A DNA stretch of 64,000 nt from Sulfurovaceae bacterium (GTDB lineage: Bacteria > Campylobacterota > Campylobacteria > Campylobacterales > Sulfurovaceae): positions 1,117,019-1,181,018 of the forward strand of contig OY781042.1 of assembly GCA_963676245.1 (NCBI GenBank). Direction: 5' to 3'. The notes beneath the pieces are model-generated. The model saw nothing but the letters and a program-made list of their open reading frames with translations. It made no database searches and was not told where the DNA came from. Within the stretch, counting starts at the first letter, position 1. Every line of letters starts with the position of its first letter. Shown one piece after another: positions 1-64,000 of this stretch. Both the position numbers and the translations under genes were made by a program.

Positions 1-2
1 TT

Positions 3-935
3 TATGTTCCAGATTCTTTCAATAATCTTCCTGATACGATTGCTGAAGTTTATACGCGACTCAAAAAAGAGGGTGTTATCCAGGAGATTGAAGAGCCAAA
101 GATCAACGAGATACCAAAAACAAGAAGAAACAAAAACTTTGTTTGTACTATCTCTGATGACAGAGGTGAAGAGGCGACCTATTGCGGTTATCCTATAAGT
201 TCGGTTGCGACTCCTGATACGGGATTTACTATCGGTGACATTATGAGTATATTATGGTTTAAGAAAAGATATCCGAGATGGGCGGTTGATTTCTTAGAAA
301 CAGTTCTTAAAACGGTTGCCGATCATGGTCCTGCCGTTAGTGGGGCACATAATGCAAAAGTAACGGCGCGTGCTGGGAAAGATGTTATCTCCTCCTTGAT
401 TGCCGGTCTTTTGACAATCGGTCCAAGATTCGGTGGTGCGATAGATGGTGCGGCAAAATACTTTAAGCATGCGCACTTTCACGATATGACTCCTGCTGAA
501 TTCTTGGCCTATATGAAAAGAGAAGGTGTGCCAATCCCGGGTATCGGGCACAGAATCAAATCGGTTAGAAATCCTGATTTACGTGTTAAAGGATTAAAAG
601 ATCTCGCTAAGGCGACATTCCCTGCAACGCCGTTGCTTGATTATGCTTTGACGGTTGAGGAGCTTACAACTTCTAAAAAAGATAATCTCATTCTCAATGT
701 TGACGGTACGATTGGTATCTTGATGGTTGATATGTGGCGAGCTTTAGGGTACAGTGAAGAGGAGATTGATATATTCATCGATGCAGGTGCGCTTAATGCC
801 TTCTTTATCTTAGGGAGAAGTATAGGCTTTATAGGCCATATCTTGGATGAGAAGAGACTTGGTATGCCTATGTATAGACATCCTTGGGATGATATCCTCT
901 ATGATGTGCATCTTGCCGAGGATATGAAGGTTTAG
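3..935 (+). CDS. aclA: ATP-citrate lyase alpha subunit, C-terminal part (5' end outside the window)
   Basis: Frame 3 is open from nt 3 (YVPDSFNNLPDT...FVCTISDDRGEE...) and runs into the listed ORF 243..935. It has a citrate-synthase-like C-terminal domain with PGIGHRIKSVRNPDLRV. The listed ORF 4..198 is out of frame and spurious. Confidence 0.85.
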   Translation, partial: YVPDSFNNLPDTIAEVYTRLKKEGVIQEIEEPKINEIPKTRRNKNFVCTISDDRGEEATYCGYPISSVATPDTGFTIGDIMSILWFKKRYPRWAVDFLETVLKTVADHGPAVSGAHNAKVTARAGKDVISSLIAGLLTIGPRFGGAIDGAAKYFKHAHFHDMTPAEFLAYMKREGVPIPGIGHRIKSVRNPDLRVKGLKDLAKATFPATPLLDYALTVEELTTSKKDNLILNVDGTIGILMVDMWRALGYSEEEIDIFIDAGALNAFFILGRSIGFIGHILDEKRLGMPMYRHPWDDILYDVHLAEDMKV

Positions 936-996
936 TTTTAATTTTTCTTAAATTTGTGGTATAATTTGAAAAAGTTATACCACAAGAGGGTTTGGA

Positions 997-1635
997 ATGC
1001 ACATAAAAAAAGCTTTCACAATGATTGAGCTTGTTTTTGTCATTGTTGTAATAGGCATCATCGCTGCCGTCGCTCTACCTCGATTTGCTGCAGATAATGT
1101 CCAAGATGCGATGGATCAGATCCTCTCTGATATTCGCTACACCCAACACCTTGCCCTTGTTGATAATGTTATTGATCCAACTAATGCAAGATGGCAAAGA
1201 GCATTTTGGAGTATCCAATTTGAAAATACGGCCGGAGGAGCTCCTAGTAAATGGGCATATACGATAGGCTCTGATTCAAATATGCTTGGAAATTTTAATC
1301 TAGCAGAAGCAGCTGTGGATCCTCGCGATGGTAGGCCGATATTTAGTAGTGTTACGGAAGGCGCTACAAATGTAAGTCCAAAAGTATTTATTTCCAAAAA
1401 GTTTGGTATCACTAATGTTACTTTCGCTGGTAGTTGTACGGGTGCACAATATGTTGGTTTTGATAATTTTGGAAGACCACATCAAGGGCATTTAGGTTCA
1501 GGTTCTCCCGATTATAGTACAGTGTTGCACAATGACTGCAATATTATTTTTACCTTTGCCGGTGGAGAGACTGAGCAAATTACAATTAACAAAGAAACAG
1601 GATATGCCTTTGTGGTTGGTCAAGAAAGCCAATAA
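997..1635 (+). CDS. Prepilin-type N-terminal cleavage/methylation domain protein (type IV pilin / pseudopilin-like)
   Basis: The N-terminus MHIKKAFTMIELVFVIVVIGIIAAVALPRF is a classic class-III signal: FTMIE followed by a hydrophobic helix. The remainder is unrecognised. Confidence 0.8.
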   Translation: MHIKKAFTMIELVFVIVVIGIIAAVALPRFAADNVQDAMDQILSDIRYTQHLALVDNVIDPTNARWQRAFWSIQFENTAGGAPSKWAYTIGSDSNMLGNFNLAEAAVDPRDGRPIFSSVTEGATNVSPKVFISKKFGITNVTFAGSCTGAQYVGFDNFGRPHQGHLGSGSPDYSTVLHNDCNIIFTFAGGETEQITINKETGYAFVVGQESQ

Positions 1636-1690
1636 GATTACTTGACAATAAAACTTTCCAAACTTTTTCCCAAAAAACTTCCAAATCCTA

Positions 1691-1719
1691 TTGACTTTTA
1701 AAAACTTTACTGTTATAAT
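1691..1719 (+). promoter_or_regulatory. Sigma70-type promoter of the rRNA operon
   Basis: TTGACT (1691-1696), a 17-nt spacer, then TATAAT (1714-1719), about 290 nt upstream of the 16S. Confidence 0.6.
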
Positions 1720-1773
1720 ACGCGTCCACTAACACAGAGACCTTAACCGAGTTGGTTGAGAGAGTGAACAGTG

Positions 1774-1793
1774 CATGATCTTTGACAACCAAA
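1774..1793 (+). promoter_or_regulatory. 16S precursor processing stem, 5' arm (partner 3583..3602)
   Basis: catgatctttgacaaccaaa is complementary to tttggttgtcaaaggtcatg just downstream of the 16S, with one mismatch. This is the usual RNase III-type stem bracketing a mature 16S. Confidence 0.6.
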
Positions 1794-2004
1794 TATAAGT
1801 ATAATCAACGTCTATTTGAGATTTAATTTTTGCACCTTTTTTTAAAAAGGTGATAAAAGAGTTAAGCTTAATTAGAAATAGTTAAGTGATTCTTTGACAA
1901 TGGATAAAATAATCCAATAAAAATACTAACTTACGATGCGCAAGCATTGTGCTTTAGTGTTTGGTTCTTTAAGATGGCTTTGCCATCTGTTAAAAGAACT
2001 ATTT

Positions 2005-3516
<1,512 letters not shown>

Positions 3517-3751
3517 CAAGAGTATAGTCTCTTTTCGCTCACACGGAAGAGACAAACTTAGGTAGATGTTGGTTTGATTATGTTTGGTTGTCAAAGGTCA
3601 TGATGATCTTTGAGAAATTGCGAATATTCTTTTATTGAATATTTTGTTTTTAATCGAGGCGTTTGAAGATGAGCGAGGGAGTTTACAAAATAGTAAATGA
3701 CCGAAGCAAAGATGAAAACAACGAAGAGTAAAACAGAAAGAGCAAAAAAGA

Positions 3752-3827
3752 GGGGAATTAGCTCAGCTGGGAGAGCGCCTGCTTTGCACGCAGGAGGTCA
3801 TCGGTTCGATCCCGTTATTCTCCACCA
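3752..3827 (+). tRNA. tRNA-Ala (anticodon TGC) in the 16S-23S spacer
   Basis: 76 nt, ggggaattagctcagctgggagagcgcctgctTTGCAcgcaggaggtcatcggttcgatcccgttattctccacca. It has a G3:U70-type acceptor, the TGC anticodon in cttTGCacg, a T-loop ggttcgatc and an encoded CCA. Confidence 0.95.
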
Positions 3828-4150
3828 TTTTCGGAAACTTGCACTAAAAAAATAAGCTCACATACTATCTTGTATGCTTCGCTTCTTCTTTTAGCACAAC
3901 TTTCTCGAAAAGAAGAGATGAAACTAAATATAAGTTCTTAAACTTTAAGAGTTTATATTTGGTTTTTTAAATCAAAATGTTATTTAACTTACTATTGTTA
4001 AGAGTCTAACGTAATGTTGCAAGATAGAAAAATTGATGCAAATCAAAATTTTTATCGGGTAAAAAATTACAATTTAACAGAAATATTATTTGCTTTTAGC
4101 ATTTAATATCCATGTGCAAACTCATATATGCCTTATTATTTGCTTTTCTT

Positions 4151-4173
4151 GCATTTAGTAAGGTAGTACCTTA
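4151..4173 (+). promoter_or_regulatory. 23S precursor processing stem, 5' arm (partner 7064..7086)
   Basis: gcatttagtaaggtagtacctta pairs with taaggtactaccttattaagtgc after the 23S. A second outer pairing joins ttgttaagagtctaa (about 3995) to ttagactcttaacaa (about 7112). Confidence 0.55.
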
Positions 4174-4189
4174 GAATAAAATAAATTAA

Positions 4190-7050
<2,861 letters not shown>

Positions 7051-7188
7051 ATTTTTTTCTATATAAGGTACTACCTTATTAAGTGCAAAGCACATAGTTG
7101 TAATCGTTACTCTTAGACTCTTAACAATATTAAGTTTCTCTTTCTCAATCAGAGAGAATCAAGCCTACTACGGTAAGTTTGCTTCTCT

Positions 7189-7305
7189 TTGTGGTGGGGT
7201 TAGAGAGAGGGTCACACCCGGCTCCATTTCGAACCCGGAAGTTAAGCCTCTCATCGCCGATAATACTGCACCCTACGGGTGTGGGAATGTAGGTCGCTGC
7301 CACAT
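7189..7305 (+). rRNA. rrf: 5S ribosomal RNA
   Basis: About 117 nt. It has ccggctccatttcgaacccggaagttaagc and a terminal helix tgtggtgg.../...ctgccaca. It aligns by eye to the E. coli 5S architecture. Confidence 0.9.
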
Positions 7306-7659
7306 TGAGAATTCTTTCTTTATTTACAAAATCATTTTTTTATTATTGTTTCGGAATCTTGTTTCTGTTTCTGTTAGTGTTGGTTGTATAGAAATTATTC
7401 TGCCTATACTGTGTTAAAATTAAGATAGTGAAAGCGCCATTGAAATATCCACAAATTCAAGTCAAAGATTTGCAAAATGAGACTATTATATAACAATAAA
7501 ATATCAACATTATTGCACTCTTATTTTGCATATTGAATACAATCGAAACATTTATTTATATAAAAATATGACAATTTGACATATTTTACTTAACTTCAAA
7601 AATATAAATATATAATTTATTTATGCTTATATGCATAATATTAATTTAAAGGAGTGATT

Positions 7660-7902
7660 ATGAGTTTAAAGAAGTTGGCTATCGTTGCCATCATGACATT
7701 CGGAATGCTACATGCGATGAGTTTAGGTGAGTTAAATAAGGCTTCAAAAGAGGATTTAATGGCCATCAAAGGCATCGGAGATAAAAAGGCCGATACCATC
7801 ATGCATGCTAGACCCTATAAATCGTTTGAAGATTTACTCAGTGTCAAGGGTGTTGGTCCTGCTCTCGTTGAGAATATCAAGAAAGACGTGAAAAGCAAAT
7901 AA
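7660..7902 (+). CDS. ComEA-like helix-hairpin-helix DNA-binding periplasmic protein
   Basis: Signal peptide plus two HhH motifs (IKGIGDKKADTI, VKGVGPALVENI). The ATG at 7660 lies 5 nt after AGGAG. The listed GTG at 7654 is less likely. Confidence 0.75.
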   Translation: MSLKKLAIVAIMTFGMLHAMSLGELNKASKEDLMAIKGIGDKKADTIMHARPYKSFEDLLSVKGVGPALVENIKKDVKSK

Positions 7903-7910
7903 ACTCTATG

Positions 7911-7940
7911 AAGACCCTCTTGGGTCTTACTTTGTTTTTT
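7911..7940. terminator. Hairpin terminator between convergent genes
   Basis: aagaccc-tctt-gggtctt followed by a T-run (actttgttttttt). It overlaps the stop of the minus-strand RND gene. Confidence 0.55.
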
Positions 7941-10419
7941 TAGAATAAGGTTTGAGTGTTATAAGCATTTTTGGTAAAAGAAGTATAGCCCCGCTTAGTA
8001 ACGTGAACATGATAATAACCGTTAAAAATCCAAAATATATTGTAGGAATAAGGTTTGAAAACACAAGTACTGAAAAGCCTATCATGATGATGAGTGATGT
8101 GAAAAGCATCGCATAACCGACACTTTGATGTGTATTTACCATTGCTTGGAGGTAGTCTCCTGTTTTATCATACTCCTCTTTATATCTATGTATGTAGTGG
8201 ATGGTATCATCAACGCCAATCCCGATAGAAATAGCGGCAATTGTTATGGTCATCACATCAAGCGGTATGCCTAGCCATCCCATGATTCCAAAAAGGAGTG
8301 ATATAGGGACGATATTGGCTATGAGTGCTATAAAGGCAACCTTGAGAGACCTAAAGAGCAATAAAAACATAATAAAGAGTAGTATGAGAACAAATCCTAA
8401 AGTTTTAATCTGTGAGTCAAAGAGGGATTGCAGCATATTATTATAGAGCACCATAAGATTGGAGAGTCTATATTTCGTATCTTTATTTTGTATCACGCCT
8501 CTTAAATCATGCTCTATCTTTTTGATAAGTTCGTTTCTTCTGAGATTTGGATTGGAGTCTATGATTCTCGTTGAAATCCTTGCTTCATTGGATTCGATAT
8601 TGATATAGGGTCGAAGGAGTAGGTCTTTATATCGATTAGGGAACATCTTGTAAAAGAGCGCTAAAGTGATACCGTCTAAATTTTCGCCGTGATTGAGCAA
8701 TTTCCCTGTTTTAAGGAGCGAGCCAAGAGATTGTACTTTTCCAACTTCGGGGAGTGAATCGAGATAATTATGAACAGCCAAAATCGTCTCCATTTTATCT
8801 TGAGTAAACCAGTATTGCGGGTCATTTGCACTCTTTGCAAATTCGTCTTCAAAATCATCAAAGAGATCATCATCTTGGGTTTCGGTAGTTTTAATATCTT
8901 GTTTGTTATCAAATTGTATGATTACATCAAGCGGTGTTGTGCCTCCAAGCTCTTCATCGATTACCTTCATGCCTTGGTAAATAGCAGTGGTTTTTTTGAA
9001 ATAGTTGATAAAGCTATTTTCGACGATAAGTTTTGATGCTCCGGTAAGAGAGAAGATAACTACGATGATGCTTGTGATGAAAATAGCTTTTTTATCTTTA
9101 AGCACAAGGTTTGCGGTAAAATTTACAAAAGAGAATTTACTACTACGCACAAATGAGTGCTTCTCTTCTTTTCTTGGTCGAAGCATGAGGATGGCCGGAA
9201 AAAGGAGAAAAGCAATGATAAACGATATTGCAACGCCTGTGCTCATCATAAGCCCTAAGTTTTGAACAGGTTTTATGCTTGAGAGAACCAAGGAGCCAAA
9301 TCCTGCTATAGTGGTGATTACGGCGAAGAATGTCGGGTTAAATTTGGAATCCATCGTTTCAACAACAAGCTCTTTTTGAGATATCTTATCATGTGTGATA
9401 TCCTCAACCTCCCTATATCTTACTATGAGGTGGATAACGATTGAAAGTGTAATGATGAGCTGTAATGCAATAAAATTTGAAGATATAACAGTCACTTCCC
9501 AATCAAAAAAACCAAGGAGTCCTGTGGTGGCTACAACAGAAATACTACAGATAATGATAGGCACAAAAACCCACAATACCCTCCTAAATAAAACCCATAA
9601 AATAATCATTAGAATCGCTAGTAAAGATGTGCCGTATATAACAAGATCGCTCTTAACAAAACCGATGATATCAGCTGCAATCATATTGACCCCACCTAAA
9701 AACATAGAGCCCTCTGCACTGTATTTTTTCATCACAACCCTGATACTTGCTATATCTTCTGCTTCTTTGATCCTTGTTTTGTCTCGATAGGTTTTAAACT
9801 CATTGTTTATCTGCTCAAGTTTTATCTTTTCATCTCTGTTAAGCGCAGTTTTTCTACTTTTATCTAGAAGTGCATTTCTTGCTTCGAGATAATGTGTATA
9901 TTGATTATCGTTCTTAAGGTTAAGTATAATCGCTGTAGTTGTGAAATCACTACTCACTAAGTTGTTGCTATAAAATTCTGAAGTAAGAAATTCATGCTTG
10001 ACTAATTTTTTATCAAATTTCTTTGTGCTGAGGGTATCGACTCCGCCGGCAAGGTCACTTAGTGGAAGTGGAGGAGACTCCACAAGGGGGACATTGAGAA
10101 TTGAAGTTATAGAATCAATCGTATCTATTTTAAGAAGGTCATCAGATATCTCTTTTATGATTTGTAGATTAGCATCATCAAGTAGAGCACCTTTTTTTGG
10201 AGAAAAGGTGAGAATCAAAAAGTTTGGACTATAATATTTTTTGGATACTTCTCTTGAAAATGCTAGATCGCTGTCATTTTCTAAGAGTAGCGTCTCAGAA
10301 GAGGCATCTATCTCCAGCTTTGTCGCATAATACCCTAGGATTCCTATGGACAATGAGATAAAAGCGAGTATGGCAAGCGGGTAGCGTGTTACCCACCTTG
10401 CGTAAAACTCTCTGATCAT
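7927..10419 (-). CDS. RND-superfamily (MMPL/COG1033-type) inner-membrane exporter
   Basis: 830 aa with two blocks of about 6 TM helices, each preceded by a large soluble loop. It is translationally coupled (4-nt overlap) to the upstream mlaC-like gene. Confidence 0.75.
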   Translation of the reverse strand: MIREFYARWVTRYPLAILAFISLSIGILGYYATKLEIDASSETLLLENDSDLAFSREVSKKYYSPNFLILTFSPKKGALLDDANLQIIKEISDDLLKIDTIDSITSILNVPLVESPPLPLSDLAGGVDTLSTKKFDKKLVKHEFLTSEFYSNNLVSSDFTTTAIILNLKNDNQYTHYLEARNALLDKSRKTALNRDEKIKLEQINNEFKTYRDKTRIKEAEDIASIRVVMKKYSAEGSMFLGGVNMIAADIIGFVKSDLVIYGTSLLAILMIILWVLFRRVLWVFVPIIICSISVVATTGLLGFFDWEVTVISSNFIALQLIITLSIVIHLIVRYREVEDITHDKISQKELVVETMDSKFNPTFFAVITTIAGFGSLVLSSIKPVQNLGLMMSTGVAISFIIAFLLFPAILMLRPRKEEKHSFVRSSKFSFVNFTANLVLKDKKAIFITSIIVVIFSLTGASKLIVENSFINYFKKTTAIYQGMKVIDEELGGTTPLDVIIQFDNKQDIKTTETQDDDLFDDFEDEFAKSANDPQYWFTQDKMETILAVHNYLDSLPEVGKVQSLGSLLKTGKLLNHGENLDGITLALFYKMFPNRYKDLLLRPYINIESNEARISTRIIDSNPNLRRNELIKKIEHDLRGVIQNKDTKYRLSNLMVLYNNMLQSLFDSQIKTLGFVLILLFIMFLLLFRSLKVAFIALIANIVPISLLFGIMGWLGIPLDVMTITIAAISIGIGVDDTIHYIHRYKEEYDKTGDYLQAMVNTHQSVGYAMLFTSLIIMIGFSVLVFSNLIPTIYFGFLTVIIMFTLLSGAILLLPKMLITLKPYSKKTK

Positions 10420-11006
10420 TTAATCTCTTCACTTCTTAATTGAGCGAGAATTTCTTGAAAGCTTTTTTCTTTGAGAAGTCCGGAAAATTGTTGTCTATAT
10501 GTTTGAATGATACTTACACCTGAGATATCTACATCGTAGATTTTCCAATCACCTTTATTGTTGTAAAAGTTATAATTGATAGGATATGTTTCGTCTTTGC
10601 CTATGAGTTCTGTTTGTAGCTGGAGCCTATTTTTTTGATAGTTTTTGAGCCCGAGCACAACTACTTTTTGATTGTCATAAAGCGCAAGTTTATCGACATA
10701 GGACTGTTTTAATTTTTTTTCAAAAAGCTTAACAAACTCTTTTTTTTCTGAATTTGAGATTGTTCCCCATTGTTGTTTTCCAAGCGCCAATTTAGACATG
10801 ATGCTGTAGTCAAACACTTCATCAAGCAGACTAAATATCTTTCGAGCTTGTTGTTTTTTTGTCAAACTTTTTGTGCTAAGAATATTGAGTGCTTGATTGA
10901 TCTTAATAGATATATTTTTTTCTATCTCATTTTTTTCTAAAGCAAAAAGTCCCGAAGAAAGCGTTGTAAAAAGGATTATAGCTGTTGTTGTTTTTCTAAA
11001 TTTCAT
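10416..11006 (-). CDS. mlaC: MlaC/Ttg2D-family periplasmic phospholipid-binding protein
   Basis: 196 aa with a signal peptide. The toluene-tolerance family pattern is present (FDYSIMSKLALGKQQW...EFVKLFEKKLKQSYVDKL). Confidence 0.7.
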   Translation of the reverse strand: MKFRKTTTAIILFTTLSSGLFALEKNEIEKNISIKINQALNILSTKSLTKKQQARKIFSLLDEVFDYSIMSKLALGKQQWGTISNSEKKEFVKLFEKKLKQSYVDKLALYDNQKVVVLGLKNYQKNRLQLQTELIGKDETYPINYNFYNNKGDWKIYDVDISGVSIIQTYRQQFSGLLKEKSFQEILAQLRSEEIK

Positions 11007-11015
11007 GTTGTTTTG

Positions 11016-11807
11016 TTACTCCTTAATTTGTTGTTCTCTGAGTTGTTTATAACTGTCTCGTAAAAATGGATAGAAATCAAGTGCATCTTTTTTGATACTC
11101 TCATATTGTCCTAGCTGTAAAGAGGTTTTGTTGATGACTTTGTAGGCCTTAATGACAGCCCCCATAGCAGTAGTTTGCGGTATATCGTAATGGAACATGT
11201 GGTCTCCTAAATATGGAAGAGGGCTAATGAAGCTATCAGCTACTAATCCCACCGAGTCTCTTATGTTGGAAGGTCCTAAAAAAGGCCACACGATAGGGAT
11301 ACCTTCGCCTACCCCATAACTTCCTAGGGTTTGGCCAAAATCTTCATCATAACTTTCCCATCCGAGATCACTTTTTGCCGGATCAAAAAAACCTCCAAGT
11401 CCAAACGTTGTATTGACAACAAATCTTCCACCCTCAATGGAGGCTCTTTTAAATTTGAACTGCAATACATTGTTTGTGAGTCTTATTGGGGTTTCAAGGT
11501 TGTAAAAAAATTTTTTTATCGCTACTCTTCCACCTCTTGGAACTACATAGGCATAGCTCGAAGCTATTGGATCAAGTAGGTAGATATATACTTTATCGTT
11601 AAAACTCGTCATAATTCTGTTATAGCCCTCAAGCGGGTCATAAACTGCTTGTGTTTCAAACTCATTATCGAAGTCATCGAAGTCATCAAAAATATCTTGC
11701 TCGGATGAGGCATCCGTTTTTGGCGCAATAGCACTACTATTTGTTTTAGAGCACCCTATAAACAAAAAAGAGAGAAAAAAAACAACAAAAATCTTTTTCA
11801 CCTGCAA
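11016..11807 (-). CDS. mlaA: MlaA/VacJ-family outer-membrane lipoprotein
   Basis: Lipobox FIGC. It has the DPLEGYNRIMTSFND motif and the GLGGFFDPA motif typical of VacJ/MlaA. Confidence 0.8.
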   Translation of the reverse strand: MQVKKIFVVFFLSFLFIGCSKTNSSAIAPKTDASSEQDIFDDFDDFDNEFETQAVYDPLEGYNRIMTSFNDKVYIYLLDPIASSYAYVVPRGGRVAIKKFFYNLETPIRLTNNVLQFKFKRASIEGGRFVVNTTFGLGGFFDPAKSDLGWESYDEDFGQTLGSYGVGEGIPIVWPFLGPSNIRDSVGLVADSFISPLPYLGDHMFHYDIPQTTAMGAVIKAYKVINKTSLQLGQYESIKKDALDFYPFLRDSYKQLREQQIKE

Positions 11808-11981
11808 TTGCCTTCCCTTGAGCTATTTTATATTTAGATATTATAGTTAAAATTACCAAAAATCGTATTGAATAATTGTGTATTACCTGTGGTTTTATCT
11901 TCCAAATAGACTCTATTTTTGAATTTATTTTATTAAATTTAGATAAAATGATAGGGATTAAACTAAAAAAGAGGTATTGAA

Positions 11982-13382
11982 GTGAGTAAGAAAAAGATTG
12001 CATCAGCTAGAATCGGTATTGAGAGCTCCGATTTGCTTAAAGAGCTAAATAACTCATTGCCTTTCGATAAAACACTCTATCTAGAAGACATCAAGGGTTC
12101 ATTGGCACACGCTTCAATGTTGGCGAATAAAGGAATAATCTCCGGAGATGACTTTAAAAAGATAAATCTAGGACTTAATGAGATATTAGAAGAGATTACA
12201 AGTGGAAGCTGGGATATCGAGGAAGACCAACAAGAAGATATCCATATGGCAATCGAGTATAGACTTACTCAAAAGATAGGTGATGCCGGCAAAAGACTTC
12301 ATACGGCTAGAAGTAGAAATGATCAAGTCGCGCTTGATTTTAGACTCTATGTTCAAAAAGAGACAAAAGAGATCACAGCCCTTTTATCCAATCTTATGAA
12401 AAGACTCCTTGAAATTGCTTCAAAGCATACCGAAACACTCCTGCCCGGTATGACGCATCTACAGCATGCACAGCCCATCAACTTCGGATACCACATGATG
12501 GCGTATGCAAGTATGTTCAAAAGAGATTTTGAGCGTTTCTTGAGTAGTTATGAGCGAAATAATCTTTCCCCTCTTGGATGTGCTGCACTTGCAGGGACAC
12601 CCCATCCGATAGATAGGGATATGACTGCATCTGCTTTAGGTTTTGATGCGCCTACACTCAACTGTCTCGATACCGTGAGTGATAGAGATTTTGCATTAGA
12701 GATTCTTTTTAATATCGCCACAATGATGATGCATATCAGTAGACTCAGCGAGGAGTTGATACTTTGGAGTAGTAGTGAGTTTGGATGGATAAAACTATCA
12801 GACAGACATGCGACAGGGAGCTCTATCATGCCCCAGAAGAAAAACCCGGATATCCCCGAACTACTTCGTGGAAAAACCGGTCGGGCAAATGGAAATCTAA
12901 TCTCGCTTTTGACAGTAATGAAGGGTTTACCACTCGCTTACAATAAAGATATGCAAGAAGATAAAGAGGGGGTTTTTGATAGTGTCAAGACGGCAAAACT
13001 TTCTTTGAGTGTACTTGAGGAGATGCTTACGCAGATGACAATCAAAAAAGAGGCGATGGAGCGTGCTTGCAAGGTTGGTCATTTAAGCGCTACTGATCTT
13101 GCTGATTATCTTGTAAAAAAACTAGGCATTCCCTTTAGAGATGCGTATCATATCGTCGGCAATGTTGTCAATCTAGCAGAAGAGCAAGGCATAGATATAT
13201 CGGAGCTGAGCTTGGAGACCTTGCAGAGTATTGAGCCCAATATAGAAGAGGATGTTTTAGGCATTTTAGATAATAGAGCCTGTATGAATGCTAGAAGATC
13301 AAAGGGTGGCACGGCCACTATCCGCACTAAAGAGCAGATAGAAGCACTCAAAGGCTGGCTCAATAAATCTAGGAGTTTTTAG
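11982..13382 (+). CDS. argH: Argininosuccinate lyase
   Basis: 466 aa with the fumarate-lyase signature [12 protein letters not shown] and an ArgH-type N-terminus. GTG start. Confidence 0.92.
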
Positions 13383-14572
13383 TGCCAAGAATATTTATTT
13401 GGTTATTTATTTTTTCTTTTTTTGGTCATGCAAAGCCAAATAGCTTCAATATATCCACAAATGAAATAGATATTGCCATATTGTATCCAAAGCAAGTACA
13501 TGCAGGGGAGAGAATCAAGCTAATTGGATACATGAAGAATAAATATAAAAATGCTAAAATGGGAGGACTTACTATTTCCTTCCCCCAAATTACAAGTGCA
13601 TCTGGTTCTTATAGCGATAATACATTTGATAAAATTTCTTCTTATGGTCCTCCTCAGAAAATTTATAATGGACAATTGAAAAAGAATATTCGAAGTAAAT
13701 ATTTTATGGTTGAAGGGTGGGAGAATAAATGGTGGAAAAATCAAGAAAAAATATTTTATGTCGAAATCGATATTCCAAACAATATTGCTGAGTTTATAGT
13801 GAATGTAAGGGGTGTTTTGGTTATGGGAAATTATTCTTCTGACCCAAAGGAAATAAAGGCGCCAGTCTCTAGTTTTATTGAAGATCAGCAGGGATATCAG
13901 GTTGGAAGTTTCGTCATTCCAATTCTTCGTAAAGATAATTTAGAAAAAAAAGTTACAAAAAATGATGTTTTATCTGGCACAGGATTTTTTGTAAATACTC
14001 ATGATGTTGTGACAAATAATCATGTTGTTGAGGGTTGTAAAAAAATAGAGTTAATTAGGACGGGCTTTAAAAGTGACGCAGAGGTAGTGTCACTAGATGC
14101 CCAAAATGATTTAGCAATATTAAGATCAGAAAAATCGAATATTAAAAGTTTAGGATTTAGACCAAATAATAAAGTCCGTATCGGAGAAAATATTATCGTT
14201 TTAGGTTATCCTCTCGGCGACCTTTTGGGCAGTAGTATAAAATTAACCAGTGGCAATATAAGTTCAATGACAGGACTCATTAATGACTCCACTACTATGC
14301 AATTAACAGCACCAGTCCAGCCTGGTAATAGTGGTGGTCCATTGCTTGACAATAGAGGACAGATCATAGGCGTTATATTTGCTAAATTGGCTCACCAAAA
14401 AGAATTGAATGCTGAAAATATTAATTTGGCTATAAAATCTAATATTGTAAAAATGTTTTTAGATACTCACGATATTTCATATACGAGTTTACCAGTAGAG
14501 TCTCCAAAAGAAATTGTGGATATTGCAGATGAGGCAAAAGAGAGTATCGTGAGGATAAATTGCTATCAATAG
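13382..14572 (+). CDS. Secreted trypsin-like (S1) serine protease with an unrecognised ~190-aa N-terminal domain
   Basis: Signal peptide. Catalytic triad contexts are TNNHVVEG (His), NDLAILR (Asp) and QPGNSGGPLLD (Ser). No PDZ domain is visible. The GTG start overlaps the argH stop. Confidence 0.75.
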   Translation: MPRIFIWLFIFSFFGHAKPNSFNISTNEIDIAILYPKQVHAGERIKLIGYMKNKYKNAKMGGLTISFPQITSASGSYSDNTFDKISSYGPPQKIYNGQLKKNIRSKYFMVEGWENKWWKNQEKIFYVEIDIPNNIAEFIVNVRGVLVMGNYSSDPKEIKAPVSSFIEDQQGYQVGSFVIPILRKDNLEKKVTKNDVLSGTGFFVNTHDVVTNNHVVEGCKKIELIRTGFKSDAEVVSLDAQNDLAILRSEKSNIKSLGFRPNNKVRIGENIIVLGYPLGDLLGSSIKLTSGNISSMTGLINDSTTMQLTAPVQPGNSGGPLLDNRGQIIGVIFAKLAHQKELNAENINLAIKSNIVKMFLDTHDISYTSLPVESPKEIVDIADEAKESIVRINCYQ

Positions 14573-14602
14573 CCTTTGCAGCCTTTGCGCGTTACTTTAG
14601 TC

Positions 14603-14956
14603 TCACATATTTTTGTGAGATTCATCATGCATATGTTCCCATTTTAATTGACCGCCACCAAGCATATGAAAATGGAGGTGGTGTATCTCTTGTGCACCAT
14701 CATCTCCATTGTTTGTAATAAGTCTATAGCCTGTTTTATCTACACCTGTTTTTTCAGCAACTTTTTGTGCAAAAGGCGTAAGGGCACGCATTGTTTCTCC
14801 TGAAACATTTTGAAAACAATCAACATGCTCTTTTGGAATGATCAATATATGTATGGGAGCTTTTGGATAGAGATCATGAAATGCTAAGAAGTTTTCATCT
14901 TCAAGTACCATGTTGCACGGCAACTCTTTATTTACTATTTTACAAAATATACACAT
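14603..14956 (-). CDS. HIT-family (histidine triad) protein
   Basis: 117 aa with the HHLHFHMLGG histidine-triad motif. Confidence 0.88.
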   Translation of the reverse strand: MCIFCKIVNKELPCNMVLEDENFLAFHDLYPKAPIHILIIPKEHVDCFQNVSGETMRALTPFAQKVAEKTGVDKTGYRLITNNGDDGAQEIHHLHFHMLGGGQLKWEHMHDESHKNM

Positions 14957-15088
14957 ACATACTCCTGCAATTTATGTTGAGACGATTATAGCACAATTTC
15001 AAGCAAGAAATAAATGCTACTATGGTAAACTCTCAAACGAACTTTAGATAGTTACTATCAGTATTTTAAGCTAAAAAATTAGGATGTC

Positions 15089-16090
15089 ATGAAAGATTTA
15101 GAGAATATATCACAACCAATCGATCAATCTGTCTCTTTAGATGATTTAGAGAAAGTCAGAGTTGAGATTTTTGGTAAAAAAGGGGTGCTCTCAAAGGGTT
15201 TTGTGAAGCTCAAAGAGCTCCAAGGTGAAGAGAAAAAAGAGGAAGCACAAAGACTCAATGAGCTCAAGGAGAGTCTCTTAGGGCTTTTTGATGCAAAATA
15301 TTCTGAGATAAAAAACAAAGAGATAGAAGCAAAGCTCAAAGAGGATGCCCTAGATCTTACACTGTATCAAAATAGTTACCAAACAGCAGCACTGCATCCT
15401 GTCATGGAGACTATGGATAAGATTATAGAGTATTTTGTCTCTTTGAATTTTTCTATCGAAAATGGTCCGTTGGTTGAAGATGATTTTCATAACTTTGAAG
15501 CTTTGAATCTTCCTAAAAATCATCCTGCAAGAGATATGCAAGATACTTTCTATTTTGCCGATAATTCACTCCTTCGAACCCATACATCTCCGGTGCAGAT
15601 AAGAAAAATGATGGGCACAAAACCACCTATTCGAATGATAGCTCCGGGGGTAGTTTTTAGGCGAGATTATGATCTAACCCATACTCCGATGTTTCATCAG
15701 GTTGAAGGGCTAGTTATCGATGCAAAAGATAAAGTCAATTTTGCCCATCTCAAATCGATACTAACAGAATTTCTTTTAGAGATGTTCGGTGATGTGAAGG
15801 TAAGATTTAGACCAAGTTTTTTCCCTTTTACGGAACCCTCTTCAGAAGTTGACATATCATGTATATTTTGCAAAGGTGAGGGGTGTCGCGTCTGCTCTCA
15901 TACAGGTTGGATTGAGATACTTGGTTGTGGTATAGTCGACCCCAATGTATTTAAGGCTGTAGGCTATGAAGATGTAAGCGGATATGCTTTTGGTATCGGG
16001 ATTGAGAGACTTGCAATGTTGATCCATGAGATACCTGATCTTCGATCTCTTTTTGAGGGTGATATTCGTTTATTGGAGCAGTTTAGATGA
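15089..16090 (+). CDS. pheS: Phenylalanine--tRNA ligase alpha subunit
   Basis: 333 aa with [11 protein letters not shown] and class II aaRS motifs. It overlaps pheT by 4 nt. Confidence 0.95.
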
Positions 16091-18426
16091 TAGTAACAAG
16101 AAATTGGTTATCGGAATTTGTTGATTTAGAAGGTATCTCCGATGAGCTTATATGTGATACTTTAAATTCTATAGGATTAGAAGTTGCAAGTCTTCAAAAG
16201 ATAGAAATTCCCGAAGGTGTTGTTATCGGTAAAATCATATCTTGTCAAAAACATCCTGATGCCGATAAACTCAATGTTTGTGAAGTAGATACCGGATATA
16301 GCATAAGACAGATAGTGTGTGGTGCTGCTAATGTTGTTGATGCCGAGTATGTCGCCGTTGCCACCATAGGCACGCAACTTCCAAGCGGGCTTGAGATAAA
16401 GCATGCTAACTTAAGAGGTGTGGATAGCGACGGAATGATCTGTTCTGCTTCGGAGATTGGACTGCCTAGTTTTGGCGAGGGCATCATGATACTTGATGCA
16501 AGTATAGGTGAACTTATAGTCGGTGAAGCTTTGAGTAATTATGAGTCTGTAGCTGATAGCATTATAGAGGTGGAATTAACCCCAAACAGAGGCGATTGCT
16601 TGAGTGTTTTAGGTGTCGCACGCGATTTGAGTGCTGCACTTAATAGGGATATGAAAGAGATTGATCTTAAGCTCAATGAGCATACTTCAAGAGCAGGCAT
16701 ATCAAGACATGCTTCGCTTGAAAGTGAAAAGAAATTTGACATAGATCTTATTTTCGCACTTGTAAATATCGATGTGCTCTCTCTACCTTTTATTATAAAA
16801 TTGCGATTAGCTTTTATCGAAGAGGAAGTTAAAGATAGGATATCCGCGATTACACTTTATGCAACAAACTCAATCGGGGTGATAATAAGAGCTTATAATG
16901 AGGGCTGTTTTAGCAAGGATGACGGGGTTGCAAAGATTAAAATATCGCAGAATGAAAAAGGGCTTATAGAGGTTTTGGCTTCCGAGAATATATGTTCAAC
17001 CGTCGGTGTTAATCAGTATGCAGGTTGCACTCCTATCATCAATGGCGAAAAAGTGTTTATAGAAGCAAGCTATATCTCCGCAGACAACCTATCTTCGATG
17101 GATGTTGCAAAAAAAGATATACAGACTGATAATTTTTACTACAACACATCAAGGGGGAGTAACCCGGATGTAAATTTCGGCATGAGATATACATTAAAAC
17201 TTTTGGAGAAAAGTTCAAACACGGAGATATATGATGGCTTTCTGATTCATGAATATAAAAAAGAGAACACCATCATCAAGGTATCGATAAGCCAGCTATC
17301 AAAGATTATTGGTACAGAGCTTGATAAAAGTAGTGTAGTCTCTATCTTGAAGCGATTAGGTTTTGAGGTATCAATCTCCAGCGAAGATCTATTGGCGATT
17401 ACCGTGCCTCTGTTTAGAGCTGATATACTCAATGCTCAAGATATTGCTGAAGAGATTTTAAGAATGACCGGCATTGATAACATTGAGCCTCAAGCCCTCT
17501 CTTTTGTTGAAAATTATCATACAAGAGTGGTTTATGAACAATATTTGGCAAAAAAGAGTATACGATGCAAAAGCGTTGGGGCCGGATTTTATGAAACGGT
17601 TAGTTACATTTTTAGCGAAAGAAAGTCATTGGAAAAATATGGATTTGAGGTTATTGATAAAAATCTAGAGCTTCTAAACCCGATTGTTGAAGAGCTGAAT
17701 ACTCTACGATCGACACTTCTTGTCAACCTTCTTCTAGCAGCAAAGAGAAATGCAAGTTACTCAAAGCGAACTATACCTCTTTTTGAGATAGGGGCAGTTT
17801 TTGATAAAAATAGAGAGCAAAAAGAGAAGATAGCTTTTCTTTTTAGCGGTAGTAGCGAGTCGGAAAATATAACCAATAGTGGCAAGCCAAAAATGATATA
17901 TGCCGATGCATTTATACAAAAATTAGGTTCATCCATAGGGCTGTTTGATTTAGCGCCTTGTACTTTTCACAATAGCCTGATTCATCCATATCAATCCGCT
18001 GATATAGTTATCGATGGAAAAGCTTGTGGATATATCTCTAAATTGCATCCGATTGCACAAGAGGATTTTGGCATCAAAGATACATTTATCGCAGAGCTAG
18101 ATGTTAACTCTCTTATAAAAACAAAAAAAGTTGCAAGTGCAATATCTAATTTTCAAGGGGTTTACAAAGATATCAGTGTCGTACTATCAAAAGATATCGT
18201 TTACTCCGAGATCAAATCTGCTATAGATACTTTAGATTTGGATTATCTCAAAGCATTTTATCCGATAGATATCTACAGTGATAAAACTTTAAAAAAAGAT
18301 AGAAGTTTAACGCTGAGAATGTTTATTCAGTCACATGAAAAGACGCTAGAAGATGCGGACATAGAGAGTGTTGTCGGTGCTATACTTTTAAAACTTGAAG
18401 ATAACTTTGGAGCAAAATTACGATGA
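16087..18426 (+). CDS. pheT: Phenylalanine--tRNA ligase beta subunit
   Basis: 779 aa. The N-terminal tRNA-binding domain ([14 protein letters not shown]), B3/4 and B5 domain order is present. Coupled to pheS. Confidence 0.95.
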
Positions 18427-19712
18427 AAAGCGTACTGGTCAAAAAAAGTGAGCAGGCATTCGATCTTGTATGTGATGAGATAGCATCAGATAAATCAATA
18501 TCGCATAGATGTGCCATCTTCTCGCTTTTGAGCGATCAGGCATCAAAGATAGACAGGTATCTTCTCGGAGAAGATACACTCAATTCATTAAATATCGCTG
18601 CACAGTTAGGTGCAGATATCAAAAGAGTAGCTAGTAGTGTTACTATCACGCCACCATCATCATTAAAAGAGCCAAAAGATATCCTTGATTGTGGTAATGC
18701 GGGTACCGCCATCAGGCTCTACAGTGGTTTTTTGAGTAGTTTAGAGGGTATGTATATACTTACCGGCGATGCTTACCTCAAAGCAAGACCTATGAGTAGG
18801 GTGGTTGAGCCACTCAGAGAAATAGGGGCAATCATAGACGGTAGAGAGAATGGCAGACTTGCTCCACTCTATATAAGAGGCTCAAAATTGCAATCTTTTA
18901 GATATCACTCTCCTGTTGATTCTGCGCAGGTAAAATCAGCGCTCATCTTAGCAGCACTTCGCTCAAACGGAACTTGTTACTATAAGGAGAATCTTTTAAG
19001 TAGGGACCATACCGAGAGAATGCTTGTAGGTATGGGTGCAAATATCAAAAAAGATGAGGATGGCTGGATAGCCATAAAGCCTCTCAAAAAACCTCTAAAA
19101 CCACTAGAGCTTACCGTCCCTGCGGATCCTTCAAGTGCATTCTTCTTCGCGCTAGCTGCAGCAATCACTCCTCGCTCAAAGATTATCATCAAAGATGTAT
19201 CACTCAATAAAACCCGCATAGGTGCCTATAAAGTACTCAAAAAAATGGGTGCAGATATAGAGTATGAACTCAAAGAGGATAAGTATGAGCCAATCGGCGA
19301 CATCACCGTCACATATAACGGAAAGCTCAAAGCTATAGAGGTATCATCGAAGATAGCTTGGCTTATCGATGAGTTGCCTGCACTTGCCGTTGCTATGGCT
19401 TTTGCAGAGGGCACAAGTGTTGTGAGTAATGCTAAAGAGCTCCGCGTCAAAGAGAGTGATCGTATCACTTCTGTGATTACCAATCTCAAAAAATGCGGCA
19501 TTGTATGCGAAGAGTCTGAGGATGGCTATAGTATCACAGGAGGCGATATTCATTATGCTACGGTGGATAGTTATGGAGACCATAGGGTTGCTATGAGCTT
19601 TGCGATAGCAGGTATTTTCTCCGGCATGAAAATCGATGATATCGATTGCATTGATACCTCTTTCCCTAATTTTTTTGATATCCTCTCGAAAATTACTAGG
19701 CTAGAGTTTTGA
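18423..19712 (+). CDS. aroA: 3-phosphoshikimate 1-carboxyvinyltransferase (EPSP synthase)
   Basis: 429 aa with [15 protein letters not shown]-like (CGNAGTAIR) and DHRVAMSFA motifs. Confidence 0.93.
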
Positions 19713-20542
19713 AGATAGAGCTCGCAAGTTCTTACGGTTTTTGCTTTGGCGTCAAAAGGGCAATTAGAATTGCTGAACAAAATCCAAATAGTAAAACTTT
19801 CGGACCACTGATACATAATCAAGATGAGATTAATAGACTCAAAAGTGGTTATGGTGTAACCTATGTTGATAAAATGAGTGAGATAGAGCCAAATGAGTCA
19901 GTAGTTGTAAGGACGCATGGGATTCCAAAGGAAGAGCTCAAGATATTAAAGGAGCAAAAAAACAATATCATAGATGCTACATGTCCTTATGTAACCAAGC
20001 CTCAAAATATCGTTGAAGAGATGAGTAATCAAGGGTACGACATAGTGATTTTCGGCGATAAAAATCACCCTGAGATTAGAGGCGTTATGAGTTACGCAGC
20101 CAAAGAGAGCAATGTGCATATTGTTTTAGATAAAAATGAACTTGAAAAAGAGAAACTTTCAAATAAAATAGCACTTGTTTCCCAAACAACAAGAAAGCCT
20201 GATGATTTTTTGGAGCTTGCTAATTTTTTGATACTTTGTGCAAAAGAGGTGAGGGTATTTAACACTATCTGCAATGCAACATTTGAGAATCAAGATGCGA
20301 CACAAGAACTTGCAAAAAGATGTGATGTGATGATTGTTGTTGGCGGGAAGAACTCATCAAATACAAAGCAGCTCTATTTGATCTCTAAAAGGTATTGTGA
20401 CGATAGTTATCTTGTTGAAAATCAAGATGAAGTTGACCTTGCTTGGTTTAAGAATAAAGAGCATTGTGGGATAGCAGCCGGGGCGTCAACACCGGACTGG
20501 ATTGTTGAAGAGATAGTGGACAAAGTTAAGGCAATTTGTTGA
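19709..20542 (+). CDS. ispH: 4-hydroxy-3-methylbut-2-enyl diphosphate reductase
   Basis: 277 aa with [11 protein letters not shown] and conserved Cys contexts. The TTG start overlaps the aroA stop. Confidence 0.92.
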
Positions 20543-20610
20543 AATCACTCGAAGCAAATTTAATCTAATTATTGTATAATATCGTCAAAATAGGCACATA
20601 AGGAAGTGGA

Positions 20611-22275
20611 ATGAAGTTCGAAGATATCGAAATAGAGGATGTAGACTTTGAGGCAATGCTCGAAGAGTCTTTTAAAAATGAAGAGTCAGAAGGTGACTTA
20701 GTAGAGGGCAGGATAGTCAAGATCAATGAGGATGACAATCAAGCCATTGTAGATGTAGGTACAAAAAAAGAGGCATTTTTATCACTCGATCAACTCAGAG
20801 ACGAGAGTGGTAATCTTCTCTTTAAAGAGGGTGATGATATTACGGTTGTAGTAACCGGGAAAAGAGGAGATAGACTCAATATCTCCTATGAGCTTGCGAA
20901 AAAACAGAGAGCTTTAAAAGAGTTTATAGCCAACTATGATGAAACACAAGAGTATATCATCGAAGGTGAAGTTATCAAGAAAAATAAAGGCGGTTACATA
21001 ATCGAGTGTGACGGTCTAGATTTCTTCATGCCAAGAACACTATCTTATTTGTCTCAAAAAATTGACCCAATCGGAAAAAAAGTTAAAGCTGTCATCACAA
21101 AAGTTGATAAAGATAAAAATTCTGTAGTCGTATCTAGAAAAGAGCTTATCGAGAGAGAAAATGGGAAAATAGATGAGATAGCTGAAGCTCTTTTGAGTTC
21201 AAAGGATATCATTAAAGGTATCGTTAAGAAGATCACAAGTTATGGTGCTTTTGTTGATGTAGGCGGAGTTGACGGACTTGTTCATTATTCGCAAATTTCC
21301 CACAAAGGCCCCGTGAATCCTTCAAAATATTTTAGCGAAGGTGATGAAGTTAATGTTGTTGCGCTCGAATATGATAAAAAGAAAAAACATCTCTCCCTTT
21401 CCATAAAAGATGCACATAGTGATCCATGGAGTGATATAGATTCCATCGTCTCAAAGGGTGATACCGTAGCTGTTATTGTAGGAAATATTGAACCATATGG
21501 TGTCTTTGTTGATCTCGGAAACGATCTTGAAGCATTCTTGCATGTTTCGGAGATATCTTGGGATAAAAATGTGAAACATCCCGGTGATCATCTTACTGTT
21601 GGTGAGCAGATAAATGTTGAAGTGATTGAGATAGATAAAAACGAAAAAAGATTAAGAGTGAGTTTGAAAAATTTACTTTCTAAACCAATCGATCAATTTT
21701 GTCAAAATAACAGAGTCGGAGATGTGTTAAAAGGCGAAGTTACATCTGTGACAGACTTTGGAGCTTTTGTGAAATTGGATGAAGTTGAAGGCTTACTCCA
21801 TAACCAAGAGATATCTTGGGATAAATCTAAAAATGCTAAAAATAGCTTTAAACCTGGCGATGAAGTAGAAGTTAAAATTATAAAAATCGATAAAGATGCC
21901 GGAAAAATATCTTTGAGCATGAAAGCGCTTAGCGATTCTCCTATAAAAATGTTTGCTAAAAATCATAAAGTTGGAGATATTATTCAAGGTAAAGTAAAAG
22001 ATAAAAAAGATTTTGGTGTATTTATTGCCATCGATGATCAAGTAGATGCACTCATAAGATCTGAAGATCTCTTCCCGCTTAAAGTCGAAGAGATTGAAAA
22101 AGATCAAGATATCAGTGCAGTTATTGTCTTTATGGATGAAAAAAATGATCGTTTAAGAGCTTCTGTGAAAAAGCTTCAAATGCAAGAAGAGAAAGATGCG
22201 GTTGCAAAAGTAAATGCAGACCAAGATGATAGTATGACTTTAGGTGATATACTAAAAGATCAATTAAAAAAATAA
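20611..22275 (+). CDS. rpsA: 30S ribosomal protein S1
   Basis: 554 aa made of six S1 (OB-fold) repeats, each with G.V..I..FGAFV-type motifs. Confidence 0.93.
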   Translation: MKFEDIEIEDVDFEAMLEESFKNEESEGDLVEGRIVKINEDDNQAIVDVGTKKEAFLSLDQLRDESGNLLFKEGDDITVVVTGKRGDRLNISYELAKKQRALKEFIANYDETQEYIIEGEVIKKNKGGYIIECDGLDFFMPRTLSYLSQKIDPIGKKVKAVITKVDKDKNSVVVSRKELIERENGKIDEIAEALLSSKDIIKGIVKKITSYGAFVDVGGVDGLVHYSQISHKGPVNPSKYFSEGDEVNVVALEYDKKKKHLSLSIKDAHSDPWSDIDSIVSKGDTVAVIVGNIEPYGVFVDLGNDLEAFLHVSEISWDKNVKHPGDHLTVGEQINVEVIEIDKNEKRLRVSLKNLLSKPIDQFCQNNRVGDVLKGEVTSVTDFGAFVKLDEVEGLLHNQEISWDKSKNAKNSFKPGDEVEVKIIKIDKDAGKISLSMKALSDSPIKMFAKNHKVGDIIQGKVKDKKDFGVFIAIDDQVDALIRSEDLFPLKVEEIEKDQDISAVIVFMDEKNDRLRASVKKLQMQEEKDAVAKVNADQDDSMTLGDILKDQLKK

Positions 22276-22291
22276 TTTAGAGGGGATTTGA

Positions 22292-23887
22292 ATGTCAAAG
22301 CACTTAATTGTGGTTTGCGACCATATTCATCCAAAGGGTCTTGCTATCTTAGAGCAAGATGCCGATATAGAGATGATCAATGCAGCCGATGAGCCAAAAG
22401 ATAAGCTAATTAAAGAGATTTTGCCAAAAGCCGATGTGGCGATAACAAGAAGCTCAACTGATGTCGATGAGTTTTTTCTAACACACGCTACTGATTTGAA
22501 GGCTGTTGTTAGAGCAGGCGTTGGTGTTGATAATGTAGATATTGATGGGTGCTCAAAACGCGGTATCGTTGTGATGAATGTCCCTACAGCCAATACTATT
22601 GCTGCTGTTGAACTTACTATGGCACATATGCTCTCTTGTGTGAGACAATTTCCGTATGCGCATAATAATCTCAAAGTTGATAGAGTGTGGAGAAGACAGG
22701 ATTGGTATGGAACGGAGCTTAAAGATAAGAAGCTTGGTATCATCGGTTTTGGAAATATCGGCTCAAGAGTCGGTAAAAGAGCAAAAGCTTTTGAGATGGA
22801 TGTTGTGGCTTACGATCCCTACATTGATCCTTCTAAAGCGACTAATCTAGACATTGCCTACACAAAAGATTTCAAAGAGATTTTAGCATGCGATATCATC
22901 ACTATTCACACCCCAAAAACAGAAGAAACCGTAGGTATGATAGGTAGAGACGAGATAGCAGCTATGAAAGACGGCGTTATCCTTATCAATTGTGCCAGAG
23001 GTGGATTGTATGATGAAGAAGCACTTCTTGCAGGTTTGAAGTCAAAAAAGATAGCTATGGCAGGAATCGATGTCTTTAATAAAGAACCGGCTACTAACCA
23101 TCCTCTGCTTGACCTTAATAATGTAACCGTTACTCCTCACCTTGGAGCAAACACACTGGAGTCGCAAGAAAATATTGCTATCCAAGCAAGTGAAAATGCT
23201 ATAGCGGCAGCCAAGGGTATCTCTTATCCAAATGCTCTTAATCTGCCTATCAAAGAGAATGAGTTGCCTGATTTTGTGAGACCTTATTTGGAGTTGACAC
23301 AAAAAATGGGACATCTGTGTGCACAGATACGCAAAAAAAGTGTGATAAAATCTATCAAAGTAGTAGCACTTGGTGAGATAGGTGAATATATAGAATCACT
23401 TGCTACTTTTGCAACTGTAGGAGTCTTGATGGAGTCTCTTGCCGATCAAGTGAATTATGTTAATGCTGAGTTTGTTGCCCAAGAGAGAGGCATAGAGATT
23501 ATCAAAGAGAGCAAACCAAATGATAGCGGCTTTACAAATAAAGTTGTTGTTAAAGTAACAACGCAAGATGGAGTCATAAGATTGGGCGGTACCGTATTTG
23601 ACGGAACTGTTCAGAGAATAATCGAGATAGATGATTATCTAGTAGATGTCGAGCCAAAAGGGGTTATGATATTCTTTAGAAATACCGATACTCCAGGTGT
23701 TATCGGTGATGTAGGCAGAATCATATCACAACATGGTGTTAATATCTCCGATTTTAGATTGGGACGAGATGCAAAAAAACAAGCACTCGCGGTCATAAGA
23801 GTAGATGGAAATGTCACAAAACAGTTGCTCGATGAGCTAGAATCTTTAGATGCATGTATAAGAAGTGTTGCATACGCGGTACTCTAA
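22292..23887 (+). CDS. serA: D-3-phosphoglycerate dehydrogenase (long form with ACT domain)
   Basis: 531 aa with the 2-hydroxyacid dehydrogenase NAD site GIIGFGNIGS, catalytic TPHLGA, and a C-terminal ACT-like region. Confidence 0.92.
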   Translation: MSKHLIVVCDHIHPKGLAILEQDADIEMINAADEPKDKLIKEILPKADVAITRSSTDVDEFFLTHATDLKAVVRAGVGVDNVDIDGCSKRGIVVMNVPTANTIAAVELTMAHMLSCVRQFPYAHNNLKVDRVWRRQDWYGTELKDKKLGIIGFGNIGSRVGKRAKAFEMDVVAYDPYIDPSKATNLDIAYTKDFKEILACDIITIHTPKTEETVGMIGRDEIAAMKDGVILINCARGGLYDEEALLAGLKSKKIAMAGIDVFNKEPATNHPLLDLNNVTVTPHLGANTLESQENIAIQASENAIAAAKGISYPNALNLPIKENELPDFVRPYLELTQKMGHLCAQIRKKSVIKSIKVVALGEIGEYIESLATFATVGVLMESLADQVNYVNAEFVAQERGIEIIKESKPNDSGFTNKVVVKVTTQDGVIRLGGTVFDGTVQRIIEIDDYLVDVEPKGVMIFFRNTDTPGVIGDVGRIISQHGVNISDFRLGRDAKKQALAVIRVDGNVTKQLLDELESLDACIRSVAYAVL

Positions 23888-23954
23888 GCGTGTATTTTCT
23901 TGTTAATCAATATCGTGTACAATATTGAATTTTATCAATGAAAAGGAGAGGATC

Positions 23955-25310
23955 TTGATTCGTTATTTTATCTTAGCATCTATTTTGATCATGCCTCTTT
24001 TCGCCGGGCTAAATAATCTTAGACTTCATGATGCTATTGAGATTTTAAAAAGATCAAATCTGGAGCTAAAGAGTGCCGAATTTGATGAAAAGATGAAGTA
24101 TTATGAGGCGCAAGCATTGAGCGGGATGAAGTTTGGAAAACTTGATGCTGCTGTTAGTGCAATGCGATCTAATGATGCAGGAAATGTCTTTGGCTTTAAA
24201 CTCCAAAGTCGAGAAGCAAATTTTGGTGATTTCGGTGCGGGAGAATTTGATCCCTCAAATCCTGATGTGCTCACTATCCAACCCTATGATCTCAATTATC
24301 CGGAAGCAAGAAACCACTATTTGACAAAAATTACATATTCAATCCCTCTCTATACAAGCGGCAAAATATACGAATATAATAAAATCGCTAAAAAATTGGC
24401 TCTTATGAGCAAACTTGATACAAAAAAGGTTTTACAAGAGAAGATTTATCAAGTGAAAAAAGCCTTTTATGATATTAGTCTTATCGAAGAGTATATCAAA
24501 AACCTTTCTCTTATTACTAAAAATATAACGCAATTAGAGCAGACAGTCAAACAGATGAAAAAAGAGGGATTTGCGCTTGAATCCGACTTGCTAGAGGTAC
24601 AAGCACAAGGTGCAGAGGCTCAGAGTATGTATATTCAAGCAAAGCTTAACAGAGATCTCGCTTATCAATATCTCTCTTTTTTGCTCAATCAAGAGGTAAG
24701 CTCTATAGTTATACAAAAAAACAGTTTAGCAACTACAAAAGAGATTACAAGAGATGATGTCATTGCTTCTAACCTTGACATACAAAAAGCAAAAATGGGG
24801 CTTGATGTAAGCAAGAGAGCAGTGAGTGTTCAAAGAGCAAATTTTGGACCAAGTATCGGTGGGTTTGCCGAGTATGGAAGTGCTGATAATGAAGCAAATT
24901 TTGATAAGGATAAAGATTTTTATACCGTAGGCGTGCAACTCTCTTGGAATATCTTCAATGGCGGCAGTGACTACTCTAATCTACAAAGAGCAAAAATAGA
25001 GTATCTTAAAACACAAAAGCAGGTTGAACTAGCTAAAAGCGGTATCTATCTCAAAACACAAAAACTTCAAACCGAAGTGCTTAGTGCTCTCGAAGAGATT
25101 AAAAGTTATCAAAAACAGTATAAATTTGCATCAAGGGTCTACAGCACCTATAATGAGCGATATAAAGAGGGGATTGTACCTGTCGGTGATGTGCTTATCA
25201 AGCAGTCAAAAAAACTAGAAGTTCTTACAAAACTTTTAAGTGTAAAAAACAAGTATAATACAAAGATATTTGAGTTAGATATGCTACTAAATAGGGGGGA
25301 AGAGATATGA
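23955..25310 (+). CDS. TolC-family outer-membrane efflux protein
   Basis: About 450 aa with a signal peptide and duplicated coiled-coil/beta organisation. I prefer the TTG at 23955, 7 nt after AAGGAG. The longest ORF starts at TTG 23925. Confidence 0.75.
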   Translation: MIRYFILASILIMPLFAGLNNLRLHDAIEILKRSNLELKSAEFDEKMKYYEAQALSGMKFGKLDAAVSAMRSNDAGNVFGFKLQSREANFGDFGAGEFDPSNPDVLTIQPYDLNYPEARNHYLTKITYSIPLYTSGKIYEYNKIAKKLALMSKLDTKKVLQEKIYQVKKAFYDISLIEEYIKNLSLITKNITQLEQTVKQMKKEGFALESDLLEVQAQGAEAQSMYIQAKLNRDLAYQYLSFLLNQEVSSIVIQKNSLATTKEITRDDVIASNLDIQKAKMGLDVSKRAVSVQRANFGPSIGGFAEYGSADNEANFDKDKDFYTVGVQLSWNIFNGGSDYSNLQRAKIEYLKTQKQVELAKSGIYLKTQKLQTEVLSALEEIKSYQKQYKFASRVYSTYNERYKEGIVPVGDVLIKQSKKLEVLTKLLSVKNKYNTKIFELDMLLNRGEEI

Positions 25311-26020
25311 TAAGAGTTTTAATTTTTACATTTTTATTGCTATTTAGTTCTGTAAATGCTGTTGAGCTTGTACTAAGCGGTACGGCTATATCGGACAATC
25401 AAAAAGTTTTAGCAAGCCGAAACATGGGCTATCTTAAAAAGATGAATGTAAGCGAGGGTGATGAGGTCAAAAAAGGCGATTTACTCTATGAGATTGATCC
25501 GACAGAAGTCAATGCACAAAAACAGATGTATAGAAATCAGCTCAATAATATATTGAAAAATCTTGAGAGATATGAGAGATTGTTTAAAAAGGGAATGGTT
25601 TCAAAATATGACCTTGAAAACATGAGACTTGCTGCGCAAAATCAAAGAGAGATGTTGAGTATTGCCGAGGCTCAAGATGCATATCTTAAGGTAATCGCGC
25701 CTAACGATGGGATAATAATATCAAAAAATATGAATGAAGGCGAAATGGTCAATCCCGGAATGCCTGTTGTTATCTTGACCGATCTTACAGATATAAGAAT
25801 CGTGATTGAAATCAGCGAGAATGATCTTAAAAATATCAAAAAAGGCGATAAGGTAAAGGTGGATATCCCTTCTATCGAGCTAAGTACAGAAGGCGAGATA
25901 AGTTCTATCATTCCGGCTTCTAACCCTATGACGCATAAATTTAAAGCAAAGATAAAATTTGATAAAGCCGGAAAGAGTGTCTATCCGGGAATGTTTGCTC
26001 GAGTTACTTTGGAGTTATGA
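25307..26020 (+). CDS. Efflux periplasmic adaptor (membrane fusion protein, short form)
   Basis: 237 aa with a signal/anchor and a biotinyl-lipoyl-like hairpin (GDEVKKGDLLYEIDP ... APNDGIII). It overlaps the tolC-like gene by 4 nt. Confidence 0.75.
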   Translation: MIRVLIFTFLLLFSSVNAVELVLSGTAISDNQKVLASRNMGYLKKMNVSEGDEVKKGDLLYEIDPTEVNAQKQMYRNQLNNILKNLERYERLFKKGMVSKYDLENMRLAAQNQREMLSIAEAQDAYLKVIAPNDGIIISKNMNEGEMVNPGMPVVILTDLTDIRIVIEISENDLKNIKKGDKVKVDIPSIELSTEGEISSIIPASNPMTHKFKAKIKFDKAGKSVYPGMFARVTLEL

Positions 26021-26023
26021 TAG

Positions 26024-27622
26024 ATGGGAAAAGAGATTGAGAATAGCTCAAAATCGATGGATATAGCTGGAAAGCTTGCAAAAGGTTTTCTCAAAAATCC
26101 TCTCACTTCAGTGCTTGCTGCATTTTTAATCCTCGTAGGGTATATCGCACTTAGTTTTATGCCAAGAGAAGAGGATCCTCAAATTGCTATTTCGGGCGGT
26201 GCTGTTATCGTCGCACTCCCGGGCGCTAATGCAAGTGAAGTAGAAAAGGTGATTGTCAATCCTTTAGAGAGAAAGTTGCGCGAGATTAGCGGTATAGAGC
26301 ATATATATGGCATGGCGATGAATGATGTAGGAATCGTCAATGTGATGTACTATATAGGGCAAAACAGAGAAGATTCAAATCTCAAACTCTACGATAAAGT
26401 GATGCAAAACCTTGATTTGATGCCAAAAGGTGCGATGCAACCTCTTATCAAGCCTTTTGATATCGATATCGATATACCCATATTAACAGTTGCATTTTAT
26501 GTAAAAGATAGCACAAAAATAGATCAAATCAAGTTTTATGAAAAGATTCGTGATATTCAGCACTCCGTGAATGCCATAGAGAATGTTTCAAAAACAAATC
26601 TCAAAGGTGATAGAAGGGCACAATATAACATCGAAGTGGATTTGGGAAAACTAGCAGGCTATAATCTCTCACTCGGTCAGATAATGATGGCGATTCAATC
26701 AGTAGCTAAAGGTGTTCCCGATGTGAGCACAACAACACCTGATGGAAAATTGGTAGTTTTTGGACTTAAAAATGCTATTGAGAACATTGAGGATGTAAAA
26801 GATATCGCCGTTGCTCAATATGGCGGTTCTCTAATCTATCTCAGGGATGTTGCGAATATATATGAGGGTACAGATATACAAAACAAAAAGATAGCGACCA
26901 TCACTTATAGGGATTCAAAAGAGGAAGCATTGAGCAAAGATACTCAGCAAACCACTTTGAGCATTTCTAAACTTGCAGGTACCAATGCTGTTGTGGTAGC
27001 AAAAGAAGTTTTGGACTATCTCAAATCCCAAGAGAGTTCGCTCGATAATGCCGGAGTAGGGTATGTGGTAACACGAAATTATGGCGTGAGAGCTGACAAT
27101 GCCGTTAATGAGTTGATGCACCATCTTATCATCACAATCATTATTATCGCGATTATGCTTGTGTTTGCTCTTGGTTGGAAAGAGTCGCTCATCGTTACTT
27201 TTACCGTGCCTGCCATTTTGGCTGTGACGCTCTTTATCGCATATCTTGGTGGTCAGAGTATAAATCGTATCACTCTTTTTGCTTTTCTGCTCTCTCTGGG
27301 ACTTTTAGTTGATGCGGCTATCATCGTCATAGAAAATATCCACAGGCATCTTCATGATCATGATTCGCCTCATGAGAGTATGGAAGAGCTTTTGGTTGAA
27401 GCAACCAATGAGATAGGGCCACCTACAAATATCGCTACGCTTGCTATCATCCTTACGATGGTTCCTATGGCTTTTGTTGGTGGCATGATGGGCTCATTCA
27501 TGAAGCCTATACCGCTTAATGTGCCTGTAGCGCTCGTTGCCTCACTTTTTGTGGCATATATATTTACACCCTACCTTAGTTTGAAATTGCTCAAAAAAGA
27601 GCATGGGCACAAGGGGAAATAG
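26024..27622 (+). CDS. RND efflux permease, N-terminal half (TM1-6 plus first periplasmic loop)
   Basis: 532 aa. The TM4 motif LGLLVDAAIIVIENI is present. It ends at a TAG directly abutting the next ATG. Confidence 0.8.
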   Translation: MGKEIENSSKSMDIAGKLAKGFLKNPLTSVLAAFLILVGYIALSFMPREEDPQIAISGGAVIVALPGANASEVEKVIVNPLERKLREISGIEHIYGMAMNDVGIVNVMYYIGQNREDSNLKLYDKVMQNLDLMPKGAMQPLIKPFDIDIDIPILTVAFYVKDSTKIDQIKFYEKIRDIQHSVNAIENVSKTNLKGDRRAQYNIEVDLGKLAGYNLSLGQIMMAIQSVAKGVPDVSTTTPDGKLVVFGLKNAIENIEDVKDIAVAQYGGSLIYLRDVANIYEGTDIQNKKIATITYRDSKEEALSKDTQQTTLSISKLAGTNAVVVAKEVLDYLKSQESSLDNAGVGYVVTRNYGVRADNAVNELMHHLIITIIIIAIMLVFALGWKESLIVTFTVPAILAVTLFIAYLGGQSINRITLFAFLLSLGLLVDAAIIVIENIHRHLHDHDSPHESMEELLVEATNEIGPPTNIATLAIILTMVPMAFVGGMMGSFMKPIPLNVPVALVASLFVAYIFTPYLSLKLLKKEHGHKGK

Positions 27623-29317
27623 ATGAAAAAATTTGAAAATTTTGTTTTTTCGATCCTTGAAACGCCCCTCAAGAAAAAAAGAGTTTTACAGATAACGGTT
27701 GCTCTGTTTGTTATAGCGATTTTGATGTTTCCGACAAAGATAGTTTTAGCCAAGATGCTTCCGGGGAAAAGTGACAATACATTTTCTGTCTATATAGACG
27801 CCCCAAGTGGCACATCGCTTGTGCAGACTCAAGAGATATCGCAATGCGTGATAGGTGAGCTCAAAAAAGAGCCGGAAATCCTCAACATGGAGCTATTTCT
27901 ATCTGATGGTATTCCGCTTGATTATGCAGGTTTGGTCAAGGGTTCAGGCATGAAAAACAGTGAGAATCTTGCAGAGCTTTCTGTGAATCTCACCTCCAAG
28001 CATGACAGAGATGAGACCTCTTTCCAAATGGTACATCGATTGAGACCGATTATCAAACAAAAATGTGAACCTTTGGTGGAACGCACATCGATTAAATTTA
28101 TAGAGCAACCCGCTGGTCCTCCTACGATGGCTTCTATTGTTGTAGAAGTTTATAGCGATGATGTAAAAAAAATACGAGAGGTTTCAAAAGATGTCGTAAA
28201 AATTCTCTCGAAAACAGAAGGACTTGTCGATGTTGATATCGTCGGCGATAAGATATTTAAAAAATATCAGCTCATTCCCGACAAAGATCGCATTGCAAGA
28301 AGTGGATTGAGTGTTGACCAGGTCAATAAAATACTCTACCTTGCTTTTGAGGGTATGGTTGTAGGTTATAAAAATACCAAAGATTATAGTGATCAGATAC
28401 CTATCTTCTTAGTGCTTGATAAGCAGAGTAAGACAATATCAAAGCAAGATGGATTTGCTATGCGCTCAAAACTCTCATCGTTGCAACTTATGAATGCCCA
28501 AGGGATGCTTGTTTCTCTGAGCGAAGTGGTAGATGTTAAAAAAGTAGATTCAGGCCCAACTATCATGCATAAAAATCTTGCGCGTATGCAAAATGTGATT
28601 GCTGAAACAGACGAGGTTTCACAAGTTTATCCACTTTTAGATGCCAGAAGTCAGATGATTGATTATTTTAGTAAAGATTATGAGGTCACAAAAGAGCCGG
28701 GGATGTCAACATATATGTTTGATCTCCATCTTAAAGATAAAAAGACAGGTAAAGAGGTACTTCTCAGGTGGGATGGCGAGATGAAGGTAACGCTCGATAC
28801 TTTTAGAGACCTTGGCGGTGCATTTATTGCTGCGCTTATATTGATATTTTTACTCCTTGTTGTCTACTATAAAAGCTTTAAGTTGAGTGGTATCGTGCTG
28901 TTGGGCTCATTTCTTTCTATTATCGGTGTTATCTTTGGGCATTTAGTTGCCGATATCGTCACAAGTGATACTTTCTTCTTGACAGCCACTTCACTCATAG
29001 GATTTATAGCCCTTATGGGAATAAGCTCAAGAAATTCGCTTCTACTCATAGATTTTGCAAAAGGTCTTATGGTTGATAAGGGGATAGAAAAGAGACGCGC
29101 TATAGCGATAGCAGCAGCTACAAGAGCAAAACCTATCGCACTTACTGCAGTAGCTATCATACTTGGCTCAGCACTGCTTGCAAGCGATCCTATCTTTGGT
29201 GGGCTTGGAGTTGCACTTATCTCGGGAACCGTTGCGGCAGTATTTGTTTCACTTCTCTTTATACCGATCTTGATGGATGGGAGTGATGCGATGAACTTTG
29301 AGCCAAAAGAGAACTAG
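27623..29317 (+). CDS. RND efflux permease, C-terminal half (TM7-12 plus second periplasmic loop)
   Basis: 564 aa. The ATG is preceded by AAGGGG with a 6-nt spacer. The architecture mirrors the first half and has a typical AcrB-family C-terminal TM bundle. Confidence 0.8.
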   Translation: MKKFENFVFSILETPLKKKRVLQITVALFVIAILMFPTKIVLAKMLPGKSDNTFSVYIDAPSGTSLVQTQEISQCVIGELKKEPEILNMELFLSDGIPLDYAGLVKGSGMKNSENLAELSVNLTSKHDRDETSFQMVHRLRPIIKQKCEPLVERTSIKFIEQPAGPPTMASIVVEVYSDDVKKIREVSKDVVKILSKTEGLVDVDIVGDKIFKKYQLIPDKDRIARSGLSVDQVNKILYLAFEGMVVGYKNTKDYSDQIPIFLVLDKQSKTISKQDGFAMRSKLSSLQLMNAQGMLVSLSEVVDVKKVDSGPTIMHKNLARMQNVIAETDEVSQVYPLLDARSQMIDYFSKDYEVTKEPGMSTYMFDLHLKDKKTGKEVLLRWDGEMKVTLDTFRDLGGAFIAALILIFLLLVVYYKSFKLSGIVLLGSFLSIIGVIFGHLVADIVTSDTFFLTATSLIGFIALMGISSRNSLLLIDFAKGLMVDKGIEKRRAIAIAAATRAKPIALTAVAIILGSALLASDPIFGGLGVALISGTVAAVFVSLLFIPILMDGSDAMNFEPKEN

Positions 29318-29380
29318 TCTTCCTCTCTTTTGCCCTTAATTATCCTTGTAGTATAATTAGCTCATTCAAAAGGAGATTAT

Positions 29381-29947
29381 ATGGCTACAATCGGTATGGG
29401 AGATATAAAAAAAGGCGTTCGTCTAGAGCTTGACAGCAACCCCTATAAGGTAATAGAATTTCAACATGTGAAACCCGGTAAAGGTGCGGCATTTGTAAGA
29501 GTAAAGATCAAAAATCTAGGTACAGGGAAAGTCATAGAAAAGACGATTCATGCCGGTGATAAGTTTGAAGTACCGAACTTAGAGCAAAAAACGATGCAAT
29601 ATCTCTATGATGATGGCGAGTTTTTGCAGTTTATGGACACAGAAACTTATGAGCAGATAGGACTCACTAAAGAGCAAGTCGGTGAAGATACCTTTAGCTT
29701 TATGATTGATGGGATGGAAGCAGATATCCTTTTTCATAACGGCAAAGCAATCTCGGTAGAGATACCACAAACAGTCGTACTCAAAGTTGTTGAGACACCA
29801 CCAAACTTTAAAGGCGATAGCCAAGGCGGAAAGAAACCGGCAACGCTCGAGAGTGGTGCGGTAGTACAAGTACCTTTCCATATCTTGGAAGGCGAGATGA
29901 TAAAAGTTGATACCATAGAAGGCGTCTATCTAGAAAAAGCAAAATAG
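29381..29947 (+). CDS. efp: Elongation factor P
   Basis: 188 aa with [18 protein letters not shown], which contains the conserved modified Lys loop. Confidence 0.95.
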
Positions 29948-29956
29948 GAGGCTATC

Positions 29957-30520
29957 ATGGCAAGTGCATTAGTTCCTTTAGCGGAGGGTTTTGAGGAGAT
30001 AGAAGCGGTATCGCTTATCGACATCATGCGAAGAGGGGGCATCGAGGTTACGGTGGCTTATCTTGAGGGTGAGCTTGCAAGTGATTTGGTTACGGGTGCG
30101 AATGGCATAACCGTGCAAGCAGAAACTTCTATCAAAAATGCAATTGCCGATGATTTTGACATTATCATATTGCCTGGAGGTTGGGGTGGCACCAATAGGC
30201 TCGCTGAAGATCATATTGTTCAAGATTTACTCAAAAGCTTTCAATCCAAAGATAAATACATAGCGGCTATCTGCGCTGCACCGTATGCACTTCACAAAGC
30301 GGGTGTTTTAAGCCATAAATATACCTGCTATCCATCGGTTGAAGAGCAGATTGGCGGGAGTGGTTATACTGACAGAGAGAAAGTGGTCATTGAGGGGAAA
30401 GTGATGACTTCAAGAGGCCCCGGCACGGCTATCTGTTTTGGACTTGCTATCATCAAAGAGCTCGTAGGCATAGAGAGTTACAATATGGTACGCGCCGGCA
30501 CGCTCAGCGATTTTTGCTAG
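29957..30520 (+). CDS. DJ-1/PfpI (ThiJ) family protein
   Basis: 187 aa with the nucleophile-elbow AAICAAP and a LPGG motif. Confidence 0.85.
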   Translation: MASALVPLAEGFEEIEAVSLIDIMRRGGIEVTVAYLEGELASDLVTGANGITVQAETSIKNAIADDFDIIILPGGWGGTNRLAEDHIVQDLLKSFQSKDKYIAAICAAPYALHKAGVLSHKYTCYPSVEEQIGGSGYTDREKVVIEGKVMTSRGPGTAICFGLAIIKELVGIESYNMVRAGTLSDFC

Positions 30521-30568
30521 CGGAAAACCCCTTTTTTATTATCGCTTTTTATGAGTTAGGAATACTAT

Positions 30569-31291
30569 ATGAAAAAATTAATACTGTCTATTTTCGTCTT
30601 TACAAACCTCATTTTAAATGCCAATGAGGAAACTGATGCAAAGATTGCCGAAGATTGCAAAAAGATCGGGCAATATGCACTAGCAGGGGACAGGTACTAT
30701 AAGCAAAAACAGTTCACTAAAGCGCGAGAGCAGTATGAGATGCAAGTAGGCTGGGTAGAGACTTGTAGAGTTGATGATGAGTCTAGAGCGACAGCGTATA
30801 ATAATGTGGCACTTACCTATATCCATCAAGGAGAATACCTTAAAGCAGATGCTTGGCTGGGTCTTCTAAAAGAAGATAAGAAATCGATTTATAATAAGAA
30901 AAAATATAAAGCACAGATCGAAAAAGCCAAAAAAGAGCTTGAAGGAAGTTATATCGGCGAGTATTGGAGCTATTCGGGTAAAGCTCTGTGGGATTCGATA
31001 GTTGTGGCAAAAAGTGGCGATAGATATACTGTCACTTACGATGGTTATTATGTACCGCAATATTTTATGTACTATGGTCCAAATATGGGGGAGTTTTCTG
31101 CTGAAGTTGCTATCGAAGATAATCATGCAAAATATGTTCAAGATCCAAAAGAGTATAACGATTGTACATTTGAGTTTACATTTGAAGATAATCGTATTCA
31201 TGTAAAGCAGACACCGGGTGAATCATGGACTTGCGGTTTTGGTCATAATGTATATGCAGGTGGTACTTATTATAGGGTGAAAGGAAAATAA
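30569..31291 (+). CDS. Secreted hypothetical protein (TPR-like N-terminal half, Cys-containing C-terminal domain)
   Basis: Signal peptide MKKLILSIFVFTNLILNA. Coding-like composition. No recognisable catalytic motif. Confidence 0.6.
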   Translation: MKKLILSIFVFTNLILNANEETDAKIAEDCKKIGQYALAGDRYYKQKQFTKAREQYEMQVGWVETCRVDDESRATAYNNVALTYIHQGEYLKADAWLGLLKEDKKSIYNKKKYKAQIEKAKKELEGSYIGEYWSYSGKALWDSIVVAKSGDRYTVTYDGYYVPQYFMYYGPNMGEFSAEVAIEDNHAKYVQDPKEYNDCTFEFTFEDNRIHVKQTPGESWTCGFGHNVYAGGTYYRVKGK

Positions 31292-31380
31292 CCGAAAAAA
31301 TTGAACTAAACCTTCTTCGTCTTATTTCTCTTTTACCTCCTTTTCGCTATAGTCTTTTAAGATTTAATTAGAAGGTTTTT

Positions 31381-34300
31381 ATGTCCGATCAGCCAAAATA
31401 TACACACTTGCATCTTCACACAGAATACTCTTTGCTTGATGGTGCCAACAAGATAAAAGAGTTGGCAAAAAGAATCAAAGAGCTTGGGATGGATAGTGTT
31501 GCTATGACCGATCATGGCAATATGTTTGGAACGATCGATTTTTATAAAACGATGAAAAAAGAGGGCATCAAGCCGATTATTGGCATGGAGTGCTATCTTC
31601 ATAATCAAGAAGAGCTTGATGACAAAACTTCAAAACAGCGATTTCATCTCTGTTTGTACGCAAAAAATGATATAGGCTATAAAAATCTTATGTATCTAAG
31701 CTCAAGAGCATATATCGATGGCTTTTATTACTATCCAAGGATTAATAAAAAGCTCCTCAGAGAATACAGTGAAGGGCTAGTCTGCTCAAGTGCTTGTTTG
31801 CAAGGTGAGGTCAACTGGCATCTCAATCTGAGCGAGAGAAATATAGGATTTGGTGCAAAGGGGTATGAAGAGGCAAAAAGAACGGCCTTGGAGTACAAAG
31901 AGATATTTGGAGATGATTTCTACCTTGAGATTATGCGTCACGGCATCAAAGATCAATACCGTATTGATAAAGAGACAATACGACTTTCCAAAGAGACGGG
32001 CATTAAAATCATCGGCACAAATGATACGCACTATAAAGAACGAAGTGATGCTAGTCCACATGATGCATTTATGTGTATAGCGATGAATAAACTTTATGAT
32101 GATCCAAATAGGTTGGGGCACTCCGTTCAAGAGTTTTATATAAAATCTCCTCAGGAGATGTATGCACTTTTTGCCGACATCCCTGATGCTGTAGCAAATA
32201 CACAAGAGATCGCGCAGAAATGCAATTTAGAGATCAAACTTGGCGATGCTACGCCTCCAAATTTTAAATTTTGTCGAGATATGGCTGCCCTACATAACCT
32301 TGCACTTCCTGAGGCTCAAAATGAGTATTCGCTTGAAAATGACAAAGTGCTTTTTATCTACGAAGCAAGAAAAGGGCTTGAAGATCGACTTAAAAATATA
32401 CCGAAAGAAAAGCACGAGGAGTATAAAGAGCGTCTAGAGCGAGAGATAGAGGTCATAAATAGTATGAAGTTCCCGGGGTATATGCTCATAGTTTGGGATT
32501 TTGTCAGAGTAGCAAAAGAGAGAGGGATCCCCGTCGGACCCGGTCGCGGTTCGGCAGCGGGGTCACTTGTCGCTTATGCCTTGAGGATTACCGATATTGA
32601 TCCTATGCCTTACGATTTGCTTTTTGAGCGGTTTTTGAATCCGGAGCGTGTCTCAATGCCGGATATTGATATGGACTTTTGTCAGGCAAGACGCCAAGAG
32701 ATCTTGGATTATGTGATCGACAAATATGGCAGAGAAAATGTGGCGCAAATCATTACTTTTGGTAAGCTTATGGCAAAAGGGGTCATCCGCGATGTTGCTA
32801 GGGTACTTGATGTGCCTTACGCGCAAGCAGATGCCTTCGCGAAGCTGATACCTGATGAGATTGGTATCGTTTTGGATAGAGAAGAGAACAAAGAAAAAGA
32901 GATTAAGCCCGGTGCCATTCAACAAGAGCCAAAGATAAAAGAACTTATTGAGAGTGATGCAAAGATGAAGCAGGTTTGGGAGTTTGCAAAATCACTTGAA
33001 GGACTCAATAGAAATGCGGGAACGCATGCTGCCGGAGTTGTTATATCAAATGATCCTTTATGGCTCAAAACACCCCTATTTAAACCAAGTGGAGCAGATA
33101 CATTCGCGACACAATATAGCGGAAAATATGTAGAAGAGGTCGATCTCATCAAATTTGACTTTTTGGGGCTGAAGACATTAACCGTCATCGAAGAGGCAAA
33201 TAAGTTGGTCGAAAAGCGATATGGAAAGAGAGTTGATTTCGAGCAAGTTGATATATCCACCAAAGAGGTCTATGAGTATATAGGCAAGGGGCAGACTTTA
33301 GGACTCTTTCAGATCGAATCGGTGGGAATGCGAGATTTAGCAAAAAAACTCAAGCCTTCCGGTTTTGAAGATATTATCGCGATGCTTGCACTCTATCGCC
33401 CGGGACCGATGGAATCAGGCATGCTGCAAGATTTTGTTGAAAGAAAACACGGAAGAGCCGAGATTAGTTATATGTTTCCAGAGCTTGAACCTATACTGAA
33501 GCCAACCTATGGAGTCATTGTTTATCAAGAACAAGTTATTCAGATAGTGCAAACTATCGGTGGATTTAGTCTTGGTGGCGCAGATCTTGTGCGGCGTGCG
33601 ATGGGGAAAAAGATTAAAGAGGAGATGGATAAACTCAAAATTGATTTTGCTGATGGAGCGCAGCAAAAAGGACATGATAGAGCAAAGGCTGAAGAACTTT
33701 TTGAGCTTATCGTAAAATTTGCAGGCTATGGATTCAATAAATCTCACTCGGCTGCTTATGCAATGGTTACTTTCTATACCTCATATTTGAAGTGTTTTTA
33801 TCCTACTGAGTTTATGGCTGCACTTTTGACACTTGATAAGGATAATACTGACAAGATCGTCAAATATGTTGTTGAGCTTGAAAATATGGATATCGAACTT
33901 CTGCCACCAAGTATCAATCGTTCAGATCTTGTGTTTAAAGCAGATCAGATAGAGGGCAAAGAGGTTATTCTCTTTGGTTTGAGTGCCCTTAAAGGGGTAG
34001 GTGAGATCGCTGTTCGCTCTATTCTCAAAGCAAGAGAGGAGGGGGCATTTCATTCGATCTCTGATTTTCTCTCTCGTATTGACTCTTCTAAGGTCAATAA
34101 AAAAATTTTAGAGTCGCTTATAAAGGCGGGTGCACTTGATGAGCTCGGGCACACAAGACACGCGATGTTGGAACAGATTGAGATTTTGGTTGAGGGTGCC
34201 TATAAGGCTTCACAAGCTAAAAAGATGATAGAGGGTTCACTTTTTGGAGAGAGTGATGAGATAGGGGTTGTCTCTATCGAGATACAAGAGATGAGCGAGT

Positions 34301-34962
34301 ATGACTTAAAATATATCTTAGAGATGGAAAAAGAGACACTTGGATTTTATGTCTCAGGACATCCGCTGGATGATTACAGAGAAGAGTTGGAGGGTATAGA
34401 ATACAACTTTAGCACCGAGGTGGATGAGCTTGCAAACGGCTCTCAAGCGCTCTTTATAGGTAAAGTAGAAGAGATTGCCGAGAAGATGTCCAAAAAAGGG
34501 AATAAGTTTGCTATTGTGAAGTTGCTTGATTATCATGGAAGTATGGAGTTTATGATCTATGAAGATAAGCTTAGTGAGCTGAAAGAGGATTTTGACCTTT
34601 TAAAACCTATCGCCTTTAAAGTAAAAATAAAAAAAGAAGAAGATAAGACCGGTTTTAATATTTTAAAAATCATAAGACTAAAAGATGTAAAAAAAGAGAG
34701 AGTGAAGGTTCTCAAAGATGATAAAGTCGAGGAGGATGTAGCAGCAGATTATCTTCCTTTCTCTATTGCTATAGAGGATATCAAAGATGATGCTATGATA
34801 AAAAGTATATTTGATATCGTGATAGCAAACCCAGGAGAGTATCCGCTTGAATTATGTTTAAAGAGTGATACGGCTGATGTTGTCATAGAGTCAAGCCTTA
34901 GGGTTTCTGAATCATTTGTGAAGGATGTTGAGGCATTAGGGATAAGTATAAAATATCCCTAA
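31381..34962 (+). CDS. dnaE: DNA polymerase III alpha subunit
   Basis: 1193 aa with the PHP domain HLHLHTEYSLLDG, the polymerase core (PDIDMDF, GLLKMDFLGL-like FDFLGLKTL) and a C-terminal OB region. Confidence 0.96.
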   Translation: MSDQPKYTHLHLHTEYSLLDGANKIKELAKRIKELGMDSVAMTDHGNMFGTIDFYKTMKKEGIKPIIGMECYLHNQEELDDKTSKQRFHLCLYAKNDIGYKNLMYLSSRAYIDGFYYYPRINKKLLREYSEGLVCSSACLQGEVNWHLNLSERNIGFGAKGYEEAKRTALEYKEIFGDDFYLEIMRHGIKDQYRIDKETIRLSKETGIKIIGTNDTHYKERSDASPHDAFMCIAMNKLYDDPNRLGHSVQEFYIKSPQEMYALFADIPDAVANTQEIAQKCNLEIKLGDATPPNFKFCRDMAALHNLALPEAQNEYSLENDKVLFIYEARKGLEDRLKNIPKEKHEEYKERLEREIEVINSMKFPGYMLIVWDFVRVAKERGIPVGPGRGSAAGSLVAYALRITDIDPMPYDLLFERFLNPERVSMPDIDMDFCQARRQEILDYVIDKYGRENVAQIITFGKLMAKGVIRDVARVLDVPYAQADAFAKLIPDEIGIVLDREENKEKEIKPGAIQQEPKIKELIESDAKMKQVWEFAKSLEGLNRNAGTHAAGVVISNDPLWLKTPLFKPSGADTFATQYSGKYVEEVDLIKFDFLGLKTLTVIEEANKLVEKRYGKRVDFEQVDISTKEVYEYIGKGQTLGLFQIESVGMRDLAKKLKPSGFEDIIAMLALYRPGPMESGMLQDFVERKHGRAEISYMFPELEPILKPTYGVIVYQEQVIQIVQTIGGFSLGGADLVRRAMGKKIKEEMDKLKIDFADGAQQKGHDRAKAEELFELIVKFAGYGFNKSHSAAYAMVTFYTSYLKCFYPTEFMAALLTLDKDNTDKIVKYVVELENMDIELLPPSINRSDLVFKADQIEGKEVILFGLSALKGVGEIAVRSILKAREEGAFHSISDFLSRIDSSKVNKKILESLIKAGALDELGHTRHAMLEQIEILVEGAYKASQAKKMIEGSLFGESDEIGVVSIEIQEMSEYDLKYILEMEKETLGFYVSGHPLDDYREELEGIEYNFSTEVDELANGSQALFIGKVEEIAEKMSKKGNKFAIVKLLDYHGSMEFMIYEDKLSELKEDFDLLKPIAFKVKIKKEEDKTGFNILKIIRLKDVKKERVKVLKDDKVEEDVAADYLPFSIAIEDIKDDAMIKSIFDIVIANPGEYPLELCLKSDTADVVIESSLRVSESFVKDVEALGISIKYP

Positions 34963-34966
34963 TTTT

Positions 34967-35428
34967 TTATCTGTGATTTGGGCATCTTGGGATATATCTA
35001 TTGATTGCATTCTCTCCATAGTGTTTACCGTCTAAAATCTCTTCATCAGGCATTACATTTTGTGCTTTTACACCAAAGCTTGTATCGTAAAGTCTTACAT
35101 AAAGCGTTGTTGCATTGTTTTCTTGTGTTACATCTAGGGTAATGCTATTTGAGACGAGTCTATTGCCTATTTTTGTTTTGATATTTACGGGCACTTTACC
35201 GTAGCAAACATCTGTTTCTATATATTGATTTGATTTTACTATCCCTGTAATTCTTCCATTGATAAAGACAATAGCTGCCGGCGAGGATGCGCTCGCTGCG
35301 TCTCTGTAGAAATATATTTTTGCATCACCTTTTTTGTGATTGATCATACTTGCCTCAACCTTTGAAGAGCATCCGCTCAATGTAAAGATAGCAAGCAATA
35401 TTGTCAATATTCCCATGATATATCTCAT
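34967..35428 (-). CDS. Small lipoprotein of unknown function (possibly DUF2846-like)
   Basis: 153 aa with lipobox LSGCSS. The family assignment is a guess from the YFYR...INGR pattern only. Confidence 0.6.
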   Translation of the reverse strand: MRYIMGILTILLAIFTLSGCSSKVEASMINHKKGDAKIYFYRDAASASSPAAIVFINGRITGIVKSNQYIETDVCYGKVPVNIKTKIGNRLVSNSITLDVTQENNATTLYVRLYDTSFGVKAQNVMPDEEILDGKHYGENAINRYIPRCPNHR

Positions 35429-35460
35429 CGAATTCCTTTTAAGTGTAAGATTGAAAACAG

Positions 35461-35496
35461 CCCGGCAAGAGCAGCTGTCCGCTTTTCTCTCGCCGG
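35461..35496 (-). terminator. Possible hairpin terminator after the giant adhesin gene
   Basis: The minus strand reads ccggcgagag-15 nt-ctcttgccgg followed by gctgttttc, beginning 5 nt after the stop at 35502. There is one mismatch in the stem. Confidence 0.4.
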
Positions 35497-35501
35497 ATTG
35501 A

Positions 35502-38500
35502 TTATAGAACTACATGACCGACATCAGCTTGTACCCAGATTTGAGTCGAAGTGCCTGATGTGTCGGTATAGACATTATAAGTGATACCATCCTGGTTGGT
35601 TTGTCCACTAGTAGCCCAACCGTCTAGATGAACAGTATCATCACTATCACCAAGTATTTTTAGTGTTGTGCTACTATTACCCGTGATATCGAGCACATCA
35701 TCAGCCCCTAGATTATTAAGTGTTACGCCTGCATTGGTAAGATCAAGTACTTCTATATTCGAGAAATTATCTGCACTGTTGAGTGTAATAAAATCAAGAA
35801 TCATGTCTGTCCCAAAAACAAGCGCATCTGTACCATCACCCCCATCTACGCTATCATTTATATTATACAATGTTACACTATCATCGAGTGAACCGCAAAT
35901 AGTTGTTGTGGCCATATCACCTGATTCATCTATTGATGTTACTGAAGATGTTATAGCATCTGTGTCTGTTGAAGTCAAAGGATTAGGAGAGATTATCGAG
36001 ACAACCGCATCCCCATTACCATCAACGGCAACAGTGTAACTTCCATCTCCATTTTGCGTGATCGCATTGCCATCACTATCTTGGAGCGTCACACCTGTTG
36101 GGAGATTGGTAAGTGTGATATCTGAGAGTGTTTCGCTGCCATCTGTTAAGCTTGCATCTAAAGCAATATCGTATTTATAGATATCTAGTGGAAGTGTTAT
36201 GCTAAAGTTGTCGATCCACAAATCTTCACTATGTAGGCTACTAGAATTTTGAATTACAACAACTACTTTTCCGTCACTTCCTACGGTTGCTGTAAATTCT
36301 TGATGAATGCTTCCTGAGTTCATAGTGCCTCTATTGGTATCTAGATCATCTCTGTACAAATTGAGATATTGAGTCCCATTAACAGATACGATCATATTGT
36401 CATCACCTATATCATTCCAATTACTTATCTCTGTATCAAACGATATAGTTACGCTCTTACCGGCGTACTCAACGCCAAAATCAAAAGTTTTTGTTGCTGT
36501 ATCATTATGACCGCCGTCTATGCGTATTGCGTTATTGTCCCGAGTTATATCTGTGCCCGTCCAACCATCAAGGTTGGTATCAAAATTATCAGCATATGTT
36601 ATGTCAGCTATATATGTACCGCTATCGATATCCATAGTCAAAGTAGGTGCATGGGCTAGATATCTCTCATCTGCAAAGTAGGCTACAGATGTTGCAGTAT
36701 CTCCATTGCTATCAGTTGTTATGGCTGTTACATTATAATTGAAACCGCCATCATATCCTGTCGGCAATGTCGCTTGAATGTCAGCTAAGCTTTCTCCTGG
36801 AGCCAGTGTTATAATCCAATCTCCGCTAGCCACATCAAGTGAGCCTTGAGAGAAGGTAGTGCCTGTCGGGAAATCACTGATAATAACTGTTAAGTATTCA
36901 GAGCCATCAGTATCAACAAGATCAACATTCAGATTGAGATCAAAAGTTGCTAATCTTGGATCTTGTCCATTGATAAGCACATTATCAACCATCATGTATG
37001 AATCAATCGTATCATCCCCCGCATTTATAATGGCAAAACCGAGATTTATATATCCATCTGCCGTTGCTACATAAGTAAATGTTTGCCATCCGGTGGTCTC
37101 GATATCATTGTTATTGTCATAATTGAGACCATCATCAGCAATATCACTAGAATCACTCAATTTTGTAATAACCCCATTGACTACAGCAACTGCAACATCA
37201 TCATAAGCTCCAGTAGCAAAATTTTGAGTTTCTGCATTAATGAAATTATATTGAACCGTTATGACATCACCTGCTTTAGCATAAACTTGCGTTTGGATAT
37301 AAGAGCCATCGGTTGCATTATTGTTGGTTGTTGCTGCCGAGAGGTTAGCTGCTGTTACACCAAGTGCTGTAGCTATATCTGCATTAGCAACGCCCTCAGC
37401 TCTTAAAAGTACATGCTGTGTACCCTCTATAGAAGTTAACGCTCCAAGATTTGAATTTGTAAGCGAGTTTGATTCTACAACAACTGTCCCACTGGTTGTC
37501 CATCCGCTTAAGCCATTTGAGCCTTCAAAGTTAGCATTAAATGTATTGGGCGTGAAATCAGGTTCTCCTATAGTAATTATAGGTGCATCGGCAACAGCCG
37601 TGATATTTACGGTTGTTGTATAGCTTGTAGTGCTCCAATCGGTGCCATCATGCGCGCTAAATGTAAAGCTACTATCCGCATCGCTATTGTCGGTTGGATC
37701 AAATGTCAAAAGCCCTGATGTGATATCGACAACCTCAATGACAGTTCCTGCTGGGACAGCTGTTCCGTCTAGATACAAAGTGCCGTTTGTCGGCAATGAG
37801 TCTATTCTGACAAATACTAAATTATCTCCTTCTGCATCGCTATATGTTCCAAAATCATTTATGCTCAGAGTATATACTTCTGTGGTGTTATTCATATCTT
37901 CCAAGATAGTGATAGAATCATCAGTTGAGGTAGGGGCATCATTGACTGCGGTGACATCCACACTTACCGTATAGGTATTTGTACCGCCGTTGCCGTCATC
38001 CACGGTGTAAGTAAATGAATCAGTTCCGTTGTAGTCGGCACTTGGTGTATAGGTATAAGTACCATCAGGATTGATCACTACTGTACCGTTGCTTGGATTC
38101 GTTTCAACGCTATAAGTTGCGCTATCGCCTTCTACATCGCTATAGACAGGAAGTGTACCGCTATATATCACATCTTCATTGGCTACAATAGAAGTATCAC
38201 TTGCGACAGGAGCATCGTTAATAGGAGCCACATGAATATTTAATGTACCTGTATCGCTTAAAGCACCATCTGTTACTGTAAATTCAAATGTATCGTCGCC
38301 ATTAAAGTTTGCTGGCGGTGTGTACTGATAACTTCCATTACTGTTAACAATAATGGTTCCACCTTGAGCGGTTGTATAGGTTCCTGGGACGATACTAAGT
38401 GTATCGCCATCCTCATCGGTATCATACGCAAGAAGACTTGTTTGTGATGTATACGGAACATCCTCTGTTATGAGAACATAATAATCACTTGCTACAGGTG

Positions 38501-38852
38501 CATCATTTACATCTATTGTAGATGCCGGAGTATCACTATCGCTTCCGGTGTTGCCTGAAGTTGATACACCTGAGACTGTATATGTAGGGAGATCCTCACC
38601 TGCGTTGACGAGATCGGCACCTGCTTGTGTAAGTGTCACTTCACCTGTAACCGGATCGATCGCATAGTTGGTTGTATCATCGATACTATATGTAATCGTT
38701 CCGCCATCAACATCACTTCCTGTTGTTGTTCCTACGACATCACCTGCAGCTACTGTATCCTCTGTCGGAGTAATCGTTGCTACAGTATCTATGCTCAAGC
38801 CATCATCGACATCTTGTAGGGAGATCCTCACCTGCGTTGACGAGATCGGCAC
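35502..38852 (-). CDS. Giant adhesin, C-terminal part: one consensus repeat, three NDAP-type cadherin/VCBS-like modules, two putative beta-sandwich binding modules, and a T1SS C-terminal secretion domain
   Basis: The 1116-aa ORF begins with 13 out-of-frame residues (MPISSTQVRISLQ). It then has the consensus repeat, followed by DVNDAPVASD / INDAPVASD / VNDAPTSTD modules. The C-terminus GGDGTDALVF...NIEVLDLTN...LGADDVLDITG...LKILGDSDDTVHLDGW...ITYNVY...VQADVGHVVL matches the VCA0849-type T1SS target domain as I remember it. Confidence 0.8.
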   Translation of the reverse strand: MPISSTQVRISLQDVDDGLSIDTVATITPTEDTVAAGDVVGTTTGSDVDGGTITYSIDDTTNYAIDPVTGEVTLTQAGADLVNAGEDLPTYTVSGVSTSGNTGSDSDTPASTIDVNDAPVASDYYVLITEDVPYTSQTSLLAYDTDEDGDTLSIVPGTYTTAQGGTIIVNSNGSYQYTPPANFNGDDTFEFTVTDGALSDTGTLNIHVAPINDAPVASDTSIVANEDVIYSGTLPVYSDVEGDSATYSVETNPSNGTVVINPDGTYTYTPSADYNGTDSFTYTVDDGNGGTNTYTVSVDVTAVNDAPTSTDDSITILEDMNNTTEVYTLSINDFGTYSDAEGDNLVFVRIDSLPTNGTLYLDGTAVPAGTVIEVVDITSGLLTFDPTDNSDADSSFTFSAHDGTDWSTTSYTTTVNITAVADAPIITIGEPDFTPNTFNANFEGSNGLSGWTTSGTVVVESNSLTNSNLGALTSIEGTQHVLLRAEGVANADIATALGVTAANLSAATTNNNATDGSYIQTQVYAKAGDVITVQYNFINAETQNFATGAYDDVAVAVVNGVITKLSDSSDIADDGLNYDNNNDIETTGWQTFTYVATADGYINLGFAIINAGDDTIDSYMMVDNVLINGQDPRLATFDLNLNVDLVDTDGSEYLTVIISDFPTGTTFSQGSLDVASGDWIITLAPGESLADIQATLPTGYDGGFNYNVTAITTDSNGDTATSVAYFADERYLAHAPTLTMDIDSGTYIADITYADNFDTNLDGWTGTDITRDNNAIRIDGGHNDTATKTFDFGVEYAGKSVTISFDTEISNWNDIGDDNMIVSVNGTQYLNLYRDDLDTNRGTMNSGSIHQEFTATVGSDGKVVVVIQNSSSLHSEDLWIDNFSITLPLDIYKYDIALDASLTDGSETLSDITLTNLPTGVTLQDSDGNAITQNGDGSYTVAVDGNGDAVVSIISPNPLTSTDTDAITSSVTSIDESGDMATTTICGSLDDSVTLYNINDSVDGGDGTDALVFGTDMILDFITLNSADNFSNIEVLDLTNAGVTLNNLGADDVLDITGNSSTTLKILGDSDDTVHLDGWATSGQTNQDGITYNVYTDTSGTSTQIWVQADVGHVVL

Positions 38853-39131
38853 CTGCTTGTGTAAGTGTCACTTCACCTGTAACCGGATCGATCGCATAGT
38901 TGGTTGTATCATCGATACTATATGTAATCGTTCCGCCATCAACATCACTTCCTGTTGTTGTTCCTACGACATCACCTGCAGCTACTGTATCCTCTGTCGG
39001 AGTAATCGTTGCTACAGTATCTATGCTCAAGCCATCATCGACATCTATTGTAGATGCCGGAGTATCACTATCGCTTCCGGTGTTGCCTGAAGTTGATACA
39101 CCTGAGACAGTATCTATGCTCAAGCCATCAT
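38511..39131 (-). repeat. Minus-sense copies of the 300-bp adhesin repeat (one full copy plus two rearranged copies)
   Basis: These are the reverse complement of the array consensus. They contain a 68-nt deletion at about 38814/38815 and a 207-nt deletion at 39108/39109. Confidence 0.85.
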
Positions 39132-39884
39132 TAGATACTGTAGCAACGATTACTCCGACAGAGGATACAGTAGCTGCAGGTGATGTCGTAGGAACAACAA
39201 CAGGAAGTGATGTTGATGGCGGAACGATTACATATAGTATCGATGATACAACCAACTATGCGATCGATCCGGTTACAGGTGAAGTGACACTTACACAAGC
39301 AGGTGCCGATCTCGTCAACGCAGGTGAGGATCTCCCTACATATACAGTCTCAGGTGTATCAACTTCAGGCAACACCGGAAGCGATAGTGATACTCCGGCA
39401 TCTACAATAGATGTCGATGATGGCTTGAGCATAGATACTGTAGCAACGATTACTCCGACAGAGGATACAGTAGCTGCAGGTGATGTCGTAGGAACAACAA
39501 CAGGAAGTGATGTTGATGGCGGAACGATTACATATAGTATCGATGATACAACCAACTATGCGATCGATCCGGTTACAGGTGAAGTGACACTTACACAAGC
39601 AGGTGCCGATCTCGTCAACGCAGGTGAGGATCTCCCTACATATACAGTCTCAGGTGTATCAACTTCAGGCAACACCGGAAGCGATAGTGATACTCCGGCA
39701 TCTACAATAGATGTCGATGATGGCTTGAGCATAGATACTGTAGCAACGATTACTCCGACAGAGGATACAGTAAGCTGCAGGTGATGTCGTAGGAACAACA
39801 ACAGGAAGTGATGTTGATGGCGGAACGATTACATATAGTATCGATGATACAACCAACTATGCGATCGATCCGGTTACAGGTGAA

Positions 39885-41210
39885 GTGACACTTACACAAG
39901 CAGGTGCCGATCTCGTCAACGCAGGTGAGGATCTCCCTACATATACAGTCTCAGGTGTATCAACTTCAGGCAACACCGGAAGCGATAGTGATACTCCGGC
40001 ATCTACAATAGATGTCGATGATGGCTTGAGCATAGATACTGTAGCAACGATTACTCCGACAGAGGATACAGTAGCTGCAGGTGATGTCGTAGGAACAACA
40101 ACAGGAAGTGATGTTGATGGCGGAACGATTACATATAGTATCGATGATACAACCAACTATGCGATCGATCCGGTTACAGGTGAAGTGACACTTACACAAG
40201 CAGGTGCCGATCTCGTCAACGCAGGTGAGGATCTCCCTACATATACAGTCTCAGGTGTATCAACTTCAGGCAACACCGGAAGCGATAGTGATACTCCGGC
40301 ATCTACAATAGATGTCGATGATGGCTTGAGCATAGATACTGTAGCAACGATTACTCCGACAGAGGATACAGTAGCTGCAGGTGATGTCGTAGGAACAACA
40401 ACAGGAAGTGATGTTGATGGCGGAACGATTACATATAGTATCGATGATACAACCAACTATGCGATCGATCCGGTTACAGGTGAAGTGACACTTACACAAG
40501 CAGGTGCCGATCTCGTCAACGCAGGTGAGGATCTCCCTACATATACAGTCTCAGGTGTATCAACTTCAGGCAACACCGGAAGCGATAGTGATACTCCGGC
40601 ATCTACAATAGATGTCGATGATGGCTTGAGCATAGATACTGTAGCAACGATTACTCCGACAGAGGATACAGTAGCTGCAGGTGATGTCGTAGGAACAACA
40701 ACAGGAAGTGATGTTGATGGCGGAACGATTACATATAGTATCGATGATACAACCAACTATGCGATCGATCCGGTTACAGGTGAAGTGACACTTACACAAG
40801 CAGGTGCCGATCTCGTCAACGCAGGTGAGGATCTCCCTACATATACAGTCTCAGGTGTATCAACTTCAGGCAACACCGGAAGCGATAGTGATACTCCGGC
40901 ATCTACAATAGATGTCGATGATGGCTTGAGCATAGATACTGTAGCAACGATTACTCCGACAGAGGATACAGTAGCTGCAGGTGATGTCGTAGGAACAACA
41001 ACAGGAAGTGATGTTGATGGCGGAACGATTACATATAGTATCGATGATACAACCAACTATGCGATCGATCCGGTTACAGGTGAAGTGACACTTACACAAG
41101 CAGTGCCGATCTCGTCAACGCAGGTGAGGATCTCCCTACATATACAGTCTCAGGTGTATCAACTTCAGGCAACACCGGAAGCGATAGTGATACTCCGGCA
41201 TCTACAATAG
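39885..41210 (+). CDS. Repeat-only ORF fragment of the adhesin array (sense frame)
   Basis: 441 codons of consensus repeat, bounded by 1-nt indels at about 39772 and about 41103. Confidence 0.45.
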   Translation: MTLTQAGADLVNAGEDLPTYTVSGVSTSGNTGSDSDTPASTIDVDDGLSIDTVATITPTEDTVAAGDVVGTTTGSDVDGGTITYSIDDTTNYAIDPVTGEVTLTQAGADLVNAGEDLPTYTVSGVSTSGNTGSDSDTPASTIDVDDGLSIDTVATITPTEDTVAAGDVVGTTTGSDVDGGTITYSIDDTTNYAIDPVTGEVTLTQAGADLVNAGEDLPTYTVSGVSTSGNTGSDSDTPASTIDVDDGLSIDTVATITPTEDTVAAGDVVGTTTGSDVDGGTITYSIDDTTNYAIDPVTGEVTLTQAGADLVNAGEDLPTYTVSGVSTSGNTGSDSDTPASTIDVDDGLSIDTVATITPTEDTVAAGDVVGTTTGSDVDGGTITYSIDDTTNYAIDPVTGEVTLTQAVPISSTQVRISLHIQSQVYQLQATPEAIVILRHLQ

Positions 41211-41224
41211 ATGTCGATGATGGC

Positions 41225-42421
41225 TTGAGCATAGATACTGTAGCAACGATTACTCCGACAGAGGATACAGTAGCTGCAGGTGATGTCGTAGGAACAACAA
41301 CAGGAAGTGATGTTGATGGCGGAACGATTACATATAGTATCGATGATACAACCAACTATGCGATCGATCCGGTTACAGGTGAAGTGACACTTACACAAGC
41401 AGGTGCCGATCTCGTCAACGCAGGTGAGGATCTCCCTACATATACAGTCTCAGGTGTATCAACTTCAGGCAACACCGGAAGCGATAGTGATACTCCGGCA
41501 TCTACAATAGATGTCGATGATGGCTTGAGCATAGATACTGTAGCAACGATTACTCCGACAGAGGATACAGTAGCTGCAGGTGATGTCGTAGGAACAACAA
41601 CAGGAAGTGATGTTGATGGCGGAACGATTACATATAGTATCGATGATACAACCAACTATGCGATCGATCCGGTTACAGGTGAAGTGACACTTACACAAGC
41701 AGGTGCCGATCTCGTCAACGCAGGTGAGGATCTCCCTACATATACAGTCTCAGGTGTATCAACTTCAGGCAACACCGGAAGCGATAGTGATACTCCGGCA
41801 TCTACAATAGATGTCGATGATGGCTTGAGCATAGATACTGTAGCAACGATTACTCCGACAGAGGATACAGTAGCTGCAGGTGATGTCGTAGGAACAACAA
41901 CAGGAAGTGATGTTGATGGCGGAACGATTACATATAGTATCGATGATACAACCAACTATGCGATCGATCCGGTTACAGGTGAAGTGACACTTACACAAGC
42001 AGGTGCCGATCTCGTCAACGCAGGTGAGGATCTCCCTACATATACAGTCTCAGGTGTATCAACTTCAGGCAACACCGGAAGCGATAGTGATACTCCGGCA
42101 TCTACAATAGATGTCGATGATGGCTTGAGCATAGATACTGTAGCAACGATTACTCCGACAGAGGATACAGTAGCTGCAGGTGATGTCGTAGGAACAACAA
42201 CAGGAAGTGATGTTGATGGCGGAACGATTACATATAGTATCGATGATACAACCAACTATGCGATCGATCCGGTTACAGGTGAAGTGACACTTACACAAGC
42301 AGGTGCCGATCTCGTCAACGCAGGTGAGGATCTCCCTACATATACAGTCTCAGGTGTATCAACTTCAGGCAACACCGGAAGCGATAGTGATACTCCGGCA
42401 TCTACAATAGATGTCCGATGA
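41225..42421 (+). CDS. Repeat-only ORF fragment of the adhesin array (sense frame)
   Basis: 398 codons of consensus repeat, ended by a 1-nt insertion at about 42416. Confidence 0.45.
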   Translation: MSIDTVATITPTEDTVAAGDVVGTTTGSDVDGGTITYSIDDTTNYAIDPVTGEVTLTQAGADLVNAGEDLPTYTVSGVSTSGNTGSDSDTPASTIDVDDGLSIDTVATITPTEDTVAAGDVVGTTTGSDVDGGTITYSIDDTTNYAIDPVTGEVTLTQAGADLVNAGEDLPTYTVSGVSTSGNTGSDSDTPASTIDVDDGLSIDTVATITPTEDTVAAGDVVGTTTGSDVDGGTITYSIDDTTNYAIDPVTGEVTLTQAGADLVNAGEDLPTYTVSGVSTSGNTGSDSDTPASTIDVDDGLSIDTVATITPTEDTVAAGDVVGTTTGSDVDGGTITYSIDDTTNYAIDPVTGEVTLTQAGADLVNAGEDLPTYTVSGVSTSGNTGSDSDTPASTIDVR

Positions 42422-43321
42422 TGGCTTGAGCATAGATACTGTAGCAACGATTACTCCGACAGAGGATACAGTAGCTGCAGGTGATGTCGTAGGAACAACA
42501 ACAGGAAGTGATGTTGATGGCGGAACGATTACATATAGTATCGATGATACAACCAACTATGCGATCGATCCGGTTACAGGTGAAGTGACACTTACACAAG
42601 CAGGTGCCGATCTCGTCAACGCAGGTGAGGATCTCCCTACATATACAGTCTCAGGTGTATCAACTTCAGGCAACACCGGAAGCGATAGTGATACTCCGGC
42701 ATCTACAATAGATGTCGATGATGGCTTGAGCATAGATACTGTAGCAACGATACTCCGACAGAGGATACAGTAGCTGCAGGTGATGTCGTAGGAACAACAA
42801 CAGGAAGTGATGTTGATGGCGGAACGATTACATATAGTATCGATGATACAACCAACTATGCGATCGATCGGTTACAGGTGAAGTGACACTTACACAAGCA
42901 GGTGCCGATCTCGTCAACGCAGGTGAGGATCTCCCTACATATACAGTCTCAGGTGTATCAACTTCAGGCAACACGGAAGCGATAGTGATACTCCGGCATC
43001 TACAATAGATGTCGATGATGGCTTGAGCATAGATACTGTAGCAACGATTACTCCGACAGAGGATACAGTAGCTGCAGGTGATGTCGTAGGAACAACAACA
43101 GGAAGTGATGTTGATGGCGGAACGATTACATATAGTATCGATGATACAACCAACTATGCGATCGATCCGGTTACAGGTGAAGTGACACTTACACAAGCAG
43201 GTGCCGATCTCGTCAACGCAGGTGAGGATCTCCTACATATACAGTCTCAGGTGTATCAACTTCAGGCAACACCGGAAGCGATAGTGATACTCCGGCATCT
43301 ACAATAGATGTCGATGATGGC

Positions 43322-46300
43322 TTGAGCATAGATACTGTAGCAACGATTACTCCGACAGAGGATACAGTAGCTGCAGGTGATGTCGTAGGAACAACAACAG
43401 GAAGTGATGTTGATGGCGGAACGATTACATATAGTATCGATGATACAACCAACTATGCGATCGATCCGGTTACAGGTGAAGTGACACTTACACAAGCAGG
43501 TGCCGATCTCGTCAACGCAGGTGAGGATCTCCCTACATATACAGTCTCAGGTGTATCAACTTCAGGCAACACCGGAAGCGATAGTGATACTCCGGCATCT
43601 ACAATAGATGTCGATGATGGCTTGAGCATAGATACTGTAGCAACGATTACTCCGACAGAGGATACAGTAGCTGCAGGTGATGTCGTAGGAACAACAACAG
43701 GAAGTGATGTTGATGGCGGAACGATTACATATAGTATCGATGATACAACCAACTATGCGATCGATCCGGTTACAGGTGAAGTGACACTTACACAAGCAGG
43801 TGCCGATCTCGTCAACGCAGGTGAGGATCTCCCTACATATACAGTCTCAGGTGTATCAACTTCAGGCAACACCGGAAGCGATAGTGATACTCCGGCATCT
43901 ACAATAGATGTCGATGATGGCTTGAGCATAGATACTGTAGCAACGATTACTCCGACAGAGGATACAGTAGCTGCAGGTGATGTCGTAGGAACAACAACAG
44001 GAAGTGATGTTGATGGCGGAACGATTACATATAGTATCGATGATACAACCAACTATGCGATCGATCCGGTTACAGGTGAAGTGACACTTACACAAGCAGG
44101 TGCCGATCTCGTCAACGCAGGTGAGGATCTCCCTACATATACAGTCTCAGGTGTATCAACTTCAGGCAACACCGGAAGCGATAGTGATACTCCGGCATCT
44201 ACAATAGATGTCGATGATGGCTTGAGCATAGATACTGTAGCAACGATTACTCCGACAGAGGATACAGTAGCTGCAGGTGATGTCGTAGGAACAACAACAG
44301 GAAGTGATGTTGATGGCGGAACGATTACATATAGTATCGATGATACAACCAACTATGCGATCGATCCGGTTACAGGTGAAGTGACACTTACACAAGCAGG
44401 TGCCGATCTCGTCAACGCAGGTGAGGATCTCCCTACATATACAGTCTCAGGTGTATCAACTTCAGGCAACACCGGAAGCGATAGTGATACTCCGGCATCT
44501 ACAATAGATGTCGATGATGGCTTGAGCATAGATACTGTAGCAACGATTACTCCGACAGAGGATACAGTAGCTGCAGGTGATGTCGTAGGAACAACAACAG
44601 GAAGTGATGTTGATGGCGGAACGATTACATATAGTATCGATGATACAACCAACTATGCGATCGATCCGGTTACAGGTGAAGTGACACTTACACAAGCAGG
44701 TGCCGATCTCGTCAACGCAGGTGAGGATCTCCCTACATATACAGTCTCAGGTGTATCAACTTCAGGCAACACCGGAAGCGATAGTGATACTCCGGCATCT
44801 ACAATAGATGTCGATGATGGCTTGAGCATAGATACTGTAGCAACGATTACTCCGACAGAGGATACAGTAGCTGCAGGTGATGTCGTAGGAACAACAACAG
44901 GAAGTGATGTTGATGGCGGAACGATTACATATAGTATCGATGATACAACCAACTATGCGATCGATCCGGTTACAGGTGAAGTGACACTTACACAAGCAGG
45001 TGCCGATCTCGTCAACGCAGGTGAGGATCTCCCTACATATACAGTCTCAGGTGTATCAACTTCAGGCAACACCGGAAGCGATAGTGATACTCCGGCATCT
45101 ACAATAGATGTCGATGATGGCTTGAGCATAGATACTGTAGCAACGATTACTCCGACAGAGGATACAGTAGCTGCAGGTGATGTCGTAGGAACAACAACAG
45201 GAAGTGATGTTGATGGCGGAACGATTACATATAGTATCGATGATACAACCAACTATGCGATCGATCCGGTTACAGGTGAAGTGACACTTACACAAGCAGG
45301 TGCCGATCTCGTCAACGCAGGTGAGGATCTCCCTACATATACAGTCTCAGGTGTATCAACTTCAGGCAACACCGGAAGCGATAGTGATACTCCGGCATCT
45401 ACAATAGATGTCGATGATGGCTTGAGCATAGATACTGTAGCAACGATTACTCCGACAGAGGATACAGTAGCTGCAGGTGATGTCGTAGGAACAACAACAG
45501 GAAGTGATGTTGATGGCGGAACGATTACATATAGTATCGATGATACAACCAACTATGCGATCGATCCGGTTACAGGTGAAGTGACACTTACACAAGCAGG
45601 TGCCGATCTCGTCAACGCAGGTGAGGATCTCCCTACATATACAGTCTCAGGTGTATCAACTTCAGGCAACACCGGAAGCGATAGTGATACTCCGGCATCT
45701 ACAATAGATGTCGATGATGGCTTGAGCATAGATACTGTAGCAACGATTACTCCGACAGAGGATACAGTAGCTGCAGGTGATGTCGTAGGAACAACAACAG
45801 GAAGTGATGTTGATGGCGGAACGATTACATATAGTATCGATGATACAACCAACTATGCGATCGATCCGGTTACAGGTGAAGTGACACTTACACAAGCAGG
45901 TGCCGATCTCGTCAACGCAGGTGAGGATCTCCCTACATATACAGTCTCAGGTGTATCAACTTCAGGCAACACCGGAAGCGATAGTGATACTCCGGCATCT
46001 ACAATAGATGTCGATGATGGCTTGAGCATAGATACTGTAGCAACGATTACTCCGACAGAGGATACAGTAGCTGCAGGTGATGTCGTAGGAACAACAACAG
46101 GAAGTGATGTTGATGGCGGAACGATTACATATAGTATCGATGATACAACCAACTATGCGATCGATCCGGTTACAGGTGAAGTGACACTTACACAAGCAGG
46201 TGCCGATCTCGTCAACGCAGGTGAGGATCTCCCTACATATACAGTCTCAGGTGTATCAACTTCAGGCAACACCGGAAGCGATAGTGATACTCCGGCATCT

Positions 46301-49300
46301 ACAATAGATGTCGATGATGGCTTGAGCATAGATACTGTAGCAACGATTACTCCGACAGAGGATACAGTAGCTGCAGGTGATGTCGTAGGAACAACAACAG
46401 GAAGTGATGTTGATGGCGGAACGATTACATATAGTATCGATGATACAACCAACTATGCGATCGATCCGGTTACAGGTGAAGTGACACTTACACAAGCAGG
46501 TGCCGATCTCGTCAACGCAGGTGAGGATCTCCCTACATATACAGTCTCAGGTGTATCAACTTCAGGCAACACCGGAAGCGATAGTGATACTCCGGCATCT
46601 ACAATAGATGTCGATGATGGCTTGAGCATAGATACTGTAGCAACGATTACTCCGACAGAGGATACAGTAGCTGCAGGTGATGTCGTAGGAACAACAACAG
46701 GAAGTGATGTTGATGGCGGAACGATTACATATAGTATCGATGATACAACCAACTATGCGATCGATCCGGTTACAGGTGAAGTGACACTTACACAAGCAGG
46801 TGCCGATCTCGTCAACGCAGGTGAGGATCTCCCTACATATACAGTCTCAGGTGTATCAACTTCAGGCAACACCGGAAGCGATAGTGATACTCCGGCATCT
46901 ACAATAGATGTCGATGATGGCTTGAGCATAGATACTGTAGCAACGATTACTCCGACAGAGGATACAGTAGCTGCAGGTGATGTCGTAGGAACAACAACAG
47001 GAAGTGATGTTGATGGCGGAACGATTACATATAGTATCGATGATACAACCAACTATGCGATCGATCCGGTTACAGGTGAAGTGACACTTACACAAGCAGG
47101 TGCCGATCTCGTCAACGCAGGTGAGGATCTCCCTACATATACAGTCTCAGGTGTATCAACTTCAGGCAACACCGGAAGCGATAGTGATACTCCGGCATCT
47201 ACAATAGATGTCGATGATGGCTTGAGCATAGATACTGTAGCAACGATTACTCCGACAGAGGATACAGTAGCTGCAGGTGATGTCGTAGGAACAACAACAG
47301 GAAGTGATGTTGATGGCGGAACGATTACATATAGTATCGATGATACAACCAACTATGCGATCGATCCGGTTACAGGTGAAGTGACACTTACACAAGCAGG
47401 TGCCGATCTCGTCAACGCAGGTGAGGATCTCCCTACATATACAGTCTCAGGTGTATCAACTTCAGGCAACACCGGAAGCGATAGTGATACTCCGGCATCT
47501 ACAATAGATGTCGATGATGGCTTGAGCATAGATACTGTAGCAACGATTACTCCGACAGAGGATACAGTAGCTGCAGGTGATGTCGTAGGAACAACAACAG
47601 GAAGTGATGTTGATGGCGGAACGATTACATATAGTATCGATGATACAACCAACTATGCGATCGATCCGGTTACAGGTGAAGTGACACTTACACAAGCAGG
47701 TGCCGATCTCGTCAACGCAGGTGAGGATCTCCCTACATATACAGTCTCAGGTGTATCAACTTCAGGCAACACCGGAAGCGATAGTGATACTCCGGCATCT
47801 ACAATAGATGTCGATGATGGCTTGAGCATAGATACTGTAGCAACGATTACTCCGACAGAGGATACAGTAGCTGCAGGTGATGTCGTAGGAACAACAACAG
47901 GAAGTGATGTTGATGGCGGAACGATTACATATAGTATCGATGATACAACCAACTATGCGATCGATCCGGTTACAGGTGAAGTGACACTTACACAAGCAGG
48001 TGCCGATCTCGTCAACGCAGGTGAGGATCTCCCTACATATACAGTCTCAGGTGTATCAACTTCAGGCAACACCGGAAGCGATAGTGATACTCCGGCATCT
48101 ACAATAGATGTCGATGATGGCTTGAGCATAGATACTGTAGCAACGATTACTCCGACAGAGGATACAGTAGCTGCAGGTGATGTCGTAGGAACAACAACAG
48201 GAAGTGATGTTGATGGCGGAACGATTACATATAGTATCGATGATACAACCAACTATGCGATCGATCCGGTTACAGGTGAAGTGACACTTACACAAGCAGG
48301 TGCCGATCTCGTCAACGCAGGTGAGGATCTCCCTACATATACAGTCTCAGGTGTATCAACTTCAGGCAACACCGGAAGCGATAGTGATACTCCGGCATCT
48401 ACAATAGATGTCGATGATGGCTTGAGCATAGATACTGTAGCAACGATTACTCCGACAGAGGATACAGTAGCTGCAGGTGATGTCGTAGGAACAACAACAG
48501 GAAGTGATGTTGATGGCGGAACGATTACATATAGTATCGATGATACAACCAACTATGCGATCGATCCGGTTACAGGTGAAGTGACACTTACACAAGCAGG
48601 TGCCGATCTCGTCAACGCAGGTGAGGATCTCCCTACATATACAGTCTCAGGTGTATCAACTTCAGGCAACACCGGAAGCGATAGTGATACTCCGGCATCT
48701 ACAATAGATGTCGATGATGGCTTGAGCATAGATACTGTAGCAACGATTACTCCGACAGAGGATACAGTAGCTGCAGGTGATGTCGTAGGAACAACAACAG
48801 GAAGTGATGTTGATGGCGGAACGATTACATATAGTATCGATGATACAACCAACTATGCGATCGATCCGGTTACAGGTGAAGTGACACTTACACAAGCAGG
48901 TGCCGATCTCGTCAACGCAGGTGAGGATCTCCCTACATATACAGTCTCAGGTGTATCAACTTCAGGCAACACCGGAAGCGATAGTGATACTCCGGCATCT
49001 ACAATAGATGTCGATGATGGCTTGAGCATAGATACTGTAGCAACGATTACTCCGACAGAGGATACAGTAGCTGCAGGTGATGTCGTAGGAACAACAACAG
49101 GAAGTGATGTTGATGGCGGAACGATTACATATAGTATCGATGATACAACCAACTATGCGATCGATCCGGTTACAGGTGAAGTGACACTTACACAAGCAGG
49201 TGCCGATCTCGTCAACGCAGGTGAGGATCTCCCTACATATACAGTCTCAGGTGTATCAACTTCAGGCAACACCGGAAGCGATAGTGATACTCCGGCATCT

Positions 49301-50080
49301 ACAATAGATGTCGATGATGGCTTGAGCATAGATACTGTAGCAACGATTACTCCGACAGAGGATACAGTAGCTGCAGGTGATGTCGTAGGAACAACAACAG
49401 GAAGTGATGTTGATGGCGGAACGATTACATATAGTATCGATGATACAACCAACTATGCGATCGATCCGGTTACAGGTGAAGTGACACTTACACAAGCAGG
49501 TGCCGATCTCGTCAACGCAGGTGAGGATCTCCCTACATATACAGTCTCAGGTGTATCAACTTCAGGCAACACCGGAAGCGATAGTGATACTCCGGCATCT
49601 ACAATAGATGTCGATGATGGCTTGAGCATAGATACTGTAGCAACGATTACTCCGACAGAGGATACAGTAGCTGCAGGTGATGTCGTAGGAACAACAACAG
49701 GAAGTGATGTTGATGGCGGAACGATTACATATAGTATCGATGATACAACCAACTATGCGATCGATCCGGTTACAGGTGAAGTGACACTTACACAAGCAGG
49801 TGCCGATCTCGTCAACGCAGGTGAGGATCTCCCTACATATACAGTCTCAGGTGTATCAACTTCAGGCAACACCGGAAGCGATAGTGATACTCCGGCATCT
49901 ACAATAGATGTCGATGATGGCTTGAGCATAGATACTGTAGCAACGATTACTCCGACAGAGGATACAGTAGCTGCAGGTGATGTCGTAGGAACAACAACAG
50001 GAAGTGATGTTGATGGCGGAACGATTACATATAGTATCGATGATACAACCCAACTATGCGATCGATCCGGTTACAGGTGA
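43322..50080 (+). CDS. Repeat-only ORF fragment of the adhesin array (sense frame), longest uninterrupted run
   Basis: 2252 codons, equal to 22.5 identical repeats. It has no signal peptide, no unique N- or C-terminal sequence and no evident RBS, so it is not a stand-alone gene. Confidence 0.5.
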   Translation: MSIDTVATITPTEDTVAAGDVVGTTTGSDVDGGTITYSIDDTTNYAIDPVTGEVTLTQAGADLVNAGEDLPTYTVSGVSTSGNTGSDSDTPASTIDVDDGLSIDTVATITPTEDTVAAGDVVGTTTGSDVDGGTITYSIDDTTNYAIDPVTGEVTLTQAGADLVNAGEDLPTYTVSGVSTSGNTGSDSDTPASTIDVDDGLSIDTVATITPTEDTVAAGDVVGTTTGSDVDGGTITYSIDDTTNYAIDPVTGEVTLTQAGADLVNAGEDLPTYTVSGVSTSGNTGSDSDTPASTIDVDDGLSIDTVATITPTEDTVAAGDVVGTTTGSDVDGGTITYSIDDTTNYAIDPVTGEVTLTQAGADLVNAGEDLPTYTVSGVSTSGNTGSDSDTPASTIDVDDGLSIDTVATITPTEDTVAAGDVVGTTTGSDVDGGTITYSIDDTTNYAIDPVTGEVTLTQAGADLVNAGEDLPTYTVSGVSTSGNTGSDSDTPASTIDVDDGLSIDTVATITPTEDTVAAGDVVGTTTGSDVDGGTITYSIDDTTNYAIDPVTGEVTLTQAGADLVNAGEDLPTYTVSGVSTSGNTGSDSDTPASTIDVDDGLSIDTVATITPTEDTVAAGDVVGTTTGSDVDGGTITYSIDDTTNYAIDPVTGEVTLTQAGADLVNAGEDLPTYTVSGVSTSGNTGSDSDTPASTIDVDDGLSIDTVATITPTEDTVAAGDVVGTTTGSDVDGGTITYSIDDTTNYAIDPVTGEVTLTQAGADLVNAGEDLPTYTVSGVSTSGNTGSDSDTPASTIDVDDGLSIDTVATITPTEDTVAAGDVVGTTTGSDVDGGTITYSIDDTTNYAIDPVTGEVTLTQAGADLVNAGEDLPTYTVSGVSTSGNTGSDSDTPASTIDVDDGLSIDTVATITPTEDTVAAGDVVGTTTGSDVDGGTITYSIDDTTNYAIDPVTGEVTLTQAGADLVNAGEDLPTYTVSGVSTSGNTGSDSDTPASTIDVDDGLSIDTVATITPTEDTVAAGDVVGTTTGSDVDGGTITYSIDDTTNYAIDPVTGEVTLTQAGADLVNAGEDLPTYTVSGVSTSGNTGSDSDTPASTIDVDDGLSIDTVATITPTEDTVAAGDVVGTTTGSDVDGGTITYSIDDTTNYAIDPVTGEVTLTQAGADLVNAGEDLPTYTVSGVSTSGNTGSDSDTPASTIDVDDGLSIDTVATITPTEDTVAAGDVVGTTTGSDVDGGTITYSIDDTTNYAIDPVTGEVTLTQAGADLVNAGEDLPTYTVSGVSTSGNTGSDSDTPASTIDVDDGLSIDTVATITPTEDTVAAGDVVGTTTGSDVDGGTITYSIDDTTNYAIDPVTGEVTLTQAGADLVNAGEDLPTYTVSGVSTSGNTGSDSDTPASTIDVDDGLSIDTVATITPTEDTVAAGDVVGTTTGSDVDGGTITYSIDDTTNYAIDPVTGEVTLTQAGADLVNAGEDLPTYTVSGVSTSGNTGSDSDTPASTIDVDDGLSIDTVATITPTEDTVAAGDVVGTTTGSDVDGGTITYSIDDTTNYAIDPVTGEVTLTQAGADLVNAGEDLPTYTVSGVSTSGNTGSDSDTPASTIDVDDGLSIDTVATITPTEDTVAAGDVVGTTTGSDVDGGTITYSIDDTTNYAIDPVTGEVTLTQAGADLVNAGEDLPTYTVSGVSTSGNTGSDSDTPASTIDVDDGLSIDTVATITPTEDTVAAGDVVGTTTGSDVDGGTITYSIDDTTNYAIDPVTGEVTLTQAGADLVNAGEDLPTYTVSGVSTSGNTGSDSDTPASTIDVDDGLSIDTVATITPTEDTVAAGDVVGTTTGSDVDGGTITYSIDDTTNYAIDPVTGEVTLTQAGADLVNAGEDLPTYTVSGVSTSGNTGSDSDTPASTIDVDDGLSIDTVATITPTEDTVAAGDVVGTTTGSDVDGGTITYSIDDTTNYAIDPVTGEVTLTQAGADLVNAGEDLPTYTVSGVSTSGNTGSDSDTPASTIDVDDGLSIDTVATITPTEDTVAAGDVVGTTTGSDVDGGTITYSIDDTTNYAIDPVTGEVTLTQAGADLVNAGEDLPTYTVSGVSTSGNTGSDSDTPASTIDVDDGLSIDTVATITPTEDTVAAGDVVGTTTGSDVDGGTITYSIDDTTNYAIDPVTGEVTLTQAGADLVNAGEDLPTYTVSGVSTSGNTGSDSDTPASTIDVDDGLSIDTVATITPTEDTVAAGDVVGTTTGSDVDGGTITYSIDDTTQLCDRSGYR

Positions 50081-50221
50081 AGTGACACTTACACAAGCAG
50101 GTGCCGATCTCGTCAACGCAGGTGAGGATCTCCCTACATATACAGTCTCAGGTGTATCACTTCAGGCAACACCGGAAGCGATAGTGATACTCCGGCATCT
50201 ACAATAGATGTCGATGATGGC

Positions 50222-51169
50222 TTGAGCATAGATACTGTAGCAACGATTACTCCGACAGAGGATACAGTAGCTGCAGGTGATGTCGTAGGAACAACAACAG
50301 GAAGTGATGTTGATGGCGGAACGATTACATATAGTATCGATGATACAACCAACTATGCGATCGATCCGGTTACAGGTGAAGTGACACTTACACAAGCAGG
50401 TGCCGATCTCGTCAACGCAGGTGAGGATCTCCCTACATATACAGTCTCAGGTGTATCAACTTCAGGCAACACCGGAAGCGATAGTGATACTCCGGCATCT
50501 ACAATAGATGTCGATGATGGCTTGAGCATAGATACTGTAGCAACGATTACTCCGACAGAGGATACAGTAGCTGCAGGTGATGTCGTAGGAACAACAACAG
50601 GAAGTGATGTTGATGGCGGAACGATTACATATAGTATCGATGATACAACCAACTATGCGATCGATCCGGTTACAGGTGAAGTGACACTTACACAAGCAGG
50701 TGCCGATCTCGTCAACGCAGGTGAGGATCTCCCTACATATACAGTCTCAGGTGTATCAACTTCAGGCAACACCGGAAGCGATAGTGATACTCCGGCATCT
50801 ACAATAGATGTCGATGATGGCTTGAGCATAGATACTGTAGCAACGATTACTCCGACAGAGGATACAGTAGCTGCAGGTGATGTCGTAGGAACAACAACAG
50901 GAAGTGATGTTGATGGCGGAACGATTACATATAGTATCGATGATACAACCAACTATGCGATCGATCCGGTTACAGGTGAAGTGACACTTACACAAGCAGG
51001 TGCCGATCTCGTCAACGCAGGTGAGGATCTCCCTACATATACAGTCTCAGGTGTATCAACTTCAGGCAACACCGGAAGCGATAGTGATACTCCGGCATCT
51101 ACAATAGATGTCGATGATGGCTTGAGCATAGATACTGTAGCACGATTACTCCGACAGAGGATACAGTAG
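50222..51169 (+). CDS. Repeat-only ORF fragment of the adhesin array (sense frame)
   Basis: 315 codons, bounded by indels at about 50160 and about 51142. Confidence 0.45.
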   Translation: MSIDTVATITPTEDTVAAGDVVGTTTGSDVDGGTITYSIDDTTNYAIDPVTGEVTLTQAGADLVNAGEDLPTYTVSGVSTSGNTGSDSDTPASTIDVDDGLSIDTVATITPTEDTVAAGDVVGTTTGSDVDGGTITYSIDDTTNYAIDPVTGEVTLTQAGADLVNAGEDLPTYTVSGVSTSGNTGSDSDTPASTIDVDDGLSIDTVATITPTEDTVAAGDVVGTTTGSDVDGGTITYSIDDTTNYAIDPVTGEVTLTQAGADLVNAGEDLPTYTVSGVSTSGNTGSDSDTPASTIDVDDGLSIDTVARLLRQRIQ

Positions 51170-51596
51170 CATGCAGGTGATGTCGTAGGAACAACAACAG
51201 GAAGTGATGTTGATGGCGGAACGATTACATATAGTATCGATGATACAAACCAACTATGCGATCGATCGGTTACAGGTGAAGTGACACTTACACAAGCAGG
51301 TGCCGATCTCGTCAACGCAGGTGAGGATCTCCCTACATATACAGTCTCAGGTGTATCAACTCAGGCAACACCGGAAGCGATAGTGATACTCCGGCATCTA
51401 CAATAGATGTCGATGATGGCTTGAGCATAGATACTGTAGCAACGATTACTCGACAGAGGATACAGTAGCTGCAGGTGATGTCGTAGGAACAACAACAGGA
51501 AGTGATGTTGATGCGGAACGATTACATATAGTATCGATGATACAACCAACTATGCGATCGATCCGGTTACAGGTGAAGTGACACTTACACAAGCAG

Positions 51597-53195
51597 GTGC
51601 CGATCTCGTCAACGCAGGTGAGGATCTCCCTACATATACCAGTCTCAGGTGTATCAACTTCAGGCAACACCGGAAGCGATAGTGATACTCCGGCATCTAC
51701 AATAGATGTCGATGATGGCTTGAGCATAGATACTGTAGCAACGATTACTCCGACAGAGGATACAGTAGCTGCAGGTGATGTCGTAGGAACAACAACAGGA
51801 AGTGATGTTGATGGCGGAACGATTACATATAGTATCGATGATACAACCAACTATGCGATCGATCCGGTTACAGGTGAAGTGACACTTACACAAGCAGGTG
51901 CCGATCTCGTCAACGCAGGTGAGGATCTCCCTACATATACAGTCTCAGGTGTATCAACTTCAGGCAACACCGGAAGCGATAGTGATACTCCGGCATCTAC
52001 AATAGATGTCGATGATGGCTTGAGCATAGATACTGTAGCAACGATTACTCCGACAGAGGATACAGTAGCTGCAGGTGATGTCGTAGGAACAACAACAGGA
52101 AGTGATGTTGATGGCGGAACGATTACATATAGTATCGATGATACAACCAACTATGCGATCGATCCGGTTACAGGTGAAGTGACACTTACACAAGCAGGTG
52201 CCGATCTCGTCAACGCAGGTGAGGATCTCCCTACATATACAGTCTCAGGTGTATCAACTTCAGGCAACACCGGAAGCGATAGTGATACTCCGGCATCTAC
52301 AATAGATGTCGATGATGGCTTGAGCATAGATACTGTAGCAACGATTACTCCGACAGAGGATACAGTAGCTGCAGGTGATGTCGTAGGAACAACAACAGGA
52401 AGTGATGTTGATGGCGGAACGATTACATATAGTATCGATGATACAACCAACTATGCGATCGATCCGGTTACAGGTGAAGTGACACTTACACAAGCAGGTG
52501 CCGATCTCGTCAACGCAGGTGAGGATCTCCCTACATATACAGTCTCAGGTGTATCAACTTCAGGCAACACCGGAAGCGATAGTGATACTCCGGCATCTAC
52601 AATAGATGTCGATGATGGCTTGAGCATAGATACTGTAGCAACGATTACTCCGACAGAGGATACAGTAGCTGCAGGTGATGTCGTAGGAACAACAACAGGA
52701 AGTGATGTTGATGGCGGAACGATTACATATAGTATCGATGATACAACCAACTATGCGATCGATCCGGTTACAGGTGAAGTGACACTTACACAAGCAGGTG
52801 CCGATCTCGTCAACGCAGGTGAGGATCTCCCTACATATACAGTCTCAGGTGTATCAACTTCAGGCAACACCGGAAGCGATAGTGATACTCCGGCATCTAC
52901 AATAGATGTCGATGATGGCTTGAGCATAGATACTGTAGCAACGATTACTCCGACAGAGGATACAGTAGCTGCAGGTGATGTCGTAGGAACAACAACAGGA
53001 AGTGATGTTGATGGCGGAACGATTACATATAGTATCGATGATACAACCAACTATGCGATCGATCCGGTTACAGGTGAAGTGACACTTACACAAGCAGGTG
53101 CCGATGAGTATCACTATCGCTTCCGGTTGCACCAAAAGGGTCGGTTGCTGTTACTTCTACAGGAGGTAGATCACCTCCGCTGTTCACCAAATTAG
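51597..53195 (+). CDS. Repeat-only ORF fragment of the adhesin array, running through the right strand-switch junction
   Basis: 532 codons. The first ~12 residues are out of frame. The last ~30 (EYHYRFRLHQKG...) are antisense to the minus-strand N-terminal part. Confidence 0.4.
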   Translation: MPISSTQVRISLHIPVSGVSTSGNTGSDSDTPASTIDVDDGLSIDTVATITPTEDTVAAGDVVGTTTGSDVDGGTITYSIDDTTNYAIDPVTGEVTLTQAGADLVNAGEDLPTYTVSGVSTSGNTGSDSDTPASTIDVDDGLSIDTVATITPTEDTVAAGDVVGTTTGSDVDGGTITYSIDDTTNYAIDPVTGEVTLTQAGADLVNAGEDLPTYTVSGVSTSGNTGSDSDTPASTIDVDDGLSIDTVATITPTEDTVAAGDVVGTTTGSDVDGGTITYSIDDTTNYAIDPVTGEVTLTQAGADLVNAGEDLPTYTVSGVSTSGNTGSDSDTPASTIDVDDGLSIDTVATITPTEDTVAAGDVVGTTTGSDVDGGTITYSIDDTTNYAIDPVTGEVTLTQAGADLVNAGEDLPTYTVSGVSTSGNTGSDSDTPASTIDVDDGLSIDTVATITPTEDTVAAGDVVGTTTGSDVDGGTITYSIDDTTNYAIDPVTGEVTLTQAGADEYHYRFRLHQKGRLLLLLQEVDHLRCSPN

Positions 53196-53895
53196 CACCT
53201 GCTTGTGTAAGTGTTACCTCTCCTGTTGCAGAATCAATTGCATAAACACCGCCTGGGTTTGTTGTAAGAGAGTATGTGAGGGTATCTCCATCTTCATCGC
53301 TTCCGACACTTGTTGCTACTTGATCACCTTCGCTTACTGTACCTTCAGTCGGGCTGAGCGTAACTGTTACTTCTACTTCAGGAGCAGTATTAGTTTCAAC
53401 AGCAGAGGCTTGGCCGCCACCGCCACCGCCACCGCCACCTGCACCGGCAAGGGCTCCCGCTCCAAGTACGCCAAGCAGAATCGGAAGGAAACCACCGTCT
53501 GATTCTGTATTAAGAACTTGATAAGATGATAGACCATCATTTAGATTTTCCGCAAGCATTGTTGAATCAAGTTCTTGAGGGCTATAAGCATAAAGATTTC
53601 CATCTTCGGCTACACCAAATATTTGTCCCTCATCATTTTCGTAATAATCTTTGACAATGACGGTAGAGTCGTCATCTTCGCTCTCAGTCTCATTGAGAAT
53701 TTTAATTTCAAGATCATCACCTTTTCTTGTGACTTTAATCATATCAGGCGCTAAATTTTTAGTTAAATCTTTAACCTCATAGCTTGAATTAGGCTGTGCT
53801 TGAACAATAAGTGGCGAACCCCCGCCATCGGGGATATTTATCTCGGATCTTGTCCCATCACTGTTGTTGATGATGTTTAATATATTTTTACTCAT
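53086..53895 (-). CDS. Giant adhesin, N-terminal part (BapA/LapA-type prefix or retention region, Gly-rich hydrophobic segment, first divergent repeat)
   Basis: The ATG at 53895 lies 8 nt after AAGGA. The protein reads MSKNILNIINNSDGTRSEINIP...VTRKGDDLEIKIL...VIVKDYYEN, then LPILLGVLGAGALAGAG(G)9, then a repeat roughly 55-60% identical by eye to the array unit, ending GATGSDSDT at 53106. The last 6 codons (HRHLLV) are antisense array sequence. Confidence 0.8.
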   Translation of the reverse strand: MSKNILNIINNSDGTRSEINIPDGGGSPLIVQAQPNSSYEVKDLTKNLAPDMIKVTRKGDDLEIKILNETESEDDDSTVIVKDYYENDEGQIFGVAEDGNLYAYSPQELDSTMLAENLNDGLSSYQVLNTESDGGFLPILLGVLGAGALAGAGGGGGGGGGQASAVETNTAPEVEVTVTLSPTEGTVSEGDQVATSVGSDEDGDTLTYSLTTNPGGVYAIDSATGEVTLTQAGANLVNSGGDLPPVEVTATDPFGATGSDSDTHRHLLV

Positions 53896-54318
53896 CTTTT
53901 TTCCTTAAATAAATACATAGTAAAAATTACCAAGGACTGAGAGGACAGATTTGCATCAATTTAATTTATAATAGCATAAAATAAAATTATCAAAATTTGT
54001 TTGTCTCATTACCTTAGCGCAATCTACGCTATAAACTTGTTTAATTAATATAATCTAAATTCAATGAACACTATGACCTTTCGGTCTTAATACTATATTA
54101 ACACTAATTTCCTTAAAGTTTTTTTATAAAATATATTTATTGATATTAATCATCTCTTTTTAATATATTAGGAGTATTTTTGTCCAGTATTAATTTTTGT
54201 GTAATAAAGAAACATTTTGACTCTTTTTTAAAGAAAAACCCCACTAAATTAATATATTTATTGTGAAGTAGTGTTACACTAACTGCTAGAAAAACAAAGA
54301 AATAAAAGGATGATAATA

Positions 54319-56502
54319 ATGTCAGATTTAGCAAAAATCATTTGGTCAAAGATTGATGAAGCACCTGCGTTGGCAACATATTCATTATTGCCTATAGTTA
54401 ACGCTTTTACTAAAGCAGCAGGAGTAGAGGTGGTTACAAGTGACATCTCGCTAGCCGGGAGAGTTCTTGCTGCAATGGGCTTAGCTGAGGACAATTTATC
54501 AAAGTTGGGTAAAGTTGTTTTGCAGGCAGATGGAAATATTATAAAACTTCCTAATGTGTCCGCTTCTATCGGTCAGCTTAAAGATTGTATAGCTGAACTT
54601 CAAGCTCAAGGTTATGATATTCCTAACTTTCCAGAAAACCCTTCAAATGCAGAAGAAGAAGCAGTGCGTGCTAAATATAATGTATGTTTAGGAAGTGCTG
54701 TTAATCCTGTTCTTCGTGAAGGAAACTCTGATAGACGTGCTGCAGCAGCTGTTAAAAAGTTTGCTCAAAATAATCCTCACAGACTTAAAGCGTTTAGTGA
54801 AAACTCTAAAGCTTATGTTGCTCATATGGGCGGTAATGGTGATTTTTATGGTAATGAGCAATCAGTTACTATGCAAAAAGGCGGAAAAGTTACTATCGCA
54901 TTAAATGGTAAAACTTTAGCTACAGTTGATGCTTTAGATAAAGAGATCTTAGATGGTACTTTTATGTCAGCTAAAGCTTTAAGAGCATTTATACAAAAAA
55001 CTATTGATGATGCAAAAGCAAACGGAGTTTTATGGTCTATTCACCTTAAAGCTACTATGATGAAAATATCAGATCCGATTATGTTCGGTCATGCATTGGA
55101 AGTGTTTTTTGCAGATGTATTTACAAAATACGCAGAAGATTTTAAAGCTTTGGGTGTAAATGCTAGACTTGGTATATCTGATATTGAGAAAAAGATAGCA
55201 GGACACGCTAAAGAAGCTGAAATCAAAGCTGCATTTAAAGCGGTAGTTGATTCTGATTCTCCAAAAATTGCTATGGTTGATTCTGATAAAGGTACAACTA
55301 ACTTTAATGCTTCAAACGATGTTATCATTGATGCTTCAATGCCTGTAGTTGTACGTGAAGGTGGAAGACAATGGGATAGAAATGGTGATGCATGCGAGTG
55401 TGTTGCAGTTATTCCTGATTCAACATACGGAATGTTCCATGAAGAGATGGTAGCTGATTGTGTTAAAAATGGTCAGTATGATGTAGCAACAATGGGTAAT
55501 GTTGCAAATGTTGGTTTAATGGCGCAAAAAGCTGAAGAGTACGGAAGCCATCCTACAACTTTTGAGATGGCAGAAGATGGAAGGGTAACTGTAACTACTG
55601 AAGATGGCACAGAGTTGATGAGTTTTGATGTTGAAGCGGGTGATATTTGGAGAATGTCTCGTGCCAAAGATATCCCTATCAAAGACTGGGTTCGATTGGC
55701 AGTTGAGCGCGCGCGCCTTACGGGGAGTCCTGCCATTTTCTGGTTGGATGAAAACAGAGCTCACGACAGAGAGATGATTAAAAAAGTAAATGAGTATTTA
55801 AAAGATCACGATACATCTGGACTTGATATTCAAATTATGGATATTGCATCTGCAACTCGCTATACAAATGCACGTGTTAGAAAAGGTGAAGATACAATCT
55901 CTGTAACAGGAAATGTTTTACGTGATCACTTGACTGATATGTATCCTATTTTGGAGCTTGGAACATCTGCAAAAATGTTATCAATCGTACCATTATTAGC
56001 TGGTGGTGGTCTGTATGAGACAGGTGCCGGCGGATCTGCTCCTAAGCATGTTGATCAATTTTTAGCCGAGGGTCACTTAAGGTGGGATTCATTAGGCGAA
56101 TTTTTAGCGCTTGCTGAATCTTTGAGATTTATCGCACAAAAAAATGATTCAGCCGATCTAGCTGCAGTTACAGCAGCGCTTGATAAGGCAAACGATAGCT
56201 ACCTTGGTGAAAATAAGGCTCCATCTCGCAAATGTGGCGAACCAGACAATAAGGCAAGCCATTTTTATTTGGCGCTATATTGGGCAGAGGCATTAGCACA
56301 GAGTGATAATACTGGGCTATCAGCCAAATTTGCTCCTATCGCTAAAGCTTTGAAAGAAAATGAAGCCAAGATAATCGAAGAGTTGCTCTTGATTGAGGGC
56401 AAACCTCAAGATATAGGCGGATATTATCATCCGGATGATACAAAAGCAGAGGCTGCGATGAGACCGTCAGCTACCTTAAATAGTATTATTGATTCTATCT
56501 AG
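54319..56502 (+). CDS. icd: Monomeric NADP-dependent isocitrate dehydrogenase
   Basis: About 728 aa. The N-terminus KIIWSKIDEAPALATYSLLPIV is typical of the monomeric IDH family. The ATG at 54319 lies 8 nt after AAAGGA. The longest ORF starts at 54310. Confidence 0.92.
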   Translation: MSDLAKIIWSKIDEAPALATYSLLPIVNAFTKAAGVEVVTSDISLAGRVLAAMGLAEDNLSKLGKVVLQADGNIIKLPNVSASIGQLKDCIAELQAQGYDIPNFPENPSNAEEEAVRAKYNVCLGSAVNPVLREGNSDRRAAAAVKKFAQNNPHRLKAFSENSKAYVAHMGGNGDFYGNEQSVTMQKGGKVTIALNGKTLATVDALDKEILDGTFMSAKALRAFIQKTIDDAKANGVLWSIHLKATMMKISDPIMFGHALEVFFADVFTKYAEDFKALGVNARLGISDIEKKIAGHAKEAEIKAAFKAVVDSDSPKIAMVDSDKGTTNFNASNDVIIDASMPVVVREGGRQWDRNGDACECVAVIPDSTYGMFHEEMVADCVKNGQYDVATMGNVANVGLMAQKAEEYGSHPTTFEMAEDGRVTVTTEDGTELMSFDVEAGDIWRMSRAKDIPIKDWVRLAVERARLTGSPAIFWLDENRAHDREMIKKVNEYLKDHDTSGLDIQIMDIASATRYTNARVRKGEDTISVTGNVLRDHLTDMYPILELGTSAKMLSIVPLLAGGGLYETGAGGSAPKHVDQFLAEGHLRWDSLGEFLALAESLRFIAQKNDSADLAAVTAALDKANDSYLGENKAPSRKCGEPDNKASHFYLALYWAEALAQSDNTGLSAKFAPIAKALKENEAKIIEELLLIEGKPQDIGGYYHPDDTKAEAAMRPSATLNSIIDSI

Positions 56503-56513
56503 TTTAATTGACA

Positions 56514-56543
56514 CTTTACATAGTCTTTAAAGGCTATGTAAAG
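56514..56543 (+). terminator. Hairpin terminator after icd
   Basis: ctttacatag-10 nt-ctatgtaaag (perfect 10-bp stem) followed by ttcttaaaat. Confidence 0.55.
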
Positions 56544-56715
56544 TTCTTAAAATGTAATATTGTTGTCATATTATTTGACATACTCACTTCTTTGCATCTA
56601 GTGTAAAAAGATGCAAGAACTACTACTTAATCACAGAAAGAGTGATCAGAGCATAATCGATAATAAATTCTATGGCTTATGCTTTGATAGAGTGCTTAGG
56701 TTATAAAGGACGCTA

Positions 56716-57663
56716 ATGAGAGGAAAAAAAGTTACAATCGTAGGTGCCGGAAATGTTGGGGCAACGGTTGCATATATTTTAGCTATGAATGGGGCATGTC
56801 ATCATGTCGTGCTTAAAGATAGAAATACGGAAATAGCAAAAGGAAAAGCACTTGATATGAGTCAAGCTGCCAATGCAGCTAGAATGCATACCATAGTTTC
56901 AGTTGCTGAAAAGCCCGAAGATATTGCTGATTCAGATGTTGTTGTTATCACAGCAGGAAGCCCAAGATTGCCTGGCATGAGTAGAGATGATCTCCTCATG
57001 ACAAATGCAGAGATTACAAAACATGTTATACGGGATATTAAGGTTTATGCACCGCACTCTATTATTGTCATGGTCTCTAATCCCCTTGATGTTATGACTT
57101 ATGTGGCATTTAAAGAGAGTGGGTTTCCAAGAGAAAGAGTCCTAGGTATGGCAGGTATCCTTGATAGTGCAAGAATGGCACACTTTATCTATGAAAAGAT
57201 AGGGTATGGCGCAGGACAGATCAGAGCTTCCGTTATGGGCGGACATGGGGATGATATGGTTCCATTGCCAAAATTTTCAACTGTTGCCGGGGTGCCTCTC
57301 TCTGATGTACTTTCTCCCGAAGAGATAGAGGATGTTGTGGATAGAACCAAGCATGGTGGTGCCGAAATTGTCGGCTATCTCAAAACAGGATCGGCGTACT
57401 ATGCACCTGCAAAATCGACAGCTATTATGGTCGAAGCGATACTTAAAGATACAAAACAGATCCATCCATGTGCTGTTTATCTTGATGGAGAATATGGATA
57501 CACAGATGTTGTTTCAGGCGTCCCTTTAGTGCTTGGTGCGGGCGGGGCTGAGAAGATATTTGAGATGACGCTCAATGAGGATCAAGAGGTAAGATTTGCA
57601 AAAAGTGTTACTTCGGTAAAAAATATGATAGAAGTTCTAAGAAAAAATAATTTTTTTGCTTAA
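56716..57663 (+). CDS. mdh: Malate dehydrogenase (LDH-like family)
   Basis: 315 aa with the Rossmann motif VTIVGAGNVGAT, the substrate loop GSPRLPGMSRDDL and the catalytic GGHGD. Confidence 0.9.
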   Translation: MRGKKVTIVGAGNVGATVAYILAMNGACHHVVLKDRNTEIAKGKALDMSQAANAARMHTIVSVAEKPEDIADSDVVVITAGSPRLPGMSRDDLLMTNAEITKHVIRDIKVYAPHSIIVMVSNPLDVMTYVAFKESGFPRERVLGMAGILDSARMAHFIYEKIGYGAGQIRASVMGGHGDDMVPLPKFSTVAGVPLSDVLSPEEIEDVVDRTKHGGAEIVGYLKTGSAYYAPAKSTAIMVEAILKDTKQIHPCAVYLDGEYGYTDVVSGVPLVLGAGGAEKIFEMTLNEDQEVRFAKSVTSVKNMIEVLRKNNFFA

Positions 57664-57684
57664 AGCTAATAAAGGAGTTTTGTA

Positions 57685-59082
57685 ATGTCATTTAGGATAG
57701 AGAAAGATACAATGGGCGAGGTGAAAGTACCTGATAGTAAATATTGGGGGGCACAAACGCAAAGATCGTTACAAAATTTTGAGATTGGTAATGAAAAGAT
57801 GCCCCTAGAAGTAGTCTATGGATTTGCAGATCTAAAAAAAGCATGCGCGCTCGTCAACCATGGGTTAGGAAGACTTGATGAATCAAAATGTAACGCTATA
57901 TCTCAAGCTTGCGAGGAGATACTTGCAGGCAAACATGATAGCGAGTTTCCTCTCGTAGTTTGGCAGACAGGTTCGGGCACGCAATCAAATATGAATATCA
58001 ATGAAGTTGTTGCAAATAGAGCAACAGAGATACTCGGCGATAATTTTAGAGAAACAAAAAGTGTGCATCCTAATGATGATGTCAATAAAGGGCAAAGCTC
58101 AAATGATACTTATCCAACAGCAATGCGTATAGCTGAGGTCGTTGCTGTGAGCGAAGATCTTATCCCTGCTATCAATCAATTGCGAGCAACTTTAGGAGCA
58201 AAATCAAAAGAGTTTGATGATGTTATCAAAATAGGTAGAACACACTTGCAAGATGCAACACCTTTAAGCCTAGGACAGGAGTTGAGCGGTTATGTTGCTA
58301 TGTTGGATGCCAATAAAAGACAGATAGAGGATGCACTTGGTTATTGCAAAGAACTAGCCATAGGTGGAACGGCTGTTGGAACAGGGCTTAATTCGCATCC
58401 TGATTTTTCTAATCTTGTTTCAAAAACTCTCAATGCGTCTATGAAAAAAGATTATGGATTTATCTCGCAACCAAATAAGTTTCATGCTCTTACGGGGCAT
58501 GATGCTGAAGTGATGCTTTCTGCATCACTTAAAGGGCTTGCGGCAAATCTTATGAAGATAGCCAACGATATCAGATGGCTTGCCTCCGGACCACGATGTG
58601 GTATAGGCGAGATAACTATTCCTGAAAATGAGCCGGGTAGCTCTATCATGCCGGGCAAAGTAAACCCTACGCAGTCAGAAGCACTTACGATGGTAGCAGT
58701 ACAAGTAATGGGCAATGACACAACAGTTGGCATAGCAGCAAGTCAAGGTAATTTCGAACTCAATGTATTTAAGCCGGTTATCGCTTATAATATTTTACAG
58801 TCGATAAAGTTACTCGCTGATTCTATGAGAAGTTTTGATAAAAATTGCGCTGTTGGTATCGAGCCGATTAGAGAGAATATTGATGCTTATTTGCGTAACT
58901 CTTTGATGCTTGTGACTGCACTCAATCCTCATATAGGATATGAAAATGCAGCAAAGATAGCCAAAAGTGCACATAAAAACGGAACAACATTAAAGCAAGA
59001 GGCTATCAAATCCGGGCTTTTAAGTGAAAAAGAGTTCGATGCGTATGTAAAACCGAAAGATATGATAGCGCCGAAAGTGTAA
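57685..59082 (+). CDS. fumC: Class II fumarate hydratase
   Basis: 465 aa with the [13 protein letters not shown] signature and the N-terminus [14 protein letters not shown]. Confidence 0.94.
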
Positions 59083-59266
59083 CTTTTTTGCTATAGCATT
59101 TTAAATTTTTTAAATGAGAATGAAATATAATTTCCCCACTCATTTAAGAGAGTGTGTCAAATTGTATCATTCGTAGAGCCGACTTTTCAAAAAATATAAT
59201 TTTCATCTTTAATTTTATATAGAAGTTCTATAATTTTAAAGTTATTTATAAAATCAAGGAGTTCTT

Positions 59267-60439
59267 GTGAATATTCATGAGTATCAAGCAAAAGAGATAT
59301 TTAAAACATATGGCATTCCTACTCCAAGAGGAATTGTCGCTAACACACCCGAGGAAGCTGTACAAAATGCTAAAGAGCTTGGGGGTAATCTTTGGGTAGT
59401 AAAAGCGCAGATTCATGCTGGCGGCAGAGGACTTGGCGGGGGTGTTAAGCTTGCTAAGTCGCTTGACGAGGTAAAGAAACTTGCCGATGAAATACTGGGG
59501 ATGACGCTTGTGACTCATCAAACAGGACCCGAGGGTAAATTAGTTCAAAAGGTCTACATAGAAGAGGGCGCTGATATCAAAGATGAGCTTTATCTTGGTA
59601 TTACTCTTGATAGAGCCAAAGAGATGCCGGTAATCATGGCAAGCACTGAGGGTGGCATGGAGATAGAAAAAGTTGCCGAAGAGTCTCCTGAGAAGATAAT
59701 AAAAGTTGCTGTTGATCCTACTATAGGTTTTCAAGCATTTCATGGGAGAGAACTTGTTTTTAGACTTGGAATTTTAGACAAAGAAGAGCAGCAAAAATTT
59801 ATCAACTTTGCAAAATTACTTTTTGATGTTTATATGGATAAAGATGGAGAGATGATTGAGATAAACCCCCTTATAAAGACGGGAAGCGGTGATTTTATCG
59901 CACTTGATGCAAAGATGGGATTTGATGATTCTGCCATCGGAAGACACCATGAACTTGAAGAGATGAGAGACCTTAGCGAAGAGGATCCGGATGAGAGAGA
60001 GGCAAGCAGACACGGGCTTAGCTACATCTCTCTTGATGGGGAGATCGGCTGTATGGTCAATGGAGCAGGACTTGCCATGGGGACTATGGACACGATCAAC
60101 TACATGGGTGGTAGTCCTGCAAATTTCCTTGATGTTGGCGGTAAGGCGAATGCTATTACTGTTGCAAAAGGATTTGAGATCATCTTGAAAAATCCGAATG
60201 TTAAAGCGATCTTTGTTAACATATTTGGCGGCATTGTTCGATGCGACAGAATCGCCGAAGGTATTTTGGAGGCGACAAAGAAAGTTGATGTGCATGTTCC
60301 GGTTATCGTAAGACTTGACGGCACTAATGCCGAAGAAGCAGCACAAATTCTTAAAAATGCAAACATTTCAAATGTTATTGCAGCAACAGATTTAGCCGAT
60401 GGCGCTAAAAAAGCAGTTGAAGCTGCTGAGCAAGCATAG
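59267..60439 (+). CDS. sucC: Succinyl-CoA synthetase beta subunit
   Basis: 390 aa. MNIHEYQAKEIF ATP-grasp N-terminus. GTG start after AAGGAG. Confidence 0.94.
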   Translation: MNIHEYQAKEIFKTYGIPTPRGIVANTPEEAVQNAKELGGNLWVVKAQIHAGGRGLGGGVKLAKSLDEVKKLADEILGMTLVTHQTGPEGKLVQKVYIEEGADIKDELYLGITLDRAKEMPVIMASTEGGMEIEKVAEESPEKIIKVAVDPTIGFQAFHGRELVFRLGILDKEEQQKFINFAKLLFDVYMDKDGEMIEINPLIKTGSGDFIALDAKMGFDDSAIGRHHELEEMRDLSEEDPDEREASRHGLSYISLDGEIGCMVNGAGLAMGTMDTINYMGGSPANFLDVGGKANAITVAKGFEIILKNPNVKAIFVNIFGGIVRCDRIAEGILEATKKVDVHVPVIVRLDGTNAEEAAQILKNANISNVIAATDLADGAKKAVEAAEQA

Positions 60440-60452
60440 GTAGGGGAGTTAT

Positions 60453-61331
60453 ATGTCAATTTTAGTAAATTCAAGTACAAAAGTTATCGTTCAAGGTTTT
60501 ACCGGGAAAGAGGGGTCATTTCACGCCGAGCAGTGCATCGCATACGGTACAAATATAGTCGGTGGTGTTACACCTAATAAAGGCGGAGATGTGCATCTTG
60601 GAAAACCTGTTTTCAATACAGTAAAAGAAGCCGTAGAAGCTACCGGCGCAACTGTGAGTATGATATTTGTTCCACCTATATTTGTCTCAGACGCCATCAT
60701 GGAAGCGGCAGATGCAGGTATCGAACTCGCTGTCATTATTACAGAGGGCGCACCTGTTAAAGATATTATGTTTGCCAAATCGTATGCTAAGAAAAATCAT
60801 ATGAAAACTATAGGGCCGAATTGTCCTGGAATTATAACGGCTGAAGAGTGCAAGATAGGTATCATGCCCGGCTCTATCTTTAAAAAAGGAAGAGTTGGAC
60901 TCATCTCAAAATCAGGTACATTGACCTATGAGGGAGCAAATCAAGTTTGTAAAGAAGGGCACGGTATATCGACAGCTGTTGGTATAGGTGGTGATCCTAT
61001 TATCGGGTTGAGTTATAAGCAACTCCTTCCTATGTTTGAAGCAGATCCGGATACGGATGCTATCGTTATGATTGGTGAGATAGGTGGTGATTTGGAGATC
61101 CAAGCAGCTGAATTTATCAAAAAAAATATCACAAAACCCGTCGTTGCTTTTATTGCCGGACAAAGTGCGCCCAAAGGGAAGCGGATGGGGCATGCTGGAG
61201 CGATTGTAAGCGGTGGAGCAGGAACAGCAAAAGAGAAGATGGATGCTCTTGAAGCAGCCGGTGTGACAGTCGTGGTGAGTCCTGCCGATATAGGTAAAGC
61301 GGTAAAAGAAGTTTTAGAAAGAGAAGAATAG
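60453..61331 (+). CDS. sucD: Succinyl-CoA synthetase alpha subunit
   Basis: 292 aa with [14 protein letters not shown] and the phosphohistidine loop MGHAGAIV. Confidence 0.94.
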
Positions 61332-61381
61332 TTATCTAATTTTCTTTTTTATGCTATACTCAAAGAAAAAAGGAGCATAGT

Positions 61382-61669
61382 ATGTCTCAAACAAGCTTTG
61401 AAGTTCTAAATGTCAAATGTGGCGGATGTGCTGCAACACTAAAAAAGAAGTTAAAACCGCTTTTTGGGGAAGTTGAGGTGGACCTTGATGTGATGCCAAG
61501 AAAGATAACACTTGACATAAAAGAAGAGGATATTCCCGCCTTAGCAAAAGAGCTTAAATCGCTTGGATATCCACTTATCAGCGAGGAGCTGAGTTCCCTT
61601 GAAGAGGTTAAGGCGAAAGCCAAAAGCTTTGTCTCTTGTGCTATCGGCAAGATGGATTCTGAAGCCTAG
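61382..61669 (+). CDS. Small heavy-metal-associated (HMA)-like protein with a CGGC motif
   Basis: 95 aa. The pattern FEVLNVKCGGCAATLKKKL ... LKSLGYP fits a ferredoxin-like HMA fold. It has its own RBS (AAGGAG). Confidence 0.6.
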   Translation: MSQTSFEVLNVKCGGCAATLKKKLKPLFGEVEVDLDVMPRKITLDIKEEDIPALAKELKSLGYPLISEELSSLEEVKAKAKSFVSCAIGKMDSEA

Positions 61670-61851
61670 AAGTTAGTGCTTCAAATAGTAACAGTATCTT
61701 GAAAGTATAAATGATATCTTTTTCATTAAAAGCTTCATTATGAAATCTTAGATATTCTTATACTAAGTGAATTAATAGCTTTGTCGTTTACACCTATATT
61801 AAAGATGTGTTTCTTTTTCACTAATAATAAATCAACAAAAAGGGGAATGAG

Positions 61852-62175
61852 ATGTCATTAAATATGAAAGCTCCTGAAAATACACCGGTTTGGGTAGATA
61901 CCAAAAGATGTAAAGCATGTGATAAATGCGTAGATGTTTGTCCTGCGGGTGTACTTTCCATGAAAGCAGAACCGACTTCAACGCTTGGAGCGATGATAAG
62001 CGTAGTTGCTCCCGAGTCTTGCATAGGCTGTAGAGAGTGTGAGCTTACTTGCCCGGATTTTGCAATATATGTAGCAGAAAAATCAGAGTATAAATTTGCC
62101 AAACTTACTGATGCTGCAAAACAAAGAGCAGAGGCAATTATCAACAATAACTATAGATTACCTGCAGGTCAATAA
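61852..62175 (+). CDS. oorD: 2-oxoglutarate:ferredoxin oxidoreductase delta (2x[4Fe-4S] ferredoxin) subunit
   Basis: 107 aa with the two cluster motifs CKACDKCVDVCP and CIGCRECELTCP. It lies immediately upstream of oorA. Confidence 0.85.
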   Translation: MSLNMKAPENTPVWVDTKRCKACDKCVDVCPAGVLSMKAEPTSTLGAMISVVAPESCIGCRECELTCPDFAIYVAEKSEYKFAKLTDAAKQRAEAIINNNYRLPAGQ

Positions 62176-62186
62176 GGAGAAAAATT

Positions 62187-63320
62187 ATGGTGTTAAGAGA
62201 AATAATTTCAAGTGGAAATGAACTTGCAGCACATGCTGCAAAAGATGCCGGATGCAAGTTTTTTGGCGGGTATCCGATCACACCTTCGAGTGAGATTATG
62301 CATGAGCTATCTGAGCTTCTTCCTGCCGAAGGAGGAACATGTATCCAGATGGAAGATGAGATCGCAGGTGTTGCCTGTGCGATAGGAGCATCCATGAGTG
62401 GTGTTAGAGCTATGACGGCTACAAGTGGACCCGGGATTTCACTGAAAGCTGAAAATCTTGGTCTTGCGCAAATGGCAGAGGTGCCACTCGTTGTAGTCAA
62501 TGTTATGCGTGGAGGTCCATCGACAGGTCTTCCTACTCGTGTTTCTCAAGGTGATGTTGCACAAGCAAAAAATCCTAGCCACGGTGATTATAAGTCTATT
62601 ACTTTATGTGCCGGAAATTTAGCAGAATGCTATACGGAGACGGTAAGAGCATTTAATCTTGCAGATAGATTTATGCAACCTGTATTTGTGCTTCTCGATG
62701 AAACATTAGGGCATATGCACGGTAAAGCTATGATTCCTTCTGAAGAGGATGTAAAATCAGGCATTAAACCTAGGGCAGAATTTACAGGCGATCCGGCTGA
62801 GTATAAACCGTACGGTGTAGGACAAGATGAACCGGCAATTCTCAATCCTATGTTCAAAGGATATAGATACCATTTTACCGGATTGCATCATAATGCAACA
62901 GGTTTTCCAACTGAAGAGATAGAAACTTGTCGTAAATTGATTGAAAGATTATTTAACAAAGTTGAAGCCCATCAAGAGGAGATAGACTCATATGAAGAGT
63001 ATATGCTCGATGATGCGGAACTTTTAATCATAGCGTACGGCTCAGTATCTTTGGCAGCAAAAGAGGCTATACGACATCTAAGAGCTGCAGGTATTAAAGC
63101 AGGACTATTTAGACCTATCACTTTATGGCCAAGTCCGGCAGAGCGAATCAAACATTGGACGGATAAGATTCAAAAAGTACTATGTGTTGAGCTTAATATC
63201 GGTCAATATAGAGATGAGATTCAAAGGGCTTCCGGAAGATTAGATATCGATGGACTTTTCAAGGTTAACGGTAGAGCACTTTCTCCTTATGAAATCGTAG
63301 AAAAAGTGAAAGGAATGTAA
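62187..63320 (+). CDS. oorA: 2-oxoglutarate:ferredoxin oxidoreductase alpha subunit
   Basis: 377 aa with GNELAAHAAKDAGCKFFGGYPITPSSEI, typical of 2-oxoacid:ferredoxin oxidoreductase alpha subunits. Confidence 0.88.
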   Translation: MVLREIISSGNELAAHAAKDAGCKFFGGYPITPSSEIMHELSELLPAEGGTCIQMEDEIAGVACAIGASMSGVRAMTATSGPGISLKAENLGLAQMAEVPLVVVNVMRGGPSTGLPTRVSQGDVAQAKNPSHGDYKSITLCAGNLAECYTETVRAFNLADRFMQPVFVLLDETLGHMHGKAMIPSEEDVKSGIKPRAEFTGDPAEYKPYGVGQDEPAILNPMFKGYRYHFTGLHHNATGFPTEEIETCRKLIERLFNKVEAHQEEIDSYEEYMLDDAELLIIAYGSVSLAAKEAIRHLRAAGIKAGLFRPITLWPSPAERIKHWTDKIQKVLCVELNIGQYRDEIQRASGRLDIDGLFKVNGRALSPYEIVEKVKGM

Positions 63321-63322
63321 CT

Positions 63323-64000
63323 ATGGCATTTAATTATGATAACTATTTAAGGGTAGATAAAATGCCAACACTGTGGTGTTGGGGGTGTGGTGACGGCGTT
63401 ATCTTAAAAGCTTTTATTAGAGCGGTAGATAAGCTCGGATACAACAAAGATGATATGTGTATAGTATCGGGCATTGGATGTAGCGGACGGTTTTCTTCGT
63501 ATATTGATTGCAACACAGTACACACAACGCATGGCAGAACGATAGCCTTCGCTACAGGAATCAAACTTGCGAATCCCGATAAAAAAGTTTTTTGTGTAGC
63601 CGGAGACGGTGATGCATTGGCGATTGGCGGGAATCATACGATTCATGGTTGCAGAAGAAACATTGATATCAATTTTATTCTGATTAATAACTTTATCTAT
63701 GGTCTGACAAATTCTCAAACAAGCCCAACGACACCACAAGGTATGTGGACGGTAACAATGCAAAAAGGGAATATCGATCCTACTTTTGATGCATGTAAGC
63801 TTGCTATAGCTTCCGGTGCATCATTTGTGGGTAGAGAGTCTGTTACAGATCCGAAAAAGATAGAAAAACTGTTTATAAAAGGGTTTGAGCATAAAGGATT
63901 TAGCTTTTTTGATATTTTCTCAAATTGTCACATCAACTTAGGGCGAAAAAATAAAATGGCAAGTGCTATGGAAAATCTTGAATGGATTGATAGTATCACT
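63323..64000 (+). CDS. oorB: 2-oxoglutarate:ferredoxin oxidoreductase beta (TPP-binding) subunit, 3' end outside the window
   Basis: An open frame from ATG 63323 to the window end, not in the ORF track because there is no stop. My translation is MAFNYDNYLRVDKMPTLWCWGCGDGVILKAF...CVAGDGDALAIGGNH, which carries the Cys motif and the TPP GDGD motif. Confidence 0.85.
   Translation, partial: MAFNYDNYLRVDKMPTLWCWGCGDGVILKAFIRAVDKLGYNKDDMCIVSGIGCSGRFSSYIDCNTVHTTHGRTIAFATGIKLANPDKKVFCVAGDGDALAIGGNHTIHGCRRNIDINFILINNFIYGLTNSQTSPTTPQGMWTVTMQKGNIDPTFDACKLAIASGASFVGRESVTDPKKIEKLFIKGFEHKGFSFFDIFSNCHINLGRKNKMASAMENLEWIDSIT

What the first reader, a model, noticed from the sequence alone, without database searches (positions are those of the whole stretch)
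38800..53130. The 14-kb repeat array of the giant adhesin gene lies on the opposite strand from both ends of the gene
The N-terminal part (53895 down to 53106) and the C-terminal part (39131 down to 35502) are coded on the minus strand. Each breaks off inside the same 300-bp repeat. The ~46.6 copies between them (39132..53105) have their sense frame on the plus strand.

The left switch is a fold-back: acagtatcta (39107-39116), then 15 nt, then tagatactgt (39132-39141). The right switch is abrupt at 53105|53106 (...caagcaggtgccgat|gagtatcactatcgcttccggt...).

As assembled, the gene is cut into three pieces. These are a 269-codon N-terminal stub, plus-strand repeat-only ORFs, and a 1116-codon C-terminal ORF without a proper start.

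A direct tandem array offers no long inverted repeats for homologous inversion. No recombinase or IS element is in the window. Three explanations remain:
- (i) A fold-back or chimeric-read misassembly.
- (ii) A real illegitimate inversion that inactivated the adhesin.
- (iii) A programmed ON/OFF inversion, which has the least support.

I re-inverted 39132..53105 by hand. One joint comes out in frame (...GSDSDT-L-DTVATITP...) and the other is off by a single nt. Which joint is which depends on where T39132 is assigned. The result is therefore nearly one continuous ~6,100-codon ORF, but with non-equivalent repeat phases at the two joints.

Each unit also contains a short intrinsic inverted pair (tactgta ... 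tacagta, about 30 nt apart). This could seed template switching.
Basis: partly seen in the sequence, partly recalled or inferred. Interest (0 to 1): 0.8.

Follow-up and report, generated by a model that had tools for sequence, protein, structure and literature searches.

The report
Flipped adhesin repeat array, probably misassembled
The 14-kb block of identical repeats inside a giant surface-adhesin gene really does lie on the opposite strand from the two ends of the gene in this sequence, but the evidence points to a long-read assembly error, not a true or programmed DNA inversion.

Summary
46.6 copies of a 300-bp unit (39132..53105) are coded on the + strand. The N-terminal part (53895..53106) and C-terminal part (39131..35502) of the same giant adhesin gene are coded on the - strand.

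I read this as most likely (about 0.7) a long-read misassembly, for five reasons:
- All 17 differences among the copies are 1-nt indels, with no substitutions. Sixteen kb of flanking genes carry no frameshift.
- The layout is not a clean two-break inversion. The joint phases disagree, and the left side has two further jumps (68 nt missing, which breaks the frame, and 207 nt missing) within 320 bp of the U-turn.
- Both strand switches are blunt U-turns at nearly the same repeat phase, with loops of 15 and about 93 nt. This is the geometry of fold-back chimeric reads.
- A relative with 93% identical flanks (short-read scaffold) has the same gene as one colinear ORF. Here, N-terminus + sense repeats + C-terminus would also read open.
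- A second error-prone long-read contig from another relative shows the same kind of flip: a 226-bp perfect palindrome with an 18-nt loop, 0.78 copy into a different array.

No recombinase or IS element is in the window. A real complex inversion (about 0.2) cannot be excluded without the reads.

The parts
53106..53895 (-). N-terminal coding part of the giant adhesin. It holds about 140 aa of unique domain, a hydrophobic segment, a poly-Gly run, and the first, diverged repeat ending in ...GATGSDSDT.
   Evidence: ORF and translation. It is 85% identical over the aligned N-terminal region, including the diverged first repeats, to the N-terminus of the colinear 1538-aa ORF of L082.
53106..53127 (-). 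The only 22 nt of consensus repeat (unit positions 264 to 243) that are in gene orientation on the N-terminal side.
   Evidence: k-mer mapping to the unit; inverted-repeat pair I2.
53052..53244 (.). Right strand switch (joint 53105|53106). The + strand array ends at unit position 179 and the - strand sequence starts at position 264. It forms a fold-back with 50-nt arms (82% complementary) and a 93-nt spacer.
   Evidence: The joint has no microhomology, because the mapped segments abut without overlap.
39132..53105 (+). Array of 46.6 copies of a 300-bp (100-aa) unit with its sense frame on the + strand. 38 units are identical and 8 differ only by 1-nt indels.
39107..39141 (.). Left strand switch: a blunt fold-back with a 10-bp stem (39107-39116 / 39132-39141) and a 15-nt loop.
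39107..39131 (-). A 25-nt island of repeat in gene orientation (unit positions 10 to 1, then 300 to 286). It lies between the 207-nt jump and the U-turn.
38815..39108 (-). Repeat copy in gene orientation (unit positions 209 to 1, then 300 to 216). It is bounded by the 68-nt-deletion joint at 38814|38815 and by the 207-nt-deletion joint at about 39108.
   Evidence: TRF reports the resulting 232-bp pseudo-period at 38583-39046.
38509..38814 (-). Last repeat copy in gene orientation (unit positions 283 to 1, then 300 to 278). It is in frame with the C-terminal part.
35502..38508 (-). C-terminal non-array part of the adhesin: cadherin-like / Big_9 / tandem-95 domains followed by about 700 aa with no family match.
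   Evidence: Translation; Pfam; NCBIfam. It is 74% identical to P0008, the L082 homologue.
53414..53439 (-). CCGCCA x 4.3 micro-repeat that encodes the poly-Gly run of the N-terminal part.
   Evidence: The run length differs among relatives.

Best explanation
The gene is an ordinary giant repeat adhesin of about 6,000 aa or more. It has an N-terminal anchor-like region, at least 49 identical 100-aa repeats, and a cadherin-like/tandem-95 C-terminal part. It sits on the - strand between dnaE and the gene for monomeric isocitrate dehydrogenase, in a Sulfurovum/Sulfurimonas-like bacterium.

In the organism the array is most likely colinear with the gene ends. The flipped array is an artefact of long-read assembly. 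An array of perfectly identical 300-bp units cannot be placed copy by copy. One fold-back (U-turn) chimeric read of each polarity links the array to its reverse complement. The assembler then threaded from the N-terminal flank into the reverse-complement array, and back again just before the C-terminal flank. This left short-cut joints and unpolished indels.

Shown here: the anatomy, the error pattern, the colinear relative and the parallel case. Inferred: the read-level mechanism.
For: 1. Error signature. All 17 differences among 46.6 copies are 1-nt indels, mostly homopolymer contractions, with no substitutions. Thirteen flanking ORFs (5,356 aa, 16 kb) have the same lengths as their orthologues in L082, so none is frameshifted. 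At the array's rate of 1.2 indels per kb, about 20 would be expected. The array is therefore a poorly supported long-read consensus.

2. Not a clean inversion. A two-break inversion with left joint (286|1) predicts a right joint (285|300). The observed right joint is (179|264). Two more joints (68 and 207 nt missing) lie within 320 bp of the left U-turn. That makes at least four independent aberrant joints in an array that otherwise carries no mutation.

3. Fold-back geometry. Both strand switches are U-turns at nearly the same repeat phase, with loops of 15 and 93 nt and no microhomology. ONT genomic libraries contain about 0.55-0.6% fold-back reads that turn within 200 bp (PMC12338684).

4. 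A simple colinear model is open. The N-terminal part continued at unit position 265 reads through in frame. The last gene-oriented copy is in frame with the C-terminal part.

5. Colinear relative. L082 (GCA_050304895.1, flanks 93% identical) has the same dnaE - DUF2846 - adhesin - IDH synteny. It carries one 1538-aa ORF that enters the same repeat in sense from both ends, with a 98-N scaffold gap in the collapsed array.

6. Parallel case. L001 is a contig from a relative with flanks 81% identical and a different 288-bp unit. Its IDH and aclA genes carry homopolymer frameshifts. It shows the N-terminus, then 0.78 sense copy, then a perfect 226-bp palindrome with an 18-nt loop, then 9.1 antisense copies up to the contig end. 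In both assemblies the path turns within the first unit after entering the array. A traversal of a collapsed repeat cycle would do exactly that.

7. No recombinase, integrase or IS element is in the window.
Against: No reads are available, so the mechanism is inferred.

The flanks are correctly oriented, and the array was given a definite length within a single 1.84-Mb contig. If reads longer than 16 kb spanned the array, an assembler should have followed them, and the structure would then be real.

The arms of the fold-backs are asymmetric: 0.07 or 0.78 sense copies against 46.6 or 9.1 antisense copies. A single plain fold-back read cannot explain them. Copy ambiguity in the graph, or unusual chimeras, is needed as well.

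Two related organisms show a flip at the same end of the gene. This could also point to a biological hot spot.

The sequencing platform of both assemblies is unknown. Fold-back reads are reported as nearly absent from PacBio HiFi data.
Confidence: 0.7

Rival explanations
1. A real, recent, complex illegitimate rearrangement. Replication template switching (the MMBIR/FoSTeS type) or hairpin-mediated repair within the array inverted about 47 copies and left several short-cut joints. This inactivated the adhesin gene in the sequenced strain.
For: The structure sits in a single contig with correctly oriented flanks. Complex joints with short templated islands, such as the 25-nt segment 39107-39131, are typical of multi-step template switching (established knowledge of MMBIR). 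A second relative shows a flip at the same end of its array. The gene is head-on to the inferred replication direction, given the positive GC skew of the + strand and most genes lying on +. That orientation favours fork stalling.
Against: At least four independent blunt joints with 0-2 nt of microhomology would have to arise in an array that has no substitution at all. Indel errors are concentrated in the array. The U-turns would create 209-226-bp perfect inverted repeats with spacers of 18-108 nt. In bacteria studied so far these are unstable (established knowledge of SbcCD-dependent palindrome instability in E. coli; not tested for this lineage). The closest relative is colinear.
Confidence: 0.2
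2. A programmed ON/OFF switch: the array is inverted reversibly to silence or express the adhesin.
For: The only support is the recurrence of a flip in two related assemblies. Once one inverted copy exists, homologous recombination between inverted copies could also flip array segments (inference).
Against: No recombinase, integrase or IS element is in 64 kb. There are no matching inverted-repeat sites at the two borders, and the joints lie at different repeat phases. Re-inversion does not restore the frame at one joint, and the 68-nt jump stays frame-breaking. The joints in the relative L001 lie in an unrelated repeat sequence.
Confidence: 0.03
3. The + strand repeat ORFs are the real genes, and the minus-strand pieces are unrelated small genes. 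On this reading there was never a single giant gene.
For: A 2252-aa ORF is open on the + strand.
Against: The + strand ORFs consist only of repeats, lack a credible start region and are broken by 1-nt indels. The N- and C-terminal parts contain the same repeat in their own frame. The orthologue in L082 is one ORF.
Confidence: 0.01

Closest known systems
Fold-back (template-complement or missed-adapter) chimeric long reads and the misassemblies they seed
   Same: The strand switches back on itself within 200 bp or less of the same position. The joints are blunt. The case occurs in assemblies with residual homopolymer indels. The switches lie inside a repeat that cannot be resolved copy by copy (PMC12338684).
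   Different: A plain fold-back read is a symmetric palindrome. Here the arms are very unequal, so the artefact also needs the copy ambiguity of an identical tandem array. Two fold-backs of opposite polarity are needed as well. No read-level evidence is available.
Giant repeat adhesins of Gram-negative bacteria (LapA/BapA/SiiE/MpIBP-like proteins; NCBI 'tandem-95 repeat protein')
   Same: The inferred size is at least 6,000 aa. There are dozens of identical units of about 100 aa, and cadherin-like/Big_9/tandem-95 domains before the C-terminus. A 75%-identical relative is named a type I secretion C-terminal target domain protein and carries HemolysinCabind.
   Different: The N-terminal part matches no retention-module or other family. 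It carries a hydrophobic segment plus a poly-Gly run. The 100-aa unit itself matches no Pfam or NCBIfam model. No type I secretion C-terminal domain was detected in this protein, and no dedicated T1SS ABC/MFP genes lie next to it.
Site-specific invertible DNA switches (fimS, hin/gin, shufflons, 'invertons')
   Same: A DNA segment lies in the opposite orientation to its context, which disrupts or controls a surface-protein gene.
   Different: There is no recombinase gene and no pair of equivalent inverted-repeat sites. The joints lie at different repeat phases, and the reverse inversion would not restore an open gene.
Replication-based complex rearrangements (quasi-palindrome template switching, FoSTeS/MMBIR fold-back inversions)
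   Same: Fold-back joints, a short 25-nt island between joints, and several joints clustered together.
   Different: The joints have 0-2 nt of microhomology. The inverted tract is 14 kb of identical repeats, and nothing shows that the structure exists in DNA as opposed to the assembly.

Membership tests
Long-read fold-back misassembly | The sequence switches to the opposite strand at nearly the same position (a U-turn within about 200 bp). | tested here: met
   In repeat phase the loops are 15 nt (left) and 85-93 nt (right), and 18 nt in L001.
Long-read fold-back misassembly | The assembly comes from error-prone long reads, and the region is poorly supported. | tested here: met
   17 indels and 0 substitutions in 14 kb of array, against 0 frameshifts in 16 kb of flanking ORFs. 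L001 has homopolymer frameshifts in IDH and aclA. The platform itself is unknown.
Long-read fold-back misassembly | The joints are not supported by the bulk of the raw reads. | not testable with these tools
   No reads are available. The flanking proteins are not on record in any read-derived assembly.
Long-read fold-back misassembly | Independent assemblies or relatives show the colinear arrangement. | tested here: met
   L082 has flanks 93% identical and a single 1538-aa ORF that enters the repeat in sense from both ends. It is a different species-level lineage, so this shows only the ancestral state.
Simple two-break inversion | The two joints are reciprocal: the repeat phases at one joint predict those at the other. 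| tested here: not met
   The left joint is 286|1, which predicts a right joint of 285|300. The observed right joint is 179|264. Extra 68- and 207-nt jumps are also present.
Site-specific invertible switch | A recombinase or invertase gene in or next to the element. | tested here: not met
   All ORFs of at least 100 aa scanned are housekeeping genes, and no recombinase or transposase domain was found. Synteny with L082 agrees.
Site-specific invertible switch | A pair of equivalent inverted-repeat recombination sites at the two borders. | tested here: not met
   The border sequences differ and lie at different repeat phases.
Giant T1SS repeat adhesin (LapA/BapA-like) | A long array of tandem Ig-/cadherin-like repeats. 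| tested here: met
   46.6 + 2.3 copies of a 100-aa unit, and Cadherin_4/5, Big_9 and tandem-95 domains in the C-terminal part. The unit itself matches no model.
Giant T1SS repeat adhesin (LapA/BapA-like) | An N-terminal retention module. | tested here: not met
   No Pfam or NCBIfam family matches the N-terminal 263 aa. Only three close relatives are known.
Giant T1SS repeat adhesin (LapA/BapA-like) | C-terminal RTX repeats, a T1SS signal and a cognate T1SS. | tested here: inconclusive
   This protein gave no HemolysinCabind or T1SS C-terminal-domain hit. The 75%-identical P0010 carries PF00353 and that NCBI name. The window holds TolC-like OEP and HlyD-like genes, but they sit next to an RND pump.

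The most novel reading that the evidence does not exclude
The flips are real and recurrent. On this reading, in this clade of Sulfurovum/Sulfurimonas-like bacteria, the identical-repeat arrays of a head-on-oriented giant adhesin gene undergo recombinase-independent fold-back inversion that starts at the N-terminal edge of the array. Two lineages with unrelated repeat units show it. This would give an unrecognised way of switching off, and perhaps back on by recombination between inverted copies, a protein of more than 600 kDa.
Probability: 0.12. Interest if true: 0.75.

Novelty: not a real feature. Interest (0 to 1): 0.25.

Why it matters
If the flip is an artefact, as I think, the practical lesson is for genome quality control. 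A finished-looking single-contig genome can carry a strand-flipped tandem array, which turns one giant adhesin gene into a string of pseudo-ORFs. A sign change in AT/GC skew at array borders, fold-back joints, and indel-only variation among the copies together make a cheap detector. A second long-read contig shows the same pattern, so this may be a recurring failure mode for identical-repeat adhesin genes.

If the flip were real, it would be an unusual recombinase-free inversion that inactivates a major surface protein, and it would be worth experimental follow-up.

Tried and rejected
- **Exact look-ups of this window's proteins.** I looked up the N-terminal stub, IDH, P0001 and P0007 in the collection of public assemblies, hoping for a short-read (Logan) assembly of the same strain that would show the native joint. 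None is on record.
- **Cluster look-up for accession numbers.** No accessions or names were returned, so the genome record, platform and assembler could not be identified.
- **Genome-collection scan with IDH.** It gave only relatives at 86% identity or less (Sulfurovum/Sulfurimonas MAGs). The window's own genome was not among the loci.
- **Metagenome scan with an alignment of three N-termini.** There was one hit (L084, 89% nt identity), and its contig ends at codon 69. It is uninformative about the array.
- **Search for the C-terminal end of the L001 gene, using its repeat unit.** No further contig from that metagenome turned up. Whether L001's array is also flipped at its other end remains unknown.
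- **Microhomology at the joints.** It is 0-2 nt, which does not discriminate between the explanations.
- **Simple inversion and programmed switch.** Both were rejected on joint phases and on the absence of a recombinase.
- **A paper search on the contig length.** The tool rejected the search term.
Full report
**1. The observation**

Tandem Repeats Finder reports 46.6 copies of a 300-bp unit at 39132..53105, 99% matching. The ORF list shows a 269-aa ORF on the - strand at 53086..53895 and a 1116-aa ORF on the - strand at 35502..38852. Between them lies a chain of + strand ORFs that consist only of repeats. AT skew jumps from about -0.1 to +0.16 and back exactly at the array borders, and GC skew changes sign with it.

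The unit translates without stops only in one + strand frame (DTVATITPTEDTVAAGDVVGTTTGSDVDGG...). The N-terminal ORF ends with a diverged copy of this repeat in its own, minus, frame. The C-terminal ORF begins with consensus copies of it, also in the minus frame. The fold-back ACAGTATCTA - 15 nt - TAGATACTGT and the joint ...GGTGCCGAT|GAGTATCAC... are present.

**2. Finer anatomy**

I mapped every 14-mer to the unit on both strands. On the left, the gene-oriented repeat sequence is not continuous:
- 38509-38814 covers unit positions 283 to 1 and 300 to 278.
- Then 68 nt are missing.
- 38815-39108 covers positions 209 to 1 and 300 to 216.
- Then 207 nt are missing.
- 39107-39131 is a 25-nt island (positions 10 to 1, then 300 to 286).
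- Then the sequence U-turns into the + strand array at unit position 1.

On the right, the + strand array stops at unit position 179. The - strand sequence begins at position 264 and matches the consensus for only 22 nt, then becomes the diverged first repeat. This right joint is also a fold-back. The end of the array pairs with the first repeat of the gene over 50 nt (82% complementary), with a 93-nt spacer.

There are therefore at least four aberrant joints, and three of them lie within 320 bp. A simple two-break inversion with left joint 286|1 predicts a right joint 285|300. The observed right joint is 179|264, so the arrangement is not a clean inversion. Re-inverting the array would leave 36 nt missing (in frame) at one joint and 106 nt missing (out of frame) at the other. 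The frame-breaking 68-nt jump would also remain.

**3. Variation among the copies**

Of the 46 full units, 38 are identical. The other eight differ by 17 single-base indels and no substitutions. Most are contractions of two- or three-base homopolymers. That is the signature of residual long-read consensus errors, not of mutation.

The flanks are clean by comparison. Thirteen ORFs around the gene (5,356 aa, 16 kb) have the same lengths, to within 3 aa, as their orthologues in a related assembly. At the array's rate of 1.2 indels per kb, about 20 frameshifts would be expected there. The array is thus a locally poor consensus inside an otherwise polished assembly.

**4. What the gene is**

The window comes from a Sulfurovum/Sulfurimonas-like member of the Campylobacterota. 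The best IDH matches are 84-86% identical and come from such MAGs. The genes around the adhesin are housekeeping genes:
- an rRNA operon at 2004-7305;
- pheS and pheT, aroA, ispH, rpsA and serA;
- a TolC/HlyD/RND pump;
- dnaE, DUF2846, monomeric IDH, malate dehydrogenase and 2-oxoacid:ferredoxin oxidoreductase genes;
- fumarase and two genes of the succinyl-CoA ligase / citrate lyase type at 57685-61331, assigned by synteny with L082.

No recombinase or IS element is present.

The C-terminal part has Cadherin_4, Cadherin_5, Big_9 and tandem-95 domains. A 75%-identical relative is annotated as a type I secretion C-terminal target domain protein. The N-terminal 263 aa and the 100-aa unit match no family.

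If the N-terminal part is continued at unit position 265 in sense, it reads straight through. The last gene-oriented copy is in frame with the C-terminal part. A colinear gene of N-terminus + n x 100 aa + C-terminus (about 6,000 aa or more) would therefore be fully open.

**5. Relatives**

The N-terminal stub and the C-terminal ORF of this very assembly are in the protein collection, on a contig of 1,844,818 bp. The DNA and its metadata could not be retrieved.

Two relatives are informative.

- **L082** (GCA_050304895.1, contig JBNLEL010000002.1) has flanks 93% identical and the same synteny: IDH - adhesin - DUF2846 - dnaE. It carries a single 1538-aa ORF: the same N-terminus, the same repeat in sense, a 98-N scaffold gap where the array collapsed, the repeat in sense again, and the C-terminal part. 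Its flanks align to the window's - strand, while its repeats align to the window's + strand. This shows directly that the window's array is flipped relative to the colinear arrangement.
- **L001** (ENA ERZ21878193, contig ctg9706l) has flanks 81% identical and IDH about 95% identical at the protein level. It has an N-terminal stub, followed by 0.78 copy of a different 288-bp repeat in sense. Then comes a perfect palindrome (226-nt arms, 100% complementary, 18-nt loop), and then 9.1 identical antisense copies up to the contig end. That contig has homopolymer frameshifts in IDH and in the aclA-like gene, so it too is an error-prone long-read assembly.

**6. Interpretation**

I think the flip is most likely an assembly artefact (about 0.7). 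The supporting observations are:
- indel-only variation, confined to the array;
- at least four blunt aberrant joints in an array that otherwise has no mutation;
- joints that are not reciprocal;
- U-turns at nearly the same repeat phase (loops of 15, 18 and 93 nt). For the two tight ones, a random opposite-strand join would give this with a probability of about 0.01 (my calculation from unit lengths of 300 and 288);
- a path that turns within the first unit after entering the array in both assemblies, as expected when a collapsed repeat cycle is linked to its reverse-complement twin by a fold-back read;
- a colinear orthologue in the closest relative.

Fold-back reads that turn within 200 bp make up about 0.55-0.6% of ONT genomic reads (Heinz, Meyerson and Li, PMC12338684). 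For an array covered by a few hundred reads, one or a few such reads of each polarity are expected.

From memory, not tested: contig names of the form 'ctgNNNNl' are those of metaMDBG, a minimizer-space de Bruijn graph assembler. Such a graph would collapse the array into a cycle.

**7. What speaks against this, and the rivals**

I have no reads, and the platform is unknown. If reads longer than 16 kb spanned the array, the assembler should have followed them. The fold-back arms are very unequal, so a single plain fold-back read does not suffice. Two related organisms flipping at the same end of the gene could also indicate a biological hot spot. The gene is head-on to the inferred replication direction.

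- **A real complex rearrangement of the template-switching type** therefore keeps about 0.2. The multiplicity of blunt joints, the absence of any substitution, and the 209-226-bp perfect inverted repeats with short spacers that it would create all count against it.
- **A programmed switch** is very unlikely (about 0.03). There is no recombinase and there are no equivalent border sites. The reverse inversion would not restore an open gene.

**8. Verdict**

The feature as such is probably not real. The underlying gene is an ordinary, if very large, repeat adhesin whose N-terminal region has no known family. The decisive test is read-level support for the four joints, or orientation-specific PCR.

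Noticed in passing
L001:10506-10975 (ENA ERZ21878193, contig ctg9706l): A related long-read metagenome contig has the homologous adhesin N-terminus. It is followed by a perfect 226-bp palindrome with an 18-nt loop, and then by 9.1 antisense copies of an unrelated 288-bp repeat up to the contig end. This is the same kind of flip as in the window.
   Followed up: partly
window 38814|38815 and about 39107-39108: Two further aberrant joints lie in the gene-oriented repeat copies: 68 nt missing (frame-breaking) and 207 nt missing. They produce the 232-bp pseudo-period that TRF reports at 38583-39046.
   Followed up: yes
window 53400-53530 (- strand): The adhesin N-terminal region contains a hydrophobic segment (FLPILLGVLGAGALAGA) followed by a run of 9 Gly encoded by a CCGCCA x 4.3 micro-repeat. 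The run length differs among the three relatives (9, 7, and 6 plus S). The N-terminal 263 aa match no Pfam or NCBIfam family, including retention-module models.
   Followed up: partly
window 26024-27622 and 27623-29317 (+ strand): An RND (ACR_tran) transporter is encoded as two abutting ORFs of 532 and 564 aa. The same split, with the same lengths, occurs in the independent assembly L082. It is therefore probably genuine and not a frameshift error.
   Followed up: no
window 2004-7305 (+ strand): A complete rRNA operon (16S, a tRNA at 3752-3824, 23S, 5S) lies about 30 kb from the adhesin gene. The short ORFs listed inside it (for example 6464-6922) are spurious.
   Followed up: no
window 39732-43330 and 49929-51730: The 17 indel errors of the array cluster in two zones (units 3-14 and 37-42). 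Units 15-36 and the units next to both joints are error-free. The cause is unknown; it may reflect uneven read support or uneven polishing.
   Followed up: no
L084 (JACDJA010001740.1), locus 10001-10207: A metagenome contig from another relative (89% nt identity over 10 kb of flank) ends 207 nt into the adhesin gene, well before the array. The reason for the contig break there is not clear.
   Followed up: no
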